Positions 1 through 64,000 of a stretch of 64,000 bases of DNA are shown piece after piece. The stretch covers positions 116,888 through 180,887 of the forward strand of contig CALNYG010000004.1 in assembly GCA_942490825.1 (NCBI GenBank). Direction: 5' to 3'. A program made the position numbers and the translations under genes. The notes beneath the pieces are model-generated. The model did no database searches and had not been told where the DNA came from. It saw nothing but the letters and a program-made list of their open reading frames with translations. The stretch is from Candidatus Moraniibacteriota bacterium. GTDB taxonomy: Bacteria > Patescibacteriota > Minisyncoccia > Moranbacterales > GCA-2747515. Within the stretch, counting starts at the first letter, position 1; each line of letters starts with the position of its first letter.

Positions 1-92
1 CTATTCATTTTACATTATCTATAGTTTGGTAGCAATACCATTTTTTTAAATATATTATAATTTTATTTGTTAAGTTTATTATAACATGCTAT

Positions 93-1124
93 CTAAAAAT
101 CCCAATTTCCATTCATACTGCTCGACTGCGTATAATTAACAACAGTAGCCTCAAGAAAATTACTTTTATCCCCTCTTGCATCTTGCACACGATCTAAGTG
201 TTTGTAAGGGTTTTCCACTGCTTCAGGATACAAAGGTTTAATACCTAACATATTCAAACGCTGATTTGCCAGCCATTTCGTATAATCAATCGTTGTCTCT
301 CCATTAATTCCAGGAATCTTATTGCCTAAAATGTGTTTACTCCACTTAATTTCTTGCTTCACAGCAATATCTGTCATTTCTTTAATCACTTCTTCATCAA
401 ACATAACTGGAAATTCTTTTTCAATCTCGCGAATAATATTTGAAAACATTGTAACATGTGTTAATTCGTCTCGACGAATATATGAAATCATTTTACCAGT
501 CGCCTGCATTTTTCCTTGATCAACTAATGTATCAAAAAATGCAAATCCATTGTAAAAATAAATCGACTCCAAAAGAAAGTTCGCCACAACACCTTTGAAA
601 AAATTTTCATCATTTGGTTCATCAATAAAATTCTGATAAATTTGTCCAATATACTCATTCCGTTCAAGTAAAATTTCATCCTCTTTCCAAAAATAATAAA
701 TTTCTTCTCGTTCATCGCTATCCACAATTGTTTCTAAAATTGTTGCATAAGATTGTGAATGAATTGCTTCTTGATAAGTTTGAATTGAAAGCAGTAAATT
801 CACTTCAGGAGAAGTTATGTAATTAGACAAATTAGGTAAATTAACCGTTTGGATTGAATCCAGAAAAATTAAAAAAGACAGAATTCCTTTATAAGCTCGC
901 TGTTCTTCTTCTGAAAGATGAGATTTAAACATTCTTGCATCATCTTTTAGTCCAACTACTTTTTCAGGAATCCAAAAATTTCCCACCATTACTATATATA
1001 ATGATTTTGCCCATTGATATTTTGACTCATTTAATTGAAAGAGACCAGTCATATCTCCTTTAATGATTGTTCTTTTAGACAAATCATCATTCCCCTGCGG
1101 ATTAAATATTTTATTTTTTTTCAT
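93..1124 (-). CDS. nrdB: ribonucleotide reductase class I small (beta/R2) subunit
   Basis: 343-aa ORF with ferritin-like R2 signatures (FLIFLDSIQ, HSQSYATILE, YIRRDELTHV). It lies downstream of the alpha subunit on the same strand. Confidence 0.9.
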   Translation of the reverse strand: MKKNKIFNPQGNDDLSKRTIIKGDMTGLFQLNESKYQWAKSLYIVMVGNFWIPEKVVGLKDDARMFKSHLSEEEQRAYKGILSFLIFLDSIQTVNLPNLSNYITSPEVNLLLSIQTYQEAIHSQSYATILETIVDSDEREEIYYFWKEDEILLERNEYIGQIYQNFIDEPNDENFFKGVVANFLLESIYFYNGFAFFDTLVDQGKMQATGKMISYIRRDELTHVTMFSNIIREIEKEFPVMFDEEVIKEMTDIAVKQEIKWSKHILGNKIPGINGETTIDYTKWLANQRLNMLGIKPLYPEAVENPYKHLDRVQDARGDKSNFLEATVVNYTQSSSMNGNWDF

Positions 1125-1196
1125 AGAATTATAGTTAAAAATTTATAAAGTATTAAGTTTATAAAGTTATTTTATTTTTTAATATTATTTTTTCAA

Positions 1197-1474
1197 ATGT
1201 CATTTCGACTAGGACATAGCGGAACGGAGAAATCTCAAAACTTTGTATTTTTCTAAAACTTTAAGATTTATTAATTTTATACTGCTCCAATCAAAATGAT
1301 ATTGAAGATTTTCCTAAAAAATATAATTTTCTTATTATTTTGAACGAAGTAAAATTTTTGTTAAAAAATTTAATATAATGAAGAATCTACTAAAGATAAT
1401 ACCCGACTTTTAAATTACTAAATTATCAGAAAAACTTACTGATATTATTCACTCCGCTACGTTCAGAATGACAG
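1197..1474. repeat. composite or decayed hairpin-repeat block in the nrdA-nrdB spacer
   Basis: The left end ATGTCATTTCGACTAGGACATAGCGGAACGGAGAAATCTCAAAAC (1197-1241) is about 87% identical to the reverse complement of 9125-9168. The right end CGCTACGTTCAGAATGACAG (to 1474) is the reverse complement of the CTGTCATTCTGAACG module seen at 40686 and 51127. Internal remnants are ATTTTGAACGAAGTAAAAT (1337-1355) and AATGAAGAATC (1378-1388). Confidence 0.75.
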
Positions 1475-1558
1475 GTTGTGAACTATTTGAAAATTAAAAA
1501 TTCGTAAATTTAAAATTTTACAAACAGTAATACCAATCATTGTAATGCAACTCTTCTG

Positions 1559-3868
1559 CTATCCTGAACATCCTTCACAAACATTACCAGTTTTCTCAAC
1601 TTCACCTGACAAACTCCTCACATAATAAATTGTCTTAATTCCCTTTCGCCAAGCATTAAAATAATAATTATATAGCTGTAACGGACTCGTTTTTACCGGA
1701 TCAATCATCCATTCAAAACTCACCGATTGATCAATCCACTTATAAATCACGCTCATCATATCGATCACATCGTCCATATCCATGTCCATATATTCTTTGT
1801 AAAAAAAGTAATTTTCCCGATTCAATTTCGGTGCCACACGAACTGTTGGCGCAGAAAGATTAGTCTCTACAAAATATCTCTTATAAATCGGTAACATAGC
1901 TGCAGTTGTCCCAACTACCCCCGCTGTTGAAGTGTTCGGAGCTGGAGCTGTATGATAAGAAAAACGCACACCATATTTTTTCATATCAGTAAAAAGCTGT
2001 TTCCACTTCTCACCATGATCAGTGTTTTCTTCATACCATTTATGATCTCGGTTTAAAATCAAACCTTTATCATAATCACTACCCTTGTAAACTTTGTAAG
2101 TCCCTCGCTCTTTTGCTAAGTCAACCGACACTCGATAAGTGTGATAGGAATATCGTTCAAATAAATTATTCACATATTCTCTCGCTTCTTTACTGTCATA
2201 TTTAATTTTATTCACTGCCAAATGCTCTGCCAAACCAAGATAACCGATTCCCATACTGCGATAACGCTCTGCTGTATATTCTGCTTCTTTAACAGGATAA
2301 GATGTTAAAGTAATCACATTATCAACAATACGCTCCACAACAGGAATAACTTCAGCTATAGTTTTATCATCGTGAACTTTTGCCACATTTATTGATGCTA
2401 AATTACACACAACAAAATCACCTGGTTTATATCGCAAAACAATTTTTCCATCCTCAATTTTTTCTTCAATAAATTTTGATGGATTTGAATTTTGGCAAAT
2501 TTCTGTGCAAGCCTGAGTTGAATAAATATTTCCCGCATGTCGATTAGCGTTTTCTCTATTGACCGTATCGCGAAAAAATACATAAGGCATTCCCGTTTCA
2601 ACCGCCACCTTCATAAACTTTTTAAATAAATCCTTCGCTTTCACAGTTCGCTTAACTTTCAGCCGATCATCTTTTTCTAGAACTTTATAAAGCTTAACAA
2701 AATCCTTATCAAAATTATCTTGTAATTTTTTACCATGAACTAATTCAATTTCATGTGGATCAAAAATTGTCCATTCCGCATCCTGCTCTACCCTTTCCAT
2801 AAACAAATCTGGAATAGAAATTGCTGGAAAAATATCATAAGCTTTAGATCGAATATCTCCAGACTCTGTTTGCAAATCAAGAAAATCGTAAATATCATAA
2901 TGCCAAACATCCAAGGTTGTTGAAATAACGCCTAAACGAGTTCCTTGCTGATTTACTGCTGTTGCGGTATCATTAATGACTTTTATCCAAGGAATCACAC
3001 CACCAGAAACACCTTTTTCACCACGAATTTCCGCCTCTCGAGAGCGAATATTTCCAAGGTAAACTCCCATTCCCCCGCCAAACTTTGAGATCTGTGCCAT
3101 ATTTTCAATACCATGATAAATCGCTCGCAAATCATCATCAATATTTAATTTGAAACAACTTGATAATTGATGATATGTTGTTCGTGCGTTTAACAGAGTT
3201 GGCGTCGGCAAAGAAATTTTTTGTTGTGAACAATTATCATAAATCTGCAAAGCAAATTTTAAACGATTTTCTTTCTTTTCTGGAATTGCTAAAAATAATG
3301 CAACTGACATGTACATTTGTTGTGGTAATTCTTTTACAACTTTATTCGGATTTAAAAGATAACGTTTTGCTAAAGATAAAACGGTTGTATATTCATAATC
3401 CTGATCACGTTTCGTATCAATGTGTCGACCAGCTTCTAAAATATCTTCCTTTGAATAATATTTGTAAAAGTCTTGATAATACAAATTGTTTTCCATGTAT
3501 TCCTCAAAGAGCGACAAATAAGATTCTGGAGTGTAAAGTTTTTCAACTGACAATCCTCGATTTCGTGAGGCTTGTTTGTAAAGATTACTCACGAAAATTC
3601 GTGCTGCGACGTGTTGCCAGGCAATATTAGTTACTGTAACTAAATCGATACAAGCTTTGACCATTAACTGATTGATGTTTGATGTTTTAATTTCATCAAC
3701 AACATTTTTTTCAAAAGCTTGGAGGAATGCATCAAATTTACATTCTTTTTTATAACCTTTAACACCCCGCTCAAAAACTTTTCTGATTTTTTCCACGTCA
3801 AAAGTTTTTTGAGAATTATCAAATTTAATAACTTTAATATTTTTTTCTTTAATTTTATTTTTAGACAT
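1559..3868 (-). CDS. nrdA: ribonucleotide reductase class Ia large (alpha/R1) subunit
   Basis: 769-aa ORF. It has an N-terminal ATP-cone-like segment (VIKFDNSQKTFDVEKIRKV), a conserved R1 core (LSSCFKL, PWIKVIND, TAPAPNTSTA) and a C-terminal redox tail CEGCSG. Confidence 0.93.
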   Translation of the reverse strand: MSKNKIKEKNIKVIKFDNSQKTFDVEKIRKVFERGVKGYKKECKFDAFLQAFEKNVVDEIKTSNINQLMVKACIDLVTVTNIAWQHVAARIFVSNLYKQASRNRGLSVEKLYTPESYLSLFEEYMENNLYYQDFYKYYSKEDILEAGRHIDTKRDQDYEYTTVLSLAKRYLLNPNKVVKELPQQMYMSVALFLAIPEKKENRLKFALQIYDNCSQQKISLPTPTLLNARTTYHQLSSCFKLNIDDDLRAIYHGIENMAQISKFGGGMGVYLGNIRSREAEIRGEKGVSGGVIPWIKVINDTATAVNQQGTRLGVISTTLDVWHYDIYDFLDLQTESGDIRSKAYDIFPAISIPDLFMERVEQDAEWTIFDPHEIELVHGKKLQDNFDKDFVKLYKVLEKDDRLKVKRTVKAKDLFKKFMKVAVETGMPYVFFRDTVNRENANRHAGNIYSTQACTEICQNSNPSKFIEEKIEDGKIVLRYKPGDFVVCNLASINVAKVHDDKTIAEVIPVVERIVDNVITLTSYPVKEAEYTAERYRSMGIGYLGLAEHLAVNKIKYDSKEAREYVNNLFERYSYHTYRVSVDLAKERGTYKVYKGSDYDKGLILNRDHKWYEENTDHGEKWKQLFTDMKKYGVRFSYHTAPAPNTSTAGVVGTTAAMLPIYKRYFVETNLSAPTVRVAPKLNRENYFFYKEYMDMDMDDVIDMMSVIYKWIDQSVSFEWMIDPVKTSPLQLYNYYFNAWRKGIKTIYYVRSLSGEVEKTGNVCEGCSG

Positions 3869-4047
3869 AATTTTTTGTTTAATTTTTTAGACTGAAATCA
3901 ACTTAACGTAACAATAATGTAGATGAAATGTTGACCTCTAATTAATCAAATTTTTCAAATTTTATTTGTAAATAATTTTTCAGAGTCAAAAAAAGAGGTA
4001 AGTCAAAAAAGCCCAACCCCTTTTAAACTCATTCACAAAAAAATAGC

Positions 4048-4674
4048 TTATAATTTCCCAATTAAATCAACGCCTGGCTTCAAAGTCTTTTTTCCTGGGG
4101 TCCAACTCGCTGGACAAACCTGACCTTTATTCTTATCAACAAACTGAGCCGCTTGAATTTTTCTAATCAATTCATCAACATTTCGTCCAATACTATTATC
4201 ATTCACTTCATAAGCCTTCAAAATACCTTTTGGATCGATAATAAAAGTCCCTCGTAAAGACAATCCCTCATCATCAATGTAAACACCAAACATTTGAGAT
4301 AACTTCCCAGTCGGATCAGCCGCCATCGGGAATTTTATCTTTCCAACTGCCGGAGAACTGTCATGCCAAGCCTTGTGACAAAAAGCTGTATCTGTAGAAA
4401 CACTAACTACTTCTACACCTAGACTCTTTAATTTAGCATAAGCATTTGCCATATCTTCTAACTCAGTTGGACAAATAAACGTAAAATCCGCTGGATAGAA
4501 AAACAAAATTGTCCATTTATTATTCCTCCTAAAATTTGAAAGTTTAGTTTTTTTAATTTTATTAGCATGATAAACTTCAAATTCACACTCTGGAACTTTT
4601 CTACCAATCACAGGCAGTTCATTTATTGAAAAATCTGAAAAATACATTTCGTCTTCCATTATTTCTTTTGTCAT
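4048..4674 (-). CDS. 2-Cys peroxiredoxin (AhpC/Prx1 family)
   Basis: Peroxidatic Cys motif FFYPADFTFICPTE and resolving Cys motif GQVCPASW. Confidence 0.9.
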   Translation of the reverse strand: MTKEIMEDEMYFSDFSINELPVIGRKVPECEFEVYHANKIKKTKLSNFRRNNKWTILFFYPADFTFICPTELEDMANAYAKLKSLGVEVVSVSTDTAFCHKAWHDSSPAVGKIKFPMAADPTGKLSQMFGVYIDDEGLSLRGTFIIDPKGILKAYEVNDNSIGRNVDELIRKIQAAQFVDKNKGQVCPASWTPGKKTLKPGVDLIGKL

Positions 4675-5096
4675 AATTTTTATGTTAACTATTTAATTTT
4701 CTTTAAAAACTTTTGAACGTATTATATTAATTGAAAAAATTTTTAATCAGATTATAAAATAAAAAATGAAAAGATCTCAAAAAATTTAACATTAATTTAA
4801 AATTAATTTATTATCAAGTTTTCCAAATAACTTTTAGCTACTTACTATATTCGTCAATAAAGTAAAGACTAAATTTCAGTTAAATAAAACGTAAGCTTTA
4901 AAGAAAGATTTATTAATATTCTTTAATATTAATTTGTATAATGTTTAAAGTCAATACCACAACATATTGTGTTATGTGGGTAACTCACCTATGCCTGTTT
5001 TTCAAAAGAACTAAATAATCCCTAACGTAAAAAGTCAGCCTTGAAATCAAGTTCTTTTAACTTAACTTTTTGAAATTAAATTTCATAATAAAAAAT

Positions 5097-5128
5097 AAAA
5101 GACTTTCACAAAAATGCAAAAGTCTTTT
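5097..5128 (-). terminator. rho-independent terminator-like hairpin downstream of the surface-protein gene
   Basis: AAAAGACTTT / AAAGTCTTTT stem with flanking A/T runs, 20 nt beyond the stop at 5148. Confidence 0.55.
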
Positions 5129-5147
5129 AAAAGTTAGCTATAAGAAT

Positions 5148-7190
5148 TTACAAATCTATAATCGTCTTTTTCTTTTCTCGACGTTTAAATTTAAATCCTC
5201 CTAACCTCTTCTGATTAAACCAAGCTGCCCCAGAAGCAATTATGGTTGCCATTCCCGTAATTGCAATTCCAGGACCCGTTGTTGGTGAAGTACTTACAAC
5301 AGGAATATTTGTTGGACAACGATAACCAAAATCTGCTTTTTTATAATGTTGATCATCATCTAAATCTTTTTTTGTTGAATGATCTAATTTACCATCACGA
5401 TCATATGTCTGATAACATCCATCTGGTAAAGTTTCTGCGGCTACTACAATTTTATATCCTCCCTCACACAAATCATCAAACTTGTAATCCCCATTGCTAT
5501 TTGTCCATGTTTTTTCAACATCATCACCATTATATAATTTTAACTTAACATTACTGATTCCCTCTTCTCCAGAATCTTGAACACCATCTCCATCCTTATC
5601 ATTCCACACGAAATCACCAATAGACGCTTCACATTTTTCTTTTTTCTTCTTTTTCTTTTTATCCTCTTCCTCCACCTCTTTTTTTTCTTCTTTCTTTACC
5701 TCTTTTTTTCCTTTGACTGAAACATTAGAAGTATCTGAATCAATATCTGAACCATTATCACTCTCACCTGTTGCAGTTGCAGTGTTAATATAAGAATTAG
5801 TTACATTCTTATCCGTACAAGTATAGCTAAAAGATTCATTTGGATCTAAATAAATATGATTTGAACCATATTTATCTTTAATCAAATCAGAAACCTTACT
5901 TTTACTAACAGAACAAGCTGAAACCTGATTATCACTTACAGAAACCGTATTTAATCGAGATTCTCCATTATTATTAACTGTAATTTTAAAGTGAGCATCA
6001 CTACCTTCGTCAATACTTTGACTATCTCCACCTTCCTTAGCTTCTTTATTTATATCAACACTAACACTTTTCTCTGGTTCATCTCCTACCACAACATCAC
6101 TATCATCATCGTCAGTAACACTCGTAGCATCATTATCCTCACCATTAACTACCGCAATATTCGTGAATGAATCTGTTACGTTTTCTATTGTACAAGTATA
6201 AGTGCTTTCTTCTCCAACCGTTAAGTCTCCGATTGTTTTATCACAACTTGGTGATAAAACATCAGTTACTTTTACATTTGAAAGGTCTGTGTTTCCATTA
6301 TTAGTTACTGTAATTGAGAAAGTTGCTGTTTCGCCTTCTTCTACTGTTTGAGTATCATCATTGTTGTCATTATCGTCTTTAATGATTTTAATTGAAGGAT
6401 CATTGATCTGTTGTATTTCTTTAGTTGCAGTACAAGTTGGTGTACTTCCTCCATCAGCTCCGCTACAATTCCATGTCCATGGACTCGCTTGTTCTCCTGT
6501 TCCTGATATAACTGATTCTGTTCCCACTGTACATAAACTTCCAGTTGCTGGAATTTCTGTTAATATTTGTCCATTGTATTGACTATTACATTGTCCATTT
6601 ACTGGAGTCGGTGAAGTTGGTGGAGTTACAGGTGGAGTTACAGGTGGTGGTGTTATGTCTTTTAAAAGCATACAAACTGGTATATGACTGTTTGGATTTG
6701 AATTTGGATAAGGTTTAACATGTCGCAATGAAATCATATCCACAGCTTTTCCCACATCGATATTTCCAACACCACCTGTCCAATAAGCTTGTTCTTTTCC
6801 GTCTGGTATATCTTTTGATGGATTAGTTACTGCTACAGTTTTATTATTAGCTGCTAAAAGTACCCAAAATTGTTCATTTGATTGATTAGCTGAACTTCTC
6901 CCTGAATACCCGTCAAATGATTGAAGAGTTACTGAATATTTTCCTTTTGGAATATTTACATTTTGATACAATACATCAGACCAAGTGCTAGTTTGTTCTG
7001 TTGATATTAAACCATATCCTTTTGCAGCATTATCAAACACGACTAAAACATCGCTTGCTTTTTCCTTTGATAATGTACAAGAAACTGGATAGTGTTCTAC
7101 AGCTTCTGCATTATATGTAGTTGCTAAAAATATTATCGCAACACTGAATACTGATAGTATTGTTGTGGCTAGGATTTTTTTCATACTCAT
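5148..7190 (-). CDS. secreted cell-surface protein with two DUF11-type repeats, an SdrD B-like domain and a C-terminal sorting-signal-like anchor
   Basis: N-terminal signal peptide and a PPVTPPVTPP linker. There is a Cys-rich module (GQCNS...LCTVG...WTWNCSG...CTA) and two repeats of the type TVTNNGNTDLSNVKVTD...C. A K/E-rich linker is followed by GDFVWNDKDGDGVQDSGEEGISNVKLKL. The C-terminus is SPTTG plus a hydrophobic helix plus a KRREKKK tail. Confidence 0.7.
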   Translation of the reverse strand: MSMKKILATTILSVFSVAIIFLATTYNAEAVEHYPVSCTLSKEKASDVLVVFDNAAKGYGLISTEQTSTWSDVLYQNVNIPKGKYSVTLQSFDGYSGRSSANQSNEQFWVLLAANNKTVAVTNPSKDIPDGKEQAYWTGGVGNIDVGKAVDMISLRHVKPYPNSNPNSHIPVCMLLKDITPPPVTPPVTPPTSPTPVNGQCNSQYNGQILTEIPATGSLCTVGTESVISGTGEQASPWTWNCSGADGGSTPTCTATKEIQQINDPSIKIIKDDNDNNDDTQTVEEGETATFSITVTNNGNTDLSNVKVTDVLSPSCDKTIGDLTVGEESTYTCTIENVTDSFTNIAVVNGEDNDATSVTDDDDSDVVVGDEPEKSVSVDINKEAKEGGDSQSIDEGSDAHFKITVNNNGESRLNTVSVSDNQVSACSVSKSKVSDLIKDKYGSNHIYLDPNESFSYTCTDKNVTNSYINTATATGESDNGSDIDSDTSNVSVKGKKEVKKEEKKEVEEEDKKKKKKKEKCEASIGDFVWNDKDGDGVQDSGEEGISNVKLKLYNGDDVEKTWTNSNGDYKFDDLCEGGYKIVVAAETLPDGCYQTYDRDGKLDHSTKKDLDDDQHYKKADFGYRCPTNIPVVSTSPTTGPGIAITGMATIIASGAAWFNQKRLGGFKFKRREKKKTIIDL

Positions 7191-7412
7191 TTTTTAATAT
7201 TTACAATTAATTTAAAAATATTTTATCTAACCGCTAATAATACCATTATTCTATTTTTTTGTCAATGGCTTGTCAACTCCCAAAAACTATGATAATCTAC
7301 TTAAAGACTTACAGGAAAGAAGTCCTTATTTAGTTTTCGAGTATTTTGATAGCACTGCTTTCAGAAAATCCATTACTATAAATTTATAATATTTATTTTT
7401 TTAAGAAAAAAT

Positions 7413-7709
7413 ATGAAAAAAGACATTCACCCTAAATATAACTCCAAAGCAACACTTTCTTGTTCTTGTGGAGCAAAATTAGTTACAGGAGCAGTAAAAG
7501 ATCTAGAAGTTGAGACTTGTTCACAGTGTCATCCATTTTACACTGGAAAACAGAAAATTGTTGATTCAGCTGGACGAGTAGAGAAATTCAAAAAACTTAG
7601 AGCAAAAGTATCTGAAACTCAAAAAGATCGTAAAAAAGTCCAAGATAAAGAAGAGAAGCAAAAAGTAAAAGCTGAAAAACAAGCTAAAAAAGAAACTGCT
7701 AAAGCCTAG
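7413..7709 (+). CDS. rpmE: 50S ribosomal protein L31 (Zn-ribbon type) with a Lys-rich C-terminal extension
   Basis: [13 protein letters not shown]...[13 protein letters not shown], and a roughly 35-aa K/E-rich tail. Confidence 0.92.
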
Positions 7710-7732
7710 CAATTCCAACTTAGAATTTAAAA

Positions 7733-7766
7733 AACACTGTAATTTTTCAAGAACAGTGTTTTTTAT
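7733..7766 (+). terminator. rho-independent terminator of rpmE
   Basis: AACACTGT / ACAGTGTT stem followed by TTTTT. Confidence 0.65.
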
Positions 7767-7875
7767 TTTATGTTATTATTAAATCACCTGTCATTACAAA
7801 GAGAAACAAAGTGACGACATGCCAATCTCGTTAAGCCTTTCCAGAACTTTAAATAAATCTCTAATAAAAAAATTT

Positions 7876-8952
<1,077 letters not shown>

Positions 8953-9041
8953 CCCTACTTCATCTTTCTCTTTTGAGAATTATAAAAAGTCCTGCGGACG
9001 GCTTTTCAAAACTTATCAGACATCTCTATCGACTTTAATTA

Positions 9042-9168
9042 ATGTCATTTCTACCGGAATATTTTTAAACGTAGTTTTAAAATATACAGTGGAGAAATCT
9101 CAAAGCTTTAGTTTCAACTTAGAGTTTTGAGATTTCTCCATTCCGCTACGCTCCAGTCGAAATGACAT
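9042..9168. repeat. 127-bp hairpin element with perfect 10-bp terminal inverted repeats
   Basis: Termini are ATGTCATTTC (9042-9051) and GAAATGACAT (9159-9168). There is an internal 14-bp stem GGAGAAATCTCAAA / TTTGAGATTTCTCC (9091-9139). The right half matches 1197-1241 in reverse complement. Confidence 0.85.
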
Positions 9169-9212
9169 AAGTAGGTTTTTTTTAAAAAGTCTAATCTCTT
9201 AATTTAGACAGT

Positions 9213-10409
9213 ATGCAAAATTCCAAAATCCAAAAACTAATCCAAGAAATAAACAATACCGAAAAACAAAAAGTAAAATTCCCCATCGCTGACAAAACAA
9301 TTCACTTGGATAGATTAGAAAATAATATTCATAAAATAAAAAAAGCTTTTCTAAAAAATAACAAGAAAATTCTAATTCCCGTAAAAGCCAATGCTTATGG
9401 TCACGGAATAATTCCTGTTGCAAAATTTTTAGAAGAAAAAAATTTAGTCGATTATTTTGGAACTGCTCATTTGGAAGAGGCTCGGCTGTTACGAAAAAAT
9501 GAAATTGAGACAAATATTTTAGTTTTGAGTCAACCTATTTTTAATGAAGAAAGTATTGATTTTATCATTGAAAACGATATCGAAATTTCTGTTTCTGATT
9601 TTAATTTTATAGAAAAAGTTTCTATTTATTTAAAAAATAGTGATAAAAAAATAAAAATTCACTTAATGATCGACACAGGAATGGGTCGTGAAGGAATTTT
9701 AGCAAAAAATTTAAAGAGTGAAGATTTACAAAAAATTAGAGAAAATAAAAATATTGATTTGATTGGCGTTTACACACATTTTGCTGTTGCGGATGAAAGT
9801 GAAAAAACAAGTGTTGAATTTACTGAATCGCAAATTGATAAATTTATAAAAGTTAAAGAAATAGTTGAAAATATTTTTGACGACAAGAAAATTATTTTTC
9901 ACACTGCAAATTCTGGTGCTACCCTGTCGAATAAAAAAGCTATCTTTGATATGATTCGTCCGGGAATTTTGACTTATGGTTATTCTGATAATTTAACTAT
10001 CGATGTGAAGCCTGTTTTGGAATTGAAAACTAAAATATCTTTAATTAAAAAATTTCCGCCAAATTATTCTATTGGTTATGGCAGAACTTATAAAACGAAA
10101 AATGAAGAAAATGTTGGAATTATTCCGATTGGTTATGGTGATGGTTTAATGAGGGCTGGGAGTAATAAATTTCGATTTATTGTGAATAATTCTTCTGCGA
10201 AAGTTTCAGGAAGGATAAGTATGGATCAAACTTCTGTTTTGATTGGCGAGAAGGTTAAAGTTGGTGATGAGGTTATTTTGATCGGTGAGAGTGGTGATAA
10301 GGGTGTTTGGGCTGATGATTTGGCGAAGTTGGTTGATTCTATTGCTTATGAGGTTTTGACTGGGTTTGGGGATCAGAAGAGAATTGGGAGTGTTTATAAG
10401 TACAAGTAA
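9213..10409 (+). CDS. alr: alanine racemase
   Basis: PLP-lysine motif VKANAYGHG and the PIGYGDG region; 398 aa. Confidence 0.9.
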   Translation: MQNSKIQKLIQEINNTEKQKVKFPIADKTIHLDRLENNIHKIKKAFLKNNKKILIPVKANAYGHGIIPVAKFLEEKNLVDYFGTAHLEEARLLRKNEIETNILVLSQPIFNEESIDFIIENDIEISVSDFNFIEKVSIYLKNSDKKIKIHLMIDTGMGREGILAKNLKSEDLQKIRENKNIDLIGVYTHFAVADESEKTSVEFTESQIDKFIKVKEIVENIFDDKKIIFHTANSGATLSNKKAIFDMIRPGILTYGYSDNLTIDVKPVLELKTKISLIKKFPPNYSIGYGRTYKTKNEENVGIIPIGYGDGLMRAGSNKFRFIVNNSSAKVSGRISMDQTSVLIGEKVKVGDEVILIGESGDKGVWADDLAKLVDSIAYEVLTGFGDQKRIGSVYKYK

Positions 10410-10433
10410 ACTTTAATCACTTTTTAAAAAATC

Positions 10434-12146
10434 CTATTCACTAAAAACTATCTTTTCAATAAATTTTCTAGCATCTTCTAATTCTGAATCACTAGCCAAA
10501 TCTTTTGTTTCTAAAACTTCATTTACCCACTTTGGACCATGATTACCGATACTTTTTACAAAACGTTCTAATTCACCAAGTTCAACAATAAATAATCCAC
10601 TTTTTTCAAATATTTCTTGTAACTCATTAAATTTACTAGTTGGATCACCTGACGGAACAGAGCACTTGCCGTCATCTTTAGCAATTTGCCATGGTGATTT
10701 TACCTTAATGATTTTTCTTATCTCTTTGGCGTCTTTAACAGAAATTATATCATTTGATATTCCATCAATATAATCTTTAATATTTTTTTCTAAACAATCT
10801 TTTCTTAAATTATCTACTGACTTTGAATCTATACTATTTTTAATCAACTTCCAATTACTTTCAACACTAGACCATTCTATCTCCAATGACTCAACAATCC
10901 CCTTTAATGGATTTTGATTATTCAAAACATCAAAATCAACGATCACTGAAACTGGCACTCCTATCTTTTTTAAAGCATTAACTACCGTACTTACCCTATC
11001 TTTACCTCCACAATGAACAAATAATAGATCTGTAGTATAATCATCCCTCTCCTCACAAATAGAATCTAATATCGCTGAATAAAACTTACAATCAGAATCA
11101 CTTTCACAAACGATTACTTTTTTATGAAATAAACCACTTAAAATATTTGAATACTTTAAAATAGGATCTTCCCATACATCTTTAACACCTTCATTATCTA
11201 ATTCACAAATATTATTTACATTTCCTTCTCTATTAATTCTAATTATTTTAACATTAGAATCCTTCTCATCTAACAAACCCTTTAAAAAATCCTCACTGTG
11301 AGTTGAAATAAAAACTTGTTTATCCTTTGTTAAACTTTGAGAAAGCATTTTACCTAGTAATTTTGCTTGAGGTGGATGTAAAAAAGCTTCTGGCTCATCT
11401 ATTAAAAATACAGATTTATAAGAAATTATCATATTAAGTAAAATTCCTACAAAACTTTTCATACCGTCTCCTTGTTCATGTAAAAAAGGCAATTTATCCA
11501 ATTTTTCATTATATTCATTTGAAATTCTATCATTTTCTTTAGTATATTCAATTTTTTCTCCAACATGTAACGGTATCTGATTTCCAGCTCTATAATTTAA
11601 AATAAGACACTCACCAAAAGATTTTTTAAAATAATCATTAATTTCATCTTGCAAATTCTCATCTTTATATAAAAAGTGTATCGGATGTTGCGGTTGTTCT
11701 TTAAAACCAATACTATTAGTTGGACCAACCATACCAAGACGATTTTGAGTATCAATAAAAGAAATAAAAATATTACTTAGCTCTCTTATTCCTTCCGCAT
11801 AACCGTTATAGTAACTTCTTATATTATTTTCATGTAAACTAAACTGATAACCTTCATATGTCTTAAAAGAATCTGCTCCGTATTTTTCTTCTGAAAATGA
11901 TTTTAAAAAATTAATAAAATTGTCATCGTTTCCTCTTTTGGAAATATTAATATTTTTAACTACTATTCCTGCATTTTCTGTGCTCGGATTATTTATAATT
12001 TTTTCTCTGATATTTTTTAAAACAACACTTTTACCTGAATTATTAGGACCAACAAAAACTACAGTACTATTCTCTTCAAGTATTATTTCATTACCATCAT
12101 TAAAAACTATTTTATCAACAAAAAAACTAAATTCATTATTTGACAT
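10434..12146 (-). CDS. OLD-family-like ATPase with a C-terminal Toprim/DUF4435-like nuclease domain
   Basis: Walker A FVGPNNSGKS, signature-like QGDGMKSF, Walker B VFLIDEPEAFLHP and H-loop ISTHSEDF. The C-terminal part has VIVCESDSDCKFY (Toprim Glu), HCGGKD and VIVDFDVL (DxD). Confidence 0.65.
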   Translation of the reverse strand: MSNNEFSFFVDKIVFNDGNEIILEENSTVVFVGPNNSGKSVVLKNIREKIINNPSTENAGIVVKNINISKRGNDDNFINFLKSFSEEKYGADSFKTYEGYQFSLHENNIRSYYNGYAEGIRELSNIFISFIDTQNRLGMVGPTNSIGFKEQPQHPIHFLYKDENLQDEINDYFKKSFGECLILNYRAGNQIPLHVGEKIEYTKENDRISNEYNEKLDKLPFLHEQGDGMKSFVGILLNMIISYKSVFLIDEPEAFLHPPQAKLLGKMLSQSLTKDKQVFISTHSEDFLKGLLDEKDSNVKIIRINREGNVNNICELDNEGVKDVWEDPILKYSNILSGLFHKKVIVCESDSDCKFYSAILDSICEERDDYTTDLLFVHCGGKDRVSTVVNALKKIGVPVSVIVDFDVLNNQNPLKGIVESLEIEWSSVESNWKLIKNSIDSKSVDNLRKDCLEKNIKDYIDGISNDIISVKDAKEIRKIIKVKSPWQIAKDDGKCSVPSGDPTSKFNELQEIFEKSGLFIVELGELERFVKSIGNHGPKWVNEVLETKDLASDSELEDARKFIEKIVFSE

Positions 12147-12195
12147 AAAAGATTGTATAACTTAATTATTTTAAAATATCATAGATTTACAATAT

Positions 12196-12224
12196 AAAAA
12201 GAGCTGGTCGCAAAACCAACTCTT
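12196..12224 (-). terminator. terminator-like hairpin after mreB
   Basis: The minus strand reads AAGAGTTGGT-TTTGCG-ACCAGCTCTT followed by TTTTTAT. This separates mreB from the OLD-like gene. Confidence 0.55.
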
Positions 12225-12230
12225 GAAATC

Positions 12231-13325
12231 CTACTTCAAAGGAATATTAGCCTCATTCTCCACAAGAACCTCCTGTAAGTTCTCCAAATCCTCCAAAACA
12301 ATCCCCGTCCCCCGAGCAACCGCCGTCAAAGGATCATCCATCATCACCACAGGAATCTCAGTCTCACTCGCAATCAATTTACTCAAATCACGAACCAAAC
12401 CACCACCACCAGCCAAAATAATCCCCCGCTGCATAATATCAGCCAAAAGCTCCGGCGGAGTCTCCTCAATAATAGTCTTAATAGAATTAATAATAACCCG
12501 AATCGAACGAGACATCGCTTCTCGAATATCAACATCAGTAATCTTAACTTTCTTCGGCAATCCAGTAACCAAGTCACGACCACGAACATCCATAAATAAT
12601 TCCTTCTCCTGCGGAAAGGCATTCCCAATCGAAATCTTAATTTCCTCAGCTGTCCTCTCACCAACCAATAAATTGAACTCATCACGCATATATCTTACAA
12701 TGTCCTCATTCATCTCATCACCAGCCGTACGCAAAGAACGTGCCACTACAATACCACCCAAAGAAATAACAGCAATCTCACTCGTCCCCCCACCAATATC
12801 CACAATCATATTTCCACCAGCGTCAGTAACAGGCAAACGTGCCCCAATCGAAGCCGCCATCGGCTCATCAATCAAATATGCTTCTCTAGCACCAGCATTC
12901 ATAGCTGCATCAATTACCGCTCGCTTTTCCACCTCTGTAACTCCCGAAGGAATACCAATCAAAACTCTCGGTCGCACAAAAACAGAAGAAGACTTTTTCT
13001 TAACTTTATCAATAAAATATTTAAGCATTTTCTCAGTCACCTCGAAATCGCTGATAACACCATCAACCAAAGGTCGACTCGCTACAATATGAGCAGGCGT
13101 TTTTCCAACCATCTTTCTCGCCTCCGTTCCAATTGCTAAAATTTGATCTGTTTTGGTATTAATCGCTACAACTGATGGTTCATTGATAATAATTCCACTT
13201 CCACTTAAATAAACTAAAGTATTTGCTGTCCCCAAATCTATTCCAATATCCTTTGAAAGATTTCCAAAAAACTTTCCACTCAATCTTTTGTAAATGTTTT
13301 TTAAAAATGTAATTATTTTTCCCAT
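12231..13325 (-). CDS. mreB: rod-shape determining protein MreB
   Basis: Actin-fold motifs DIGIDLGTANTLVY, VDIGGGTSEIAV and ILAGGGGL. I prefer the ATG at 13325 (365 aa) over 13415. Confidence 0.93.
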   Translation of the reverse strand: MGKIITFLKNIYKRLSGKFFGNLSKDIGIDLGTANTLVYLSGSGIIINEPSVVAINTKTDQILAIGTEARKMVGKTPAHIVASRPLVDGVISDFEVTEKMLKYFIDKVKKKSSSVFVRPRVLIGIPSGVTEVEKRAVIDAAMNAGAREAYLIDEPMAASIGARLPVTDAGGNMIVDIGGGTSEIAVISLGGIVVARSLRTAGDEMNEDIVRYMRDEFNLLVGERTAEEIKISIGNAFPQEKELFMDVRGRDLVTGLPKKVKITDVDIREAMSRSIRVIINSIKTIIEETPPELLADIMQRGIILAGGGGLVRDLSKLIASETEIPVVMMDDPLTAVARGTGIVLEDLENLQEVLVENEANIPLK

Positions 13326-13439
13326 AGTTTCTATATAAAATAAACGGTCAATATTCTTATTATGCCTTATTTTAAAGCTTTTGAAAAGGGTTTGTATATT
13401 TTTATTCCAAAACAAATTTTTCCAAATCTTTCTTTTCCT

Positions 13440-14093
13440 TCAAATACAAGGCATTTTTTCAATAAAATCTTTATAATCTTTTAGATCATAATCAAACTGC
13501 TCTAAAATAACATCTTTATCACACAACATTCCATTTCTTTTTCCAAGATAATCTAAAAGACTAGAATATTTCCAATTTTTATTTTTGCCTCCATGAATGA
13601 AATGATTTTGATTTACATAAGCAGATAGATACAAAAGATATTCATTTGAATCAATGTGAATTGACTTGAATTTTCCTTGAAAAAGTGAGCCTGAACGTTT
13701 GTGTTTTTTGTTAAAATACATCGTGTAAGAAGTTCCTAATTTCTGCATAAATCTTTCTACACCCTTATCTGCGTTTTGTTTCAAAATAAAATGATAATGA
13801 TTTGGATTTAAACAATATGCAACAAATTCAACAAGTTTATTCCTACTCTTAAGTTGTTCTTTGAAATTATTTTCAAACACTCCAAGGTTCGACCTTCGGG
13901 GATCCGAAGGTCGAACCTTTTCACGTTGATAATCTCTATAAAGTTGCATCAATCCATTGTTTTCATCATTCAACAAATTCATATTCAAGATAAATCTTTT
14001 GTAATCATCTTCATCCATAAAAACGTCCCTTTTATCAACACCTCGATTATATATATGATAGAATTCTCCATTTACAAATTCTGTTTTTCTCAT
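13440..14093 (-). CDS. REP-associated tyrosine transposase-like protein (RAYT / IS200-like Y1 HUH family)
   Basis: FYHIYNRG, the HUH motif in AYCLNPNHYHFIL, YTMYFNKKHKRSGSLFQGKFKS, catalytic-Tyr region YLLYLSAYVNQN, and WKYSS. I prefer the ATG at 14093; the ORF-track start at 14117 is a TTG. The stop codon is TGA. Confidence 0.85.
   Translation of the reverse strand: MRKTEFVNGEFYHIYNRGVDKRDVFMDEDDYKRFILNMNLLNDENNGLMQLYRDYQREKVRPSDPRRSNLGVFENNFKEQLKSRNKLVEFVAYCLNPNHYHFILKQNADKGVERFMQKLGTSYTMYFNKKHKRSGSLFQGKFKSIHIDSNEYLLYLSAYVNQNHFIHGGKNKNWKYSSLLDYLGKRNGMLCDKDVILEQFDYDLKDYKDFIEKMPCI
13884..13919. repeat. perfect 36-nt palindrome (16-bp arms, 4-nt loop) inside the RAYT-like ORF
   Basis: AAGGTTCGACCTTCGG-GGAT-CCGAAGGTCGAACCTT. 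It is a GC-rich island in an AT-rich gene and is translated in frame as KVRPSDPRRSNL. Confidence 0.95.
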
Positions 14094-14108
14094 AAAAAAA
14101 TTTAAATC

Positions 14109-14144
14109 AAAACTCAATCTTCAAAAACCCAAAGATTGAGTTTT
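14109..14144 (-). terminator. terminator-like hairpin after leuS
   Basis: AAAACTCAATCTT / AAGATTGAGTTTT 12-13 bp stem between the leuS stop (14160) and the RAYT ATG (14093). Confidence 0.5.
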
Positions 14145-14159
14145 AAAATAACTAAACCC

Positions 14160-17036
14160 CTAAACAACAATATTCAATAATCTTCCTTTCACAAAAATAA
14201 CTTTTCGAATTTCTTTACCTTCAATATGATTTTTAACCTTTTCACTTTCCAAAGCTTTTATCTTTACATCTTCTTCAGAAATTTCCGCTTCCACTTTAAT
14301 TTTATCGCGAAGTTTACCATTCACCTGAACGATTAATTCAATTACATCATCTTTAATCATTTCAGGATTAAATTCTGGCCATTCCGCCAAAAATATTGAT
14401 TTTTCATTTTTTAAAACTTCTTGCCAAATTTCTTCAGTCATATGCGGAGCAAACGGTGCAAGTAAAATCAAAAAGTTTTCCAAAGCAGCTTTCGGCAATT
14501 TTTCATGTTTTAACGCCTCATTCACAAAAATCATCATTTGAGAGATCGCTGTGTTAAAACTAAGCTTCTCAACATCTTCCGTAACTTTTTTAATAGTTTT
14601 ATGCAAAGCTGATTTAATTTCTTTCGTAACATCATCACACTTCCCCGCTTCACAATTAATCAATTCTTTCTCTGTACAAACTTTCCAAACTTTTTCTAGA
14701 AATCTATAAACTCCAACAATATTATCTTCATTCCAAACAACATCATCCTCAAGTGGTGCCGCAAACATCATATAACTTCGAACCGCATCCGCTCCAAATC
14801 TTTTCACCATTTCATTTGGATTAATCACATTTCCCTTTGACTTTGACATTTTCACACCCTCTTTATCTAAAACCATTCCTTGATGTCGTAACTTCACAAA
14901 TGGTTCATCAAAATCAATCAAGCCAATTTTTTTCATCGCTTTCACAAAAAATCTTGCATATAAAAGATGCATGTAAGTATGTTCCGCTCCGCCAATATAA
15001 ATATCTATCGGAAACCATTGTTTCAATTTTTCCGCTGAACAAAATTCGTTTTCGTTTTCTGTATCTGGATAACGTAAAAAATACCAAGCTGAATCCACAA
15101 AAGTATCCATCGTATCAACTTCTGGAGTCCAACCTTTTCCGAAGAGTTTTTCCACTCGCTCATGCAATTCTTTTGAGTTTTTCAACGGTGCTTCACCAGT
15201 CGGCACAAAATCTACATCTTCTGGCAAAGTCCATGGTAAATTTTCTTCACCAACAAATTTCGCCTCGCCCTCTGGTGAATAAACAATCGGAATCGGACAA
15301 CCCCAATATCTCTGTCGTGAAACAGACCAATCTCGTAATCGATAAGTTGAAGTCATTTCTCCACCAACAAATTCTGTGATTTTAGTTTTTGCTTCGTCTG
15401 AACTCATTCCGTCGAATTTTTCTGAATTAACTAAAATTCCTTTGTCTGAAAATATAATGTTATTAACAAGCTCATCCCACACAAATAAAAGACCTGGTGC
15501 TGTTAAATTATTTTTGATTTCGTCCTTATTCACCCAAACTATATCATGCTTTCTTTTTTCCTCCTCAATAATATCAATACATTCATCATTTTCTAATTCG
15601 AAATAAAAAGTTCTAAAATGAGCTAGCCTATTCACATTTTTTGGAACGTGAAAAAACTTCGCGTCAAGTTTACTTAATTCTTTAATTAGCTTTAAATTTT
15701 TATAGCCAGTCTCTTCTAGAACTTCCATTCTAGCTGCTTCTTCTGCTGTTTGTCCTTTTTCTATTCCGCCAGTAATAAATGTAGACCAATCAACTTTCTT
15801 CCACTTTAAAATAAGATATTTTTCTTCAGACCAATGCTTAACTATAGCTGTTATAGCATTTCTCTCAACAATTTCTTCATTATCACGAAAGGCATCATCT
15901 CCAGTATCTCTAGTAAAAATTGGTGCAACAACCTGCTTAACTTCTAAATCAAACTTCTTCGCAAACTCAAAATCCCTTTCATCATGTGCAGGTACCGCCA
16001 TAATTGCCCCAGTCCCATAACCCGCCAAAACATAATCCGCAATAAAAACAGGAATTGCCTCACCATTCGCAGGATTAATCGCTTTAATACCTTTCAATTC
16101 AACACCAGTTTTTTCTTTGCTTTCCATTCGATCAAGCTCAGATTTTTTTCTAGTTTCTTCTTGATATTTCTCAACCTCATCATAATTGGAAATTGAAAAT
16201 TGTAAATTGGAAATTAATTCATGTTCTGGAGCCAAAACCATATAAGTCACACCAAAAAGCGTATCCGGACGAGTCGTAAAAACCTCAATCTCCAAATTAC
16301 TATCATTTGAAACGCGATCAATCGACGCTTCTACTTTAAATTTAATTTTAGCACCCTCTGACTTTCCGATCCAAGCCTTTTGATTCTTTTTCGTATGTTC
16401 AGGCCAATCAACTTTATCCAAATCATCAATTAACTCATCCGCAAAATCCGTAATCTTAAAAAACCAACCTGGAACATCCCTCTGTTCAATTTCAGTTTTA
16501 CAACGCTCACATTTTCCACCTTCAACCTGTTCATTCGCAATTCCAGTATTACAACTCGAACACCAATTAATCATATCCGTTTTCTGAACAACTAAATCAT
16601 TCTCAAAAAATTTCCCAAACAAAAATTGCGTCCATTTATAATAAGAAGGATCCGAAGTATAAACCAAATGATCCAAATCATGCCCCAAACCAAGCATTCG
16701 CATCTGTTCCAAATAATTATCAGTATTAACTTTGGTTGTCTCCTTTGGATGAACGCCTGTCTTAATCGCATAATTTTCCGCAGGCAAACCGAAAGAATCA
16801 AATCCTTGTGGATGCAACACATTATATCCCTGCATTTTTTTGAATCGATAAATAATATCTGAAGCCGTGTAAGATTCGGTGTGTCCCATGTGCAAACCAT
16901 CCCCAGACGGATACGGAAACATATCCAAAACATAATAATTCTTTTTCTCAGAATTCTCCTCAACTTTATTCAAATCTTCTTCTCGCCACTTTTCCTGCCA
17001 CTTTTTTTCTATATTTTTGTGCGTATATTTTTCCAT
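14160..17036 (-). CDS. leuS: leucyl-tRNA synthetase with an inserted Nudix-like domain
   Basis: HIGH motif (GLHMGH), KMSKS, CP1 editing motifs TTRPDTLFG and GTGAIMAVPAHDERDFEFA, and YRLRDWSVSRQRYWGCPIP. It is 958 aa, longer than typical because of a roughly 140-aa insertion at residues ~385-530. Confidence 0.95.
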   Translation of the reverse strand: MEKYTHKNIEKKWQEKWREEDLNKVEENSEKKNYYVLDMFPYPSGDGLHMGHTESYTASDIIYRFKKMQGYNVLHPQGFDSFGLPAENYAIKTGVHPKETTKVNTDNYLEQMRMLGLGHDLDHLVYTSDPSYYKWTQFLFGKFFENDLVVQKTDMINWCSSCNTGIANEQVEGGKCERCKTEIEQRDVPGWFFKITDFADELIDDLDKVDWPEHTKKNQKAWIGKSEGAKIKFKVEASIDRVSNDSNLEIEVFTTRPDTLFGVTYMVLAPEHELISNLQFSISNYDEVEKYQEETRKKSELDRMESKEKTGVELKGIKAINPANGEAIPVFIADYVLAGYGTGAIMAVPAHDERDFEFAKKFDLEVKQVVAPIFTRDTGDDAFRDNEEIVERNAITAIVKHWSEEKYLILKWKKVDWSTFITGGIEKGQTAEEAARMEVLEETGYKNLKLIKELSKLDAKFFHVPKNVNRLAHFRTFYFELENDECIDIIEEEKRKHDIVWVNKDEIKNNLTAPGLLFVWDELVNNIIFSDKGILVNSEKFDGMSSDEAKTKITEFVGGEMTSTYRLRDWSVSRQRYWGCPIPIVYSPEGEAKFVGEENLPWTLPEDVDFVPTGEAPLKNSKELHERVEKLFGKGWTPEVDTMDTFVDSAWYFLRYPDTENENEFCSAEKLKQWFPIDIYIGGAEHTYMHLLYARFFVKAMKKIGLIDFDEPFVKLRHQGMVLDKEGVKMSKSKGNVINPNEMVKRFGADAVRSYMMFAAPLEDDVVWNEDNIVGVYRFLEKVWKVCTEKELINCEAGKCDDVTKEIKSALHKTIKKVTEDVEKLSFNTAISQMMIFVNEALKHEKLPKAALENFLILLAPFAPHMTEEIWQEVLKNEKSIFLAEWPEFNPEMIKDDVIELIVQVNGKLRDKIKVEAEISEEDVKIKALESEKVKNHIEGKEIRKVIFVKGRLLNIVV

Positions 17037-17126
17037 ATTTTTACGATAAATGTTAGGTTTTAAAACGTTATTTTATTCTTCTATCCTACCGCAAAATTTA
17101 ACTTTATTCAAATTTTCAAAAGAAAT

Positions 17127-17151
17127 AAAGTGCTCGCCGCACGGGCTTTTT
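17127..17151 (+). repeat. GC-box repeat copy 1 (AAAGTGCTCGCCGCACGGGCTTTTT)
   Basis: Exact consensus copy, about 90 nt upstream of the leuS start. Confidence 0.9.
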
Positions 17152-17196
17152 AAATTAAAACTTTTAAGATTTTACAAAATGATGATTATGATGTAA

Positions 17197-17233
17197 AATA
17201 TACAATCATGATTATTAATCGTGATTGTATATT
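17197..17233. promoter_or_regulatory. perfect 12-bp inverted repeat (candidate operator)
   Basis: AATATACAATCA-N13-TGATTGTATATT, about 45 nt upstream of the small Zn-ribbon ORF. Confidence 0.35.
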
Positions 17234-17277
17234 TATGTTCGTCCTGTCTAATTTAATTGAAAATTGGAGGAAAAAGA

Positions 17278-17463
17278 ATGGAGTTTATCAAAAAAGGCAA
17301 GGTTCCAAAAGAAGAATTTTGGGTTGGAACTTGCAATAAATGCAACAGCATATTAAGGGCAGAGGGTTCAGAATTGAAAATAACTGATGATCAACTTTTT
17401 GCTCATGCTGACTGTAAGTTGTGTGGAAAAGATGTCTGGTTTGATCTTGAAAAAGATCAATAA
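17278..17463 (+). CDS. small zinc-ribbon protein (hypothetical)
   Basis: CNKCNS...CKLCGK pairs. A GGAGG RBS lies 8 nt upstream of the ATG at 17278, and a terminator follows. Confidence 0.55.
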   Translation: MEFIKKGKVPKEEFWVGTCNKCNSILRAEGSELKITDDQLFAHADCKLCGKDVWFDLEKDQ

Positions 17464-17472
17464 AGAAACAAT

Positions 17473-17512
17473 AAACCGCCCAAGGAGGAAATCTTTAAAA
17501 GGGCGGTTTTTT
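17473..17512 (+). terminator. rho-independent terminator
   Basis: AAACCGCCC / GGGCGGTTT stem followed by a T-run. Confidence 0.6.
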
Positions 17513-17611
17513 AATTTTATAAAAATAATTTCAAAATTTCAGTTGTAAACATCCCCTCTTTCTGCTACCATAAAAGCATCAAAAAGTCCTTAATTTTAAC
17601 AAAAAAACTCA

Positions 17612-18829
17612 ATGAATAACTACAAAAAAGACTTTACAATTTTAAGAAATGATCCTACTTTAATTTATCTTGATTCGACTAATACTTCATTAACCCCCGA
17701 CTCAGTGATTAATAAAATCAATGAATATTACACAAAATATAACGCCAACATCGGACGCGGAATTTATAAAATAAGCGAAAAAGCTACTGAAGAATACGAA
17801 GCAACCCGTGAAAAAATCGCGGAATTTATCAATGCCAAAGAAAATGAAGTTGTTTTCACTTCAGGAGCAACTATGGGTTTAAATTTAATCACGTATGGAC
17901 TAGTGGATCTAGTTGAAAAAAAAGATAATATCGTAACCACTGCTATGGAACATCACGCTAATTTTATTCCCTGGCAACAACTTGCAAAAAACAAAAAGGC
18001 TGAATTTAGAATCGCCAAAATCGATGAGCAAGGCAGATTAGATCTAGAAGACTTAAAAAACAAAATTGATAAAAACACAAAAATTTTTTCCTTAACTTAT
18101 GTTTCAAATGTTTTAGGTACAATTAATCCTGTTGAAAAAATTATTCAGGAAGTAAAAAAAATAAATCCAGAAATCATCACCGTCGTTGATGCTGCTCAAG
18201 CCGTACCCCACATGGAAATTGATGTTAAAAAAATTGATTGCGATTTCTTATCTTTTAGTTCTCACAAAATGTTAGGACCAACTGGAGTCGGCGTACTTTA
18301 TGGAAAAATTGAGAAGTTAGAAAAATTAAAACCTCTTTTTACTGGTGGCGAAATGATTAACGAAGTAACTTGCCAAGAAAGCACTTTCGCTGAACTGCCC
18401 CACCGCCTCGAAGCTGGCACACCTAATATTGCTGGAGTAATCGCCTTAAAAGAAGCTGTAAATTATTTGAAAAATATTGGCTTTGATGTAATTCAAAAAC
18501 ACGAACAAGAATTAGTTAAATATACTTTCGAAAGATTAGAAAAAGAATTTGGTGATGACGCAAAAATTTTCGGACCTAAAAATTTAAATGAAAGATCCGG
18601 ATCAATCAGTTTTACTTTCGGAAAATATCACCCTCATGACATCGCCGCTATTTTAGATCAAGAAAAAAACGTTTGTATTCGAGTTGGAATGCACTGTGCC
18701 ATGCCCCTACACCGAGAATTTTTAAATATCCCAGCTTCTGCCAGAGTAAGTTTTTATTTATACAATGATAAAAATGATATTGATAAGTTTATTGAAGGAT
18801 TAAAAAGAGTCGAAGAAATTTTAGGTTAA
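17612..18829 (+). CDS. sufS: cysteine desulfurase, SufS type
   Basis: PLP-Lys motif SFSSHKMLGPTG and catalytic Cys in RVGMHCAMP; 405 aa. Confidence 0.88.
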   Translation: MNNYKKDFTILRNDPTLIYLDSTNTSLTPDSVINKINEYYTKYNANIGRGIYKISEKATEEYEATREKIAEFINAKENEVVFTSGATMGLNLITYGLVDLVEKKDNIVTTAMEHHANFIPWQQLAKNKKAEFRIAKIDEQGRLDLEDLKNKIDKNTKIFSLTYVSNVLGTINPVEKIIQEVKKINPEIITVVDAAQAVPHMEIDVKKIDCDFLSFSSHKMLGPTGVGVLYGKIEKLEKLKPLFTGGEMINEVTCQESTFAELPHRLEAGTPNIAGVIALKEAVNYLKNIGFDVIQKHEQELVKYTFERLEKEFGDDAKIFGPKNLNERSGSISFTFGKYHPHDIAAILDQEKNVCIRVGMHCAMPLHREFLNIPASARVSFYLYNDKNDIDKFIEGLKRVEEILG

Positions 18830-18851
18830 AAAATAATTAAAATAAAATATT

Positions 18852-19199
18852 ATGAATAAAATAAATAAAGTAAAAGAATTCTCAATTGGATTTATCATTG
18901 GATTTTTTTTCACTATAAACATGTTTATAGCTGCATTATTTGTAGTTCCTGTAACACAAATATTAGTTCCTCAAAATAATTATCTACCCTTGTTCCTATT
19001 AATGCCAATCTTCATACTTATATTGTTATATATAATGAAAAAATTCAAAAAAAATGAATTCTTAAAAATAGGAATAATTTCAGAATTAATAATGTTTGCT
19101 ATATTAGTAAATTCAATTAACCTAATGAATATAAAACCAATAAACAGTTTATATTTTACAGTTTATAGGTATATTGAAAATATTTTAAATTTTTTATAA
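18852..19199 (+). CDS. hypothetical small membrane protein
   Basis: 115 aa with about 3 predicted hydrophobic helices, sitting between sufS and sufU. No recognisable motif. Confidence 0.4.
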   Translation: MNKINKVKEFSIGFIIGFFFTINMFIAALFVVPVTQILVPQNNYLPLFLLMPIFILILLYIMKKFKKNEFLKIGIISELIMFAILVNSINLMNIKPINSLYFTVYRYIENILNFL

Positions 19200-19209
19200 T
19201 TAAAAAAAT

Positions 19210-19581
19210 ATGAACATCTATCAAGAACAAATTTTAGAGCATTATCATAACCCATCAAATCAAGAAAAAATTGAAAAGCTAACCCACAAACACTGCGGGC
19301 AAAATTCAAGTTGCGGAGACAGTTTATGCTTCGACTTAAAAATTGAAGACGATAAAATTAAAGAATTAAGTTTTTCCGGAGAAGGCTGTGCCATCTCTCA
19401 AGCAGCTGCTTCAATGTTAAGTGAAGAAGTAAAAAATAAAAATATCGATTTTGTAAAAAATTTAACTGGAAATGATATTGTTGAAATACTAGGTTTAAAA
19501 TTAAGTCCAACCAGATTAAAATGTGCTTTACTGTCTTTGGAAGTTTTAAGAAAAACTTTAGAAAATAAAGTTGAAAAATAA
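19210..19581 (+). CDS. sufU: Fe-S cluster scaffold / sulfur acceptor SufU (IscU-like)
   Basis: EHYHNPSN, SCGDSL, GEGCAISQAAASM and RLKCALLSLE. Confidence 0.85.
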   Translation: MNIYQEQILEHYHNPSNQEKIEKLTHKHCGQNSSCGDSLCFDLKIEDDKIKELSFSGEGCAISQAAASMLSEEVKNKNIDFVKNLTGNDIVEILGLKLSPTRLKCALLSLEVLRKTLENKVEK

Positions 19582-19643
19582 TATTTTTATTACTTTAAGT
19601 ATTTTAAACAAAAAGTCACTAAATTATAAAAATTAAAATTGCT

Positions 19644-19943
19644 ATGAAAAAAGACAAAAAACTTTTCAAACTACTAGACCAAGTTATCGACCCTGAGCTA
19701 CACATACCCATAACTGACATGGGTTTAGTTTACGGTGCAGAAATTGACGAAAATAAAATTGCACAAATCACAATCACCTTAACAACAATTGGCTGTCCGT
19801 TGGCTGATGTAATTTGTGATGATATAAAAAATATTTTGATTAAAGAAAAAAATATTGAAGATGTTAAAGTTGAAATTACTTTTGATCCACCATGGACGCC
19901 ATCAATGATGAGCGACTCCGCAAAAATGGATTTAGGTTTTTGA
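19644..19943 (+). CDS. DUF59 / SufT-like Fe-S assembly protein
   Basis: VIDPELHIPITDMGLVYG and TLTTIGCPLAD. The stop codon is TGA. Confidence 0.75.
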   Translation: MKKDKKLFKLLDQVIDPELHIPITDMGLVYGAEIDENKIAQITITLTTIGCPLADVICDDIKNILIKEKNIEDVKVEITFDPPWTPSMMSDSAKMDLGF

Positions 19944-20024
19944 ATTTGACTTTTGCGTCAATATGGATTAATTTAAATTTAAGTTAATCTACTAGTACTT
20001 TCAAATAAAAGTTAGGGGGAATAA

Positions 20025-20402
20025 ATGAATAAAATATTTAAGTTAATAAACTTAATTCAAGCTGATCAACTATTGTTACATCTCGAAAAATTAATTGATA
20101 TAGATGTTACAATAGAAAGAAGAGGTAAAAAAATATCTTGCTATATATCTGAAATTATATTACATGATGATACTAGAATAAAAATATTTTTTTATCCCTT
20201 TCAAGAAAATAAAGATTTTTTAATAATCTTTCCCTACTCCGAAATAAATTACCAGTGTTCCAAATACAGCACCCGTTTTACTATAACTGAGCCTAGTAAT
20301 TTAATGTCTAATATTACCGCAAAACAAAGAAATGGGATCATATCCCTTTCCCCTGCTAGATACAGCACAGGGGAGAGATGGACAATCTCAAAAAAGTACT
20401 AA
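20025..20402 (+). CDS. hypothetical protein
   Basis: 125-aa ORF preceded by AGGGGGA and followed by a strong terminator. No recognisable motif. Confidence 0.45.
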   Translation: MNKIFKLINLIQADQLLLHLEKLIDIDVTIERRGKKISCYISEIILHDDTRIKIFFYPFQENKDFLIIFPYSEINYQCSKYSTRFTITEPSNLMSNITAKQRNGIISLSPARYSTGERWTISKKY

Positions 20403-20405
20403 ACC

Positions 20406-20448
20406 GTGGTGCTTTATCAATATCTGATAAAGCACCACTTTTATTTTT
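20406..20448. terminator. bidirectional terminator between convergent genes
   Basis: GTGGTGCTTTATC / GATAAAGCACCAC 13-bp stem, then TTTTATTTTT. Confidence 0.7.
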
Positions 20449-20453
20449 AAAAA

Positions 20454-21401
20454 CTATTCCATTTCCAAAGCTTCAAATCGCCTTTTGTATTCAGAAAAAA
20501 CTTTTGGACCATGCGGTTCTGGCAAAAAAACCAAATGATTATCATTTGCAATAATTAAAGCTCCCATTTTTTTAGTCTTAGGATTATTTAGAATCTTTTT
20601 CTTTTGAAAATCCCTCATTTTATTTTCAATTAATTCAAAATTAAAATTTTTTTCAAAAAACACTCTAAACAATTTACTAAATTTAGAATCATGAATAGTC
20701 AATTCACTATCAAAATTATAAAAATCATAATTCGGTTTATATTCCCTCATCCATATCGAATTAGCTTTTTGAAAATCAGCAAAAACTTTTCCGCAATCAA
20801 AAATTGGCAAAATGAAACTATATTCTTGAGCTGAAAATAAATCCTGCGTCGGAACTTTTAAAGATTTATCTGTAATATAATAATTCAAACAAATTCGATT
20901 TTTCTGCTTTTTACCATACCGTCGCCAACCCAAAATTTGCGTAACTGCCGTCATAAAAAAACGGCCTGTCCAAATATGTTTATTTTTCAAAACTATTAAA
21001 ACATCTAAGTCACTTTCATTATTCCCATTCTTCTGAGACAATCCCCCTGTTAAGCAAATCATCCGCACAAACGGAACAAATTTTAAAATAAAAGTTTTTT
21101 TCCTTAGCTTTTTAATTTTATCGACACTAATCGTTTCTCTTTTTTTTCTTTTACTAATAAGATCCTCCCTGCCCTGTAAAAAATAAAATCCATTTTTCTC
21201 ACTGGCATATTTCTTAACTGTAGAACCTTCTAAGGCAAACATCACTTCAGTTAATGTCCAACTACTTTTTTCGTCTTCAATATTCACAGATGAGCTGGCT
21301 TTAATTAAATGTTTCCAAATTTCAAAAGCGGTCAATGGGTAATCATTGACATCGAAATAGGTTATTGTTGCTATTATGTTTTTTTGTAGTTGGTTGGTCA
21401 T
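20454..21401 (-). CDS. nucleotidyltransferase-domain protein (Pol-beta superfamily-like), hypothetical
   Basis: GGLS...ESDLDVLIV motif resembling the G[SG]-x(n)-DxD of MNT/KNTase-type NTases; 315 aa. Confidence 0.45.
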   Translation of the reverse strand: MTNQLQKNIIATITYFDVNDYPLTAFEIWKHLIKASSSVNIEDEKSSWTLTEVMFALEGSTVKKYASEKNGFYFLQGREDLISKRKKRETISVDKIKKLRKKTFILKFVPFVRMICLTGGLSQKNGNNESDLDVLIVLKNKHIWTGRFFMTAVTQILGWRRYGKKQKNRICLNYYITDKSLKVPTQDLFSAQEYSFILPIFDCGKVFADFQKANSIWMREYKPNYDFYNFDSELTIHDSKFSKLFRVFFEKNFNFELIENKMRDFQKKKILNNPKTKKMGALIIANDNHLVFLPEPHGPKVFSEYKRRFEALEME

Positions 21402-21429
21402 TTAAAATTAAGTAATCCGTAAATTGTAA

Positions 21430-22083
21430 CTAATTATTATTTAAATATAAGTTAATCTCCTTTAATGTTTCGTCATAAATTTTATTTACTTTTTGCATAG
21501 TTTCTTTATTATTCAAAAAAACTTTGATATTTTCTCTAATTTCTGTTCGGCTCTTTTTACTTATACCTAAATCCCTGCATGTCTGTATACAATCTTCAAT
21601 AACAATAGATTTTTCATCTTTATACAAATCAACTATTATTTGATTATATTTCTTATTGTAATCAAAAATTTCATCATTTGGATTAAAAGTATAGTTTTTA
21701 ATAAATTCAACGCATTGACTCAAATCAAATTTTTGTATATCATCTATATCTTGAATAATTTTTATAGCTGTAAAAATAGGATATTCTTTATACGTAAATT
21801 TACCTTCATTTACAAAACTTGGAACTAAGTCTGCAAAAAACTTACCAATAATAAAATTCTGCTTATCATCTACCAATAAATGGCAATGCCAACCTTTATG
21901 AAAATCATCTTTCGCAAATTCAGAGTTTAAAAATTTCTCATTATGAGTTAAATTTCTATCAATACCAGAAATATATCTACTATCTGGATAAATAGCACCA
22001 ACAATATATTTTTCTAAATCCTTCACTTGATATCTTTCTTTTAAATCAAGTGCAAATCTCATGTGCGTTGCTTCTAATGCCAT
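21430..22083 (-). CDS. hypothetical protein (His-rich, possible metal-dependent hydrolase)
   Basis: 217 aa with THMRFA...YPDSRY...GWHCHLLVD motifs. The assignment is weak. Confidence 0.3.
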   Translation of the reverse strand: MALEATHMRFALDLKERYQVKDLEKYIVGAIYPDSRYISGIDRNLTHNEKFLNSEFAKDDFHKGWHCHLLVDDKQNFIIGKFFADLVPSFVNEGKFTYKEYPIFTAIKIIQDIDDIQKFDLSQCVEFIKNYTFNPNDEIFDYNKKYNQIIVDLYKDEKSIVIEDCIQTCRDLGISKKSRTEIRENIKVFLNNKETMQKVNKIYDETLKEINLYLNNN

Positions 22084-22145
22084 AATAAAATATTTTGAAA
22101 TTTTATTTATTCAAGATTTTAAATTCCTAATTCAAAACTTTACCC

Positions 22146-24989
22146 CTACAAATATTTCCCCGTCAAACTTTTCTTACACTTCTTTAACTTATCAGGTCTT
22201 CCCACAAAAATAATCTCACCACCAGCATCACCACCATCTGGCCCAAGCTCAACCACCCAGTCCGCCTGTTTAACCACATCCAAATTATGCTCCACAACAA
22301 TAATCGTATTTCCCTTATCAACCAATCGTTCTAAAACATGTAACAATTTTCTAATATCCTCAAAATGCAAGCCAACTGTTGGCTCATCTAAAATATATAA
22401 AGTATTTCCAATCGACTTTCTTGCCAATTCAGTCGCTAACTTAATTCTTTGCGCTTCACCACCAGAAAGATTTGTCGCACTCTGTCCTAACTTTAAATAA
22501 TCTAAACCAACATCCTTCATAATTTGCAACTTGTCCGCAATCAAAGGCTCGTTCCTAAAAAATTCCAACGCATAACCCACACTCATACCTAACACATCCG
22601 CAATATTTTGACCACAATGCTCAATTTCTAAAATTTTATTACTGTACCGACTACCATTACAAGCCTCACATTCAACATACACATCTGGCAACAAATGCAT
22701 CTCAACCTTTGTTACACCATCACCATGACACACCTCGCAACGTCCACCTTTCATATTAAAACTAAAATGACGTGCTGTATATCCTCGCTCCTCAGCTTGC
22801 CCAACTTCCGCAAATAACTCTCGAATATGTGTAAAAATTCCAGTATAAGTTGCTGCATTTGAACGAGGAGTTTTACCGATTGGAGACTGAGTAATATTAA
22901 TTACTTTTTTAATATTTGCCAAACCTTCAATTGATTTATGTAAACCAGGATTTGCCTTTGCATTATAAAAATGCTTACTTAAAGCTCGAGCTAAAATATT
23001 ATTTACTAAAGTTGATTTACCGCTGCCAGAAACTCCTGCCACAACATTAAAAGATTCCAATGGGAAATCAATTGACACGTTTTTTAAATTATTCTCCTCT
23101 GCATCATTCACAGAAATAAATTTACCATTGCCATGACGATACTTTATTTTATTATGAACCTTCTTTTTTCCACTAATATATTGACTAGTCAAACTATTTG
23201 ATTTTTCAAGTTTTTTAAAATCACCATCAAAAATTAACTCACCGCCTAATTCACCTGCTCCCTCACCCATATCAATAATATGATCTGCTGATTTAATCAC
23301 ATCTGCATCATGCTCAACAACTAATAAAGTATTTCCTGACTCCTGCAAGTTTTTCATCGTTTCAATAAGTTTGAAAGTATCTCGACTATGCAAACCAATT
23401 GTTGGTTCATCTAAAACATAAATCACTCCCGTCAAATCAGATTTAATTTGAACTGATAGACGAATTCGCTGAGCTTCACCACCGCTCAAAGTGTTACTCG
23501 TTCGTGATAAAGATAAATATTCTAAACCAACATTACAAAGAATGTTCGTACGTGAAGACATTTCACTAACTAATTGACTAACAACACTTTTCTTTGAGCC
23601 ATTTTCCCACTTCAAAGTATTCAATTTGACTATTTCATTTTTAAAATCACCTAAAGACATTTGAACATAGTCATCAATTGATTTACCATCAATTAATACT
23701 GAAAGGTATTCTTTTCTTAATTTTCTACCATCACATTCAGTACAAATATGTTTATCCATATATCTTTCCAAATCTATTCGCATATGATCAGATTTAGTGT
23801 TATCATACTTATCCTCTAAATCTTTAATAACACCATCGAATTTTACTTTCTCTCCTTTTACTGTCATCATATCTTCTGAACCCTGAAAAATAATATCTAA
23901 TTGTTTCTTGGTAAATTTACTAACTGGTTGATTGACTGAAAATTTATATTTTCTGCCCAAAGATCTTAAAAGTGCTATTTTATCTTGATTAAAATTACTC
24001 TTATGATTAAAGTTTGCCCAACAATGAATAGCACCTTCTAAAATTGATAATTTTTTATTTGGAATAAGTAGATCAGCATCAAACTTATTTTGCTTTCCAA
24101 TTCCATCACAGACAGGACAAGCTCCCTCTGGATGATTAAAAGAAAAATTTCGTGAATTTAGTTCTGACAGATGAAAGCCTGACTCTGGAGAAAAAAACTC
24201 ATTTGAATACAATTTCTCCTCCTTCTTATAAAGAATAATACAAGCGCCTAAACCTATTTTCATAGCTGTATCTATCGAATCGAAAATATATTCTCGATCT
24301 TCTTCATCTCCAGAAAAAGTAAATTCATCAATCACAATTTCAATCTTTGCATCCACCTCATCATCAACAACTGACTGAATATCATTAACTGTAACAATTT
24401 TGTCATTGTAACGAACTCTTGCAAATCCTTTCTTTGCAACTAAATTTAATACATTACTGTTCTTTTTTTCTTCTGTGACAAATGGCGCCAAAATCATAAC
24501 CCGTTCATCTTTATCAAACTGTAAAATTTCATCTACTATATCAGAAGCAGTTTTTCTATCTAAAGACTTCCCTGTCTTAGGACAATGTGGAATTCCCACT
24601 GTAGAAAAAAGTATTCGAAGATAATCATAAATCTCAGTCATTGTTCCTACTGTAGAACGTATTGACCGACCAACACTCTTTTGATCAATGGCAATTGCTG
24701 GTGAAAGATTTTCTATCTTCTCAACATCTGGCTTAGTTGCTACTCCAATTAAAGTTCTAGCGTAAGATGACAAACTCTCCATAAATCGCCGATTACTTTC
24801 TGCATAAACTACGTCAAAAACCAATGAGCTTTTTCCACTTCCTGACAGTCCAGTTACCACTGTCATTTTGTTTCTTGGAAATTTTACTGAAATATCTTTA
24901 AGATTGTTTTCTTTTGCTCCGTAAACTGAAATGTTACTAAAGTCTGTTTTTGACTTACTTGATTTCGAGGCTGTTTTCTTTTTTGACAT
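22146..24989 (-). CDS. uvrA: excinuclease ABC subunit A
   Basis: Two ABC modules (GLSGSGKSS, GVSGSGKST, LSGGEAQR x2) and Zn-finger Cys clusters. I prefer the ATG at 24989. Confidence 0.95.
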   Translation of the reverse strand: MSKKKTASKSSKSKTDFSNISVYGAKENNLKDISVKFPRNKMTVVTGLSGSGKSSLVFDVVYAESNRRFMESLSSYARTLIGVATKPDVEKIENLSPAIAIDQKSVGRSIRSTVGTMTEIYDYLRILFSTVGIPHCPKTGKSLDRKTASDIVDEILQFDKDERVMILAPFVTEEKKNSNVLNLVAKKGFARVRYNDKIVTVNDIQSVVDDEVDAKIEIVIDEFTFSGDEEDREYIFDSIDTAMKIGLGACIILYKKEEKLYSNEFFSPESGFHLSELNSRNFSFNHPEGACPVCDGIGKQNKFDADLLIPNKKLSILEGAIHCWANFNHKSNFNQDKIALLRSLGRKYKFSVNQPVSKFTKKQLDIIFQGSEDMMTVKGEKVKFDGVIKDLEDKYDNTKSDHMRIDLERYMDKHICTECDGRKLRKEYLSVLIDGKSIDDYVQMSLGDFKNEIVKLNTLKWENGSKKSVVSQLVSEMSSRTNILCNVGLEYLSLSRTSNTLSGGEAQRIRLSVQIKSDLTGVIYVLDEPTIGLHSRDTFKLIETMKNLQESGNTLLVVEHDADVIKSADHIIDMGEGAGELGGELIFDGDFKKLEKSNSLTSQYISGKKKVHNKIKYRHGNGKFISVNDAEENNLKNVSIDFPLESFNVVAGVSGSGKSTLVNNILARALSKHFYNAKANPGLHKSIEGLANIKKVINITQSPIGKTPRSNAATYTGIFTHIRELFAEVGQAEERGYTARHFSFNMKGGRCEVCHGDGVTKVEMHLLPDVYVECEACNGSRYSNKILEIEHCGQNIADVLGMSVGYALEFFRNEPLIADKLQIMKDVGLDYLKLGQSATNLSGGEAQRIKLATELARKSIGNTLYILDEPTVGLHFEDIRKLLHVLERLVDKGNTIIVVEHNLDVVKQADWVVELGPDGGDAGGEIIFVGRPDKLKKCKKSLTGKYL

Positions 24990-25066
24990 AGAGAGTTTTT
25001 TATGAATAGTTATCAATTATTTATAATACCATTTTTTAAATTTTTGTAAAGAACTTAATTTTTTAT

Positions 25067-25088
25067 GTGCTCGCCGCATGGGCTTTTT
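25067..25088 (+). repeat. GC-box repeat copy 2
   Basis: GTGCTCGCCGCATGGGCTTTTT, with one C>T change that keeps a G.T pair. Confidence 0.9.
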
Positions 25089-25190
25089 AAAGCTTTGTTT
25101 TTTCTTGAAATTATTATTAAAATCACACCATTTTTTAAAGACATAGTGGTGCTACGTCTTCATGCTACAACATCACAATTAAAAAATGAT

Positions 25191-27878
25191 TTACTCATTC
25201 TCGTTTGTAGAAGAAAAATTACTTTTTTTAAGGCTAATCTCATCAATCAATTTCTGAACACTTTCCCTAGCTTGACTATCTTTTGGTAAAGTTTCTAAAA
25301 CCTTTTTATACTGTTCAATCGCCTCATCAAAACGATCTGTCATTTCATAAAGATGACCTAAACTTATTAATACACTAATTTCTGCACCATCCACTCCTAA
25401 AATTTGCTTAAACAAATTCTCTGCTCTCTCATTGTCAACTTTCGCATTCACATTGTTTTCGTCTGCACCACGAATCTGAAGCAATCTAGCTAAATTAAAA
25501 CCATAATTAATTTGTTGATTCATTGCTTTGTCACGACCAAGTTGATCTTTTATACTCAAATCTTTCTTGCTCGCTTCAATCGACTTTTCCATATTTTTGA
25601 TTGCACTATCAATATCACCTAAGAATTCATCAGCTGTAGCTAAATAATAATAAACAGATGCACTTCTATCACTTAAAATAAACTTACTTTCTGCCGTTCT
25701 AAAAAAACTTTGAGCATTTTTTGCTAACTCTTTTTTACGATTAACGCTTACTTCATCTATTGCACTAATCGTCTGCAATTCAATCAAATCAATCCTTCCT
25801 AATGAAATATAAAAAGATGGATTCTCTGGCTCTAGTTCTGATGCTTTTTTATAAAATTTTCTAGCGTTATCTAATGCTCCATCAGGAATATATTTCCATC
25901 CACTTTCATAAACAAATCCTGCCACTTCATTTGCAAAAACATCGTTTGGCATCATTTCTGCCCCACGAATAGCCTGCCCAACTGCATTATTAACATGGTC
26001 ATACACTTGTGTATCATCTTCCGCTATACTTTTATTAGCTAGAAGCAAACTGTACTGAGCTCCAATAGTGTAATAACGACCCTCCTTATGTCTAAGGTCA
26101 TTAGTTTTCATTAAATATTTTAAACCTTCTGCAAATTCATTTCGACTCTCCGCCCTGACAGCATTACCAGCGTATAAATCATCCATAAACATCTTACTAA
26201 AAGTAACTGCGCCAAAAATTATACTTATAACTACAACTAAAAATAAAAATGAATGCATTAAAGCATGTTGTGGAGAAGTTTTCAGAGAGAAAGTTTTAGA
26301 CGTACCATCTGAATTTGATTCACCTTGTACAACTCTAATTGATAAAGCCCCAAGTAAACTACCCAATAAAATCAACCCTCCATCTAAATTCCAAACTGAT
26401 CCTGAAAATATTAAAATAATAACTGAAACAAAAAGACCCAGTGACATCATCTTACTTTTATTACCGTATTTATTCAACATATGAACAAATGATCCAATAT
26501 AAGTCAAAATAACTGCTATCAAACCAGTGAATCCTAAGATCCCAGTTGTAGTCAAACTTTCAAAAATTATTCCCCTTCCTGAATAAATCCTTACATCCAT
26601 TGGCTTATTTAAAAATAAAGAAAAATTATAACCAAAAGTACTTGGGCCACTACCTAGTATAGGCTTGTTTTTTATAGTCTGTTCAGCTATTTTCCAAGAA
26701 TCATTATAATTAATTGGCGGAATTTCAACAGATAAAATTTCACTTTTAAAAATAGATTCTCCAAATATAAACAAAGCAATTAAAACCAAAAAAGTTCCAA
26801 CTGAAATATATATAATCTTTTGAGAAACATGTATAACTCTTGCTAATATAAAAACCAAAAAAATACTAATTGATATCAATATAGGAATCCACCTTACATA
26901 TTCAAAAAGAATTGAGATATTAAAAATAGTAACCACTAAAATCAAAAAAATAAAAACATTTGTAACAGGTTTAAATTCAGAAATTTCATTAGATTCATCA
27001 ACGATAGCTAACGTTGTTAGCAGCATGATTACCAAAACGCCAAAATAAACAGTCAAGCTAGCGAAAGAATCTCCTATTAGATTTAATGGAATGATTTCTA
27101 AAACATTAGATGGAATTATCTTTAACATACATAATGTAAACCACACAGAAATAGTCGAACCTATGACAACAGTTGAGAATAATAAAATTTTAGCACGCGA
27201 ATAATTAACATTCAAAATTATTAAATAATACGCTAAAATCATAATTAAAACACTCACAAATCCATGTACAGAATTAGAGAAAAACCCAAAAAAACTATGA
27301 TAACGATCCACCGAAAACAAAGCTGATAAGCCATATATAATCAAAAAAGCCAATAATACGAAATCCAAAGGAGTTCTACGAAGAGTTAGTGAACCTGCAA
27401 TTATACTCCTAATACCCCAAATCACTAGTCCAGCAAAGGTCCATAAATAAAAATAATATTGCTTTTCAAAATTTATTCCCTGATAAGTTAAATTAAGAAA
27501 AAATAACGGCAAACCAATAAATAGCATAGAAATACTCACCATCAGTAGTTTATCTAAAATAGCAATTTTTTTTCCATCTACATTTAAATTATTATTCTCA
27601 TTTTTATTAATAATTTTTTCTTGAGACAAGTATCTTTTTTGTTCTGATAATCTTTTTTTATTTTTAATATCTCCTAAATTAATTCCTATATTATTTTTTG
27701 GAGCTACTTTTTTTGATTGTTTAAATGAGTCGCTAACTGGTCTATTATTTAATGAATAACCACTAATGTTTTTAGAAAAATCTACTTGCTTCCTTGGTTG
27801 AGAAGAAAAATTTGATGCAGAGAAATTTGATTTCGCTCCATCAAAAGACTTTTTACTTTTTTTATTAATAAGGTCCAT
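25191..27878 (-). CDS. polytopic membrane protein, O-antigen-ligase-like (Wzy_C) with a C-terminal TPR domain
   Basis: 895 aa with more than 10 hydrophobic helices, followed by TPR-like repeats in the C-terminal ~330 aa. Confidence 0.55.
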   Translation of the reverse strand: MDLINKKSKKSFDGAKSNFSASNFSSQPRKQVDFSKNISGYSLNNRPVSDSFKQSKKVAPKNNIGINLGDIKNKKRLSEQKRYLSQEKIINKNENNNLNVDGKKIAILDKLLMVSISMLFIGLPLFFLNLTYQGINFEKQYYFYLWTFAGLVIWGIRSIIAGSLTLRRTPLDFVLLAFLIIYGLSALFSVDRYHSFFGFFSNSVHGFVSVLIMILAYYLIILNVNYSRAKILLFSTVVIGSTISVWFTLCMLKIIPSNVLEIIPLNLIGDSFASLTVYFGVLVIMLLTTLAIVDESNEISEFKPVTNVFIFLILVVTIFNISILFEYVRWIPILISISIFLVFILARVIHVSQKIIYISVGTFLVLIALFIFGESIFKSEILSVEIPPINYNDSWKIAEQTIKNKPILGSGPSTFGYNFSLFLNKPMDVRIYSGRGIIFESLTTTGILGFTGLIAVILTYIGSFVHMLNKYGNKSKMMSLGLFVSVIILIFSGSVWNLDGGLILLGSLLGALSIRVVQGESNSDGTSKTFSLKTSPQHALMHSFLFLVVVISIIFGAVTFSKMFMDDLYAGNAVRAESRNEFAEGLKYLMKTNDLRHKEGRYYTIGAQYSLLLANKSIAEDDTQVYDHVNNAVGQAIRGAEMMPNDVFANEVAGFVYESGWKYIPDGALDNARKFYKKASELEPENPSFYISLGRIDLIELQTISAIDEVSVNRKKELAKNAQSFFRTAESKFILSDRSASVYYYLATADEFLGDIDSAIKNMEKSIEASKKDLSIKDQLGRDKAMNQQINYGFNLARLLQIRGADENNVNAKVDNERAENLFKQILGVDGAEISVLISLGHLYEMTDRFDEAIEQYKKVLETLPKDSQARESVQKLIDEISLKKSNFSSTNENE

Positions 27879-27917
27879 TTTTTATTACTTTAAACTTAAG
27901 ATTTAAAAATCAAGATT

Positions 27918-28817
27918 TTAATTATTCTCTTTTAAGTCATTAAAATGACTTCTAATCTGCTCTCCAAAATTATCACTATGATTATCCACCTGACTATTAT
28001 CAATTACATTTTTCTTTTTAAACTCTTCAAAAGTTAAATTATTTTTAGGAAAAACGCCAATTTCATAAAGAACTTCATCAAAAAAACCTGGCAAAATCGT
28101 TTTGTAAGTAATAGGAAATTCTAAAATAGAGATTTCTTCAACTCTTCGAGTAATCGTATTAATACAACTATTAAATAATGTATTATAAAAAGTTGGATTA
28201 TCATAAACATTATTAATATCTTCTGCCAACAATTTAAAAAGTTCTTGGGATTTCTCTGGTGTAGCAATAGTTGGATATAAGTAGACCCGCTCACCCCTGC
28301 CATCTTCTCGAACATTTGTTCTAACGCCAATTAAATCTTCCTCCGTCGCCACCACATAAATAATTTCAAATTTTCTAAACAAACCCTTAATTGGCTCGAA
28401 TTCTTCAAAATCTTCTCTTCGAGTTTCCACTGAAATTGCTATGTTTTCATTGTCTTCAAATCGAAAAGTTAAAAAAATATGTGCCATCCCTTCAAAATCA
28501 GAAAAATGTGAAATAACCACATCAACACCATCTAGCTTATTTAAATCAAAAGTTTTTTCAATATAATTTACTTCAGTCCCCTCTTTTTGCCAATCGAAAT
28601 CTCGCAAATTTTTCACTGTAATTAAATTATCATCAATTTCTATCTTTGGTAATTTTTCTTGTCCTAACTCCCAGTCTCGGTCATGACTTGGTTTTTTTGA
28701 TAAAACTACTGCAGAAAAAATAATTAAAACCAACAAAATAACATACACAAAAATTCTTTTCTTTGTCATATCTTGCACCTTCTCTTTAAAATTTTGAACT
28801 AACTTTTGCATATTCAT
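27918..28817 (-). CDS. DUF4105 (Lnb N-terminal periplasmic domain-like) protein
   Basis: N-terminal TM helix, then SHDRDWELGQ, ISVETRRE, FEIIYVVATEEDLIGVRTN and YNTLFNSCINTI, as I recall the family pattern. Confidence 0.55.
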   Translation of the reverse strand: MNMQKLVQNFKEKVQDMTKKRIFVYVILLVLIIFSAVVLSKKPSHDRDWELGQEKLPKIEIDDNLITVKNLRDFDWQKEGTEVNYIEKTFDLNKLDGVDVVISHFSDFEGMAHIFLTFRFEDNENIAISVETRREDFEEFEPIKGLFRKFEIIYVVATEEDLIGVRTNVREDGRGERVYLYPTIATPEKSQELFKLLAEDINNVYDNPTFYNTLFNSCINTITRRVEEISILEFPITYKTILPGFFDEVLYEIGVFPKNNLTFEEFKKKNVIDNSQVDNHSDNFGEQIRSHFNDLKENN

Positions 28818-28867
28818 TTTAATTAATTTTAAAAACTTAAAAATATATTTAAATTAAGATTATTCTT

Positions 28868-28888
28868 GTGCTCGCCGCACGGGCTTTT
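28868..28888 (+). repeat. GC-box repeat copy 3
   Basis: GTGCTCGCCGCACGGGCTTTT. Confidence 0.9.
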
Positions 28889-28903
28889 CGCCACTTATCG
28901 CAC

Positions 28904-28982
28904 ATGTCATGCTGGAAGATATAATTTGTCCTCGACATTAAAAATATACGGGGTTACAAATTAATCTATTCAGTGTCTACAC
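28904..28982. repeat. degenerate copy of the ATGTCATT hairpin module
   Basis: ATGTCATGCTGGAAGATATAATTTGT...ACAAATTAATCTATTCAGTGTCTACAC aligns to the module at 33077-33164, but the CCGG arms are mutated. Confidence 0.6.
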
Positions 28983-29178
28983 TTTAAGCTTAAGAAAAAA
29001 TTTAAAGTATAATTTTCTTCTGATATCCTAAATAAATTTTTTCAAAATTTTTCAAGATAACATTAGTGACAAATTTACAAAAATTTTCGCTGGAATTAGT
29101 GTGTCGAAGACCACTGATTACGAAACGTTTCTAAATCTTAATAAGTCAACGCCTCAATAAATTCATTAAAATTACATT

Positions 29179-29931
29179 TTATAAACCTTCAGTCACCTCT
29201 CGATACTTACAAAAATCACAATCATCATCGCCCTCAGGAATTTCATCACTCATCAAGCAATCTTTAATATCAACTAAAGTTTTTTCAATCCATTCATCAT
29301 TTCCCTTATACGGAATCAAATCAACATCAAACTCTAATTTACTATCAAACGCCCGTAAATCAGTCCTACCATTACAATAAACGAAATAACCAACATCATC
29401 AACTCGAAAATCATTTTTTCTCAACAACCACTGATAAATTTCCATCTGTCTCTTATACACAATCTGCCAAGGTGAATGAATATCAACTTGTCCGTCTTTT
29501 GATGTAGCTTTGTAATCAACCACAATTAATTCTTCTGTTTTTTGATTGATCCACACATCATCTACTGCACCAGAAATAATTAAATTTGTCGGCTCATGAT
29601 GAAATGTTATTCCTTTGAAATTTTCTCTCCACTCATCTATTTTACCACACTGAAACGGCACAATACTTTCTAAACCATAATTTTCCATCAAAGGATGACT
29701 TTCGTTTTCTGCCCGATGAATATCAAATTCTTTTTTCAATAAAGTATCAACTGCTAAATTTAGATTAAATGGAAAACTGGGTGGCTGTGCAATTCCTAAT
29801 CGCCTGTCTAAATAAAAGCATTTTGGACATTTTAAAAAGTTCTCAATTTTTGATCGAGAAAGCTTAAATGGTTTTTCGCTTTTCGGATTGAATATGTTCC
29901 GAGTTCTTTTTGGATTATATTTTTTGAACAT
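29179..29931 (-). CDS. PD-(D/E)XK nuclease, Cas4/RecB-like, with putative Fe-S Cys ligands
   Basis: N-terminal CPKC, VVDYKATSK (D..K), QMEIYQWLL (QxxxY) and C-terminal CDFCKY. Confidence 0.65.
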   Translation of the reverse strand: MFKKYNPKRTRNIFNPKSEKPFKLSRSKIENFLKCPKCFYLDRRLGIAQPPSFPFNLNLAVDTLLKKEFDIHRAENESHPLMENYGLESIVPFQCGKIDEWRENFKGITFHHEPTNLIISGAVDDVWINQKTEELIVVDYKATSKDGQVDIHSPWQIVYKRQMEIYQWLLRKNDFRVDDVGYFVYCNGRTDLRAFDSKLEFDVDLIPYKGNDEWIEKTLVDIKDCLMSDEIPEGDDDCDFCKYREVTEGL

Positions 29932-29939
29932 TTTAATTT

Positions 29940-30386
29940 TTAATTTATCTTCTTTTCACAAAGAATATCCCAAAATTTATTTATATTAAAGCTAAATCTA
30001 TTTGATATCTTAATCAAAGCAAATAATTGATACACGAATTCTTTGCTTAATTTTTCTTTTAATCCAAATTCTAACTGATCATTAAATTTTCCTATCCCCT
30101 TTTTGCCCAAATCTTTTAATGTTGAATTTATCTGATTTTCCAATTTATGAGCAGTCACTTTTTTTCTAATAACGTAAGAATCTCTCAAATCTTCTAATCT
30201 TTTTTTTAATTGTCTAATTTTTTCACAATTAATTTTATTTATCTCTTCAGGAGCTAAGCTATCAAGAATAAAAAAACTATCCTTACCTTGGCTAATTTTA
30301 TCAATTCTTAATATCAACGAATAACATTTAGTACAATACCCTCTTCTAAATTTATAATCACCTCTTTCACAATTTTTACATTTCAT
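29940..30386 (-). CDS. hypothetical protein with an N-terminal zinc ribbon
   Basis: CKNC...CTKC. It lies 8 nt upstream of the nuclease gene on the same strand. Confidence 0.45.
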   Translation of the reverse strand: MKCKNCERGDYKFRRGYCTKCYSLILRIDKISQGKDSFFILDSLAPEEINKINCEKIRQLKKRLEDLRDSYVIRKKVTAHKLENQINSTLKDLGKKGIGKFNDQLEFGLKEKLSKEFVYQLFALIKISNRFSFNINKFWDILCEKKIN

Positions 30387-30599
30387 ATAAAAAATTTTTT
30401 CGATTTTACAATCTCATTCTAACATTTTTAAAATTCAAAATCTACTCAAATAATACCAAAACTAACTAACCGTCCAACACCGTTAAAATTAAACTTTATT
30501 TCTATAAAAGAAAAAAGTGAATAAGTAATTTGTTTAAAGTGTTGATAGGTTTATTAATAATGGTATAAAATCTGTCCCACCATTAGCTATTTAAAAAAA

Positions 30600-31745
30600 T
30601 TACTTACTATTTATCGAATTCAAAAAAATATCTACTGTATTATTCCAATCAAACTTCTGTAAATGTCTTGTTTTATTATTCATCAAAAGATATCGCATCC
30701 GATTATTATCTAAAATTTCTCGCAAAGCCAAATAAATCTCCTCCGACCGAAAACAATCAATCATGATTGAATGTCTACCTACGACTTCAGGCAATGACGA
30801 AGCATGTGAAACAATCGTTGGCACATCACAGGCAATCGCCTCCAAAGCTGGAAAACCAAAACCTTCGAAGAATGATGGATAAACAAATATCGATGAAAGT
30901 GTAATCAAAGCCTCTTTCTCATCCTGCGGAATATCATTTAAAATAATGATTTGATCTTTAAATTCAGAATTTTCAATAGCTTTATAAATTTTTTTTGCCT
31001 TCCAGCCACTTGCACCAGCAATCACTAAAGAATGTTTTTTTTCTGGGTTATGTTTTTTCAACAAATCAAAAGATTTAATTAAACTAACAATGTTTTTTCT
31101 CGGCTCAATTGTTCCAAAATATAAAATAAAATTAAACGGTAATTTATACTTTTCTTTGACTTCAAGTAATTTAACATTATTTCTTCCTAATTTTCCTTGA
31201 ACACTTGTTTTGCCACTCAAAGTTAATTTCATCTTTTTTGAATCAATATGATAAGTTTCTTTGATATCCTTTTTTGTAAACTCAGAAACTGCAAAAATCT
31301 TATCAGCTCTTTTGCATAATAATCGTGGATTAACTACAAAATGCCAAATTCTTCTTCGTAAAGAAAAAACTTCTTTGTAATGTTCAAATGATAAATCATG
31401 CATTGTTACAAATAGTTTTGTTTTTCGGCTAACTGCATAAAAATTAATATTTGGCATATAAAAAATATCTACTCCGCCACAAAGTTTATCTAATTTTGGA
31501 TAACGCAAAAACCACAATGAGAAGTTTAAAAGTTTATTTGGAATATTATATTGTTTGACTTTTACATTTTCATATTTTGTCGCCCACGAAAAATCAACTG
31601 GAACTTTTCGCCAACTATTAAAAAATAATATAAATTCATACTCTGAAGATCGCTGAAAAAGCGTTTCTAAAAAACACTTTGCAAATTCTTCAACTCCTGT
31701 ATTTTTACCCTGTGCGAATAATCTCGCATCAATTCCTATTTTCAT
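30600..31745 (-). CDS. glycosyltransferase family 4
   Basis: GT-B C-terminal motif FVYPSFFEGFGFPALEAIA (E-x7-E). Confidence 0.8.
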   Translation of the reverse strand: MKIGIDARLFAQGKNTGVEEFAKCFLETLFQRSSEYEFILFFNSWRKVPVDFSWATKYENVKVKQYNIPNKLLNFSLWFLRYPKLDKLCGGVDIFYMPNINFYAVSRKTKLFVTMHDLSFEHYKEVFSLRRRIWHFVVNPRLLCKRADKIFAVSEFTKKDIKETYHIDSKKMKLTLSGKTSVQGKLGRNNVKLLEVKEKYKLPFNFILYFGTIEPRKNIVSLIKSFDLLKKHNPEKKHSLVIAGASGWKAKKIYKAIENSEFKDQIIILNDIPQDEKEALITLSSIFVYPSFFEGFGFPALEAIACDVPTIVSHASSLPEVVGRHSIMIDCFRSEEIYLALREILDNNRMRYLLMNNKTRHLQKFDWNNTVDIFLNSINSK

Positions 31746-31754
31746 TTTTTAAGA

Positions 31755-32246
31755 TTAATCCATTAAGTCAATTAAGTAAGTAAAAAATTGAAATACAAAA
31801 TAATTCATAAAAAATAAGTAAAAAATTGATATCAGATATAATTTTAAACATATTTTTTTAGGAATAGTATTTAAAAATAAAAAACCTAAAAAAGTTGGTA
31901 ATCCAATCAAATATGACCAGCCAAATGTAAACTTATCAATATAATAAATATTAAACCTATCAAAGTTATTAATTAAAGAACTAACTACTAGCATTATAAA
32001 CATTGTCGTTATTGAAAAAACAAAAATAACCCAATAGTATTTTTTATTTATATTTAGTCTTTTTTGCAAAACCGTTAAAATAAAGTGATTTAAGAAAATT
32101 AACAAAAAAATTAAAACGTAGAAATTTAAATTCAAATAATCAACCCACAAATTAGCCATGAAACTCACTGTCATTATTTCAAAACCAAGAAAAACAAAAG
32201 GAAATATAAATGCCGAAACAAAACTAAATAAAATATTTTTTTTCAT
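31755..32246 (-). CDS. hypothetical polytopic membrane protein
   Basis: 163 aa with about 5 hydrophobic helices, inside the glycan gene cluster. Confidence 0.4.
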   Translation of the reverse strand: MKKNILFSFVSAFIFPFVFLGFEIMTVSFMANLWVDYLNLNFYVLIFLLIFLNHFILTVLQKRLNINKKYYWVIFVFSITTMFIMLVVSSLINNFDRFNIYYIDKFTFGWSYLIGLPTFLGFLFLNTIPKKICLKLYLISIFYLFFMNYFVFQFFTYLIDLMD

Positions 32247-32370
32247 AAAATTATCTTAAACAAATTAAAAAACAAACTCATTCAAAGCTTTTCAAAATTA
32301 TTTTTATTTTAAAAGTTTTATTTTTGTTTTTGAAAAATCTAACAATCTACAAATCTGCCTGTCTAAAAAT

Positions 32371-32991
32371 CTATTTCTCTTCATTCCAATAATGTCGAAA
32401 CATCACCACCACAAAACTAACGAATAACCCCATCATACCAGTCAATGCCAATAAAAACAACAAGCTCTTTTCTTTCAAGGTAACCACTGGCTCATCACCA
32501 ATAACCACAAACCAGCCATCCTGTTTTTGCTTTTCATTCAACTTTTCCGCTTCACCATTGATATTTTTCTTTAAATCATCAGAAATAATCTTAGCATCTT
32601 TCTCGTCTGAAATAGAAAAAGTCACGTCCACAACCTGAGAAGACATCCTTTTTACACTAAAAAAACTACTCAATTGTTTATCATCAAAAGTAAAAGCTGA
32701 ATTTTGCCCAAAATAATTCTCTAAAATATTTTTCACCACTCTTGGAGAACCTAACCATCGAACAACAGTATCCGCAAAACGCTCATCTGCCTGTAAACGA
32801 TAAAAATCGCCATAATTATATTCATCCAAATTAGATTCACTTCCCCGAGAAATATTCAAAGTAAGCGAGGCATTGTAAGTTTCAGGTTGTATAAAAAAAT
32901 AAGTCGCCCCACACAATACAAAAAACACAATAATTCCAAAAAATGTTTTTTTATATTCTATAAATATTTGTAAAAATTCTCTTAGTTCCAT
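32371..32991 (-). CDS. Wzz-like polysaccharide chain-length determinant (short form)
   Basis: N- and C-terminal TM helices flank a soluble domain, with an N-terminal ...IQPETYNASLTL pattern. The assignment is moderate. Confidence 0.4.
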   Translation of the reverse strand: MELREFLQIFIEYKKTFFGIIVFFVLCGATYFFIQPETYNASLTLNISRGSESNLDEYNYGDFYRLQADERFADTVVRWLGSPRVVKNILENYFGQNSAFTFDDKQLSSFFSVKRMSSQVVDVTFSISDEKDAKIISDDLKKNINGEAEKLNEKQKQDGWFVVIGDEPVVTLKEKSLLFLLALTGMMGLFVSFVVVMFRHYWNEEK

Positions 32992-33076
32992 AAAAATAGA
33001 TATTTAGATTATTAGACTTTTAGTGTTTTAATTTTTTTACTAACAAACCCATAAAAATTCGCATACGCTCCCAAAC

Positions 33077-33164
33077 ATGTCATTCCGGAAAATATATTTT
33101 CTTTTGTAGAAACGTCGATTTATCGCGTTTTATAGATAGAAAATAATTTATCCGGAATCTACAC
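33077..33164. repeat. ATGTCATT hairpin module (single)
   Basis: ATGTCATTCCGGAAAATATATTTTCT-[loop]-AGAAAATAATTTATCCGGAATCTACAC. Confidence 0.85.
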
Positions 33165-33205
33165 TTAAAATTTTCTCAAACTAAAAAAATATAGTTTCAA
33201 TAAAT

Positions 33206-33226
33206 AAAGTGCTCGCCGCACAGGCT
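33206..33226 (+). repeat. GC-box repeat copy 4
   Basis: AAAGTGCTCGCCGCACAGGCT. It carries a G>A change in the stem and lies 25 nt beyond the stop of the GT4 gene at 33251. Confidence 0.85.
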
Positions 33227-33250
33227 ATGATACATTAAACTAAAAAATTT

Positions 33251-34360
33251 CTAATTCTGTGCCCTCCTCTTAAATTCCTCAACTTCCCTCTCTACATATT
33301 CTTTAATCTTACCTTTAAAAATCTCCCTGTCAAATTTCAACGCAATTTCTCGATTATGTTGACTATCAAACTGGAAATTATCAAATTTCTTAATCGCACT
33401 AATTAGACTTTCAGAGCTTTGCTCGTCAAAAAATATACCCTCCTTGCCATCTTCAATATGCTCAACAATATCCCCTCCACGATAAGCAATGATCGGACGT
33501 CCCGCCGCCAAAGCCTCAATCGCCACAATCCCAAAATCCTCCTCCTGCGGAAAAATAAAAGCTTTACATTCCGCATAATATTTAGTCACTTCTTCATCAG
33601 AAAGTCTCCCTAAAAATTCAATATTCTTACCAGCTTTCTTTTTTAGTTTTTCTAACTCTGGGCCCTTACCTAAAATTTTCAAAGGCAATCCTAATTCATT
33701 AAAAGCGTCCACAACTATATCATGTCGTTTATATTTCATCAATCTTCCTACCATCAAAAAATAATCTTTCGTTTTTTCATACTTATTAAACCTCTTTACA
33801 TCTACTGAAGGATTTATTACTGGAACTTTATTTTTATAATATTTATTAATCCTTCGAGCTACAAATTTAGAATTGGCAATATAACGATCAACTCTATCAC
33901 TAGTCACGCCATCCCAAAGTCTAATATAATTCATAACAAAAGGGATAAACATTTTTATAAATTTTGGATAATAAAAATCATCTGTGTATTCTTGGCAATC
34001 ATCCCAGGCGTAACGCATTGGAGTATGTGTGTAGCAAATATGCAGAGTGTCTGGACCTGTAATAATTCCTTTTGCATAGCTAGATGAATCCGACAAAACA
34101 ACATCGTACATCGAAAAATCAAATTCTTCAATCGCCGCTGGCATCAATGGTGGAAGTGTTCGATGCCAATTTTTCGAAAAAGGTAATTTTTGCAAACTGG
34201 AAGTGTAAACTCTCCTATCAGCAAACGAATCACCCATTGCCTCTTTGCTGTAAATTAGAGTATAAATTGGTGCGTTAGGAAAAATTTCGCAAAAACACTG
34301 TAGGACTCGTTCTGCCCCACCGTGTTGCACTAAATAATCATGAACTAAAGCTATTTTCAT
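33251..34360 (-). CDS. glycosyltransferase family 4
   Basis: FPQEEDFGIVAIEALAAGRPIIA (E-x7-E); 369 aa. Confidence 0.8.
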   Translation of the reverse strand: MKIALVHDYLVQHGGAERVLQCFCEIFPNAPIYTLIYSKEAMGDSFADRRVYTSSLQKLPFSKNWHRTLPPLMPAAIEEFDFSMYDVVLSDSSSYAKGIITGPDTLHICYTHTPMRYAWDDCQEYTDDFYYPKFIKMFIPFVMNYIRLWDGVTSDRVDRYIANSKFVARRINKYYKNKVPVINPSVDVKRFNKYEKTKDYFLMVGRLMKYKRHDIVVDAFNELGLPLKILGKGPELEKLKKKAGKNIEFLGRLSDEEVTKYYAECKAFIFPQEEDFGIVAIEALAAGRPIIAYRGGDIVEHIEDGKEGIFFDEQSSESLISAIKKFDNFQFDSQHNREIALKFDREIFKGKIKEYVEREVEEFKRRAQN

Positions 34361-34370
34361 TTAAAAACTT

Positions 34371-34706
34371 CTAAGATTTTTTAATTTTAATCTCAACCAA
34401 TTCACCATCATCAAATCCTGTAAAAATATATTCAAATTTATAAAAAAATTCTATTAATTCATTATTATTCAAAACTTTATTCAAAGTTTTAATAGTTAAG
34501 TCAGAAAATTCTCGCCAACTTAATTCTGAAATTAATTTATCTTTAATTAATAAATATTTATCGCTTGGCACAAAGTCTTCATTGCAAGCCCAATCAGCAT
34601 TATCAATATCATATTCCCTTGAACCAATTATATACAATGAATAATATTTTTTAGAATTAGCAACGCTTTCAAATATTCCAAAATTAATTACCTTTATACT
34701 ATCCAA
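34371..34706 (-). CDS. hypothetical protein, start uncertain
   Basis: The ORF-track start is a TTG. The frame stays open for 36 more codons up to 34814 with no ATG, GTG or TTG, so the N-terminus is unresolved or the gene is truncated. Confidence 0.35.
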   Translation of the reverse strand: MDSIKVINFGIFESVANSKKYYSLYIIGSREYDIDNADWACNEDFVPSDKYLLIKDKLISELSWREFSDLTIKTLNKVLNNNELIEFFYKFEYIFTGFDDGELVEIKIKKS

Positions 34707-34840
34707 AATATTTTCTTTTTTAATAATTTTAGATATCCACTTTTCTAATTCTTTTTCAAAATTACATCCAAAACCAAGTATATTTTCAAAATTAAAGTCT
34801 AAAAATCTACGCCTCTAAAAATCTAGCGATCTAATTCTCA

Positions 34841-35179
34841 TTATTCCAAAAAGAAATCTACCAACCAAACTGTCGCACTAACAAAAAGTGATCCCAAAAG
34901 AGCAGCTATAAATCCATCTATTGTAACTCCATCTAAGAATCCTAACATCCAAAAAATCAAAGCATTAATTACAAAAGTAAACAAACCTAAAGTTAAAATA
35001 GTAATTGGAAAAGAAAAAAACGAAATAACAGGTTTAATGATCAAACTTAAAATTCCCAATAAAATCGCTGCAATTACCGCCGTTGGAAAAAAACTATCCA
35101 CACTAACACCTACACCATCAATTGAACTCAAGAGTAAAAAAACTCCAGCAACCGCAAACATTTTTATGATCAATTTCAT
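34841..35179 (-). CDS. Phage_holin_4_2 / YvlD-like small membrane protein
   Basis: 112 aa with 4 helices. The pattern ITILTLGLFTFVINALIFWMLGFL..DGF..ALLGSL is typical of that family as I recall it. Confidence 0.5.
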   Translation of the reverse strand: MKLIIKMFAVAGVFLLLSSIDGVGVSVDSFFPTAVIAAILLGILSLIIKPVISFFSFPITILTLGLFTFVINALIFWMLGFLDGVTIDGFIAALLGSLFVSATVWLVDFFLE

Positions 35180-35234
35180 ATTTTTTTTATTAATTATTAT
35201 TTAAATTATTTTAATTTACACAAGCTACCAAGAC

Positions 35235-35405
35235 ATGTCATTCCGGAAAATATATTTTCTTTTCGAACGAAGTGAGAAATTAGAAAATAATTTATCCGGA
35301 ATCTATACCTAAAATTTTTTATATCTTAAAGTGTAGATTCCGGATAAACTAATTTGTATTCAATCGCTATCGCTCTTGAACAAATTATGTCTTCCGGAAT
35401 GACAT
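35235..35405. repeat. 171-bp double-hairpin element with ATGTCATT / AATGACAT termini
   Basis: Left hairpin at 35235-35307 (ATTCCGGAAAATATATTTTCT...AGAAAATAATTTATCCGGAAT). Right hairpin at 35331-35405 (ATTCCGGATAAACTAATTTGT...ACAAATTATGTCTTCCGGAAT). The outer termini are inverted repeats. Confidence 0.9.
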
Positions 35406-35438
35406 AATGTAAAGCGAATTACAAACCATCAATCAATT

Positions 35439-36863
35439 CTAATTATTCATCCGATTCCTCAACAACGAAATCGGCGTCTTCAATATAATTATAACATCCA
35501 AATACAAAGACCAGTTTTCAATATAATAAACATCCAACCGATATTCATCCTCAAAATCCAAATCACTTCTCCCCGAAATCTGCGCCATACCAGTAATTCC
35601 AGGAGTAACCGTCAAAAGACGACGATGATATTCACGATATTTATTCACCTCCCTTTCCTGATGTGGTCGTGGCCCCACTAAACTCATATCACCTTTTAAA
35701 ACATTAAAAAACTGTGGAAATTCATCAATTGAAAACTTTTCTAAAATTTTACCAATCCGAGTTCGACGTGGATCATTAACAATCTTATAAATCGGACCCA
35801 CTCTTTGAGAACTGTTTTTGATCAATTCTTGTTCATATTTAATAGCATTTTCATAATTAGGATTTCTCTTGGTTGTGCACCACTTCCACTTAAAATAACG
35901 AAATTTATAAACAAAAATCTCTTCTCCATTTGCACCCACTCGAGCATTTTTAAAAATAATCGGACCTTCTGGATCCTCCAATTTAATAATGATAACAACT
36001 ATTAACATTATTGGACTCGTAAGAATAATCAAAGCAGTTGATCCAATAACATCAAAAATTCTTTTTGCAATTTTACCCCAACCATCTAACGGTGTATGAT
36101 TAATTTCAATAATAGGTTCGCCATTGAAAATATTCACATTAAATTGTGTTGCTTGCCGTAAAGATGGAATAAACTTATAGGTAATATTATTGATCTGACA
36201 GTAATCATAAAGTTTCAAAAGTAAATCATCTGGTACTGAAGACTCATGTACAATAATCTCGTCAATTCCGAATTTTTTCTTAGATTCTTTAATCTCTCGA
36301 ATATCTACATGATCCATAAAACCAACAACTCGATATCCCAATTGTGGCTTACTGATAATAGTTTCACGAACATTTTTTACTTTATTACCTAATCCAATAA
36401 CCAAAACTCGATGATAGCCAATACCTTTCAAAACTAAAAGTTTTCGCTGAATTATTTGCAAAAATAAACGCCCACACATCACAAAAGAAATTATCAACAT
36501 CCAAGCCATCACAATAATAAAACGAGAAGAAAACCACTCTCGTTGTAAAAAGAATCCTACCATTACTAAAACCAGAACTACAGTTGTCGCTTTAAAAACT
36601 AAATAACCCTCTTTAAAAAATTTACGAGTAGATCTAATATTATACAAGCCTTCAAAAGCATAGACCACCAAAAATAAAGGTGCAATCATGTATACAATAT
36701 ACATGAATTGCTCAAAAGAAAAATTGTAAAGTCCTTCCTTTTGAATTAAACTCTGGACTTGAGAAATATGCCTCAATTGATAAGCTAAAGCCGAACCCAA
36801 TAAAACCATCGATAAATCAACAAAAACCTGAATAATACTAAAAGTAAGTTCTGACTTTTTCAT
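35439..36863 (-). CDS. polyprenyl-phosphate sugar phosphotransferase (WbaP/bacterial sugar transferase family)
   Basis: KRIFDVIGSTALIILTSP, DEFPQFFNVLKGDMSLVGPRP and N-terminal TM helices. I prefer the ATG at 36863. Confidence 0.85.
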   Translation of the reverse strand: MKKSELTFSIIQVFVDLSMVLLGSALAYQLRHISQVQSLIQKEGLYNFSFEQFMYIVYMIAPLFLVVYAFEGLYNIRSTRKFFKEGYLVFKATTVVLVLVMVGFFLQREWFSSRFIIVMAWMLIISFVMCGRLFLQIIQRKLLVLKGIGYHRVLVIGLGNKVKNVRETIISKPQLGYRVVGFMDHVDIREIKESKKKFGIDEIIVHESSVPDDLLLKLYDYCQINNITYKFIPSLRQATQFNVNIFNGEPIIEINHTPLDGWGKIAKRIFDVIGSTALIILTSPIMLIVVIIIKLEDPEGPIIFKNARVGANGEEIFVYKFRYFKWKWCTTKRNPNYENAIKYEQELIKNSSQRVGPIYKIVNDPRRTRIGKILEKFSIDEFPQFFNVLKGDMSLVGPRPHQEREVNKYREYHRRLLTVTPGITGMAQISGRSDLDFEDEYRLDVYYIENWSLYLDVIIILKTPISLLRNRMNN

Positions 36864-36939
36864 AAAAAACTTTAACAAAATTATTTTTCCTATCTCTAAA
36901 ATACTAAAAATATATACCCCTCTAAATTTCACAGGCCAT

Positions 36940-37279
36940 CAAAAGATAATCTATAAGCTGGATTCTGTCGAGAATAGTGATTTACCTTGTTTATATGTTG
37001 CCATATAAATCCTCGCGACTCACCCCACACCCACAATTTAAATATAAATTATGGGTGTGGGGTACGGTCTTGCACTTAAGTAAGGATTTAGCCGTTTCAC
37101 CTTCCATGTTTCCACAGAAGCTTATCCCGAAGGATAGATCAGAGCTTTCGCGCCAATCCGTCTCTGCTCGCACCTCATGGGTCACCCCAGACGGGAGTTA
37201 CCCGCTACCTCGCTGTCTTCGTAAAAAAAAGACAAGTGTCCAGACTTTCCTCTCCGTAGAGCCACTATTTAATCATCTT
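36940..37279 (-). ncRNA. rnpB: RNase P RNA, bacterial type A
   Basis: The minus strand carries GGAGAGGAAAGTCTGGACAC (CR-I), GGAAGGTGAAACGGC and GACAGAATCCAGCTTAT (CR-V). P1 pairs AGAUGAUU with GAUUAUCU. The region is a local GC-rich island, and the ends are approximate. Confidence 0.85.
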
Positions 37280-37536
37280 TTAATGGACAATATTATTTAG
37301 AGTATTATTTTTAACTGTGGTTATTATACAATAAATTTAACGAAAAATAAAGGAAAAGTTGATTGACTTTTTAATCTCTCTATTGAGTTGAATACAATAT
37401 TTTAAAAGTTCAGATTTAATTTTAAAATTGAAAAAAAATATAAATCATTTAATTTATAAAAAATTTTCTATAAAATTTCTAGTCTACCAACTCTTTATTC
37501 TTATTAATGTTGCTGAAAAGCTGGTATTTAAAAAGT

Positions 37537-37568
37537 AAAAGGCAAGTCCACAACAGAAAATGCCTTTT
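37537..37568 (-). terminator. terminator-like hairpin after the sigma-r4/HARE-HTH gene
   Basis: AAAAGGCA / TGCCTTTT stem, 26 nt beyond the stop at 37594. Confidence 0.45.
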
Positions 37569-37593
37569 TAAAATTCTAAATTTATATAAAAAT

Positions 37594-38631
37594 TTAAACT
37601 AAGTAATATTTTCCATCTTTCTTCTTTGCTACAGCATTTAAATTAGTTTTAATAGTTGAAGGACTGACCTCTCGAATCTTCAATACGCTCTTCACAATAT
37701 CATTTGCTGTCAAAGCCTCTGCAGAATTTTTCAAAATATTCTTAATCACATCTTCAACAGTTCCCTCAGCATAGCCCCAAGACTCCAGAGCATAGATACC
37801 CCGACCGACCAAAACAAAATTCTTATTCTTAATTAACTCATTATGAACGGTTTGTTCATGAGACTTGCGGTTGCCTTTGTTCAAACCTGCATCATTAATA
37901 GCTTCAGTAATTTCAGAAAAGTGCATCGGTCGCTTTTTTTCTTTCAAAACAATAACTGCTTTTTCTCTCACACCTCTTGGACTAATATCATCCCATTTAA
38001 TCATTCCCCACTTACCAAAGGGATTATAATCAATTTCATTAGATGCTTCTAAATAATTTCGTAAAGAAACTTTACAAACTTCATTGTTCTTTTCTGAAAC
38101 TTTTTCATATAAACTATTGTAATCAAAAGTGTCCTTATGACTTTCAAATATTTTTTTCACTATAATATGCGTTTCATTCCACTGATCAATATCAAAATCC
38201 TTAAAAATAATGACATCTTCCAACACTGGATATTTTTTAAAATTAGCCGAATTTAAATGTTCAGTAATTTCTACAAAAAATCGAATTGATCCTCTTTCAT
38301 AATTGTCATCACCTGCCAAATCATTTAACAAATATTCTCCTACAACAATTCCATTTTTATCTTTAACATAATTTAAAATTTCCTTTTCAGTTAACTGAAA
38401 AAGTTTTTGATTTTTTTGATTGCGAACTTCTCTAATTCCAGAATTTACAATTTGTCTTACTCTTTCTCTACTTACCTCATAATCATCACCGATACCTTGT
38501 AAAGTCATTGATTTTTTATATCCTATACCAAAACGCTTTTTGACGATGTCTTGTGTTCTTTCTGATAGATTTTTCAATACTTCGCTTATTGCAGTGTAAA
38601 AAGTCTTTTCTTGTTTTTCTTGGTTGCTCAT
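37594..38631 (-). CDS. DNA-binding protein with a sigma-70 region-4-like HTH and a C-terminal HARE-HTH-like domain
   Basis: MTLQGIGDDYEVSRERVRQIVNSGIREV (region 4.2-like). The C-terminal part is MHFSEITEAI...FVLVGRGIYAL (RpoE-delta/HARE-HTH-like). Confidence 0.55.
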   Translation of the reverse strand: MSNQEKQEKTFYTAISEVLKNLSERTQDIVKKRFGIGYKKSMTLQGIGDDYEVSRERVRQIVNSGIREVRNQKNQKLFQLTEKEILNYVKDKNGIVVGEYLLNDLAGDDNYERGSIRFFVEITEHLNSANFKKYPVLEDVIIFKDFDIDQWNETHIIVKKIFESHKDTFDYNSLYEKVSEKNNEVCKVSLRNYLEASNEIDYNPFGKWGMIKWDDISPRGVREKAVIVLKEKKRPMHFSEITEAINDAGLNKGNRKSHEQTVHNELIKNKNFVLVGRGIYALESWGYAEGTVEDVIKNILKNSAEALTANDIVKSVLKIREVSPSTIKTNLNAVAKKKDGKYYLV

Positions 38632-38816
38632 ACTTTAAAATTAATGAATTCTATTAAACTATATAATAACAAAATAGCTCTTTTTTGTCAACTGATTTTT
38701 AGCAAACCTTTTATTTTTAGCTTAAAACAAGGATTCTTTGGCATTTTCATCTTTGACTTTATTCTAAAAATATGCGATACTGAAATAATTGAATCAGCTT
38801 AAAACTTTTTAAATTT

Positions 38817-40592
38817 ATGTTTGAAAAAATTAAAAATGAGCCGACTATTTTTCTTTTCAGAAAGATGTGGAAATTTTCTGAAGGCAATCGCAAGAAGGTT
38901 GTTTTGTTTATGGTTTTATTTTTATTTTCAAATTTAGTAGGATTAATAGAACCAATAATTTTAGCAAAATTATTAAATGAAATTCAAAATAATGGAATCG
39001 ATGCAGAAAATATAAAATTTTTAATTTTACTTTCAACATCCTTTATTTGGTTAAGTCTAGCTTTTTGGATTTTTCAAAGCAATGGTCGTATTTTAGAAAG
39101 AACCAATTCATTTATTGTAAGAAAAAAATATAAAGAATATTTATTAAAAAAAGTTTTAGATTTTAATTTAAATTGGCATAGTAACATGGATAGTGGAGAT
39201 ACTATTGATAAAATAAATAAATCTACAACTGGACTTTTTAATTTTTCAGGTACCACTTTTCGTGTTTTGTATATAATCGTTCAAATAATTGGAGTCACTA
39301 TTGCTTTAACATATTTTGATTTAAGAATTGGAATATTCAGTTTATTTAGCACAATTTTTGCATTTTTTATATTATATCAATTTGATAAGCGACTTGTGCC
39401 TCAATATAAAAAACTAAATAAATATGAAAATAAAATTGAAGCAAAAATATTTGATTCAATTTCCAATATAACCAGTGTAATAATTTTGAATATAAAAAAA
39501 AGTGTTTTGAATAATATTTCTAAAAAAATAAATAACCCTTTTATTTTATATAAAAAAAATGTGGTATTAAATGAAAGGAAGTGGTTTACAGCAGACATTT
39601 TATTCAATTTATTGATAGTAATCTTACCATTAACTTTTTACATTTTTAATATTTACAAATATTCTTTAGCAGTTGAAATTGGAACAATTGCTGCTTTAAA
39701 TGCGTATTTAAATAAAATGAGAAATGTATTTTTTAATTTTAGTGGAACTTATGAAGAATTAATCCAAAGAAAAGCCTCTATCCAAAATGCAGACTCAATC
39801 GAAGAAAATTTTAAAAAAAATGAGCAAATTATCAAAAAACCAATTGAAAATTGGAATGAAATTCAAATTACCAATCTAAATTTTTCTTATCAAGAAACTC
39901 AAGGAGAAATCCATTTAAATAATGTAAACATAAATATAAGTTCAGGAGAAAGAATCGCCTTAATCGGAGAATCAGGCTCAGGAAAAACAACATTCCTCAA
40001 AGTGCTCCATGGACTTTACGATAACGCTCAAGCAAAAATATCAGTCGACAACAATCAAAAATCAGAAACAAATTTTGATGATTTAGATCTAAAAACAATG
40101 TTAGTTCCCCAAGAACCAGAACTATTCTCTTCAAGCGTCCGTGAGAATATAACATTCGGATTAGAATACACTCAAGAAGAAATTGAAAAAATGACTAAAT
40201 TAGCCGAATTCAGCGACGTCATAGAAAAACTACCCCAAAAATATGATTCTGTAATAAATGAAAAAGGTGTCAATCTATCAGGCGGACAAAAACAAAGACT
40301 CGCCTTAGCTCGTGCTTTAATATTTGCTCAAGAAAAAAATATAATTCTCTTGGATGAATCCACATCATCAGTCGATCCAGAAACAGAAGTAAAAATTTAC
40401 AAAAATATTTTTAGACATTTTAAAAATAAAACTGTCATTGCTTCTATTCACAAAATTAATTTATTAAAATATTTTGATCGAATCATAATGTTTCAAGATG
40501 GTAAAATTGTTGACTCTGGGACTTTCAACGAATTATTAGAGACAAATGAAAAGTTTAAATCTGACTGGGAAGAATATATCAAGAAAGCATAA
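38817..40592 (+). CDS. ABC transporter, fused permease/ATPase (type I exporter)
   Basis: 6-TM N-terminal half, GESGSGKTT, LSGGQKQRLALARAL and ILLDESTSS. Confidence 0.88.
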   Translation: MFEKIKNEPTIFLFRKMWKFSEGNRKKVVLFMVLFLFSNLVGLIEPIILAKLLNEIQNNGIDAENIKFLILLSTSFIWLSLAFWIFQSNGRILERTNSFIVRKKYKEYLLKKVLDFNLNWHSNMDSGDTIDKINKSTTGLFNFSGTTFRVLYIIVQIIGVTIALTYFDLRIGIFSLFSTIFAFFILYQFDKRLVPQYKKLNKYENKIEAKIFDSISNITSVIILNIKKSVLNNISKKINNPFILYKKNVVLNERKWFTADILFNLLIVILPLTFYIFNIYKYSLAVEIGTIAALNAYLNKMRNVFFNFSGTYEELIQRKASIQNADSIEENFKKNEQIIKKPIENWNEIQITNLNFSYQETQGEIHLNNVNINISSGERIALIGESGSGKTTFLKVLHGLYDNAQAKISVDNNQKSETNFDDLDLKTMLVPQEPELFSSSVRENITFGLEYTQEEIEKMTKLAEFSDVIEKLPQKYDSVINEKGVNLSGGQKQRLALARALIFAQEKNIILLDESTSSVDPETEVKIYKNIFRHFKNKTVIASIHKINLLKYFDRIIMFQDGKIVDSGTFNELLETNEKFKSDWEEYIKKA

Positions 40593-40617
40593 TTTATTTT
40601 CTCAATTCAAAGTAAAT

Positions 40618-40780
40618 AAAGTGCTCGCCGCACGGGCTTTTCTGAACAAGGGGTCATGACCCCTTGTTCAGATTCTAAAAATTTTCTGTCATTCTGAACG
40701 GATTTATTTTTTTCAGAAAAAATATAGTAGTGAAGTCTGCCTATCGGCAGATAGGAATCCCCCACAGAGAATCACAAAAC
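40618..40780 (+). repeat. composite repeat with GC-box copy 5, a 32-nt perfect palindrome, a GTCATTCTGAACG hairpin module and a nested 20-nt mini-palindrome
   Basis: GC-box at 40618-40641. The palindrome TCTGAACAAGGGGTCA|TGACCCCTTGTTCAGA is at 40641-40672. CTGTCATTCTGAACG...GTGAAG[TCTGCCTATCGGCAGATAGG]AATCCCCC has the bracketed insert at 40736-40755. The whole block is colinear with 51077-51201. Confidence 0.9.
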
Positions 40781-40812
40781 AATATTTTTAAAAAACTGAA
40801 AATACTAAAATC

Positions 40813-40841
40813 AAAAAAGCCGACCAAAAGGTCGGCTTTTT
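40813..40841. terminator. bidirectional rho-independent terminator
   Basis: AAAAAAGCCGACC-AAAA-GGTCGGCTTTTT between the convergent ABC and KH genes. Confidence 0.75.
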
Positions 40842-40862
40842 ATCTTTGAAAAATATCAAATA

Positions 40863-41195
40863 CTAGATTTGAATATCATCAACTACTTCACTAAGAGTTT
40901 TCTTCTCACCATCTCTATTTTCTCGACGAGCTGGTCTTTCAGATCCCTCTGGTTCATCAATCTTCAAGTTAACACGAGCGTTGTTTCGAGCACCTACTAC
41001 ACGTAGTAATGTTCGCAAAGCCTTAGCTGTGCTTCCCTCACGACCAATAACCATTCCCATATCAGCTGCGTTTACACCAAGAGTTATCAAAACACCCATT
41101 TCATCAACTGTACGATCAACTTTCACATCGTCAGGATTATCCACTAGCATTTTTACTACCTCTTCGATAAACTTTGCATCTTGTTCTTGTTCCAT
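40863..41195 (-). CDS. KH-domain RNA-binding protein (KhpA/YlqC-like) with a C-terminal extension
   Basis: MVIGREGSTAKALRTLLRVVG (GxxG KH core); 110 aa. Confidence 0.8.
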   Translation of the reverse strand: MEQEQDAKFIEEVVKMLVDNPDDVKVDRTVDEMGVLITLGVNAADMGMVIGREGSTAKALRTLLRVVGARNNARVNLKIDEPEGSERPARRENRDGEKKTLSEVVDDIQI

Positions 41196-41369
41196 ATTTT
41201 TAAAATATAAATTCTTTATTATTTTGGAAAATTGATAACGGCGTTTACGACCTTATCAACGCTGCATGAATATCAATCTTTCTACTTAAAATTATATACT
41301 AAAATTAAACTCCCTGCAAACGCTTTAAAAAATAAAATATATTTGTCACGCAGACTTCAAAAAATAAAT

Positions 41370-42074
41370 TTAAAACATAGTCGCCATTGTAAAAAATAAT
41401 GTCCAGAAAAATCCAAGAACCCTTGAGAAAAAATTGGAAAAAATTGGAATCGATAAAATGAATACAATAAAAAAGATCCCCCATCGCTCTAATGTTATCC
41501 TTGTTTTTGAATCAATATCAACAAAATAAAAAAGTAATTTTGAACCATCTAATGGCGGAACTGGGATTAAATTAAAAACTGCTAAAATTACATTCCAAAA
41601 AATCAACATCACACATATTGAAAATAAAATACTCATTGGTGCACCTGCCACTAAAATTGATAGTTCACTCCAATTACTTAATTGTGAAATAATATCCCAC
41701 TTTATCGCAATAGATAGAGGAGTTAACATTCCTAAAATTGATGCAATCAAAGCTATGGAAAAATTTGTAAATGGACCTGCAAATGCTACTAAAACCTCAC
41801 CCCATTTTCCACCTCGCAACTCATACGGATTGTACGGCACTGGTTTTGCCCATCCGAATGCAAATGCTCCACCTGACATATAAAACATTAATATTGGTAA
41901 AATTATTGAACCAAATGGATCAATATGTTTTATTGGATCTAAAGTTAATCGTCCTGCTAATCTAGCTGTGTGATCACCTAACCACATTGCCATAACTCCA
42001 TGTGCAATTTCATGCAAAATAATACTAAAAAATAATGTTACTAGATAAAATATTATTAAAATAATTTGTTCCAT
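41370..42074 (-). CDS. site-2 protease family (peptidase M50) membrane metalloprotease
   Basis: HEIAHG (HExxH), NLIPVPPLDGSKL, polytopic. Confidence 0.8.
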   Translation of the reverse strand: MEQIILIIFYLVTLFFSIILHEIAHGVMAMWLGDHTARLAGRLTLDPIKHIDPFGSIILPILMFYMSGGAFAFGWAKPVPYNPYELRGGKWGEVLVAFAGPFTNFSIALIASILGMLTPLSIAIKWDIISQLSNWSELSILVAGAPMSILFSICVMLIFWNVILAVFNLIPVPPLDGSKLLFYFVDIDSKTRITLERWGIFFIVFILSIPIFSNFFSRVLGFFWTLFFTMATMF

Positions 42075-42226
42075 AAATGTTTAGTTAAAAAATAAAGATA
42101 AAACTCACCTTCTAAATAATAACATGAATTGATGTAGATTTGTAGATAACTAAATATTTAAATTTACAAAATTTTTATCGCGGTTTTTTTAATATAAAAA
42201 TGTAGCAACACTATATCTCTCAAAAC

Positions 42227-42565
42227 TTAACTTTCCAATAATTTATTTACATCAACCCAATTCCCACTTTCTTTAATAAGCTTAATCAATTCATCAATTA
42301 TCTCTTCTTCAGGAACATTCCTTTTGACCAATTCACTTCAATAATAAAGACTAACCTTTCTTGAAAAGTCTCCAGCATAACCATAATCAGATCCAACCAT
42401 TTTGCCAGGACCATTCATAATACATCCAATCACCGCAATTTTTAAGCCTTTCAATTGACTCATTTTAGCCTTTATTTTTTTAGCTACTAATTCAAAAAAT
42501 ATCAAATAAAGCTCTTCTGCAATAAGAACATAAAATAAACGCTGTCTTTGTGATTTTTCACTGAA
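42227..42565 (-). pseudogene. ispG: remnant of ispG (HMBPP synthase), C-terminal about 110 codons only, with an in-frame TGA
   Basis: The minus-strand translation is ...LKIAVIGCIMNGPGKMVGSDYGYAG...SLYY*SELVKRNVPEEEIIDELIKLIKE. This matches the conserved IspG C-terminus (AVMGCxVNGPGE...LFxKGExVxKVPEEE). The TGA is at 42348-42350 and the upstream frame closes with TAG at ~42566. No N-terminal TIM-barrel part is present. Confidence 0.65.
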
Positions 42566-42725
42566 CTACTTTAAAATTATATAACGTAATAGTTCTCTAC
42601 TTACAGTCAGGATTTTTATAAATTTTATAAGTTAATGCACTAAAATCTAAAAGTAACCAAATGGAATTAAATTTAACTTTTGCTTAAATTTTTCTTAAAA
42701 TAACTTAATTTTAACTAAAATCCAC

Positions 42726-42753
42726 TTGCCCATTTCTCAAAAAACCTTATAAT
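42726..42753 (+). promoter_or_regulatory. sigma-70-like promoter candidate for the sugar dehydrogenase gene
   Basis: TTGCCC-N16-TATAAT, about 50 nt upstream of the ATG at 42803. Confidence 0.4.
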
Positions 42754-42802
42754 TAAATTGTTCATGATTTTACAATCTTAAATTAATAATTTAAAAAATA
42801 AT

Positions 42803-44095
42803 ATGAAAAAAAATAACTTAAAGCAAAAAGAAACAGTTTGCGTTGTTGGCTTAGGGTACGTTGGTCTTCCCCTAGCAGTTCGTGCAAAAGAAAAAGGATA
42901 TAATGTAATTGGTTTAGAATTAGATAAAAAAAAGATTGAATTAATTAATAAAAAACAATCACCAATTGAGGATGAATATCTTTATGAAAATTTACCTAAA
43001 TATTCAATTAAAGCTACCGATGATGCAAAGGAAATAAAAAAAGCAGACATTATTTTAATTTGTGTACCAACTCCCGTTGATAAATATTACAATCCAAATT
43101 TAGAACCTGTTCGAAAATCTTGTGAAATGGTTGCTCAAAATTTAAAAAAAGGAGCTTTAGTAGTTTTAGAATCAACTGTGAATCCTGGAGTTTCTGAGGA
43201 AATCGTTCGTCCAATATTTGAAAGTTTTAAACATAAAGTCGGTTCTGATGTTTTCATTGCTCACTGTCCCGAAAGAATTAATCCCGGAGATCCAAAATGG
43301 AATGTAACTAACATACCTCGTGTAGTAGGAGCTTTCACAAAAAAAGGATTAAAAAAAGCCGTTGACTTTTATGAAGATATAATTGATGGCGAAATTCGAC
43401 CGATGAAACATATTCGCGAAGCTGAAGCTTGCAAAGTTATTGAAAATTCTTTTCGTGATGTAAACATTGCCTTTGTAAATGAATTAGCAAAATCTTTCGA
43501 TGCACTAAATATTGACATTAAAGATGTCATTGATGGAGCAAGTACCAAACCTTTTGCTTTCATGCCTCATTATCCATCTTGTGGAATTGGTGGACATTGC
43601 ATCCCAGTTGATCCTTATTATTTAATCGAGAGAGCTAAACGAGCAGGCTTTGATCATAAATTTTTGCGTACTTCTCGAGCAATTAATAATTCAATGCCAG
43701 AATACACTGTAGAACTTTTACAAGACAGCCTTAACCAAGTAAAATTACCATTAAATGGAACAAATATTGGAATTCTTGGAATTGCCTATAAACCAAATGT
43801 AGATGATGATCGAGAGTCTCCTTATTATGCTATTGTAAAATCTTTAGAAAAACATGGTGCGAGAATTCATTCTTTTGATCCACACATTAAAGAAAAATCT
43901 TCAGTGAAAACTTTGGCGACTTTGCTAAAAAAATCTGATGCTATTATTCTTGTGACTAATCATAAAGAATTTAACGATTTAAATGGAAAAACACTAAAAG
44001 CAAATAAAATTAAAGTTATTATCGATGGTAAAAATGCTTTGGATAAAAAAGATATAGAAAAAAATAGTATTGTTTATAAGGGGATCGGAAGATAA
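42803..44095 (+). CDS. nucleotide-sugar dehydrogenase (UDP-glucose/GDP-mannose dehydrogenase family)
   Basis: Rossmann VCVVGLGYVGLPLA and catalytic Cys GGHCIPVDPYYL; 430 aa. Confidence 0.88.
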   Translation: MKKNNLKQKETVCVVGLGYVGLPLAVRAKEKGYNVIGLELDKKKIELINKKQSPIEDEYLYENLPKYSIKATDDAKEIKKADIILICVPTPVDKYYNPNLEPVRKSCEMVAQNLKKGALVVLESTVNPGVSEEIVRPIFESFKHKVGSDVFIAHCPERINPGDPKWNVTNIPRVVGAFTKKGLKKAVDFYEDIIDGEIRPMKHIREAEACKVIENSFRDVNIAFVNELAKSFDALNIDIKDVIDGASTKPFAFMPHYPSCGIGGHCIPVDPYYLIERAKRAGFDHKFLRTSRAINNSMPEYTVELLQDSLNQVKLPLNGTNIGILGIAYKPNVDDDRESPYYAIVKSLEKHGARIHSFDPHIKEKSSVKTLATLLKKSDAIILVTNHKEFNDLNGKTLKANKIKVIIDGKNALDKKDIEKNSIVYKGIGR

Positions 44096-44122
44096 AACAT
44101 TTAGTTTAAATACTCTCGAATA

Positions 44123-44154
44123 AAAAAACTGCCTTAATTTAAGGCAGTTTTTTA
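44123..44154 (+). terminator. rho-independent terminator
   Basis: AACTGCCTT-AATTT-AAGGCAGTT followed by TTTT. Confidence 0.7.
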
Positions 44155-44267
44155 TTCAAAAATCAATCATATATATTTTAATTTAAAAGATTTATTTTTA
44201 ATTTAAAGATTTTTAAAAAATAATAAGGTAAATTATGAAAATCTCTTTTGCGAAAAATATTAAAAGA

Positions 44268-46361
44268 TTATTTTCTCTTACATTTCCCCATCTTCAATTT
44301 TTTATCACAAACATTTTTCTCTAGATCACGAAAAACCTTTTCTGAAATCAAGCCTTTTTTATAAAAACTTTTTTGACACTCATACTCCTTACTTAAACAA
44401 GATCGTTGTGCAGTTCTAATTCTTTCAGGAATAACCACTTCAGGAAATTGCTCTTCTAATTTCTCTACTTTTTTTTGAGCATTATCATGCCATTCTTGAT
44501 ACCTTTCAATAATTTTATCCAAAATACCCTCCTCTCCAAAAATAGCATGGTGCTCTGCTAACTTTTCTAAATCACTAATAACTTTAAATCCTGCAATTCG
44601 ACGAGCTCTATAATGTTGTAAACGTTCTACAATTTTACTCTTTTGATTTTTCTTAAACAAAAATTTAACAATATCACGAATAATTCCTATAGGAATTTTA
44701 TTGATCCAAGAAATTTGTTGTGGTATTTCTGGAGCGTATTTTATCGGAGACTTCCTTTCTTCTGGTAATTCATTACGATCCAAACGATCCATCTGACGAA
44801 GAATACTTTCATTTAAAGTACAAAATCTATTTTCTGAAATTTCATCCTGTTCCAATAAATTTTGATAACATTTTTTCTCTATTTCTAAAGTGTAATAAGT
44901 CAAAATCTTTTCTATTTCTCGACTAGACTTATTATTTAATTTATTCTGTATTTTTTGCAAATTAACAATAGCCTCATCTTCCGCTGTAGAATATCCCCTC
45001 TCTAAATCTTTAAAAATATCCTCTGAAATATAATCTTGTTCACGAATTTGGTGTAAATACTCCTTAACCTCCTCATCTATTAATATTTCAGCTTCAAATT
45101 TTTGAATCTTTTCTGAGGCAGTAAAATCGATAAATTTAAGCTTCTTCAACAACAATGGAATAGTCATTGCATTAAAAATAAATGTAGCTAAAATAGTTCC
45201 CGCTGTCATCGCTAATAATTCTGAAAAATACTGAAAATCCTCTGGTATCAAAAGAACTGCTGTTGCAGCAATTGCTCCACGAAGACCTCCCCAAAAAACA
45301 ACAGTTTGATATTTAAAAGAAATTTTTTCACATTTACTTCTAAATAAATTTGAAATTAAAAATGAAACAAAAACAGAAATAGGTCTAGCAATTAAAATAA
45401 CCACAAATGCTGAAATTAAAACTAATCTCCAATGAGAAATAAAATCAACTTGAACAAACTTCATTCCTAACAATAGGAAAATCAAAGAGTTTGCCACAAA
45501 TCCCATAAACTCCCAAGTTTCAGTAAAAAGATTTCTCGTTTCAGATGATAATTTTCGCATACCAAAATTACCAACAACCAACCCAGCTGACATTGTAGCT
45601 AATATCCCTGAAACTCCCAAAATACCTTCAGCAAAGATAAAAGTGGCATGAGCCAATATCAAGCTTAAAGTAAGTTGCACGCCCTTTGATTCAGACTTAG
45701 CAATAGCATAAGTAAAAACCCAACCTAATACTAAACCTATTCCTAAACCTTTCATTAAAGAAATAATAAAATTTCCACCTTCATTAATAAATAATTGAGA
45801 ACTCAAAGCAACCGTTCCACCAATGACTACTTTTATAACAAAATTGAAAACTATTAAACCAGTTCCGTCATTTAATAAGCTTTCTCCATCTATCATAGTA
45901 GATAATTTCTTAGGAGTCCTTAATTCCTTAAAGATAGCCAAGACTGCCACTGGATCCGTAGCTGAAATAAGAGCTCCAAACAAAAAAGCTACACCCCAAT
46001 TAATTCCCGTGAAATAATACATCAACCCCGCAACAATACTAGTAGACAAAAACAAGCCAAATGTTGCCATTAAAGCGACCTCACCTAAAACTCCTTTTAA
46101 CTGACGAAAATTTAAATTATAAGCCGACTCAAAAATTAAGGTTGGCAAGAAAATATAAAAAACAACTTCCGGAGAAAATTGAAAATGCTCAAAAATACTA
46201 ATATCAAAATAATCAACCAATAAAGCTAGCATTAATCCACCAAGTAAAAGTCCTACTGAAAAAGCTACTTTTATTTTTTTACATATAGCGTGAACAATTG
46301 TAGCAAAAGTAAGGCTAGAAAAAATTGCGATTGCTCCATATAAAAATTCTGAGTGTTCCAT
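44268..46361 (-). CDS. Na+/H+ (cation:proton) antiporter, CPA1 family, with a long cytoplasmic C-terminal domain
   Basis: About 12 TM helices with LISATDPVAV and ESLLNDG motifs; 697 aa. Confidence 0.8.
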   Translation of the reverse strand: MEHSEFLYGAIAIFSSLTFATIVHAICKKIKVAFSVGLLLGGLMLALLVDYFDISIFEHFQFSPEVVFYIFLPTLIFESAYNLNFRQLKGVLGEVALMATFGLFLSTSIVAGLMYYFTGINWGVAFLFGALISATDPVAVLAIFKELRTPKKLSTMIDGESLLNDGTGLIVFNFVIKVVIGGTVALSSQLFINEGGNFIISLMKGLGIGLVLGWVFTYAIAKSESKGVQLTLSLILAHATFIFAEGILGVSGILATMSAGLVVGNFGMRKLSSETRNLFTETWEFMGFVANSLIFLLLGMKFVQVDFISHWRLVLISAFVVILIARPISVFVSFLISNLFRSKCEKISFKYQTVVFWGGLRGAIAATAVLLIPEDFQYFSELLAMTAGTILATFIFNAMTIPLLLKKLKFIDFTASEKIQKFEAEILIDEEVKEYLHQIREQDYISEDIFKDLERGYSTAEDEAIVNLQKIQNKLNNKSSREIEKILTYYTLEIEKKCYQNLLEQDEISENRFCTLNESILRQMDRLDRNELPEERKSPIKYAPEIPQQISWINKIPIGIIRDIVKFLFKKNQKSKIVERLQHYRARRIAGFKVISDLEKLAEHHAIFGEEGILDKIIERYQEWHDNAQKKVEKLEEQFPEVVIPERIRTAQRSCLSKEYECQKSFYKKGLISEKVFRDLEKNVCDKKLKMGKCKRK

Positions 46362-46482
46362 ATATTATATTATTTTAGTTAAAAACTATTTTTAAATATC
46401 TTAAAATACACTTCAACATACCATAAAAAAAATAAAAAGTCAAGAGAAGCTCCTGACCTTTTATAAAAACAAATCGTATGTT

Positions 46483-47781
46483 CTATAGTCTATCCTTATA
46501 GTTTTTTGCCCAATACATCACATCATTTGCATAATTTACGCAAACACTTCTGGAAATATTAGATCCACAATAATATCGACGAGCTGCATCAAATTCTCCG
46601 CTCTTACTAGAAGCTCCGGAGTCTTTTAAATACTCAGCCATAGCCATAACGCCATCAGTCAAACTCCACGGATCAGCTGGAGAATGTCCCGTATACTTTT
46701 CAATTCTTGACTCATAATGTACCCATGTTGTAGGCATAAATTGAGCCACTCCCATAGCACCACCAATACCATAACTTAACGGACAAGAAACTTTCTTTTT
46801 TTTGTAATCATATCCTAAATCTTTACATATACGTTTGAATATTTTACTATTCGTGTCTCCCATTCTACTTTTTTTATATGTACAACCTCCTGTATAGCGT
46901 CCTAAATTTGTTTCTTTAACTAACATTCCTAAAATGAAACTTTTTCGAACACCTGTTTTTTTACTAGCAAATTCAGCTGCCTCTCCAATATCGCCTGCCT
47001 CAACTGATTCTCCTAATAAACTAGATAAATCTGATTCAACTTCTGCCAATTTAGTATTTAACTCAGAAATTGTAGCTTGTTTAGAAGATATTTCACTTTG
47101 AGTTTGATTTTTTTCAGAAGCTAAAGTTTGTTCCTGTTTCTGTTGAAGTAAATGTAAGTCCTTCTTTTCTTCCACAACACCTTGAACTTCCCTTTTTTTA
47201 TTCTGTGTAATTTCTTTTGTGTTATTTATTTCATTAACTAAATCCAAAACATCATCCTTTAAAACATCATAATCATCCGCTAAACCAAGGAATTTACTTT
47301 CATTTTCAGAATTAAATATTGAAATAAAAGTTGCTTCATTCTGTTGATAATTCAATCTTCTTAAAGTTGAAGCTAATGCCCTTTGATAAAGTTCTTTTTT
47401 TTGATTAAGTAATTCTAATTCTTTATTATGACGTTCAATTTCTTGCTCTCTACTTTCAATCTCGCCTTCAGTTTCTTTTATCGATTGTTGTGCTGAAACT
47501 AAAGACTGTTGCACTACATTTAAATTTTGTTGTAAATTACTCTTTTGCGCTTCAACTTTTTCAAGTTCTCCTTCAATTTCCTCTTTCTTCTCTTCAATTT
47601 TTTCTTTTTCTTTTTCAATTTTTTTCTCAACCTCTTTTAATTCTTCTTTTTCCTCTTCTGTCATCTCTTCTTTTTCCTCATTATCATCCGCCAATACAAA
47701 ATGATTTATACTAATAAAACTAATTAAAAATATTAGCGTAAAAAGTAAAGTATATTTTGTTTTTTTATTTGTTTTTTTCAT
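46483..47781 (-). CDS. secreted coiled-coil protein with a C-terminal lytic-transglycosylase-like domain
   Basis: Signal peptide, a long E/K/Q-rich coiled coil, and a C-terminal GIGGAMGVAQFMPTTW motif typical of MltB/SLT_2-type enzymes. Confidence 0.55.
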   Translation of the reverse strand: MKKTNKKTKYTLLFTLIFLISFISINHFVLADDNEEKEEMTEEEKEELKEVEKKIEKEKEKIEEKKEEIEGELEKVEAQKSNLQQNLNVVQQSLVSAQQSIKETEGEIESREQEIERHNKELELLNQKKELYQRALASTLRRLNYQQNEATFISIFNSENESKFLGLADDYDVLKDDVLDLVNEINNTKEITQNKKREVQGVVEEKKDLHLLQQKQEQTLASEKNQTQSEISSKQATISELNTKLAEVESDLSSLLGESVEAGDIGEAAEFASKKTGVRKSFILGMLVKETNLGRYTGGCTYKKSRMGDTNSKIFKRICKDLGYDYKKKKVSCPLSYGIGGAMGVAQFMPTTWVHYESRIEKYTGHSPADPWSLTDGVMAMAEYLKDSGASSKSGEFDAARRYYCGSNISRSVCVNYANDVMYWAKNYKDRL

Positions 47782-47800
47782 TCTTTTAAAAACTGGTCTA

Positions 47801-48316
47801 TTATCTAAATTTTACTTTCCATTCTCTTAACTCCTCAAAAATTTTATCATTAAAATCTTTTGGCTTATATTTAAAAATTAAATTTAAAATATTTAAACAA
47901 TGATTTGTTAATTGCTCTTTATTATTTTGAGCATAATACCACTTAAAACTATCTATTGTATCAGCAGCTTTAACTATTAGAGCATCTTGTCCATCCTTTA
48001 CACACCTTTTAATAAGCTCTTCATTTCTTTTACTTTTTTCTATTGATTTATTCTTAGTACTTGCCAAAACTAATTTAGCAACATCTCCTCCAAACTCTTC
48101 TTTTAATATTTCTACCGTTATATCTGACCATTCAATTGCATCATGCAGTAATCCTGCTAAAACAATATCTTCAGAATATCTATTTTCATGTAAATAAACG
48201 CCCACTCTAATATCATGAAATAGAATAGATTTTCTACTGTCTTTATCAGAAACTGGAAGATATTCCGAAATCAATCTTACAGCTTTTTCAAGTTTCATAA
48301 TTGAAAGCTTATTCAT
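47801..48316 (-). CDS. HD-domain phosphohydrolase (SpoT/Mesh1-like hydrolase fold)
   Basis: HDIRV...AGLLHDAIEWSD...FGGDVAKLV resembles the RelA/SpoT N-terminal HD hydrolase domain. Confidence 0.5.
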   Translation of the reverse strand: MNKLSIMKLEKAVRLISEYLPVSDKDSRKSILFHDIRVGVYLHENRYSEDIVLAGLLHDAIEWSDITVEILKEEFGGDVAKLVLASTKNKSIEKSKRNEELIKRCVKDGQDALIVKAADTIDSFKWYYAQNNKEQLTNHCLNILNLIFKYKPKDFNDKIFEELREWKVKFR

Positions 48317-48380
48317 ACCACAACAATAGTTATTTAAAAATCATTCAACTAAACTCATAATACCATACATCCGAAATACA

Positions 48381-48409
48381 AAAAAGTCGTCTTTATTCGA
48401 CGACTTTTA
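48381..48409 (-). terminator. rho-independent terminator after rplY
   Basis: AAGTCGTC-TTTATTC-GACGACTT with A/T flanks. Confidence 0.65.
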
Positions 48410-48430
48410 AGTTTTAAGTTCCAAAAAAAA

Positions 48431-49105
48431 TTATTTTTCTTCTTTTTTTCCTTCCTCACTATTTTCTTCAACAACATCCTCAGCAGCACCTTCAACTTTA
48501 GAAACATCTGCGTTAACCTCTTCATCAAGAGCTTCCATTTCAGCATTTGTTCGAGGTGGCATTACTGAAGCAATAATACTTTTTTCATCTAAAACTAACT
48601 CCACTTCACCTTTAAGTTTAATATCATTAGTGGTGATATGATCCTCAAAAGTAACTATCTTACTCAAGTCAATCTCAATTTCACTTGGTAAATCAGCTGG
48701 TAAAGCTCTAACATTAACAAAATCGAAAGATTTAACTAGAGTACCACCTAAACTTTTAACTGCAGCAGACTCCCCAACAAATACCAATGGAACTTCAGCT
48801 TCAGTAAATTCATCCATTCTAACCTGTATAAAGTCAATGTGGATTACATCATTATTAATTTTATCAACTTGATATTCATGCACTAAAACATTTAATGCCT
48901 CATCTTTGTTAATTTTTAATTCAATAACTGTGTTTTTACCTGATTCACTAAATGCTCGTATAAATTCAGCCTTTTCTACCCAAAGAACAATTGATTTCAT
49001 TCCAGTACCATAAACAACTGCTGGAATTCTATCTTCAACTACTGAACGCATTTTTCGTCCCATTTCCTCACGCTTCTCCACTTTAAGAGCTATTTTTTTA
49101 CCCAT
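48431..49105 (-). CDS. rplY: 50S ribosomal protein L25 / general stress protein Ctc
   Basis: IPAVVYG, two-domain Ctc form with an acidic tail. Confidence 0.88.
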   Translation of the reverse strand: MGKKIALKVEKREEMGRKMRSVVEDRIPAVVYGTGMKSIVLWVEKAEFIRAFSESGKNTVIELKINKDEALNVLVHEYQVDKINNDVIHIDFIQVRMDEFTEAEVPLVFVGESAAVKSLGGTLVKSFDFVNVRALPADLPSEIEIDLSKIVTFEDHITTNDIKLKGEVELVLDEKSIIASVMPPRTNAEMEALDEEVNADVSKVEGAAEDVVEENSEEGKKEEK

Positions 49106-49122
49106 AGTATTTTAAATTATAA

Positions 49123-49458
49123 TTAATTACTTTTCTTGCAGACATCACTAGTACATCCGCTAAAATTATTTAAATATTCATGAACCTCGATAACATCATC
49201 ATCCGATATAGACATAGCTCCAAAGAAATTTTTAGCTTCTCGAGCATTGACATCAGCTAAAACACCCATAGTTATAATACCCATTTCATTTTGAGTAATA
49301 AAAAATACTATAGATGCTAAACATTTTTCACACGATACATAAATAGCTGTACGATCCTTATCTTTACCAACTGGCTCACAACTCAAACTATCCTGTTTTG
49401 ATCCACATACAGGACATTTTTGTGGTATTATTCGGTCATATTCACGTGAAATATTCAT
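49123..49458 (-). CDS. hypothetical zinc-ribbon protein
   Basis: CPVCGS...CEKC; 111 aa. Confidence 0.4.
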   Translation of the reverse strand: MNISREYDRIIPQKCPVCGSKQDSLSCEPVGKDKDRTAIYVSCEKCLASIVFFITQNEMGIITMGVLADVNAREAKNFFGAMSISDDDVIEVHEYLNNFSGCTSDVCKKSN

Positions 49459-49513
49459 AGAGTTATATTAATATATTTACAGAAAAAAAGCAAATTAAGA
49501 AAATAGATCTAAT

Positions 49514-49930
49514 TTAAAAATTCTGTTTATTTTTATTAATTTTAGACTTAAGTATTTCTAATATTTTCTCTTTATTAAAAGAATAAATTCTAATATCTGG
49601 AATTTTATTTTTACTATGCTTGATTCGAATATATTTATTAAAATCGACATATCTTTCAATAGCAACATATTCTATATCTTCATAATTTAAAATAATCTCT
49701 TTTTGAAAATATCTAATCACTATAAAATCATCATATATAGATAATCTAGCCATGAATGGGGGTATAACTGCGGAATTAAATAGACCTGCACACCGCTCTT
49801 TATATAAAACCTCTTTATTTCTTTCAAGCTCTAAGATTTTATTAGTCTTTTTAAAATAAAAAATAATTATAAAAACAGCCACAAACCAAAGAGCCTTAAG
49901 ATCTACAATCAAGAAAACAATAACATCCAT
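49514..49930 (-). CDS. hypothetical membrane-anchored protein
   Basis: N-terminal TM helix followed by a soluble domain. No recognisable motif. Confidence 0.35.
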   Translation of the reverse strand: MDVIVFLIVDLKALWFVAVFIIIFYFKKTNKILELERNKEVLYKERCAGLFNSAVIPPFMARLSIYDDFIVIRYFQKEIILNYEDIEYVAIERYVDFNKYIRIKHSKNKIPDIRIYSFNKEKILEILKSKINKNKQNF

Positions 49931-49962
49931 ATATGTTTTTCTTATTTAAGCTAATTAAAAAA

Positions 49963-51048
49963 TTAACCCTCCAACTTCCTCAACTCCTCAATCAATCTTT
50001 TCTCTTTTCCAGAAAGCTTAGTCGGAACATCAACAATCACTTTAACCAAATGATCACCTCGCCCAAAACCACGCAACTTCGGCACACCTTTAGAACGAAT
50101 ACGATAAGTTTCACCCGATTGAGTCCCAGCTGGAACTTTCATTTTTACAGAGCCCTCAACAGTTTCCACATCAATCTTATCTCCCAAAGCCGCCTGAGCA
50201 AAACTCACATGAACTGTACTACTAATATCATCACCATTCCGTTCAAAACGATCATCCCGAACAACAGAAATAGTCACCAACAAATCGCCTGCAGGAGCAC
50301 CATTCTCACCAGCTTCACCCTTACCGCTCATCGCCAATGTTTGACCAGCATTAATCCCAGCTGGAACTTCCACTTTTTCAATAATTTCTTCTTTATGCCG
50401 ACCATCACCGCCACACTGACTACATTTTTTATCAAAACTTCTACCTTTACCTTTACAATCATTACAAACAACATTCTGTGCAAAATTCCCCAACATAGTT
50501 CGCATCATTTTCTGAATTTTTCCACTTCCCTTGCAAGTCTTACAGGTCTCTTCTTTACTTCCAGGTTCACCACCATTACCACCACATTTTTTACAACTAA
50601 TCGATTTATATAATTTAATTTCTTTTTGAACACCTGAAATCATCTCTGCAAAAGTAATCTCCATTTCAACTTGAATATCTCGTCCTCGAGATTGTCCTCC
50701 GCCACGTCCACCACCAAAAATATCCGAAAAAATATCACCAAATCCCTCGCCACCACCAAAATTAAATTCAAAACCACCATCTTGACCTCTAAATTGATTA
50801 GGATCAAAACCACCACTTTGTTGACCACCGCCAGCACCATTGAAAGTTTGTCCAAACTGATCATACTGAGACTTCTTCTGCTTGTCTGACAAAACCTGGT
50901 AAGCCGAATTAATTTCTTTAAATTTAGCTTCATCACCACCCTTTTTATCCGGGTGATACTTATGAGCCAATTTTCGATAAGCTTTCTTAATTTCATCTTC
51001 AGAAGCGCCTTTATCAACTCCTAAAATTTTATAATAATCTTCTGCCAT
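49963..51048 (-). CDS. dnaJ: molecular chaperone DnaJ
   Basis: J domain (DYYKILGV...KYHPDK), G/F-rich linker and four CxxCxGxG zinc-finger repeats. Confidence 0.95.
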
Positions 51049-51076
51049 TTTGTTTATTTTAAAGTTTAAAAAATAT

Positions 51077-51201
51077 AAAGTGCTCGCCGCACGGGCTTTT
51101 TAGATTTTATTTTTTCTAAAAGTTTTCTGTCATTCTGAACGCATTTATTTTTTATTTAAAAAATAAAGGAGTGAAGAATCCCCCAAAGAAAATCATAAAA
51201 C
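51077..51201 (+). repeat. composite repeat with GC-box copy 6 and a GTCATTCTGAACG hairpin module
   Basis: AAAGTGCTCGCCGCACGGGCTTTTT ... CTGTCATTCTGAACG ... GAGTGAAGAATCCCCCAAAGAAAATCATAAAAC. It is colinear with 40618-40780 but lacks both palindromic inserts. It sits between CIRCE and the dnaJ start. Confidence 0.9.
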
Positions 51202-51253
51202 CGTTAATTTTAACTCTTAAAGTTTAATACCAATTTATCATAAAATAAAAAAA

Positions 51254-51280
51254 TTAGCAATCACTTGACTTGAGTGCTAA
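51254..51280. promoter_or_regulatory. CIRCE element (HrcA operator)
   Basis: TTAGCAATC-N9-GAGTGCTAA versus the consensus TTAGCACTC-N9-GAGTGCTAA, about 206 nt upstream of the dnaJ ATG. Confidence 0.8.
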
Positions 51281-51351
51281 TTTTAATTTAAAAGACTATT
51301 TAAAAAATCCTATATTCTACTACTCTCAGTATTATAAAATACCAATCAAAA

Positions 51352-52737
51352 TTAAACCGAACTCTGTGAAATAATCATTTCCGTTTCACGTTTAACCTTC
51401 GTCACTTTTATAAAATTAATCTTTCGCAAGATCCAAAATAATCCAACTACTAGCAAAACTATAAATGGTCGCAAAATTGCTTTTAAAGTCAAAGCAGATA
51501 CAAAAAGCAAAATAGTCAAAAACAACGCTAAATAAGAAACCCTTCCTTCTTCCTCTGTATCACCATTTTTATTTTTACTAAACCAACCTGCTATCTTCTC
51601 ATACATCATGTCATCAAAAACATCCGCAATATATTCTTCACCACTTAATTCTCGCCCTAACTGCTTAGATAAATTTTTTCTCATCGTCTCCACTACAATT
51701 TCATCAACTTTTTCACTACCTGCCATTTTAACATCCTCAACCTTACTACCAACACTTTCTACAACTTTATCTTTGTCGATTCCAATATTACTCAAAAAAC
51801 CACCAAACATACTTTTATCCTCTTGAGATTCATTTTCATCAACTACATTTATCAACTGCTCGTTCTCAATTAAATTTTGATCTCCCTCGCCCTTAACACT
51901 CATCAACAAAAATTCATCCACTGTAATTTTACTAGATCCTTCACCTTCCGCATTTTTTGTCTTAACAAATTTTCCTAAAATATTCCCTGAAATGCTAACT
52001 TTATCAAATCTAGGCATCAAATCCAAAACACCACGATCATGTACCATCCAATAATATTGACTACACATTACAAAAATAACAGAAAAAATAATTCCACTAA
52101 TTCCCAAACGTACCAAATTTCCTACATTAATCTTTGCGCTGTCTAAAAGTGCTTTACGCATTTGATGAACTGTCCAATAAGTTATCAAAAAACTCAAAAT
52201 AATAACTAAACCATGCCAAATCTGTAATGCAAAAAATAAACTAATTGCAAAAGAAGCAAAAATAGTCCCTAAAAGCATCTCTTTAATATGTACAGTAATT
52301 GAATAAATCAAAAGAAGAACTATAAAAAAGGAAATGCTTAAAATTGGCAATAACCAAGACTGAATTCCCTCAAGATCGCCATTGACAGTCTGACGAAAAA
52401 GAAAGAAAAAACTACTCGCACTAATCAAAAGTAAAACTGACATTATAATATCGTAAAAGTAAGCCTGAAAATCTCTTTGTGGCGGAAAATAACCAGCTGC
52501 ATCTAGATCAGTTGCCATGCTAGATTTTTGCCTAATATGTTTTCCTCCACTACTCTTTAAATTAAGTAACGGACTACTCTTAATTTTTTTATTAAATTTT
52601 TTATCTTTTTTCTTTGAAGATTTATTCTTTTCTTTTTTCTTATCACTTTTAACATTATCTTCATCAGCTACAGAAGCTTTAAGATCGCTCTTCTCTTTTT
52701 TCTTATCAGACCTAAAATCTAATTCGTTAAAATTCAT
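51352..52737 (-). CDS. hypothetical polytopic membrane protein with a Lys-rich N-terminus
   Basis: Long ORF with several hydrophobic helices. I prefer the ATG at 52737. Confidence 0.45.
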   Translation of the reverse strand: MNFNELDFRSDKKKEKSDLKASVADEDNVKSDKKKEKNKSSKKKDKKFNKKIKSSPLLNLKSSGGKHIRQKSSMATDLDAAGYFPPQRDFQAYFYDIIMSVLLLISASSFFFLFRQTVNGDLEGIQSWLLPILSISFFIVLLLIYSITVHIKEMLLGTIFASFAISLFFALQIWHGLVIILSFLITYWTVHQMRKALLDSAKINVGNLVRLGISGIIFSVIFVMCSQYYWMVHDRGVLDLMPRFDKVSISGNILGKFVKTKNAEGEGSSKITVDEFLLMSVKGEGDQNLIENEQLINVVDENESQEDKSMFGGFLSNIGIDKDKVVESVGSKVEDVKMAGSEKVDEIVVETMRKNLSKQLGRELSGEEYIADVFDDMMYEKIAGWFSKNKNGDTEEEGRVSYLALFLTILLFVSALTLKAILRPFIVLLVVGLFWILRKINFIKVTKVKRETEMIISQSSV

Positions 52738-52845
52738 ATTTATTTTTGTTAAACTATTTTGAAATAATTGATTACACCAAAAAATCAACCAAATTTAAAA
52801 GACTTTTATTTAATAATTTTATTTTAACATGGGAACTAAATACTT

Positions 52846-52872
52846 AAAAGGCACGGTGATCGTGCCTTTTTT
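52846..52872 (-). terminator. rho-independent terminator after the small basic ORF
   Basis: AAAAGGCACG-GTGAT-CGTGCCTTTT. Confidence 0.65.
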
Positions 52873-52876
52873 AAAT

Positions 52877-53008
52877 CTATCTATTTCCAGCTCTTCTTGC
52901 AGTAAATTTATTAACTCGTGATGCACTAACTTTATTTCCTTTAGGAGCAGGATTTTTAAAACCTTGAGGTGCAGCATTTTTCTTTGCACCACTTTTTTTC
53001 TTCTTCAT
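52877..53008 (-). CDS. small basic protein (43 aa), below the ORF-track length cutoff
   Basis: Translates as MKKKKSGAKKNAAPQGFKNPAPKGNKVSASRVNKFTARRAGNR. It has an ATG start and a TAG stop, and its own terminator follows immediately. Confidence 0.4.
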   Translation of the reverse strand: MKKKKSGAKKNAAPQGFKNPAPKGNKVSASRVNKFTARRAGNR

Positions 53009-53074
53009 AATAAATTCTATTATTAAAAAATTAATTCCATTATTATTACTTTAAAAATATTTTCAAAACTTAAA

Positions 53075-53374
53075 TTAATCAATTCTAGTCATTACACCAT
53101 CAACCTTTTTATAAACTCTATCCTTATTTTTTTCAATTTTATTTAAAATTTCTTTTTCTAAATCCACATCCAGAATTTCTGCGATTCCCAATAAATATAT
53201 AGCAACATCGGCCAATTCTTCTCCTAAATCTGGCAGTTTTTTATCATAAGATCTATATGCTTCAGATAATTCTTCGCTCGTTAAACAAAATTCTCTAGCG
53301 ATATTCTTTACATCAAAACCTTTTTCGATCTTATTTTGGTAAATTTGTTCTTGTATTTTCTTTAAATCAATCAT
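53075..53374 (-). CDS. MazG-like all-alpha nucleotide pyrophosphohydrolase (small form)
   Basis: SEELSEAYRS...LGEELADVAIYLLGIAE; 99 aa. Confidence 0.65.
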   Translation of the reverse strand: MIDLKKIQEQIYQNKIEKGFDVKNIAREFCLTSEELSEAYRSYDKKLPDLGEELADVAIYLLGIAEILDVDLEKEILNKIEKNKDRVYKKVDGVMTRID

Positions 53375-53392
53375 AATTATTATTTTAAAAAC

Positions 53393-54148
53393 TTAATTCA
53401 ACATCTGAACCAATCTTGCAAAAGTCTCAGGATTCAAACTAGCACCACCAATCAAAACTCCTTGCACATACGCATTATGACAAATATCCGTAACATTTTC
53501 TGAATTAACACTACCACCATAAAGAATTCTGGTTTGACTAGAAAGTTCTTGACTATAAATTCTAGAAATCACATTCCGAATAAAAATAACCACTGTATGA
53601 ATTTCCTCTATCTTTGGTATTTTCCCACTACCAATCGCCCAGACTGGTTCATACGCAAAAACAACTTTACTAAATTCCTCTGAATCTAAATTTTCCGCAA
53701 TTAAATTTACTTGATTTTTAATGTTTTCCATTTCATCTTCACCATCTGCAACATAACCAACGCAAACAATCGGAATCAATCCAGTTCTCAAAGCCATTAA
53801 AGTTTTTTTCATCACAATGTCATTATTCTCTGAATTGTATTCACGTCTTTCGCTATGACCTAAAATTACATACTTTCCACCCAATGAAGAAACTGTTTTT
53901 GGTGAAATATTACCCGTATAACTACCATGTAATTCCCAAAAACAATCTTGTGCACCAAATTCAACTGGAAGTTTTCCAATTACATTAACAAAATGATCTA
54001 AATGTGCAATCGGTGGACAAAAAACGATTTTATTTTTACTTTCTTTACTTAATTTTTTAAAAAACTCATAAGACTGCAGGCAATATTCATCACGTTGTGA
54101 TTTGGTTTCTAAGTTCATTTTCAAATTCCCGACAATTAATTTGTTCAT
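53393..54148 (-). CDS. tpiA: triosephosphate isomerase
   Basis: GNLKMN, ILGHSERR, YEPVWAIGSG and GGASL. Confidence 0.93.
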   Translation of the reverse strand: MNKLIVGNLKMNLETKSQRDEYCLQSYEFFKKLSKESKNKIVFCPPIAHLDHFVNVIGKLPVEFGAQDCFWELHGSYTGNISPKTVSSLGGKYVILGHSERREYNSENNDIVMKKTLMALRTGLIPIVCVGYVADGEDEMENIKNQVNLIAENLDSEEFSKVVFAYEPVWAIGSGKIPKIEEIHTVVIFIRNVISRIYSQELSSQTRILYGGSVNSENVTDICHNAYVQGVLIGGASLNPETFARLVQMLN

Positions 54149-54651
54149 ATAAAAAGATTAGAAAATAATGATGATGCAAATATAGACAATAAAACCAGTA
54201 TAATTCCTGAAATAACTGAGCCAATTGCTAAAAGTGGAATCGCCTTTTTGAAAGGAATATCGAAAATACTAGCCGCCACTGCTCCAGTTACAATCCCTGT
54301 AAATGGCAACGGAATTGCCACAAAAGCTATCAAAGCGAAAGCTCCCCACTTTTCAAATTTATCAATATTTTTTGTTTGAATTCGGTGAATATATTTTTTC
54401 CAAATTTTATTTAACCATTCAATTTTCTTTAGGAAAAAATCGAATATATTATCTACAAAAACAAACGTTAAAATCCCCACTAAAACATTACCTAAAATTG
54501 AGTAGATAAAGGCTGCAAATGGATTCATTTCATATCCTATGATTGCTACAGGAATTGAAGCTCTTATTTCTGTAATTGGTATCATTGCGAGTAGGAATGT
54601 TGCCCACTCATGCGACAAATTTGAAACTGATTCTATAATTATTTCTTTCAT
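54145..54651 (-). CDS. small multidrug-export-like membrane protein (COG2426/Sm_multidrug_ex family)
   Basis: LAMIPITEIRASIPVAI pattern with 4-5 helices. It overlaps tpiA by 4 nt. Confidence 0.45.
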   Translation of the reverse strand: MKEIIIESVSNLSHEWATFLLAMIPITEIRASIPVAIIGYEMNPFAAFIYSILGNVLVGILTFVFVDNIFDFFLKKIEWLNKIWKKYIHRIQTKNIDKFEKWGAFALIAFVAIPLPFTGIVTGAVAASIFDIPFKKAIPLLAIGSVISGIILVLLSIFASSLFSNLFI

Positions 54652-54667
54652 TTATTTATTTAAAAAA

Positions 54668-55102
54668 TTAAAATCCAAAATCACTATAAAAGCTATCTTT
54701 ACGTATATTTTCAAGAGCCTGTTTAATAAAAGGAATTGTATTTTCTGGCAAGTCATCCAAATCAAACCAACTAACATCATCACACTTATTAGACTCTGCA
54801 ACTTTCGGTTCGCCTTTCCATTTTTTTGCCATAAAAAATACATCGATTCTATTACCATTTTGTTGTCTATGTAAAACATGTACTGCATCAAGACTATCTG
54901 AACATAAATCAATATCAACCTCTTCTTTAGCTTCCCTAATCATTGCATCTTTGTACGCCTCACCATCATCAACATGACCGCCGACCAAACTATAATTTCC
55001 ATCTTCATAACCAGTATTGTATCTTCGCAATAAAAGAATTTTATTATCTTTAACTAAGACAAGATAAATTCCTGGAGTTATTTTTAATCTCTCTTTAGAC
55101 AT
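54668..55102 (-). CDS. Nudix hydrolase (paralog A1)
   Basis: Canonical Nudix box GGHVDDGEAYKDAMIREAKEEVDI. About 85% aa identity to the ORF at 61372-61806. Confidence 0.88.
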   Translation of the reverse strand: MSKERLKITPGIYLVLVKDNKILLLRRYNTGYEDGNYSLVGGHVDDGEAYKDAMIREAKEEVDIDLCSDSLDAVHVLHRQQNGNRIDVFFMAKKWKGEPKVAESNKCDDVSWFDLDDLPENTIPFIKQALENIRKDSFYSDFGF

Positions 55103-55156
55103 ATTTTTAAATTTTATATTTTTTAAATAATTCTTTCATAAATCTTAAACAAAACC

Positions 55157-56182
55157 CTACAAACTATCCCTCAAAAACTTTGCTGCATCTTCTGGAGAAA
55201 TTGGCACAACCTCAATATCCGTCGCAAACTCAAACCCAGCATAAAGATGAGTCCTCGGAAAAATATCAATATGATAACTATAATGCTGATATGCATTACC
55301 ATCACACGGAGCCGTATGTATGTAATAATTAAAATCTGGATCCTCCAAACCATTATACAACGATCGCAAAGAGACCGATAAAATTTCCGCTAAAGATAAT
55401 TCCATCTCTTCATTAATTCTCTCAAAGTACGGCTGAGACTTTTTTGGTAAAATTCTAATTTGAAAAGCACGATCAGAAGCAAATGGACAATATGCTATAA
55501 AATTCTCATTCTCATAAACTACTCGCTCACCCTTTTTCAATTCATGTTCCACAATTAATTCAAACAAATTTCGCTTATTGCTTTTATAAAACCTCTCACT
55601 TGCTTCAATTTCTTTCATAACCGCTGGCGTAGTAACTGGCAGTGCGATAATTTGAGAATGCGGATGAATTACAGAAGCTCCCGCCTTTCTTCCATGATTA
55701 TGAAAAATTGTAATGCTTTTAATGTCCTTCTTTCTCATCAAAGAAATATAACGCTCACGATAAGCATCAATCACTTCTGCTAATTCATAAATATCCAATA
55801 GTGCAAAAGTTTTTTTTCCATCTCGAGTAACAACTATTTCATGATTTCCAACAGCAGTCAAAGCCGGGTAAAAATTTTCCGAAATATCTTTCAATTTTTC
55901 ATCATTCTTAACAACTGGAAATTTATTTGGAAAAACTCGGGTTGTCCATTCTCCGTCATCATCAGAATAAATTAAAGTATCTTTTTCTTGTCCGCTTTTT
56001 TCAGGATCGTAAAAAACATCTGTTTCCTTATCATACTCAACTTTTTCCTCTTCTGATTTAAATTGATCTGGTCGCTTTTTTCTATTTTTAGCGATTATCA
56101 CCCATTCATTTCTGAGAATATTATATCTGAGCTCAGATTGTCCTGAATCTATTTTCTTATGTTTTAATTTTATTTCTTTCAT
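55157..56182 (-). CDS. GalT-family (HIT branch) hexose-1-phosphate nucleotidyltransferase
   Basis: Active-site HPHSQI (HxHxQ); 341 aa with a two-lobed HIT-like organisation. Confidence 0.7.
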   Translation of the reverse strand: MKEIKLKHKKIDSGQSELRYNILRNEWVIIAKNRKKRPDQFKSEEEKVEYDKETDVFYDPEKSGQEKDTLIYSDDDGEWTTRVFPNKFPVVKNDEKLKDISENFYPALTAVGNHEIVVTRDGKKTFALLDIYELAEVIDAYRERYISLMRKKDIKSITIFHNHGRKAGASVIHPHSQIIALPVTTPAVMKEIEASERFYKSNKRNLFELIVEHELKKGERVVYENENFIAYCPFASDRAFQIRILPKKSQPYFERINEEMELSLAEILSVSLRSLYNGLEDPDFNYYIHTAPCDGNAYQHYSYHIDIFPRTHLYAGFEFATDIEVVPISPEDAAKFLRDSL

Positions 56183-56205
56183 TTTTTTGTTTTTATTTTT
56201 TGTTT

Positions 56206-56472
56206 TTATAAATATTCTTCAGGAATATTTTTTAACTGTTCTTCTAAATTCCAATTATCTGGCTTTTCTTTGGAATGAAACCATTTTGCTCCTGAATTCA
56301 GCCATTTTTGTCTAAATTTTTTAGTACTACTCACTTGATAATCCTCATATCCAAATTCAACGCCACAACACTCACAAATATCATAAGAAGGCATCTTACC
56401 ATCTTCGCCCCAAGGAAATAATTTATGATATAATCCACAAACCTTACAAAAATTTAATTCTTCTTTTTTCAT
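56206..56472 (-). CDS. hypothetical Cys-rich zinc-binding protein
   Basis: CKVCG...CECCG. I prefer the ATG at 56472, which avoids overlap with the upstream GT2 gene. Confidence 0.4.
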   Translation of the reverse strand: MKKEELNFCKVCGLYHKLFPWGEDGKMPSYDICECCGVEFGYEDYQVSSTKKFRQKWLNSGAKWFHSKEKPDNWNLEEQLKNIPEEYL

Positions 56473-56476
56473 AAAT

Positions 56477-57250
56477 CTATTTCTCAATCTCCTCAATATT
56501 CTTATCCAATTTATAAACCCCAAAAACCATATTCTTTTTCACTGTAAACAAATCCCTCAAAGTCTGAAAATATCCACTTAACCCAACTAAACTTTCACCT
56601 TTATCAATCCAATCAACAGGAACCTCTGCAATTTTATAACCCAACTTTTTTCCAATCATTAAAATTTCAAAATCAGTTCCCCAAGTATCTATAACCATTC
56701 GAGGAAAAATGTCTTCAACAGCATCTTCAGTCAAAGCCTTAAAGCCACACTGTGTATCTTTAACTCCCCATAAACCAGTCACCGCCTGAATCAATAAATT
56801 TCCCATATCACCAAATGCTTCTTTCCATTTTGGTTGATGAACCTTCACGTCAGCTTCTTTTAAATCTCTTGACGCAATAACAATCTCAGCTCCTTCATTA
56901 AATTTAGGTAAAAAACGATCGAACATCTCAATCGGAGTTGCTCCATCCATATCTGTAAACATTCGAATTTTACCTTCAGCAACTAGCATTCCTTCACGCA
57001 CAGAATATCCTTTTCCTCTATTTTTCTTTCGATCAATAATTCTAATGTTTTCTAAATTTTTAGTTTTTTCTCGAACTAAATCTGGCGTTCCATCAGTGGG
57101 ACCATCCAAAACTATAATGATTTCGAAAGATTGTTCTAATTTATTAAAGTAATTAACGATTGAATTTAAATTGTGTTCCATGTCCTCTGGCTTGCTAGCT
57201 TCATTGTAAGTTGGAATGATTACAGAATACATCGGTTTTGTATCTTGCAT
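56477..57250 (-). CDS. glycosyltransferase family 2 (polyprenyl-phosphate glycosyltransferase-like)
   Basis: YSVIIPTYNE, VLDGPTDGT and FTDMDGATP (DxD-like). Confidence 0.8.
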   Translation of the reverse strand: MQDTKPMYSVIIPTYNEASKPEDMEHNLNSIVNYFNKLEQSFEIIIVLDGPTDGTPDLVREKTKNLENIRIIDRKKNRGKGYSVREGMLVAEGKIRMFTDMDGATPIEMFDRFLPKFNEGAEIVIASRDLKEADVKVHQPKWKEAFGDMGNLLIQAVTGLWGVKDTQCGFKALTEDAVEDIFPRMVIDTWGTDFEILMIGKKLGYKIAEVPVDWIDKGESLVGLSGYFQTLRDLFTVKKNMVFGVYKLDKNIEEIEK

Positions 57251-57374
57251 AATGTTTTTTAATTTATTTTTTAGTTATTATCTTTATTTTACTAGATTTT
57301 AGAGAATGTGGGAAGTTTTATTTTATTAAATGTATTTTTTATAAGTATTCATTTTAATCTACTAACTACTAGAC

Positions 57375-57593
57375 ATATCATTCCGGAAAATATATTTTCT
57401 CCTTCAGAGCGTAGCGATGAAATAGAAAATAATTTATCCGGAATCTAGAAAACTTTAAGATTATAAATAAACTTTAATTTTTTATTTTTCTCTTGTAATT
57501 TCTAAATACCGGATAGACGAACCTGTCTGCCGAACAGGCAGGTTTAAATCAATCGCTACGCTCTTGAATAAATTCTGTCTTCCGGCATGACAT
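57375..57593. repeat. 219-bp double-hairpin element with ATATCATT / CATGACAT termini and a nested mini-palindrome
   Basis: Same architecture as 35235-35405. The right hairpin additionally contains ACCTGTCTGCCGAACAGGCAGGT (57521-57543), which is absent from the 35331-35405 copy. Confidence 0.9.
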
Positions 57594-57613
57594 ATTTGAG
57601 AGTTTTATGATCA

Positions 57614-57997
57614 CTAATTATCCAAATAGCTCTGTAACAAAATTCTTGCTGCCTCGGCATCATCTTTTGAATCAAGTTTTTTAACATCTTGAGCTCTTAA
57701 ATTAGTCTGGGCCTCTCGAGTGGAGAACATTTCTTCCGTAAAAAAAACTTCAACATTAAATTTACTTTTTAATTCATCTGCAAAAAGTCTAATCTTTTTT
57801 TCATTATCAGTCTGAACATCATTTGTCGAAAGTCCGATCACAATTTTCTCAATGGAATATTCATCAATAATACTTGATAAATTTTCCCAAATGTTTTTAT
57901 CATTTAAAATAACTTGATTAGCAAAAGCCATCCGCATTTCTTCATCTGCAATTGCTAAGCCTATTTTTTTTTCACCCCAGTCTATTCCTAGATACAT
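57614..57997 (-). CDS. ruvX: Holliday-junction-resolvase-like RuvX/YqgF
   Basis: MYLGIDWGEKKIGLAIAD; 127 aa. Confidence 0.85.
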   Translation of the reverse strand: MYLGIDWGEKKIGLAIADEEMRMAFANQVILNDKNIWENLSSIIDEYSIEKIVIGLSTNDVQTDNEKKIRLFADELKSKFNVEVFFTEEMFSTREAQTNLRAQDVKKLDSKDDAEAARILLQSYLDN

Positions 57998-58001
57998 AAA
58001 A

Positions 58002-58622
58002 TTATTTTCTCCAAAGATATTCTTGACTTTTATCTATTTCATTATTAATACAAGTTAATTCATCATTATCATCAACTTTATAAAAACAATTTGTATTGCC
58101 CACGCATTTCAACTCATTTTTATCAGAATTATATTCATACAAAGTACAATTTTTATCACGATACATATTATCACTATATTCAATTCTCTCAAAACTTCCC
58201 GCATCTATTTTTAAGTTTTTCTTTTTATATTCACGAAAAATCCTATATCTATCTTCTTCTTGAAAACTAACACAGATATCTTTTTTGTTAGAAAAAAATA
58301 TTATACCCTTAGGACCTTTTTCATATTCAACTTCAGCATAACAACCGTCTAACATTCTTTGCCAACCAAATGGCAAGTGTATCAATGCCAAAATTATAAT
58401 TAAAACAGTTGCAACTTTACTCCTCCATAAAAGAAGAAGGGAAAATATCAATATAATAAAAAATAAATATCCATACCTAAACAAATCCGCTAACCCAGAA
58501 AATTCTTTAAGTCTATCTACTGGACTAGATTCATAACCAGCATAAATTGACCACACACCGATAATCATGAAAAATGCACCTACAATAACCAACAACCATT
58601 CTGAATTTAAAAGTTTTTTCAT
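58002..58622 (-). CDS. hypothetical membrane protein
   Basis: Four N-terminal helices and a Cys-containing C-terminal domain. No recognisable motif. Confidence 0.35.
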   Translation of the reverse strand: MKKLLNSEWLLVIVGAFFMIIGVWSIYAGYESSPVDRLKEFSGLADLFRYGYLFFIILIFSLLLLWRSKVATVLIIILALIHLPFGWQRMLDGCYAEVEYEKGPKGIIFFSNKKDICVSFQEEDRYRIFREYKKKNLKIDAGSFERIEYSDNMYRDKNCTLYEYNSDKNELKCVGNTNCFYKVDDNDELTCINNEIDKSQEYLWRK

Positions 58623-58641
58623 AAAAATTTCACACTAAAAT

Positions 58642-59409
58642 TTAAGCCTGTGTCAAAACCTCATATCCATTCTCTGTAACAACAATCGTATTCTCCCAAT
58701 GAGCACTTAATTCACCATCCTCCGTAACATAAGTCCAACCATCACTCGCTATCCTCACCACAAAAGTACCCACATTAATCATCGGCTCCAAAGCAAAAGT
58801 CATACCCGCTTTAAGTTCAAAATCATAAAAACGTTTTTCAATATAATTAGGAATCTGCGGATCCTCATGCAGTTCATGACCAATCCCATGTCCCACCAAA
58901 TCCCTCACTACAGAATAACCATTACTCTCTGCATATTCCTGAACTCCTTTAGAATAATCTGACATTCTTGCACCTTCTTTAATATTTTTTAGTCCAGCTA
59001 ATAAAGATTTTCTAACATGTTCTGTAATATCTTTACATTCCTGATCAACTTCACCAACACAAAAAGTTCTTGCCATATCAGCATGAAAACCATCTTTTTT
59101 TAAACCAATATCAATCTTGACTAAATCACCATTTTGAATAATTTTTTCCTCAGTTGGAAAACCATGCACTATTTCTTCATTAATAGAAAAACAAATTGTG
59201 TATGGAAAAGGATCGCCAGACTCTGCACCGTAATTTTTAAAAGATGGCACTGCACCATTGGCACGAATTTGTTCTTCCGCAAAATCATCTAATTCTTTAC
59301 CACTGACACCAGCTTTAACTTTTTTTTCTAAATCCAAAACGATCCCAGCCAAAATCCGCCCATTTTCTCGCATTATTTTAATTTCTTGAGTTGTTTTTAT
59401 AATACTCAT
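58642..59409 (-). CDS. map: methionine aminopeptidase type I
   Basis: Pita-bread fold motifs with metal ligands in DLVKIDIG, GHGIGHELHE, FALEP and WENT. Confidence 0.92.
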   Translation of the reverse strand: MSIIKTTQEIKIMRENGRILAGIVLDLEKKVKAGVSGKELDDFAEEQIRANGAVPSFKNYGAESGDPFPYTICFSINEEIVHGFPTEEKIIQNGDLVKIDIGLKKDGFHADMARTFCVGEVDQECKDITEHVRKSLLAGLKNIKEGARMSDYSKGVQEYAESNGYSVVRDLVGHGIGHELHEDPQIPNYIEKRFYDFELKAGMTFALEPMINVGTFVVRIASDGWTYVTEDGELSAHWENTIVVTENGYEVLTQA

Positions 59410-59431
59410 AATTTATTTACTTAGCTTTCAA

Positions 59432-59962
59432 TTAATTCCTTTCTGCTAATTTAACATATAATTCTCTCATCAACTTAACATCATCCAAAGAATTGTGCAA
59501 TTGATAATTATCTAAATCTACACCAAACTGTGCGAAAAAAGTTTTCTTTTCATCACCGATCTCACGCGCTGGATTTAATCCGAGTCCGAAAAGTATCGAC
59601 GCAAAATCAATCGGAATTCTGTGAATTGGTTCTTCTTCTTCATCAAATAAGTCATGCCAAAAAGCCATGTCGTACTGATTAACTGTTGCTACTAAAAAAG
59701 GTTTACTTTTTCCACAAAATTCTCTAATTTGCTTTTTTGCTTCTTCACGAGAAATTGGATTTCCTTTTAAATAAGGTTCAACGTTTTCCTGAGTCCAATC
59801 ACTAATACATCTGTCATCATATTTCAACTCTAAATAGAGTTCTTTTTTTCCGTCTAACGACACCATACCGATTGACATTAAGTCACCTTTTAATACTCCT
59901 GAACAGGTAAATTCTGAGTCAAAAAATACGATATCATCTGAAAATGGTTTGAATTTTTGCAT
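59432..59962 (-). CDS. DEDDh (DnaQ-like) 3'-5' exonuclease
   Basis: FFDSEFT (DxE), VNQYDMAF and HNSLDDV (H-x4-D). Confidence 0.65.
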   Translation of the reverse strand: MQKFKPFSDDIVFFDSEFTCSGVLKGDLMSIGMVSLDGKKELYLELKYDDRCISDWTQENVEPYLKGNPISREEAKKQIREFCGKSKPFLVATVNQYDMAFWHDLFDEEEEPIHRIPIDFASILFGLGLNPAREIGDEKKTFFAQFGVDLDNYQLHNSLDDVKLMRELYVKLAERN

Positions 59963-60045
59963 AATTAAATTTAAAAATATTATTTATATATTTTCAGTAT
60001 AGCATTTTTAAATAAAGAATAAACTACTAAATACTGGAACTCACG

Positions 60046-60876
60046 CTAAAACAAAGACGGCTGTTGAGCCTCTGGAAAAAATATCTTTTCTACCAAATCA
60101 CATTCCTGTCTCACAAATTCATTTTCAATCTCCAAAACAATCGGTAAGTGATCCGACCCAGCACAATTCTCAATTTTTGAATCATTAATCTTTTTCATAA
60201 AGTTTTCAGAAACTAAAAAATAATCCAATCTAACATTAGCATGACACAATCTCAATTTAGGATTTTCAAGCCATGAATATTCTTTTCCTTCAGGATATAA
60301 ATTTCTGTAAGTATCCACAAAACCCGAATCTAAAATATTTTTAAATCCAATCCTTTCATTAACAACTTTTTTTCTAAAATTAAAATCTTCAAGAAAATGT
60401 TCGTGATGTTGTAAATCTAAATCAGACCCTAAAACATTCAAATCTCCGCAAACAATAACGTTTTTACTCGCAGATAATTTTTTCAAATGTTGCAAAAAAT
60501 TAACATCCCAGACATCTCTTCTATAATCCAATCTTGATAAATCATTTTTAGAATTAGGTGTATAAACGTTTACCAGAAAGAAGTCTGCAAACTCCAAAGT
60601 TATCACTCTTCCTTCTTGATCAATATTTTCAAGTCCAAAAGTATGTGAAATCGGTTTTTGTTTTGAAAAAATTGCCGTCCCAGAATAACCGTTTTTCTCT
60701 GCAAAATGATAAAAATGAAAAGGAAAATCTTTCAAAACTTCTGGCAACTTTTCATGCGAAGTTTTTATTTCCTGAACACAAAAAATATCTGGATCATGTT
60801 TTTCTAAAAATTCAAAGCAATCACCTTTTTCTTTCCAAGATTTTATTCCATTTATATTCCACGATATTATTTTCAT
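60046..60876 (-). CDS. xth: exodeoxyribonuclease III / AP endonuclease
   Basis: MKIISWNINGI, CVQEIK, GDLNV and SDHLPI. Confidence 0.9.
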   Translation of the reverse strand: MKIISWNINGIKSWKEKGDCFEFLEKHDPDIFCVQEIKTSHEKLPEVLKDFPFHFYHFAEKNGYSGTAIFSKQKPISHTFGLENIDQEGRVITLEFADFFLVNVYTPNSKNDLSRLDYRRDVWDVNFLQHLKKLSASKNVIVCGDLNVLGSDLDLQHHEHFLEDFNFRKKVVNERIGFKNILDSGFVDTYRNLYPEGKEYSWLENPKLRLCHANVRLDYFLVSENFMKKINDSKIENCAGSDHLPIVLEIENEFVRQECDLVEKIFFPEAQQPSLF

Positions 60877-60885
60877 AAGTTAAAA

Positions 60886-61335
60886 TTAATTCCAACCAAA
60901 TTCACTGTAAAAATTATCATTCTTAATATTTTCAAGAACCTGAAGAACCTCTGGAGCAATATTTTCTGGTAAACTATTCAAGTCAAACCATGATAAATCA
61001 TCACATTTCTCTGGTTCCATGTTTTTAATCTCACCATCCCATTTTTCACTCACAAAAAATGCACTGACTCTTTCATTATTCTGAGTGATCCCAAAATCTC
61101 CATGTATCACATGAGCTACTTTTAAATTTTTTGATTCTAAATCAACTCCTATCTCTTCCTTTGCTTCCCTAATTACACATCGAGTAAAACTTTCTCCGAC
61201 TTTAACGTGTCCAGAAGGTAATGAATATTTGCCATTACAATACTTTTTATTATAACGTCTCGACATTAATACTTTCTTATCTTTTAATAAAATCAGATAT
61301 GACGCTGGAATTATTTTATGTCTTTCTTTTTTCAT
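60886..61335 (-). CDS. Nudix hydrolase (paralog B)
   Basis: Nudix box SGHVKVGESFTRCVIREAKEEIGV. About 50% identity to paralogs A1 and A2. Confidence 0.85.
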   Translation of the reverse strand: MKKERHKIIPASYLILLKDKKVLMSRRYNKKYCNGKYSLPSGHVKVGESFTRCVIREAKEEIGVDLESKNLKVAHVIHGDFGITQNNERVSAFFVSEKWDGEIKNMEPEKCDDLSWFDLNSLPENIAPEVLQVLENIKNDNFYSEFGWN

Positions 61336-61371
61336 ATTTTTTAAATTTAATTATTTTTATAAGTTCAAAAC

Positions 61372-61806
61372 TTAAAATCCAAAATCACTATAAAAAACTT
61401 CTTTCTTTATATTTTTAAGAGCTTGTTTTATAAAAGGAATTGTATTATCAGGTAAATTATCCATATCAAACCAACTAACATCATCACATTTTTCAGATTC
61501 TGCAACTCTAGGCTCACCAGTCCAATCATTTGCCATAAAAAATACATCGATTCTATTACCACTTTGTTGCCTATGCAATACATGCACAGCATTTAAATCT
61601 GCTGAATTTATTTCTATATCAGCTTCCTCTTTAGCTTCTCTAATCATCGCATCCTTATAAGCTTCACCATCATCAACATGTCCACCTACTAAACTATAAT
61701 TACCATCTTCGTATCCAGTATTATATCTTCTAAGTAAGAGAATTTTATTATCTTTTATTAAAACAAGATAAATTCCCGGAATAATTTTTAATCTTTCTTT
61801 AGACAT
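61372..61806 (-). CDS. Nudix hydrolase (paralog A2)
   Basis: GGHVDDGEAYKDAMIREAKEEADI. About 85% aa identity to 54668-55102. Confidence 0.88.
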   Translation of the reverse strand: MSKERLKIIPGIYLVLIKDNKILLLRRYNTGYEDGNYSLVGGHVDDGEAYKDAMIREAKEEADIEINSADLNAVHVLHRQQSGNRIDVFFMANDWTGEPRVAESEKCDDVSWFDMDNLPDNTIPFIKQALKNIKKEVFYSDFGF

Positions 61807-61827
61807 ATTATAATTTTAAAAGTTTAA

Positions 61828-62403
61828 TTATTTATTAAAATCATAACCCTGCTTTTTCAAAATCCCAAAAACATACCCGTCCTGATCTTCCTCACCAACT
61901 TCAGCGTTAAATTTTTCCAAAACAGAAAATAAATATTTTTTAGCTTCTTTAGGATTATCAGAGTGAGATGTAAGTTCTAGTTCAATAAAAACACCGTAAT
62001 CTTTTACCTCATCAATTGCAATTTCCACATCATCAAACTGCCAAGTACTTCTAACTTTATCAACAATTAATATTTCCTTAAATTCAAGAATATTCAATAT
62101 TTTAAACAAAGACTCTGAGCTATCCACTTTCGTTTCAAATTCATCAAAATATTCAACCTTATTTGAATTTTCCGGATGACAATGTTTATAAGTAAAAAAA
62201 TCACCTTTCTCAGATTCACGAACTCTTAAATATTGATATGGATGATCTGCGTCAATAAAATCTTTGTGAGCTGGAGTATAATAAGTATCTTTTTGACGTA
62301 AGTCTACAGTTTTTATTTCAGCATTTTTATTCAAAAAGTTCGTAACTTCATCCTTATTATTCAAAGGTAATTTAATTTCTATTTCAATATCTTTATTTGC
62401 CAT
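61828..62403 (-). CDS. CYTH-domain protein (triphosphate tunnel metalloenzyme / CyaB-like)
   Basis: N-terminal EIEIKLPL (ExExK); 191 aa. Confidence 0.75.
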   Translation of the reverse strand: MANKDIEIEIKLPLNNKDEVTNFLNKNAEIKTVDLRQKDTYYTPAHKDFIDADHPYQYLRVRESEKGDFFTYKHCHPENSNKVEYFDEFETKVDSSESLFKILNILEFKEILIVDKVRSTWQFDDVEIAIDEVKDYGVFIELELTSHSDNPKEAKKYLFSVLEKFNAEVGEEDQDGYVFGILKKQGYDFNK

Positions 62404-62424
62404 TTTTTTTAAATTAAAATTGAT

Positions 62425-62829
62425 TTATTTATCTTCCTCAATCTCTGCATCTTTTATTTTTTCGCTTCCCTTGTTTGTATCGCATTTAGAATCATTTTTA
62501 ATCTGATTATTGTTTTTTAAATTAGAATTTACCACAGAACTTTCAAGTGCTTGCAAATAATTCAAAACGGCTGCAATAACATGCAATGCCCACCCTATAA
62601 AAGGAATGATCGCAAAAGCAGTCGCTAAAATACCTGCCATACTACCAGTTATATTTCTCTTTTCTTGATTAGCCAAAACAAGTGTCAAAATATGAATAAC
62701 TAAACTAACCACAATAAAATTACCCCAAGAACCAACGTAGACCATCCAACCTAAGAAAGGTATTGCAAAAAAGGTCTCATAAATAGCCGCTACTAAAAAT
62801 GCCGTCTGAACATTCTTCATTTTTCTCAT
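62425..62829 (-). CDS. hypothetical membrane protein with an internal two-fold repeat
   Basis: FAIPFLGWMVYV and AIIPFIGWALHV repeats. Confidence 0.35.
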   Translation of the reverse strand: MRKMKNVQTAFLVAAIYETFFAIPFLGWMVYVGSWGNFIVVSLVIHILTLVLANQEKRNITGSMAGILATAFAIIPFIGWALHVIAAVLNYLQALESSVVNSNLKNNNQIKNDSKCDTNKGSEKIKDAEIEEDK

Positions 62830-62948
62830 ATAAATAATATTAATGTTTATTTAAATATCTTAGCATGATGAATTCATTTTTACAAAAAGAAAAAACCTCC
62901 GCCAAGAGGCAAAGGTCTTTAAGAATCAATAAAAAATTCTCACATTAA

Positions 62949-63257
62949 TTATTTCTTACGTCGAAACAAAAATGCAACAATAGCACCTAAAACTACACCA
63001 ATTCCAGCCGCAATACCAACAGACTTCTCAGGATTTTCCTTAACATATTCTCGTGTATCTTCATGAACCTCTTTAGCTTTTTCTTTAGCTACTTCAACTT
63101 TTTCTTCTACCACTTCCTTTACCGCTTCAACCTTCTCTCCAACTTTTTCTTTCATTTCACCCATTTTTTCAACAGCCTTATCTTTCATTTCTTCAGCTTT
63201 ATCTTTAGCTTCAGAAGTACAACATTTAACACTTTCCTTACAATCACATTTTTTCAT
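62949..63257 (-). CDS. DUF883 (ElaB/YqjD-like) tail-anchored stress protein
   Basis: K/E-rich helical region, then ENPEKSVGIAAGIGVVLGAIVAFLFRRKK. Confidence 0.6.
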   Translation of the reverse strand: MKKCDCKESVKCCTSEAKDKAEEMKDKAVEKMGEMKEKVGEKVEAVKEVVEEKVEVAKEKAKEVHEDTREYVKENPEKSVGIAAGIGVVLGAIVAFLFRRKK

Positions 63258-63283
63258 ATTTTTATTTATTATCTAATTAAATT

Positions 63284-63595
63284 TTATTTAATTTTTCTAA
63301 TCAAAGTTATTAATAACATAAGCAAAAAAATTGAACCTCCCACAACCATCAAACCAAACCCTAAACCAAATCCTGTAAAGCTGCCTAACCAAATCGCTAC
63401 ACCAACAAGAAGAAAAGTGAATCCAATCAGTCCTAAAAAAGCAATTGTAATAACACTAACTATATCTCGAACAATATTACTTGCAGTTTTTTCTATTCTC
63501 TCTATAATTCCCGCCTGCATAACTTTTAGCATCGATCCAACTACTTCAGATACAGTGCTAATTATAGTTGACTTATCATTATTTTGATCTTCCAT
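63284..63595 (-). CDS. YqjE / holin-X-like small membrane protein
   Basis: 103 aa with two long hydrophobic helices. It is adjacent to the DUF883 gene, as in the yqjD-yqjE pairing. Confidence 0.4.
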   Translation of the reverse strand: MEDQNNDKSTIISTVSEVVGSMLKVMQAGIIERIEKTASNIVRDIVSVITIAFLGLIGFTFLLVGVAIWLGSFTGFGLGFGLMVVGGSIFLLMLLITLIRKIK

Positions 63596-63696
63596 AAAGT
63601 TTCGTATTTATATTTAATTTCCCTTGTATTATAGCATAATGTAAGGCTGTTGTAAAATTTTGAGCGTTTTTTCAACTTATTTCTAAACTAATTTTT

Positions 63697-63737
63697 GTGC
63701 CTGTCTGCCGATAGGCAGGCTCGCCGCACGAGTTTTT
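63697..63737 (+). repeat. GC-box repeat copy 7, interrupted by a 20-nt mini-palindrome
   Basis: GTGC[CTGTCTGCCGATAGGCAGGC]TCGCCGCACGAGTTTTT, with the bracketed insert at 63701-63720. Confidence 0.9.
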
Positions 63738-63850
63738 AAACTTAAGATTTTTATAATTTATATTTCGTTTACTAAATTTAAAAGTTTAATTACTTTATTA
63801 TAAACTCCACAATAGATATCGCATTGTAAGCTTACACTTTTTATAATTTC

Positions 63851-64000
63851 ATGTCATTCCGGAAGTTATAATTTTTTCAAGAGCGTAGCGATTGAATAAA
63901 AATTAATCTATCCGGAATCTCAACAAGCTTTCCTGACACTTAAAGAGATTCTGGAAAATAATTTTTCCGTTCTGCTACAAAATTATTTTCTGGAATAACA
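63851..64000. repeat. double-hairpin ATGTCATT element, right end cut by the window edge
   Basis: Left hairpin at 63851-63922 (ATGTCATTCCGGAAGTTATAATTTTT...AAAAATTAATCTATCCGGAAT). Right hairpin at 63946-64000 (ATTCTGGAAAATAATTTT...AAAATTATTTTCTGGAAT). Confidence 0.85.

What the first reader, a model, noticed from the sequence alone, without database searches (positions are those of the whole stretch)
40618..40780. Two colinear composite elements (40618-40780 and 51077-51201) that differ by discrete palindromic blocks
Both begin with the GC-box and continue through CTAAAA-TTTTCTGTCATTCTGAACG. An AT-rich loop follows, then GTGAAG...AATCCCCCA(C/A)AGA(G/A)AATCA(C/T)AAAAC.

The 40-kb copy carries two extra blocks. 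One is a 32-nt perfect palindrome, TCTGAACAAGGGGTCA|TGACCCCTTGTTCAGA at 40641-40672. At the same position the 51-kb copy has only a 7-bp AT hairpin (TTTTAGA...TCTAAAA). The other extra block is the 20-nt mini-palindrome at 40736-40755.

The module GTC-ATTCT-GAACG...GTGA-AGAAT-C is itself a hairpin. Its short form (CTGTCATTCTGAACGTAGCGGAGTGAA) occurs in reverse complement at 1448-1474.

The shared order of sub-modules suggests a roughly 125-nt unit that is copied as a whole and then decorated. That pattern fits a MITE-like element or a structured small RNA gene family.
Basis: seen in the sequence. Interest (0 to 1): 0.55.

Follow-up and report, generated by a model that had tools for sequence, protein, structure and literature searches.

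The report
Mosaic palindromic repeat arrays, REP/BIME-like
The two look-alike stretches are real, but they are best read as DNA-level mosaics of small hairpin-forming repeats in a tiny Moranbacteria (CPR) genome that also encodes a REP-type transposase-like enzyme, not as a small-RNA gene family.

Summary
40618-40780 and 51077-51201 are colinear, and the 40-kb copy carries two extra blocks, a 32-nt perfect palindrome and a 20-nt mini-palindrome.

They are not a private pair. Each is a polar array of reusable blocks: a 17-nt GC-box, then a spacer palindrome, then a GTCAT...ATC hairpin module, then a C-rich tail. All seven GC-boxes in the window lie on the + strand, and about 14 hairpin modules lie in its intergenic gaps.

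In related Moranbacteria the GC-box stays at both orthologous sites, while the module and both blocks come and go. The 20-nt mini-palindrome is one discrete unit, found inside three different host repeats.

Stems covary, but G·T and A·C mismatches are equally common. The array is antisense to dnaJ and sense to the ABC and prfA genes. Both points argue against a strand-specific RNA.

A Y1 HUH transposase-like gene lies at 13440-14117; its best structural match is the E. coli REP-associated transposase.

GTCAT-footed hairpins with covarying stems also occur in 80 unrelated viral-collection stretches. They match no Rfam family, and sequence searches of the paper library found nothing.

Verdict: a REP/BIME-like mosaic repeat system, a new variant of a known kind. 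Mobilisation by the Y1 enzyme is inferred, not shown. The GC-box function is unresolved.

The parts
40621..40637 (+). GC-box GTGCTCGCCGCACGGGC (followed by TTTT), 28 nt after the stop of the + strand ABC-transporter gene
   Evidence: Exact match. Retained at the orthologous site in L128, L129 and L130. Flagged as terminator-like on the + strand only.
40641..40672 (.). HP1: 32-nt perfect palindrome TCTGAACAAGGGGTCA|TGACCCCTTGTTCAGA. It is a regular spacer block that follows GC-boxes.
   Evidence: Unique in the window. HP1-like palindromes follow 3 of 4 GC-boxes in L122 and one in L129. Absent from the orthologous L128 copy.
40673..40687 (+). Linker TTCTAAAAATTTTCT, shared with the 51-kb copy
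   Evidence: Alignments.
40688..40759 (+). Hairpin module, AT-hairpin subtype. GTCATTCTGAACG, then AT hairpin, then GTGAAG[insert]AATC. The outer stem is ATTCT/AGAAT with a tandem G·A, and the inner AT stem is 8-10 bp.
   Evidence: Covariance-model hit 40673-40786 scores 82.8 bits.
40736..40755 (-). 20-nt mini-palindrome, unit CCTRTCTGCC-GAWA-GGCAGR read on the minus strand, inserted into the 3' arm of the module
   Evidence: The empty site GCGAAGAATCC is seen in L128. The same unit lies at 63700-63719 and 57522-57542.
40760..40780 (+). C-rich tail CCCCACAGAGAATCACAAAAC
   Evidence: Conserved among paralogues and orthologues.
40813..40842 (.). Context: bidirectional intrinsic terminator shared by the convergent ABC and KhpA genes. 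The array therefore lies inside the ABC 3' UTR.
   Evidence: Conserved in L128-L130.
51080..51096 (+). GC-box, 31 nt upstream of the dnaJ start codon (dnaJ is on the minus strand)
   Evidence: Same position, 30-35 nt from the ATG, in L122, L125, L126 and L127.
51097..51121 (.). Type-B spacer with a 7-bp AT hairpin, TTTTAGA..TCTAAAA. It occupies the HP1 position.
   Evidence: The L122 orthologue carries a degenerate HP1 here instead.
51129..51180 (+). Hairpin module (AT-hairpin subtype), uninterrupted
   Evidence: Covariance-model hit 51114-51207 scores 103 bits. As DNA it folds at -9.3 kcal/mol on this strand and -6.7 on the complement.
51181..51201 (+). C-rich tail CCCCAAAGAAAATCATAAAAC
51254..51280 (.). 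Context: CIRCE-like inverted repeat TTAGCAATC-N9-GAGTGCTAA. On the dnaJ-sense strand it is followed by an extended -10-like TGGTATTAA. If that promoter is used, the reverse complement of the array forms the dnaJ 5' UTR.
   Evidence: Read. Conserved in L122, L125, L126 and L127. The identification as CIRCE rests on the known consensus, not on a test.
1319..1413 (+). Third, degenerate copy of the AT-hairpin module with tail
   Evidence: Covariance-model hit, 35.2 bits, E = 2.7e-07.
1448..1474 (-). Short form of the module, CTGTCATTCTGAACGTAGCGGAGTGAA
9044..9166 (.). Inverted pair (REPIN-like) of short modules GTCATTTCGAC..GAGCGTAGCGG..GGAGAAATC, at 9044-9099 (+) and 9131-9166 (-)
35237..35403 (.). 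Inverted pair of CCGGAA-stem modules (GTCATTCCGGAA..ATCCGGAATC), at 35237-35303 (+) and 35336-35403 (-). Further copies of this subtype lie at 33079-33159, 57377-57445, 57520-57591 (-) and 63853-63919, with a degenerate one at 28906-28975.
63697..63732 (+). GC-box variant GTG[CCTGTCTGCCGATAGGCAGG]CTCGCCGCACGAG, interrupted by the 20-nt mini-palindrome at 63700-63719
57522..57542 (+). Mini-palindrome CCTGTCTGCCGAACAGGCAGG inside the arm of a CCGGAA-stem module
17130..17146 (+). GC-box upstream of leuS. Other GC-boxes lie at 25067-25083 (uvrA), 28868-28884 (Lnb_N-domain gene) and 33209-33225.
13440..14117 (-). Y1 HUH transposase-like gene (RAYT-like), single copy in the window, lying between leuS and mreB. 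It is the candidate enzyme for the hairpin repeats.
   Evidence: PF01797 at 35.4 bits against a cut-off of 23. Motifs NPNHYHFIL and YLSAYVNQNH. Best NCBIfam hit REP_Tyr_transpos at 28 bits, below its cut-off of 80. The AF2 model (pLDDT 86) best matches PDB 4ER8, the E. coli REP-associated transposase.

Best explanation
The two loci are arrays of a modular family of intergenic palindromic DNA repeats in a Candidatus Moranbacteria genome (30% G+C). They are comparable to the REP/REPIN/BIME mosaics of enterobacteria.

Each array is polar. It starts with a fixed 17-nt GC-box at the gene-proximal end. Next comes a spacer palindrome (HP1, or a decayed AT version of it). Next come one or more hairpin modules with conserved feet (GTCAT...ATC) and freely covarying stems. 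Last comes a C-rich tail.

Shown here:
- The blocks recur in many combinations.
- They gain and lose members between close relatives, while the GC-box stays in place.
- A 20-nt GC-rich mini-palindrome is an independent unit that has landed inside three different host blocks.
- Array orientation follows the chromosome strand, not the direction of the neighbouring genes.

Inferred:
- The units behave as single-stranded DNA hairpins exposed during replication.
- They are cut and rejoined, or copied, by the Y1 HUH (RAYT-like) enzyme encoded at 13440-14117. That would account for the nesting, the orientation bias and the conserved non-pairing feet.
- Because the arrays lie in UTRs, they are transcribed as passengers and may secondarily affect mRNA ends.
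For: Modularity and copy number:
- GC-box 7 of 7 on the + strand.
- About 14 modules, all intergenic.
- Covariance-model hits in the window and in six related loci.
- Arrays of three tandem modules in L129.

Turnover at orthologous sites:
- The ABC-KhpA gap carries GC-box, HP1, module and mini-palindrome in the window.
- In L128 it carries the GC-box and module only.
- In L129, L130 and L131 it carries the GC-box and a different small palindrome only.
- The dnaJ gap has the type-B spacer in the window and L125, but an HP1-like palindrome in L122.
- L127 has a module upstream of prfA where the window has only a stump.

Hairpin constraint without strand bias:
- 7 of 12 inner-stem pairs show double changes, and 92% of cells are paired.
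- The outer stem covaries between paralogues: ATTCT/AGAAT, ATTCC/GGAAT, ATTTC/GAAAT and ATTGC/GCAAT.
- G·T and A·C mismatches number 11 and 16.

Orientation:
- The same chromosome strand is used whether the flanking gene is sense (ABC, prfA) or antisense (dnaJ).
- GC skew is negative throughout the window.

Enzyme:
- The Y1 HUH protein best matches the E. coli RAYT-REP complex 4ER8 in fold, E = 5.9e-05.
- It has at least 4959 homologues; all of the listed hits that carry a source name are Patescibacteria, some named RayT by their source.
- It is syntenic with leuS in L135 as well.
- Its L132 homologue is flanked on both sides by a 16-bp-stem palindrome, which also occurs once more about 3 kb downstream.

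Wider family:
- 104 GTCAT-stem-loop-stem-ATC matches in 80 viral-collection stretches (fetched loci) of 28-71% G+C. By my estimate less than one match was expected by chance, and by my reading of the listed sequence types nearly all have complementary stems.
- Mosaic arrays occur in L166.
Against: - The Y1 gene in the window is not flanked by any of the repeats: its gaps are 24 and 42 nt, and one is the leuS terminator.
- None of the repeats has the canonical 5' GT[AG]G foot that defines typical REPs (PMC6006769).
- No Y1 homologue was found in the fetched DNA of the closest relatives that do carry the repeats. Only 5-21 kb per locus was available.
- The best non-self homologue is only 69-70% identical.
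- No target-site duplication or excision footprint was identified.
- Which block is the enzyme's substrate is unknown.
- The GC-box is not a notably stable hairpin (z = -0.2 as DNA). Its 17/17 conservation, against 57-63% identity at dnaJ four-fold sites, looks like protein recognition or a host function that this model does not explain.
- The dnaJ array is retained in all five lineages, so a host function cannot be excluded.
- Palindromes can also arise and be homogenised by template switching and gene conversion, without any transposase.
Confidence: 0.6

Rival explanations
1. A family of structured small RNAs, or one cis-acting RNA motif, transcribed from the + strand. The GC-box hairpin would lie at or near the 5' end, followed by a long hairpin with a conserved tandem G·A, with the single-stranded CCCCC tail acting as an anti-Shine-Dalgarno seed.
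For: - Conserved hairpin with compensatory changes.
- The GTCAT strand folds better than its complement: -9.3 against -6.7 kcal/mol.
- The tandem G·A forms only on this strand.
- The C-rich tail and the linker are conserved in sequence although unpaired.
- The 40-kb copy is followed about 35 nt later by a strong terminator.
- A possible outer helix UUUUCUGU/ACAGAGAA has U·G pairs.
Against: - No G·U excess over A·C in the stems: 11 against 16.
- The outer helix is only 75% paired, with one double change.
- No Rfam family at gathering or relaxed thresholds.
- No consistent promoter upstream of the GC-box.
- The unit is absent from the orthologous ABC site in L129-L131.
- A 20-nt insertion in a stem is tolerated.
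- Copies occur as inverted pairs.
- The dnaJ copy would have to be transcribed against a conserved promoter that faces it.
Confidence: 0.1
2. Host-selected punctuation of transcripts. The blocks would be UTR hairpins that end, insulate or stabilise mRNAs, as known for E. coli REPs. The GC-box would act as a small + strand terminator or as a promoter-proximal protein site, and the dnaJ array as a heat-shock leader.
For: - The GC-box plus TTTT is the only terminator-like hit on the + strand at both loci.
- It lies 19-28 nt after the ABC stop codon in three lineages.
- It lies 26-35 nt upstream of start codons at five or more independent loci.
- It is identical at 17 of 17 positions across lineages whose dnaJ four-fold sites are 57-63% identical.
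- The dnaJ array sits between a conserved CIRCE-like promoter region and the start codon in five lineages.
Against: - The genes next to GC-boxes share no function: leuS, uvrA, an Lnb_N-domain gene, wzz, dnaJ and secDF.
- The genome's real terminators are 7-12 bp stems with A and T tracts, whereas the GC-box stem is 4-5 bp and not stable.
- Upstream of minus-strand genes, the terminator-like orientation faces the wrong way.
- Modules and blocks are dispensable at orthologous sites.
- The 97-100% identity of the dnaJ leader between the window and L125 extends about 230 nt into dnaJ. It is therefore a recombination tract, not evidence of selection.
Confidence: 0.2
3. The palindromes arise in place, with no dedicated enzyme. 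Hairpin blocks would be generated and homogenised by replication template switching, slippage and gene conversion between dispersed copies in AT-rich spacers. The nearby Y1 gene would be unrelated.
For: - HP1 and the type-B spacer replace one another, rather than one being cleanly inserted into the other.
- A recombination tract is visible at dnaJ.
- Perfect palindromes and 'compensatory' changes are what intra-strand templated repair produces.
- There is no target-site duplication.
- The Y1 gene is not flanked by repeats.
Against: - One and the same 20-nt unit lies inside three unrelated hosts, in both orientations.
- The non-pairing feet (GTCAT / ATC) are conserved across genomes of 28-71% G+C.
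- GC-box orientation is uniform: 7 of 7 in the window, and consistent in relatives.
- A Y1 homologue is flanked by palindromes in L132.
Confidence: 0.1

Closest known systems
REP / REPIN / BIME repeats with their RAYT (TnpA-REP) transposase, as in E. coli and Pseudomonas
   Same: - Short imperfect palindromes, multi-copy and strictly intergenic.
- Inverted doublets (9044-9166, 35237-35403, 57377-57591).
- Mosaic arrays of several block types in a fixed order.
- Long persistence at orthologous sites, with gain and loss of units.
- A single-copy Y1 HUH gene in the same genome whose best fold match is the RAYT-REP complex 4ER8.
- A homologue flanked by palindromes in L132.
   Different: - No 5' GT[AG]G foot; the feet are GTCAT...ATC.
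- The Y1 gene here is not flanked by repeats, so there is no REPtron.
- The protein scores below the NCBIfam RAYT cut-off (28 against 80 bits). Its motifs (NHYH, FQG in place of WQ/WE, YVNQNH) fit none of the subclasses tabulated in PMC6006769.
- The host is a roughly 30% G+C CPR bacterium and the hairpins are largely AT-rich.
- Arrays are anchored by a non-palindromic-looking GC-box.
MITEs and other bacterial miniature repeats (Correia/NEMIS, RUP, BOX, Rickettsia palindromic elements)
   Same: - Non-coding units of about 100-150 nt.
- Dispersed, and often located in UTRs.
- Modular (BOX-like), and able to carry promoter-like or terminator-like sequences.
- One pair of short modules lies inside a called ORF in L137, as Rickettsia palindromic elements do.
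   Different: - No terminal inverted repeats bounding the whole 125-nt unit.
- No target-site duplication.
- No parent IS element seen.
GC clusters and double-hairpin elements of AT-rich fungal mitochondrial genomes (comparison from memory, not tested)
   Same: A very small (20-nt) GC-rich palindrome that nests inside AT-rich spacers and inside other repeats, in either orientation.
   Different: - Bacterial chromosome rather than organelle.
- No flanking dinucleotide duplication could be established.
- Only three copies in 64 kb.
IS200/IS605 elements and their palindrome-associated derivatives
   Same: - Y1 HUH enzyme fold.
- Reliance on single-stranded hairpins with conserved feet.
- Expected orientation bias relative to replication.
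   Different: - No left-end and right-end pair bounding a transposable segment.
- No tnpB.
- The Y1 gene is single-copy, and its position next to leuS is shared with L135.

Membership tests
REP (repetitive extragenic palindrome) | Short (20-40 nt) imperfect palindrome present in many copies, confined to intergenic DNA | tested here: met
   The mini-palindrome (20-21 nt, 3 copies), HP1 (32 nt) and the short GTCAT modules (36 nt) are all intergenic. Copy numbers are known only for 64 kb.
REP (repetitive extragenic palindrome) | Conserved 5' GT[AG]G tetranucleotide at the foot of the hairpin (PMC6006769) | tested here: not met
   The feet are GTCAT...ATC, and the GC-box starts with GTGC. GTAG occurs only inside the loop GAGCGTAGCG. 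Atypical REPs without GT[AG]G are described for subclasses 2.6 and 3.
REP (repetitive extragenic palindrome) | Copies flank the cognate RAYT gene (REPtron) | tested here: not met
   The window gene 13440-14117 has gaps of 24 and 42 nt with no repeat. The feature is met for a homologue in L132, whose gene is flanked on both sides by the palindrome AAGGCTCAACCTT...
REPIN | Two REPs in inverted orientation separated by a short spacer, forming a long hairpin | tested here: met
   9044-9099 / 9131-9166, 35237-35303 / 35336-35403, 57377-57445 / 57520-57591 and L122 4538-4731. The two loci of the finding are themselves single-orientation arrays, not doublets.
BIME (bacterial interspersed mosaic element) | Mosaic combination of palindromic units and other short motifs in a conserved order | tested here: met
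   The order GC-box, then HP1 or type-B spacer, then optional small palindrome, then linker, then module(s), then tail is seen at window 40k and 51k, at L122 (3 sites), L125 (2 sites), L128 and L129. This is similarity of architecture only; the motifs are unrelated to those of E. coli.
RAYT / TnpA-REP (Y1 HUH transposase) | HUH motif, catalytic Tyr motif and the Y1 transposase fold | tested here: met
   HYH in NPNHYHFIL and Y in YLSAYVNQNH, both invariant in 30 homologues. PF01797 above its cut-off. Best fold match 4ER8, followed by IS608 and ISDra2 TnpA.
RAYT / TnpA-REP (Y1 HUH transposase) | Passes the curated family model (NCBIfam NF047646) | tested here: not met
   28.1 bits against a cut-off of 80. 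It is a distant, apparently Patescibacteria-typical branch.
RAYT / TnpA-REP (Y1 HUH transposase) | Binds and cleaves its cognate single-stranded REP | not testable with these tools
   Needs biochemistry.
MITE | Terminal inverted repeats and target-site duplication bounding the unit | tested here: not met
   The ends of the unit (GC-box and tail) are not inverted repeats. No duplication appears at the empty or filled sites compared.
Structured small RNA / Rfam family | Match to a curated covariance model | tested here: not met
   Only RNase P passes in the window. Relaxed hits over 40550-40900 are all below gathering scores and, by their coordinates, centre mostly on the terminator at 40813-40842. 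There are none for the GTCAT hairpins in L163, L165, L166 and L189.
Structured small RNA / Rfam family | Strand-specific structure (G·U tolerated, A·C not) and constant orientation relative to transcription | tested here: not met
   11 G·T against 16 A·C. The array is antisense to dnaJ, and sense to ABC and to prfA in L127.
Structured small RNA / Rfam family | Expressed as a discrete transcript | not testable with these tools
   No expression data are available.

The most novel reading that the evidence does not exclude
The GTCAT...ATC hairpins would be a so-far unnamed REP class spread across many bacterial phyla and their phages. They would be processed as single-stranded DNA by a distinct branch of domesticated Y1 HUH enzymes. 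In these CPR genomes they would be assembled at a fixed 17-nt GC-box entry site into polar arrays, growing a little like an integron without genes. The 20-nt GC-rich mini-palindrome would be one of the smallest mobile DNA units known in bacteria.
Probability: 0.2. Interest if true: 0.8.

Novelty: new variant of a known kind. Interest (0 to 1): 0.55.

Why it matters
CPR/Patescibacteria genomes are about 1 Mb and are usually described as streamlined and poor in repeats and mobile DNA. Here a large share of the longer intergenic gaps is built from a small vocabulary of hairpin blocks, next to a domesticated-looking HUH enzyme.

If the link is real, REPIN-RAYT-type within-genome replicators extend to the CPR. 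It would also give a tractable case, with empty and filled orthologous sites, for how such arrays grow.

Practically, these blocks sit in UTRs of core genes (dnaJ, the ABC-transporter gene, prfA, secDF). From my own experience, not tested here, they can be translated into spurious ORFs. They could also be mistaken for small RNAs or riboswitches in scans like this one.

The GTCAT-footed hairpin recurs in contigs of 28-71% G+C with covarying stems and has no Rfam family, so it deserves a proper census.

Tried and rejected
It therefore says nothing about relatives.
2. The one metagenome-contig scan, with GC-box plus TTTT, gave a single unrelated GC-rich contig in which the sequence is part of a longer true terminator.
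3. Exact-protein look-ups of the window's DnaJ and ABC proteins found no record. Relatives were reached through homologues instead.
4. Literature searches by sequence, covering eleven module variants, gave nothing relevant.
5. BLAST of a short module against plasmids gave only two chance-level hits.
6. The idea of an upstream ORF on the dnaJ-sense strand (MIFFGGFFTPLFFK in the 51-kb copy) was rejected. The start codon varies, there is no Shine-Dalgarno sequence, L127 has an in-frame stop, and the 20-nt insertion shifts the frame (read).
7. The GC-box as a regulon operator was rejected because the neighbouring genes share no function.
8. The near-identity of the dnaJ leader between the window and L125 was rejected as evidence of selection. 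The identical tract runs about 230 nt into dnaJ.
9. A sequence-profile search of the PDB with the Y1 alignment found nothing meaningful. Only the fold search worked.
10. A search for Y1 homologues in the 700 kb of viral-collection loci carrying GTCAT hairpins found none. This is uninformative, because the profile is CPR-specific and RAYTs are single-copy.
11. Promoter scans in this AT-rich DNA gave about as many hits as shuffled sequence at one locus (1 against 1.2) and only somewhat more at the other (6 against 2.4 ± 1.6). They were not used as evidence.
Full report

Yes. The two stretches align end to end. They share the GC-box AAAGTGCTCGCCGCACGGGCTTTT, the linker TTCTAAAA(A/G)TTTTCT, GTCATTCTGAACG, an AT-rich hairpin, (A/G)GTGAAG...AATCCCCCA and the tail ..AATCA(C/T)AAAAC. 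The 51-kb copy has two clean gaps. One corresponds to part of the 32-nt perfect palindrome at 40641-40672. The other is exactly the 20 nt at 40736-40755. The short form at 1448-1474 on the minus strand is there too. Chance is excluded: the 17-nt GC-box has 6 matches against 0.00 expected.

**2. The organism**

DnaJ (49963-51048, minus strand) has its closest homologues in Candidatus Moranbacteria / Patescibacteria. The window has 30.5% G+C. Most genes are on the minus strand, and the + strand has negative GC skew throughout.

**3. The pair is part of a larger vocabulary**

Repeat finding and pattern searches show five recurring blocks.

- **GC-box.** There are seven copies, all on the + strand: 17130, 25067, 28868, 33209, 40621, 51080 and an interrupted one at 63697-63732.
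- **HP1.** This is the 32-nt palindrome. In relatives, related palindromes follow GC-boxes directly (three of four GC-boxes in L122, one in L129). HP1 is therefore a regular member of the array, not a one-off decoration. The AT hairpin at the same place in the 51-kb copy (type-B spacer) is the alternative state.
- **Hairpin modules.** They have conserved feet GTCAT...ATC(T). One subtype is the AT-hairpin form of the finding, with copies at 40688, 51129 and, degenerate, 1319-1413. A second has a CCGGAA stem: GTCATTCCGGAA..AGAGCGTAGCGAT..ATCCGGAATC at 33079, 35237, 57377 and 63853, with inverted partners at 35403 and 57591. A third is a short form, GTCATTTCGAC..GAGCGTAGCGG..GGAGAAATC at 1199, 9044 and 9166. 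About 14 modules lie in 64 kb, all in intergenic gaps.
- **Mini-palindrome.** The unit is the 20-21-nt CCTRTCTGCC-GAWA-GGCAGR. It occurs three times, each inside a different host: the 3' arm of the AT-hairpin module (40736-40755, reverse orientation), a GC-box (63700-63719) and a CCGGAA-stem module (57522-57542).
- **Tail.** This is the C-rich sequence that follows the AT-hairpin module.

A covariance model of the roughly 96-nt unit recovers three copies in the window and at least eleven in related loci.

**4. Related genomes**

The DNA scans of the genome and metagenome collections were unproductive. I therefore fetched relatives through DnaJ, ABC-transporter and Y1 homologues.

At dnaJ, all four related lineages (DnaJ 82-95% identical; 85-95%) have the same layout. 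After the ATG come 30-35 nt, then the GC-box (17 of 17 identical), a variable hairpin, the module and the tail. A conserved region follows that carries a CIRCE-like TTAGCAATC-N9-GAGTGCTAA.

The variable hairpin is the type-B spacer in the window and L125. In L122 it is a degenerate HP1, and in L126 and L127 it is other short sequences.

At the ABC-KhpA convergent gap, synteny is kept but the content differs.

- The window has GC-box, HP1, module and mini-palindrome.
- L128 has the GC-box, a type-B spacer and the module, with GCGAAG|AATCC uninterrupted.
- L129, L130 and L131 have the GC-box and an unrelated small palindrome (GGTTTGCCAGTGGCAAACC), with no module.

L127 has a full module between rpmE and prfA. 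At that site the window has only a stump, GTCATTAC...

The GC-box is thus the stable anchor, and modules and blocks turn over.

**5. RNA or DNA?**

The hairpins are under some constraint. In the alignment of 11 copies, 87% of cells pair, against 81% in shuffles. Eight pairs show double changes. The inner AT stem has 7 of 12 covarying pairs and is 92% paired. Between paralogues the two variable positions of the outer stem also covary: CT/AG, CC/GG, TC/GA and GC/GC.

The signal is symmetric, however. Mismatches that would be G·U on the + strand number 11, and those that would be G·U on the minus strand number 16. Orientation relative to transcription is also not constant.

- At dnaJ the array is antisense. 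It lies between a conserved promoter-like region (my reading) and the start codon, so its reverse complement would be the 5' UTR.
- At the ABC gene it is sense and lies upstream of the shared bidirectional terminator at 40813-40842, so it would be the 3' UTR.
- At prfA in L127 it is sense.

What is constant is the chromosome strand. No Rfam family matches. I therefore reject the small-RNA reading as the primary explanation, while noting what speaks for it. The GTCAT strand folds somewhat better than its complement. It also carries a conserved tandem G·A, and the short modules contain GCGTAGC. From established knowledge, GCGNAGC is an unusually stable mini-hairpin motif in single-stranded DNA. 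This was not tested here.

**6. A candidate enzyme**

Annotating the window's ORFs turned up a 225-aa protein at 13440-14117 (minus strand), between leuS and mreB.

- It matches PF01797 (Y1_Tnp) above the cut-off.
- It has an HUH motif (HYH) and a Tyr motif (YVNQNH), both invariant among 30 homologues.
- Its best NCBIfam hit is the REP-associated tyrosine transposase, but below threshold.
- An AlphaFold model (pLDDT 86) has as its best PDB match 4ER8, the E. coli RAYT bound to a REP hairpin. IS608 and ISDra2 TnpA follow.
- The family has at least 4959 members at E ≤ 1e-5 in the protein collection; all of the listed hits that carry a source name are Patescibacteria.
- The gene is next to leuS in L135 as well.
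- In L132 a homologue is flanked on both sides by copies of a 16-bp-stem palindrome that also occurs once more about 3 kb downstream. That is the REPtron arrangement described for RAYTs (PMC6006769).

Against the link:

- In the window the gene has no flanking repeats.
- None of the blocks has the canonical GT[AG]G foot.
- I could not see the gene in the limited DNA held for the nearest relatives.

The enzyme-repeat link is therefore an inference.

**7. A wider family**

The foot-stem-loop-stem-foot pattern GTCATYCYGARCNNGNTYCRGRATC has 104 matches in 80 stretches (fetched loci) of the viral collection, spanning 28-71% G+C. By my estimate fewer than one match was expected by chance. By my reading of the listed sequence types, the two free stem positions are complementary in nearly all of them. 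One contig (L166) shows tandem arrays of several module types, including ATTGC/GCAAT and ATTTC/GAAAT forms like those of the Moranbacteria. A more distant Moranbacterium (L132) has GTCTTTGCGAGG...GCAATCC variants.

I found no Rfam family and no paper by sequence. The searchable literature is incomplete, so this is not proof of novelty.

**8. The GC-box remains unexplained**

- It is identical across lineages whose dnaJ four-fold sites are only 57-63% identical.
- It is always on the same strand and always at the gene-proximal end of an array.
- It lies 26-35 nt upstream of an opposite-strand start codon at five or more independent loci, yet downstream of the same-strand ABC gene in three lineages.
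- It is scored as terminator-like only on the + strand.
- It is not a stable hairpin.

A protein recognition site seems most likely to me, for example an entry or anchor site for the arrays or a promoter-proximal site. This is a guess.

**9. Verdict**

The finding is a real and well-described pair, but it is one instance of a REP/BIME-like mosaic repeat system in a CPR genome. The parts I regard as shown are the following:

- the modular architecture;
- the turnover at orthologous sites;
- the nested 20-nt unit;
- the lack of RNA-type strand bias;
- the presence of a RAYT-like gene;
- the wide occurrence of GTCAT-footed hairpins.

Still inferred are single-stranded-DNA processing by the Y1 enzyme, the identity of its substrate, and any host function in the dnaJ leader or at the ABC 3' end.

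Noticed in passing
window 51254-51280: CIRCE-like inverted repeat TTAGCAATC-N9-GAGTGCTAA about 205 nt upstream of dnaJ. It is conserved in four related lineages and, on the dnaJ-sense strand, followed by an extended -10-like TGGTATTAA. This points to HrcA-type heat-shock control with an unusually long leader made of repeat DNA.
   Followed up: partly
window 13440-14117 (-): Y1 HUH transposase-like gene (RAYT-like) lying between leuS and mreB. It sits next to leuS in L135 as well. Its best non-self homologue is only 69-70% identical, even though close relatives of the genome are in the database.
   Followed up: yes
L132 9936-10000, 10718-10897 and 13460-13634; L135 6682-6859; L137 2389-2433: Y1 homologues in other Patescibacteria have palindromes containing an AAGG(C)..(G)CCTT core next to the gene. 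HP1 of the window (GAACAAGGGGTCA|TGACCCCTTGTTC) has a similar CAAGG..CCTTG core. HP1-type palindromes could therefore be the cognate substrate.
   Followed up: partly
L166 (viral-collection contig, 57% G+C), e.g. 5067-5200 and 8480-8860: Dense same-orientation arrays of different GTCAT...ATC hairpin modules, interleaved with G-rich palindromes such as CTCTCCCTTTAAGGGAGAG. This shows the mosaic style well outside the CPR.
   Followed up: partly
L137 659-723: An inverted pair of short GTCAT hairpins (GTCATTCTGAACTTGATTCAGAATC ... GATCCCGGATCAAGTCCGGGATGAC) lies inside a called 795-aa ORF, reminiscent of in-frame Rickettsia palindromic elements.
   Followed up: no
window 51030-51300 compared with L125: Identity is 97-100% from the CIRCE-like site to about 230 nt into dnaJ, then drops to 83-93%. 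Beyond the CIRCE-like site the two genomes are unrelated. This looks like a recent recombination tract with a breakpoint at the repeat array.
   Followed up: yes
window 36938-37280 (-): Bacterial RNase P RNA class A, 114 bits. It is the only Rfam family passing its threshold in the window. No tRNA genes occur in 64 kb.
   Followed up: no
window 10434-12146 (-): Protein with AAA_21 plus an OLD-like TOPRIM domain (OLD-family nuclease architecture, often defence-related). A PD-(D/E)XK nuclease-domain protein lies at 29179-29931.
   Followed up: no
window 42075-42802: A 728-nt stretch without an ORF of 70 aa or more, between the M50 peptidase gene and the UDP-glucose dehydrogenase gene. It may be a decayed gene, and it contains no recognisable repeat block.
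   Followed up: no
window 54641-54940, 60896-60942 and 61345-61644: Three paralogous genes of about 145 aa (54668-55102, 60886-61335 and 61372-61806) share up to 80% DNA identity over 300 nt (54641-54940 against 61345-61644). This is a local gene family unrelated to the hairpin repeats.
   Followed up: no
many intergenic gaps, e.g. window 7240, 25020, 30460, 46420, 48360, 51228 and 51335: A recurrent ATAATACCA-type motif on the + strand, which reads TGGTATTAT on the minus strand. It looks like the genome's extended -10 promoter. True terminators are A-tract, then a 7-12 bp stem, then a T-tract, and are bidirectional.
   Followed up: partly
window 1260, 17160, 28978, 35325, 57450 and 63738: A short motif (A)ACTT(T)AAGATT recurs just after modules or GC-boxes. 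It is another extra-palindromic block of the mosaic and was not analysed further.
   Followed up: no

What the first reader, a model, noticed from the sequence alone, without database searches (positions are those of the whole stretch)
63697..63737. Repeat nested within a repeat: a 20-nt mini-palindrome interrupts a GC-box and recurs inside two other repeat families
GC-box copy 7 reads GTGC[CTGTCTGCCGATAGGCAGGC]TCGCCGCACGAG. Removing the bracketed 20 nt (63701-63720) restores the GC-box.

Nearly the same unit, 18 of 20 identical in reverse complement, appears at 40736-40755 as TCTGCCTATCGGCAGATAGG. There it splits GTGAAG|AATCCCCC, which is contiguous in the sister copy at 51171-51184.

A third copy, ACCTGTCTGCCGAACAGGCAGGT at 57521-57543, sits inside the right hairpin of the 57375-57593 element and is missing from the homologous hairpin at 35331-35405.

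These are three independent presence/absence contrasts within one window. They indicate that this roughly 20-nt hairpin (stem CTGCC/GGCAG or CCTGTCTG/CAGGCAGG) is itself inserted or excised as a discrete unit, with a preference for landing in other repeats.
Basis: seen in the sequence. Interest (0 to 1): 0.7.

Follow-up and report, generated by a model that had tools for sequence, protein, structure and literature searches.

The report
Tiny 20-base hairpin that inserts itself
A 20-21-base GC-rich hairpin has been inserted as a clean, discrete unit at three places in this candidate-phyla-radiation bacterium. The same 20 bases occur in more than a dozen bacterial phyla and in viral contigs, which makes it a candidate for one of the smallest and most widespread mobile DNA elements.

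Summary
The window (a Moranbacteria-like Patescibacteria chromosome, 30% GC) holds three copies of CCTGTCTGCC-GA(N1-2)A-GGCAGG, at 63700-63719 (+), 40736-40755 (-) and 57522-57542 (+). Each copy interrupts another repeat family.

Related genomes carry the same host repeat at the same intergenic position for all three sites. Those host repeats are uninterrupted. The difference is 20 nt at each site, exact at two sites and net at the third, and there is no target-site duplication.

About 98 kb of relatives' DNA holds no copy, so the insertions are specific to this lineage.

The dominant form, CCTGTCTGCCGACAGGCAGG, was found in 120 genome stretches before the scan was cut off. These include 70 Bacteroidota and 11 Patescibacteria, plus Planctomycetota, Nitrospirota, Proteobacteria, Bacillota, Actinomycetota and a cyanobacterium. 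It also occurs in 23 viral-contig stretches.

In those genomes it nests inside its own loop. It also sits in the loops of other hairpin repeats and in D- and T-loops of displaced tRNA gene fragments.

The agent that moves it is unknown. A RAYT-like Y1 gene lies in the window, but a test for the classical REP-RAYT association failed. The closest known analogues are the cyanobacterial small dispersed repeats (SDRs) and REPs. I rate it a new variant of a known kind.

The parts
63700..63719 (+). Copy A of the 20-nt hairpin unit, CCTGTCTGCCGATAGGCAGG, inserted in a GC-box
   Evidence: The orthologous site in L129 has the GC-box intact (CCCGTGCGGCGA|GCAC), and the window has exactly 20 nt more.
63697..63732 (+). 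GC-box copy 7, the host of copy A. It is split into GTG (63697-63699) and CTCGCCGCACGAG (63720-63732).
40736..40755 (-). Copy B, CCTATCTGCCGATAGGCAGA on the minus strand
   Evidence: The orthologous element in L121 and the paralogue at 51171-51184 are uninterrupted.
40673..40790 (+). Host repeat of copy B (TTTTCTGTCATTCTGAACG...AGTGAAG|AATCCCCC). The sister copy is at about 51114-51205.
   Evidence: (family D14).
57522..57542 (+). Copy C, the 21-nt variant CCTGTCTGCCGAACAGGCAGG
   Evidence: The orthologous element in L126 and the paralogue at 35331-35405 lack it.
57375..57593 (.). Host of copy C: a MITE-like inverted-repeat element (CATTCCGGAA...GAGCGTAGCGAT... / ...ATCGCTACGCTC...TTCCGGCATGACAT). 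Paralogues lie at 33076-33199, 35234-35405 and 63850 to beyond 64000.
   Evidence: (families D3, D5). It is present at the orthologous position in L126, so it is older than the hairpin insertion.
13440..14093 (-). RAYT-like Y1/HUH (IS200-like) gene. It is a candidate trans-acting enzyme, but no link to the hairpin was shown.
   Evidence: Pfam PF01797 scores 35.4 bits, above its cut-off of 23. NCBIfam REP_Tyr_transpos scores 28 bits, below its cut-off of 80. The HUH motif (HYH) and the Tyr motif (YVNQNH) are present. The gene is not flanked by the hairpin.

Best explanation
The unit is a very small, non-autonomous mobile element. It is a 20-21-nt GC-rich hairpin: stem CCTGTCTG/CAGGCAGG with one T.G pair, and a loop CCGA of variable length.

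Shown: it is copied into new sites as a discrete block without target-site duplication. It lands preferentially where DNA or RNA can itself fold, namely in loops and stem-loop junctions of other hairpin repeats, in tRNA-gene D- and T-loops, and in its own loop. In this genome three insertions occurred after the split from the nearest sampled relatives. Each is in a different pre-existing repeat.

Inferred: because 20 nt cannot encode anything, a trans-acting enzyme must move the unit. The mechanism I think most likely is insertion of the folded single strand into transiently single-stranded, structured targets by an HUH/Y1-type (IS200/RAYT-like) strand-transferase. I give that specific enzyme assignment only about 0.25.

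Inferred: the near-identical sequence across phyla and on viral contigs suggests horizontal spread together with a conserved recognising enzyme.
For: Discrete insertion:
- Exact 20-nt differences between the window and orthologous sites occur at A and B. At C the net difference is 20 nt.
- Relatives' DNA (98 kb, L121-L130) has no copy of the hairpin but keeps the GC-box.
- Outside this genome, a series of 0, 1 and 2 insertions occurs in three tandem tRNA-Leu 5' fragments in Galbibacter.
- Five filled tRNA-Arg fragments lie next to one intact, empty tRNA in a Flavobacterium MAG. There the boundaries GGATA|unit|GAATA are unambiguous and there is no duplication.

Not chance:
- In the genome scan all 129 matches have G at the degenerate R position, and 86 are exactly CCTGTCTGCCGACAGGCAGG.
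- The exact 20-mer gives 26 unique sites in viral contigs. A relaxed 17-base version adds only 6 sites, about the chance level.

Structured targets:
- Perfect bracketing stems of at least 6 bp occur at 11.9% of insertion points, against 2.8% of nearby controls (p = 1e-4).
- Self-nesting after position 9 of the outer copy occurs in L001, L008 and L052.
- 14 of 159 hits lie within 300 nt of an intact tRNA gene.
- All 3 window insertions lie in repeats (p about 0.002).
- 67 of 88 copies of the 20-nt form lie outside long ORFs.

Single-strand character:
- The top strand folds into 8 bp with a T.G pair (-11.2 kcal/mol as RNA). The complementary strand folds less well (-9.0).
- 6 of 7 independent insertions into tRNA fragments have the same orientation relative to the tRNA sense strand.

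Y1 enzymes:
- A Y1 gene is present in the window.
- Y1 genes occur in 5 of the 120 loci (6 ORFs).
Against: The enzyme assignment is weak:
- The window's RAYT-like gene has no hairpin in its short flanks.
- 586 kb around 64 homologues holds only one unique family member, 2 kb from the gene.
- A homologue at 65% identity sits in a similar context (a large aminoacyl-tRNA-synthetase gene next to the Y1 gene) in another Patescibacteria genome. This looks like a vertically inherited housekeeping-like gene, not a recently arrived partner of the hairpin.
- No Y1 gene is present in the multi-copy viral contigs.

Other points against:
- REP sequences normally co-evolve with their RAYT and are lineage-specific. 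This 20-mer is the same in at least 12 phyla.
- No conserved target tetranucleotide was found. There is only a weak preference for C after the insertion (68/122) and for A at position -3.
- The three window copies differ from each other, so a single local master copy is not evident.
- By the strict test, only 12-16% of insertion points are in clear hairpin loops.
Confidence: 0.6

Rival explanations
1. The mobile unit is the same, but it moves through an RNA intermediate or some other machinery that is not HUH-based. This is what was proposed for the cyanobacterial small dispersed repeats. The hairpin RNA would enter loops of structured transcripts (tRNA precursors, transcribed repeats) and be fixed in DNA by reverse transcription and recombination.
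For: Targets are enriched for tRNA-like loops and the 5' flanks of tRNA genes. The T.G pair in the stem is a normal U.G pair in RNA. The top strand folds better than the bottom strand. Orientation is mostly the same as the tRNA sense strand. The test for a Y1 association failed. From my own knowledge, the SDR paper favoured RNA intermediates.
Against: No reverse transcriptase or ligase was found recurrently near copies. No Rfam family covers the unit. Nothing shows that the host repeats are transcribed. No known bacterial pathway inserts 20 nt into RNA loops and copies the result back into DNA.
Confidence: 0.2
2. The hairpin is installed or retained in connection with a nuclease, for example the small GIY-YIG proteins that sit beside displaced tRNA fragments. 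It would act as a repair patch or as a disruption of the nuclease's target site that confers immunity.
For: GIY-YIG ORFs lie directly beside hairpin-bearing tRNA fragments in L017, L056, L072, L076, L114 and L137. The intact tRNA copy is always uninterrupted.
Against: No GIY-YIG gene is present in the 64-kb window. About 95% of the loci have no GIY-YIG gene nearby. The pattern is equally explained by tolerance of insertions in dead tRNA fragments only.
Confidence: 0.08
3. The unit is not mobile. The copies arose independently by local slippage or hairpin-templated synthesis of (CCTG)n/(CAGG)n palindromes. Or they are selected functional hairpins, such as terminators or protein-binding sites, spread by gene conversion.
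For: The unit is built from CCTG/CAGG tetranucleotide repeats, and perfect-palindrome variants exist. Copy A precedes a T-run.
Against: Independent origin cannot give the same asymmetric 20-mer (T at position 5, A at position 12) in many phyla. Boundaries are exact and the flanks are unrelated. The T-run at A belongs to the GC-box, and copies B and C have none. No homologous flanks exist that could support gene conversion.
Confidence: 0.04
4. The copies are an assembly or sequencing artefact, such as adapter-like hairpins.
For: The same short sequence appears in many unrelated assemblies, which is what a contaminant would produce.
Against: The unit is present in isolate genomes and finished chromosomes made by different projects. 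It occurs in tandem repeat units and nested forms. It is strongly non-random with respect to ORFs, loops and tRNAs. The three copies in the window are all different variants.
Confidence: 0.01

Closest known systems
Small dispersed repeats (SDR1-8) of Nostocaceae (Elhai et al. 2008, Genome Res 18:1484). I cite this from my own knowledge and from the citing papers PMC3116915 and PMC5861425; the paper itself is not held.
   Same: They are 21-27 nt units, and some share a hairpin fold. They are found inside copies of themselves, inside mini-transposons and inside another short repeat (HIP1). They were inferred to be mobile from all-or-none presence, and the mobilising agent is unknown.
   Different: SDRs were reported as essentially confined to one cyanobacterial subgroup. 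This unit occurs in at least 12 phyla and in viral contigs, and only one hit was in a nostocalean genome (L040). Copy numbers here look low. I could not test sequence identity to any SDR family.
REP / REPIN elements with their RAYT transposases (PMC3116915, PMC3733652)
   Same: They are 20-40-nt GC-rich imperfect palindromes that are mostly extragenic. Some REP families sit inside palindromic targets (PMC3733652). A RAYT-like Y1 gene is present in the window.
   Different: The unit has no GTAG or CGTC tag at an end. The RAYT-like gene is not flanked by the unit. The unit does not form inverted doublets. The same sequence occurs across phyla instead of being lineage-specific, and copy number is low.
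IS200/IS605 single-strand transposition and its miniature derivatives
   Same: There is no target-site duplication, the substrate is a hairpin, and structured single-stranded DNA is the likely target.
   Different: Those elements have separate left and right end hairpins and insert 3' of a fixed tetra- or pentanucleotide. This unit has a single 20-nt hairpin, and no conserved target motif was found.
Rickettsia palindromic elements (RPEs) and classical MITEs
   Same: They are palindromic insertions that can land in genes, including in frame. In L095 two 21-nt units sit in frame in an ATPase-like ORF.
   Different: RPEs and MITEs are 70-300 nt. MITEs have terminal inverted repeats and target-site duplications. 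Neither feature applies here.

Membership tests
REP/REPIN-RAYT system | A short (20-40 nt) GC-rich imperfect palindrome, repeated and mostly extragenic | tested here: met
   The unit is a 20-21-nt hairpin with three copies in the window, all intergenic. Elsewhere, 67 of 88 copies lie outside long ORFs.
REP/REPIN-RAYT system | A conserved GTAG (or CGTC) tetranucleotide at one end of the palindrome (PMC3733652) | tested here: not met
   The ends are CCTG...CAGG on both strands. GTAG occurs only inside a few variants, such as CCTGCCTGCGGTAGGCAGG.
REP/REPIN-RAYT system | The RAYT gene is flanked by its cognate REPs (a REPtron) | tested here: not met
   The flanks of 13440-14093 hold no copy. The nearest copy is about 27 kb away. 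In 586 kb around 64 homologues there is one unique family member, 2 kb from the gene.
REP/REPIN-RAYT system | The REP sequence is lineage-specific and co-inherited with a single-copy RAYT | tested here: not met
   The same 20-mer occurs in at least 12 phyla and in viral contigs. Close relatives of the window organism have no copy in 98 kb.
REP/REPIN-RAYT system | RAYT binds and cleaves the single-stranded REP | not testable with these tools
   This needs purified protein and oligonucleotides.
Small dispersed repeats (SDR, Elhai 2008) | The unit is 21-27 nt with a hairpin fold | tested here: met
   The unit is 20-21 nt with an 8-bp stem and a 4-5-nt loop. It folds at -11.2 kcal/mol as RNA and -5.5 as DNA.
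Small dispersed repeats (SDR, Elhai 2008) | Found nested in copies of itself and inside other repeats or mini-transposons, with all-or-none presence | tested here: met
   Self-nesting occurs in L001, L008, L052 and L223. The unit lies inside a MITE-like element, a GC-box and a further repeat in the window.
Small dispersed repeats (SDR, Elhai 2008) | Confined to Nostocaceae, with sequence belonging to SDR1-8 | tested here: inconclusive
   The distribution is far wider. The SDR consensus sequences could not be read because the paper is not held.
IS200/IS605-type single-strand transposition | Insertion without target-site duplication | tested here: met
   Exact 20-nt differences with no duplicated flank are seen.
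IS200/IS605-type single-strand transposition | Insertion 3' of a fixed tetra- or pentanucleotide, in one orientation | tested here: not met
   The left flank has no conserved word. There is only A at position -3 in 52% of cases and C at +1 in 56%. Orientation relative to host hairpins is 8:3, which is not significant.
MITE | Terminal inverted repeats, a target-site duplication, and a length of 70-300 nt | tested here: not met
   The unit is 20 nt and has no duplication.
Intrinsic terminator | A GC-rich hairpin directly followed by a T-run, downstream of a gene on the same strand | tested here: not met
   Copies B and C have no T-run. The T-run after copy A belongs to the GC-box.

The most novel reading that the evidence does not exclude
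The 20-mer is a pan-bacterial, horizontally spreading hairpin. It is moved by a conserved enzyme, not yet identified, that integrates a folded 20-nt strand specifically into the loops of other hairpins. Its targets include tRNA-gene loops and its own loop. If so, it would be the smallest mobile element known with a cross-phylum range, and it would mark a new kind of structure-targeted strand-transfer activity.
Probability: 0.3. Interest if true: 0.9.

Novelty: new variant of a known kind. Interest (0 to 1): 0.7.

Why it matters
Mobile DNA this small has been argued for only in one cyanobacterial group, and its mechanism has stayed unknown for over fifteen years. Here the same 20 bases show clean filled and empty sites in a CPR bacterium. 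They recur in Bacteroidota, many other phyla and viral contigs, with a measurable preference for hairpin loops and tRNA-like structures.

That gives a well-defined substrate (one 20-mer), a defined type of target (hairpin loops) and many genomes for phylogenetic profiling. The long-standing question of what moves very small repeats therefore becomes directly testable. An enzyme that places a short hairpin into structured DNA would also be of practical interest.

On the practical side, such insertions split other repeats and tRNA-like sequences and can confuse annotation of small RNAs, terminators and pseudogenes.

Tried and rejected
1. Exact-protein look-ups to find other samples of the same strain failed. 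RuvX, KhpA, the 103-aa protein and P0001 were not on record, so I could not test within-population polymorphism.

2. Literature searches for the sequence found nothing relevant. Descriptive searches gave only REP, SDR and HIP1 papers. Three look-ups by id failed: two for the SDR paper and one for a 2026 preprint.

3. Rfam finds no family over the hairpins. It finds only RNase P in the window and tRNAs near copies elsewhere.

4. All-against-all clustering of ORFs around 120 copies found no protein family consistently nearby. The largest cluster spans 17 loci, which I take (by guess, not checked) to be ordinary transporters or regulators. Y1 genes occur in 5 loci (6 ORFs) and GIY-YIG genes in 5.

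5. A lax loop test on minimum-free-energy folds (stem of at least 4 bp) showed no enrichment: 18% against 16%. Only the strict perfect-stem test did.

6. The overall folding energy of joined flanks is only slightly lower than at random positions (p = 0.019).

7. The idea that the unit is a transposon reduced to its two termini failed. A search for half-sites separated by long inserts found only more nested palindromes, not long elements. The lack of target duplication also argues against a DDE transposon.

8. The covariation scan with two free positions in viral contigs was uninformative, because the extra hits are at chance level. Copy B's changes (G4A with C13T, and G20A opposite T5) are compensatory in two shifted registers, but this rests on a single sequence.

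9. No GIY-YIG homologue is present in the window.

Full report
**What is in the window**

The window is 30% GC, and most genes lie on the minus strand. Its proteins place it in the Patescibacteria, near Candidatus Moranbacteria. The ABC transporter at 38817-40592 is identical to a protein on a 182,390-nt NCBI contig and 76% identical to a Moranbacteria protein.

The sequences quoted in the finding are all present. Three copies of a GC-rich unit exist:
- A: CCTGTCTGCCGATAGGCAGG, 63700-63719 (+).
- B: CCTATCTGCCGATAGGCAGA, 40736-40755 (-).
- C: CCTGTCTGCCGAACAGGCAGG, 57522-57542 (+).

Shuffled sequence gives essentially none of these.

Each copy interrupts a different repeat family:
- A splits one of seven GC-boxes.
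- B splits a roughly 110-nt element that has a sister copy at about 51114-51205.
- C lies in one arm of a roughly 220-nt inverted-repeat, MITE-like element that has paralogues at 33076, 35234 and 63850.

These three repeat families cover 12.5% of the 8.46 kb of intergenic DNA. Three out of three insertions landing in them has a probability of about 0.002 if insertions were spread evenly over intergenic DNA.

**Orthologous empty sites**

I fetched syntenic DNA from related genomes, using homologues of the ABC transporter and of exonuclease III at 74-82% protein identity.

- Site B: L121 carries the same element between the ABC transporter and KhpA genes. It reads AAGCGAA|GAATCCCCC without interruption, and the window has exactly 20 nt more.
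- Site A: L129 carries an intact GC-box (CCCGTGCGGCGA|GCACAAAAATTA) at the same position upstream of the 103-aa gene, within flanks that are about 90% identical. The window again has exactly 20 nt more.
- Site C: L126 carries the same inverted-repeat element between RuvX and the glycosyltransferase gene without the 21-mer. The net length difference is 20 nt, and the neighbouring AT-rich bases have diverged somewhat.

No flank is duplicated at any of the three sites.

The relatives' DNA (98 kb, L121-L130) contains no member of the hairpin family, yet it carries GC-boxes at a density similar to the window. The host repeats are therefore older than the split between these genomes. The hairpin insertions are younger and specific to the window's lineage. 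Three precise excisions in the relatives are formally possible, but the within-window paralogues are also empty, so insertion is the more parsimonious reading.

**The same unit elsewhere**

All 129 matches have G at the degenerate position, and 86 are exactly CCTGTCTGCCGACAGGCAGG. The window's variants GATAGG (6 copies) and GAACAGG (13 copies) also recur.

By record title, the 120 stretches comprise:

| Group | Stretches |
|---|---|
| Bacteroidota | 70 |
| Other FCB-group | 6 |
| Patescibacteria | 11 |
| Planctomycetota | 4 |
| Nitrospirota | 4 |
| Deltaproteobacteria-like | 5 |
| Other Proteobacteria | 5 |
| Bacillota | 4 |
| Actinomycetota | 3 |
| Other PVC | 2 |
| Omnitrophota | 1 |
| Cyanobacterium | 1 |
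| Unclassified | 4 |

Several are isolates or finished chromosomes.

The exact 20-mer also occurs in 23 stretches of viral contigs, some with 3-6 family members. Relaxing two internal positions (and the terminal base, which the tool ignores as an end N) added only six sites, which is about the chance level. By my own scaling from that result, the 26 unique exact sites are at least 100-fold above expectation.

A few of the 21-nt hits inside ORFs of GC-rich genomes (for example L100 and L108) are probably ordinary coding sequence. Consistent with this, 8 of 12 GAACA-type hits lie in long ORFs, whereas 67 of 88 copies of the 20-nt form lie outside them.

**Anatomy of the unit**

The dominant form folds as an 8-bp stem, CCTGTCTG/CAGGCAGG, with one T.G pair and the loop CCGA. 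It folds at -11.2 kcal/mol as RNA and -5.5 as DNA. The complementary strand has C.A in place of T.G and folds less well.

Because the arms are built from CCTG/CAGG tetranucleotides, two shifted 6-bp registers are also possible. Copy B's three differences from the dominant form are compensatory in those shifted registers. This is a single case and may be chance.

Family variants keep the arms and vary the centre by 0-8 nt. One example is the perfect palindrome CCTGCCTGCCGGCAGGCAGG.

**Where it lands**

The clearest cases are displaced tRNA-gene fragments.

- In a Flavobacterium MAG (L114), five tandem 5' fragments of tRNA-Arg each read GGATA[unit]GAATA in the D-loop. The intact tRNA downstream reads GGATAGAATA.
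- In Galbibacter (L056), three successive tRNA-Leu 5' fragments carry two, one and no insertions.
- Other fragments have the unit at a different D-loop position (L116) or in the T-loop (L017).

Functional tRNAs are never interrupted. This fits strong targeting of such loops combined with survival of insertions only in dead copies.

The unit also sits after position 9 of another copy of itself in L001, L008 and L052. It appears as direct tandem pairs in L055 and L095. It also occupies the apical loops of other hairpin repeats that end in ...ATGAC, which resemble the window's GTCATTC... repeats (L024, L063 twice, L067, L109, L119).

Quantitatively:
- A perfect stem of at least 6 bp brackets 12 of 101 insertion points, against 28 of 1010 nearby control positions (p = 1e-4). 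A laxer test showed nothing.
- 14 of 159 hits lie within 300 nt of an intact tRNA gene, and 10 of these are on its 5' side. By my own estimate, 1% or less would be expected from usual tRNA density.
- No conserved target word exists. C follows the unit in 56% of cases and A is at position -3 in 52%.

**What moves it**

Twenty nucleotides cannot encode a protein, so a trans-acting activity is needed.

*In favour of an HUH/Y1 single-strand transposase.* There is no target duplication, the hairpin is asymmetric, and the targets are structured.

The window encodes a RAYT-like Y1 protein at 13440-14093. It scores above the Pfam PF01797 cut-off, has the HUH and Tyr motifs, and scores below the NCBIfam RAYT cut-off. 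Some sources annotate its homologues as RayT.

*Against the classical REP-RAYT arrangement.*
- The gene's flanks have no copy of the unit.
- 586 kb around 64 homologues contains a single unique family member, 2 kb from the gene.
- A homologue at 65% identity sits in a similar context elsewhere: a large aminoacyl-tRNA-synthetase gene lies next to the Y1 gene. I infer, but did not test, that the 958-aa ORF next to the window's Y1 gene corresponds to it.
- The multi-copy viral contigs hold no Y1 gene.
- The unit lacks the GTAG or CGTC tag of the known REP superfamilies (PMC3733652).

Y1 genes lie within 8 kb of 5 of the 120 copies (6 ORFs), but none is adjacent.

Small GIY-YIG genes sit beside the tRNA-fragment cases, but none is present in the window.

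I therefore rate 'mobile mini-hairpin inserted as a unit into structured single strands' as well supported. I rate the identity of the enzyme as open: about 0.25 for Y1/HUH, about 0.2 for an RNA-mediated route like that proposed for SDRs, and less for a nuclease-linked route.

**Comparison with known systems**

The closest analogue is the set of small dispersed repeats of Nostocaceae. From my own knowledge of Elhai et al. 2008, these are 21-27 nt, some share a hairpin fold, they nest in themselves and in mini-transposons, and they were inferred to be mobile with no known mechanism. The paper is not held in the library; it is cited in PMC3116915 and PMC5861425.

The present unit behaves in the same way but differs in sequence family (untested against the SDR consensus sequences). 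Above all, it differs in range, with at least 12 phyla and viral contigs against one cyanobacterial subgroup.

REPs resemble it in size and composition, and some REP families are known to sit inside palindromic targets (PMC3733652). However, four of the five defining REP-RAYT features I could test are not met. It is not a MITE, an RPE or an intrinsic terminator.

I found no prior description of this sequence. The library is incomplete, so prior description cannot be excluded.

**Verdict**

The element is a new, unusually widespread variant of the 'very small mobile repeat' kind, and its mobilising mechanism is unresolved. Interest is 0.7.

Noticed in passing
window 40642-40671: A 30-nt perfect palindrome, CTGAACAAGGGGTCA|TGACCCCTTGTTCAG, lies between the GC-box and the host element of copy B. 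It is absent from the orthologous spacer in L121 and from the sister copy near 51100. It is single-copy in the window. It looks like a second, unrelated hairpin insertion in the same intergenic region.
   Followed up: partly
window 13884-13919 (inside the RAYT-like ORF); L218 about 7000-7130: A 36-nt perfect palindrome (16-bp arms, 4-nt centre) lies in frame inside the RAYT-like gene and encodes ...KVRPSDPRRSNL.... The 65%-identical homologue in L218 has a 38-nt perfect palindrome at the same place with compensatory base changes (TTCGACC/GGTCGAA becomes TTCAACC/GGTTGAA). More distant homologues lack it. This suggests a hairpin maintained within the gene.
   Followed up: partly
window 17130, 25067, 28868, 33209, 40621, 51080, 63697-63732; L121-L129: The GC-box (GTGCTCGCCGCACGGGC followed by TTTT) is conserved at orthologous intergenic positions in several related genomes. 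It folds only weakly (-3.4 kcal/mol, z = -0.2). Its T-run is on the plus strand although most genes are on the minus strand. Its function is unknown, and it is not a convincing terminator.
   Followed up: partly
L056 6380-7220; L114 3770-4640; also L017, L072, L076, L116, L137: In Bacteroidota and related groups, small GIY-YIG ORFs sit in tandem arrays with duplicated 5' fragments of a tRNA gene, upstream of the intact tRNA. This looks like a tRNA-targeting selfish cassette. The 20-mer interrupts the duplicated fragments but not the working tRNA.
   Followed up: partly
L095 about 3075-3117: Two tandem 21-nt units (each encoding LSAEQAG) lie in frame within what reads like a P-type ATPase ORF (...HGLKANVN[LSAEQAG x2]GKELLVGN...). 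This would be an in-frame insertion in a protein-coding gene.
   Followed up: no
window 54668-55102, 60886-61335, 61372-61806: There are three NUDIX hydrolase paralogues, two of them adjacent. They account for the 300-nt direct repeat at 54641-54940 and 61345-61644 (80% identity).
   Followed up: partly
window 57375-57593 compared with L126 6820-7158: The MITE-like inverted-repeat element is at the same position in a relative with 82% protein identity, so it predates the split. Besides the 21-mer, the window copy has an extra AT-rich stretch of about 22 nt in its centre.
   Followed up: no
L024, L060, L063, L067, L109, L119 (flanks of the 20-mer); window 40690, 51131, 35390, 57585: A very widespread class of hairpin repeats with GTCAT...ATGAC-type ends occurs in CPR, Bacteroidota, Proteobacteria and others. 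It resembles the window's GTCATTCTGAACG and TTCCGGAATGACAT repeats. These hairpins repeatedly host the 20-mer in their apical loop.
   Followed up: no
window 36938-37280 (-): A bacterial RNase P RNA, class A (Rfam RF00010, 114 bits), overlaps a spurious plus-strand ORF at 36977-37300.
   Followed up: yes
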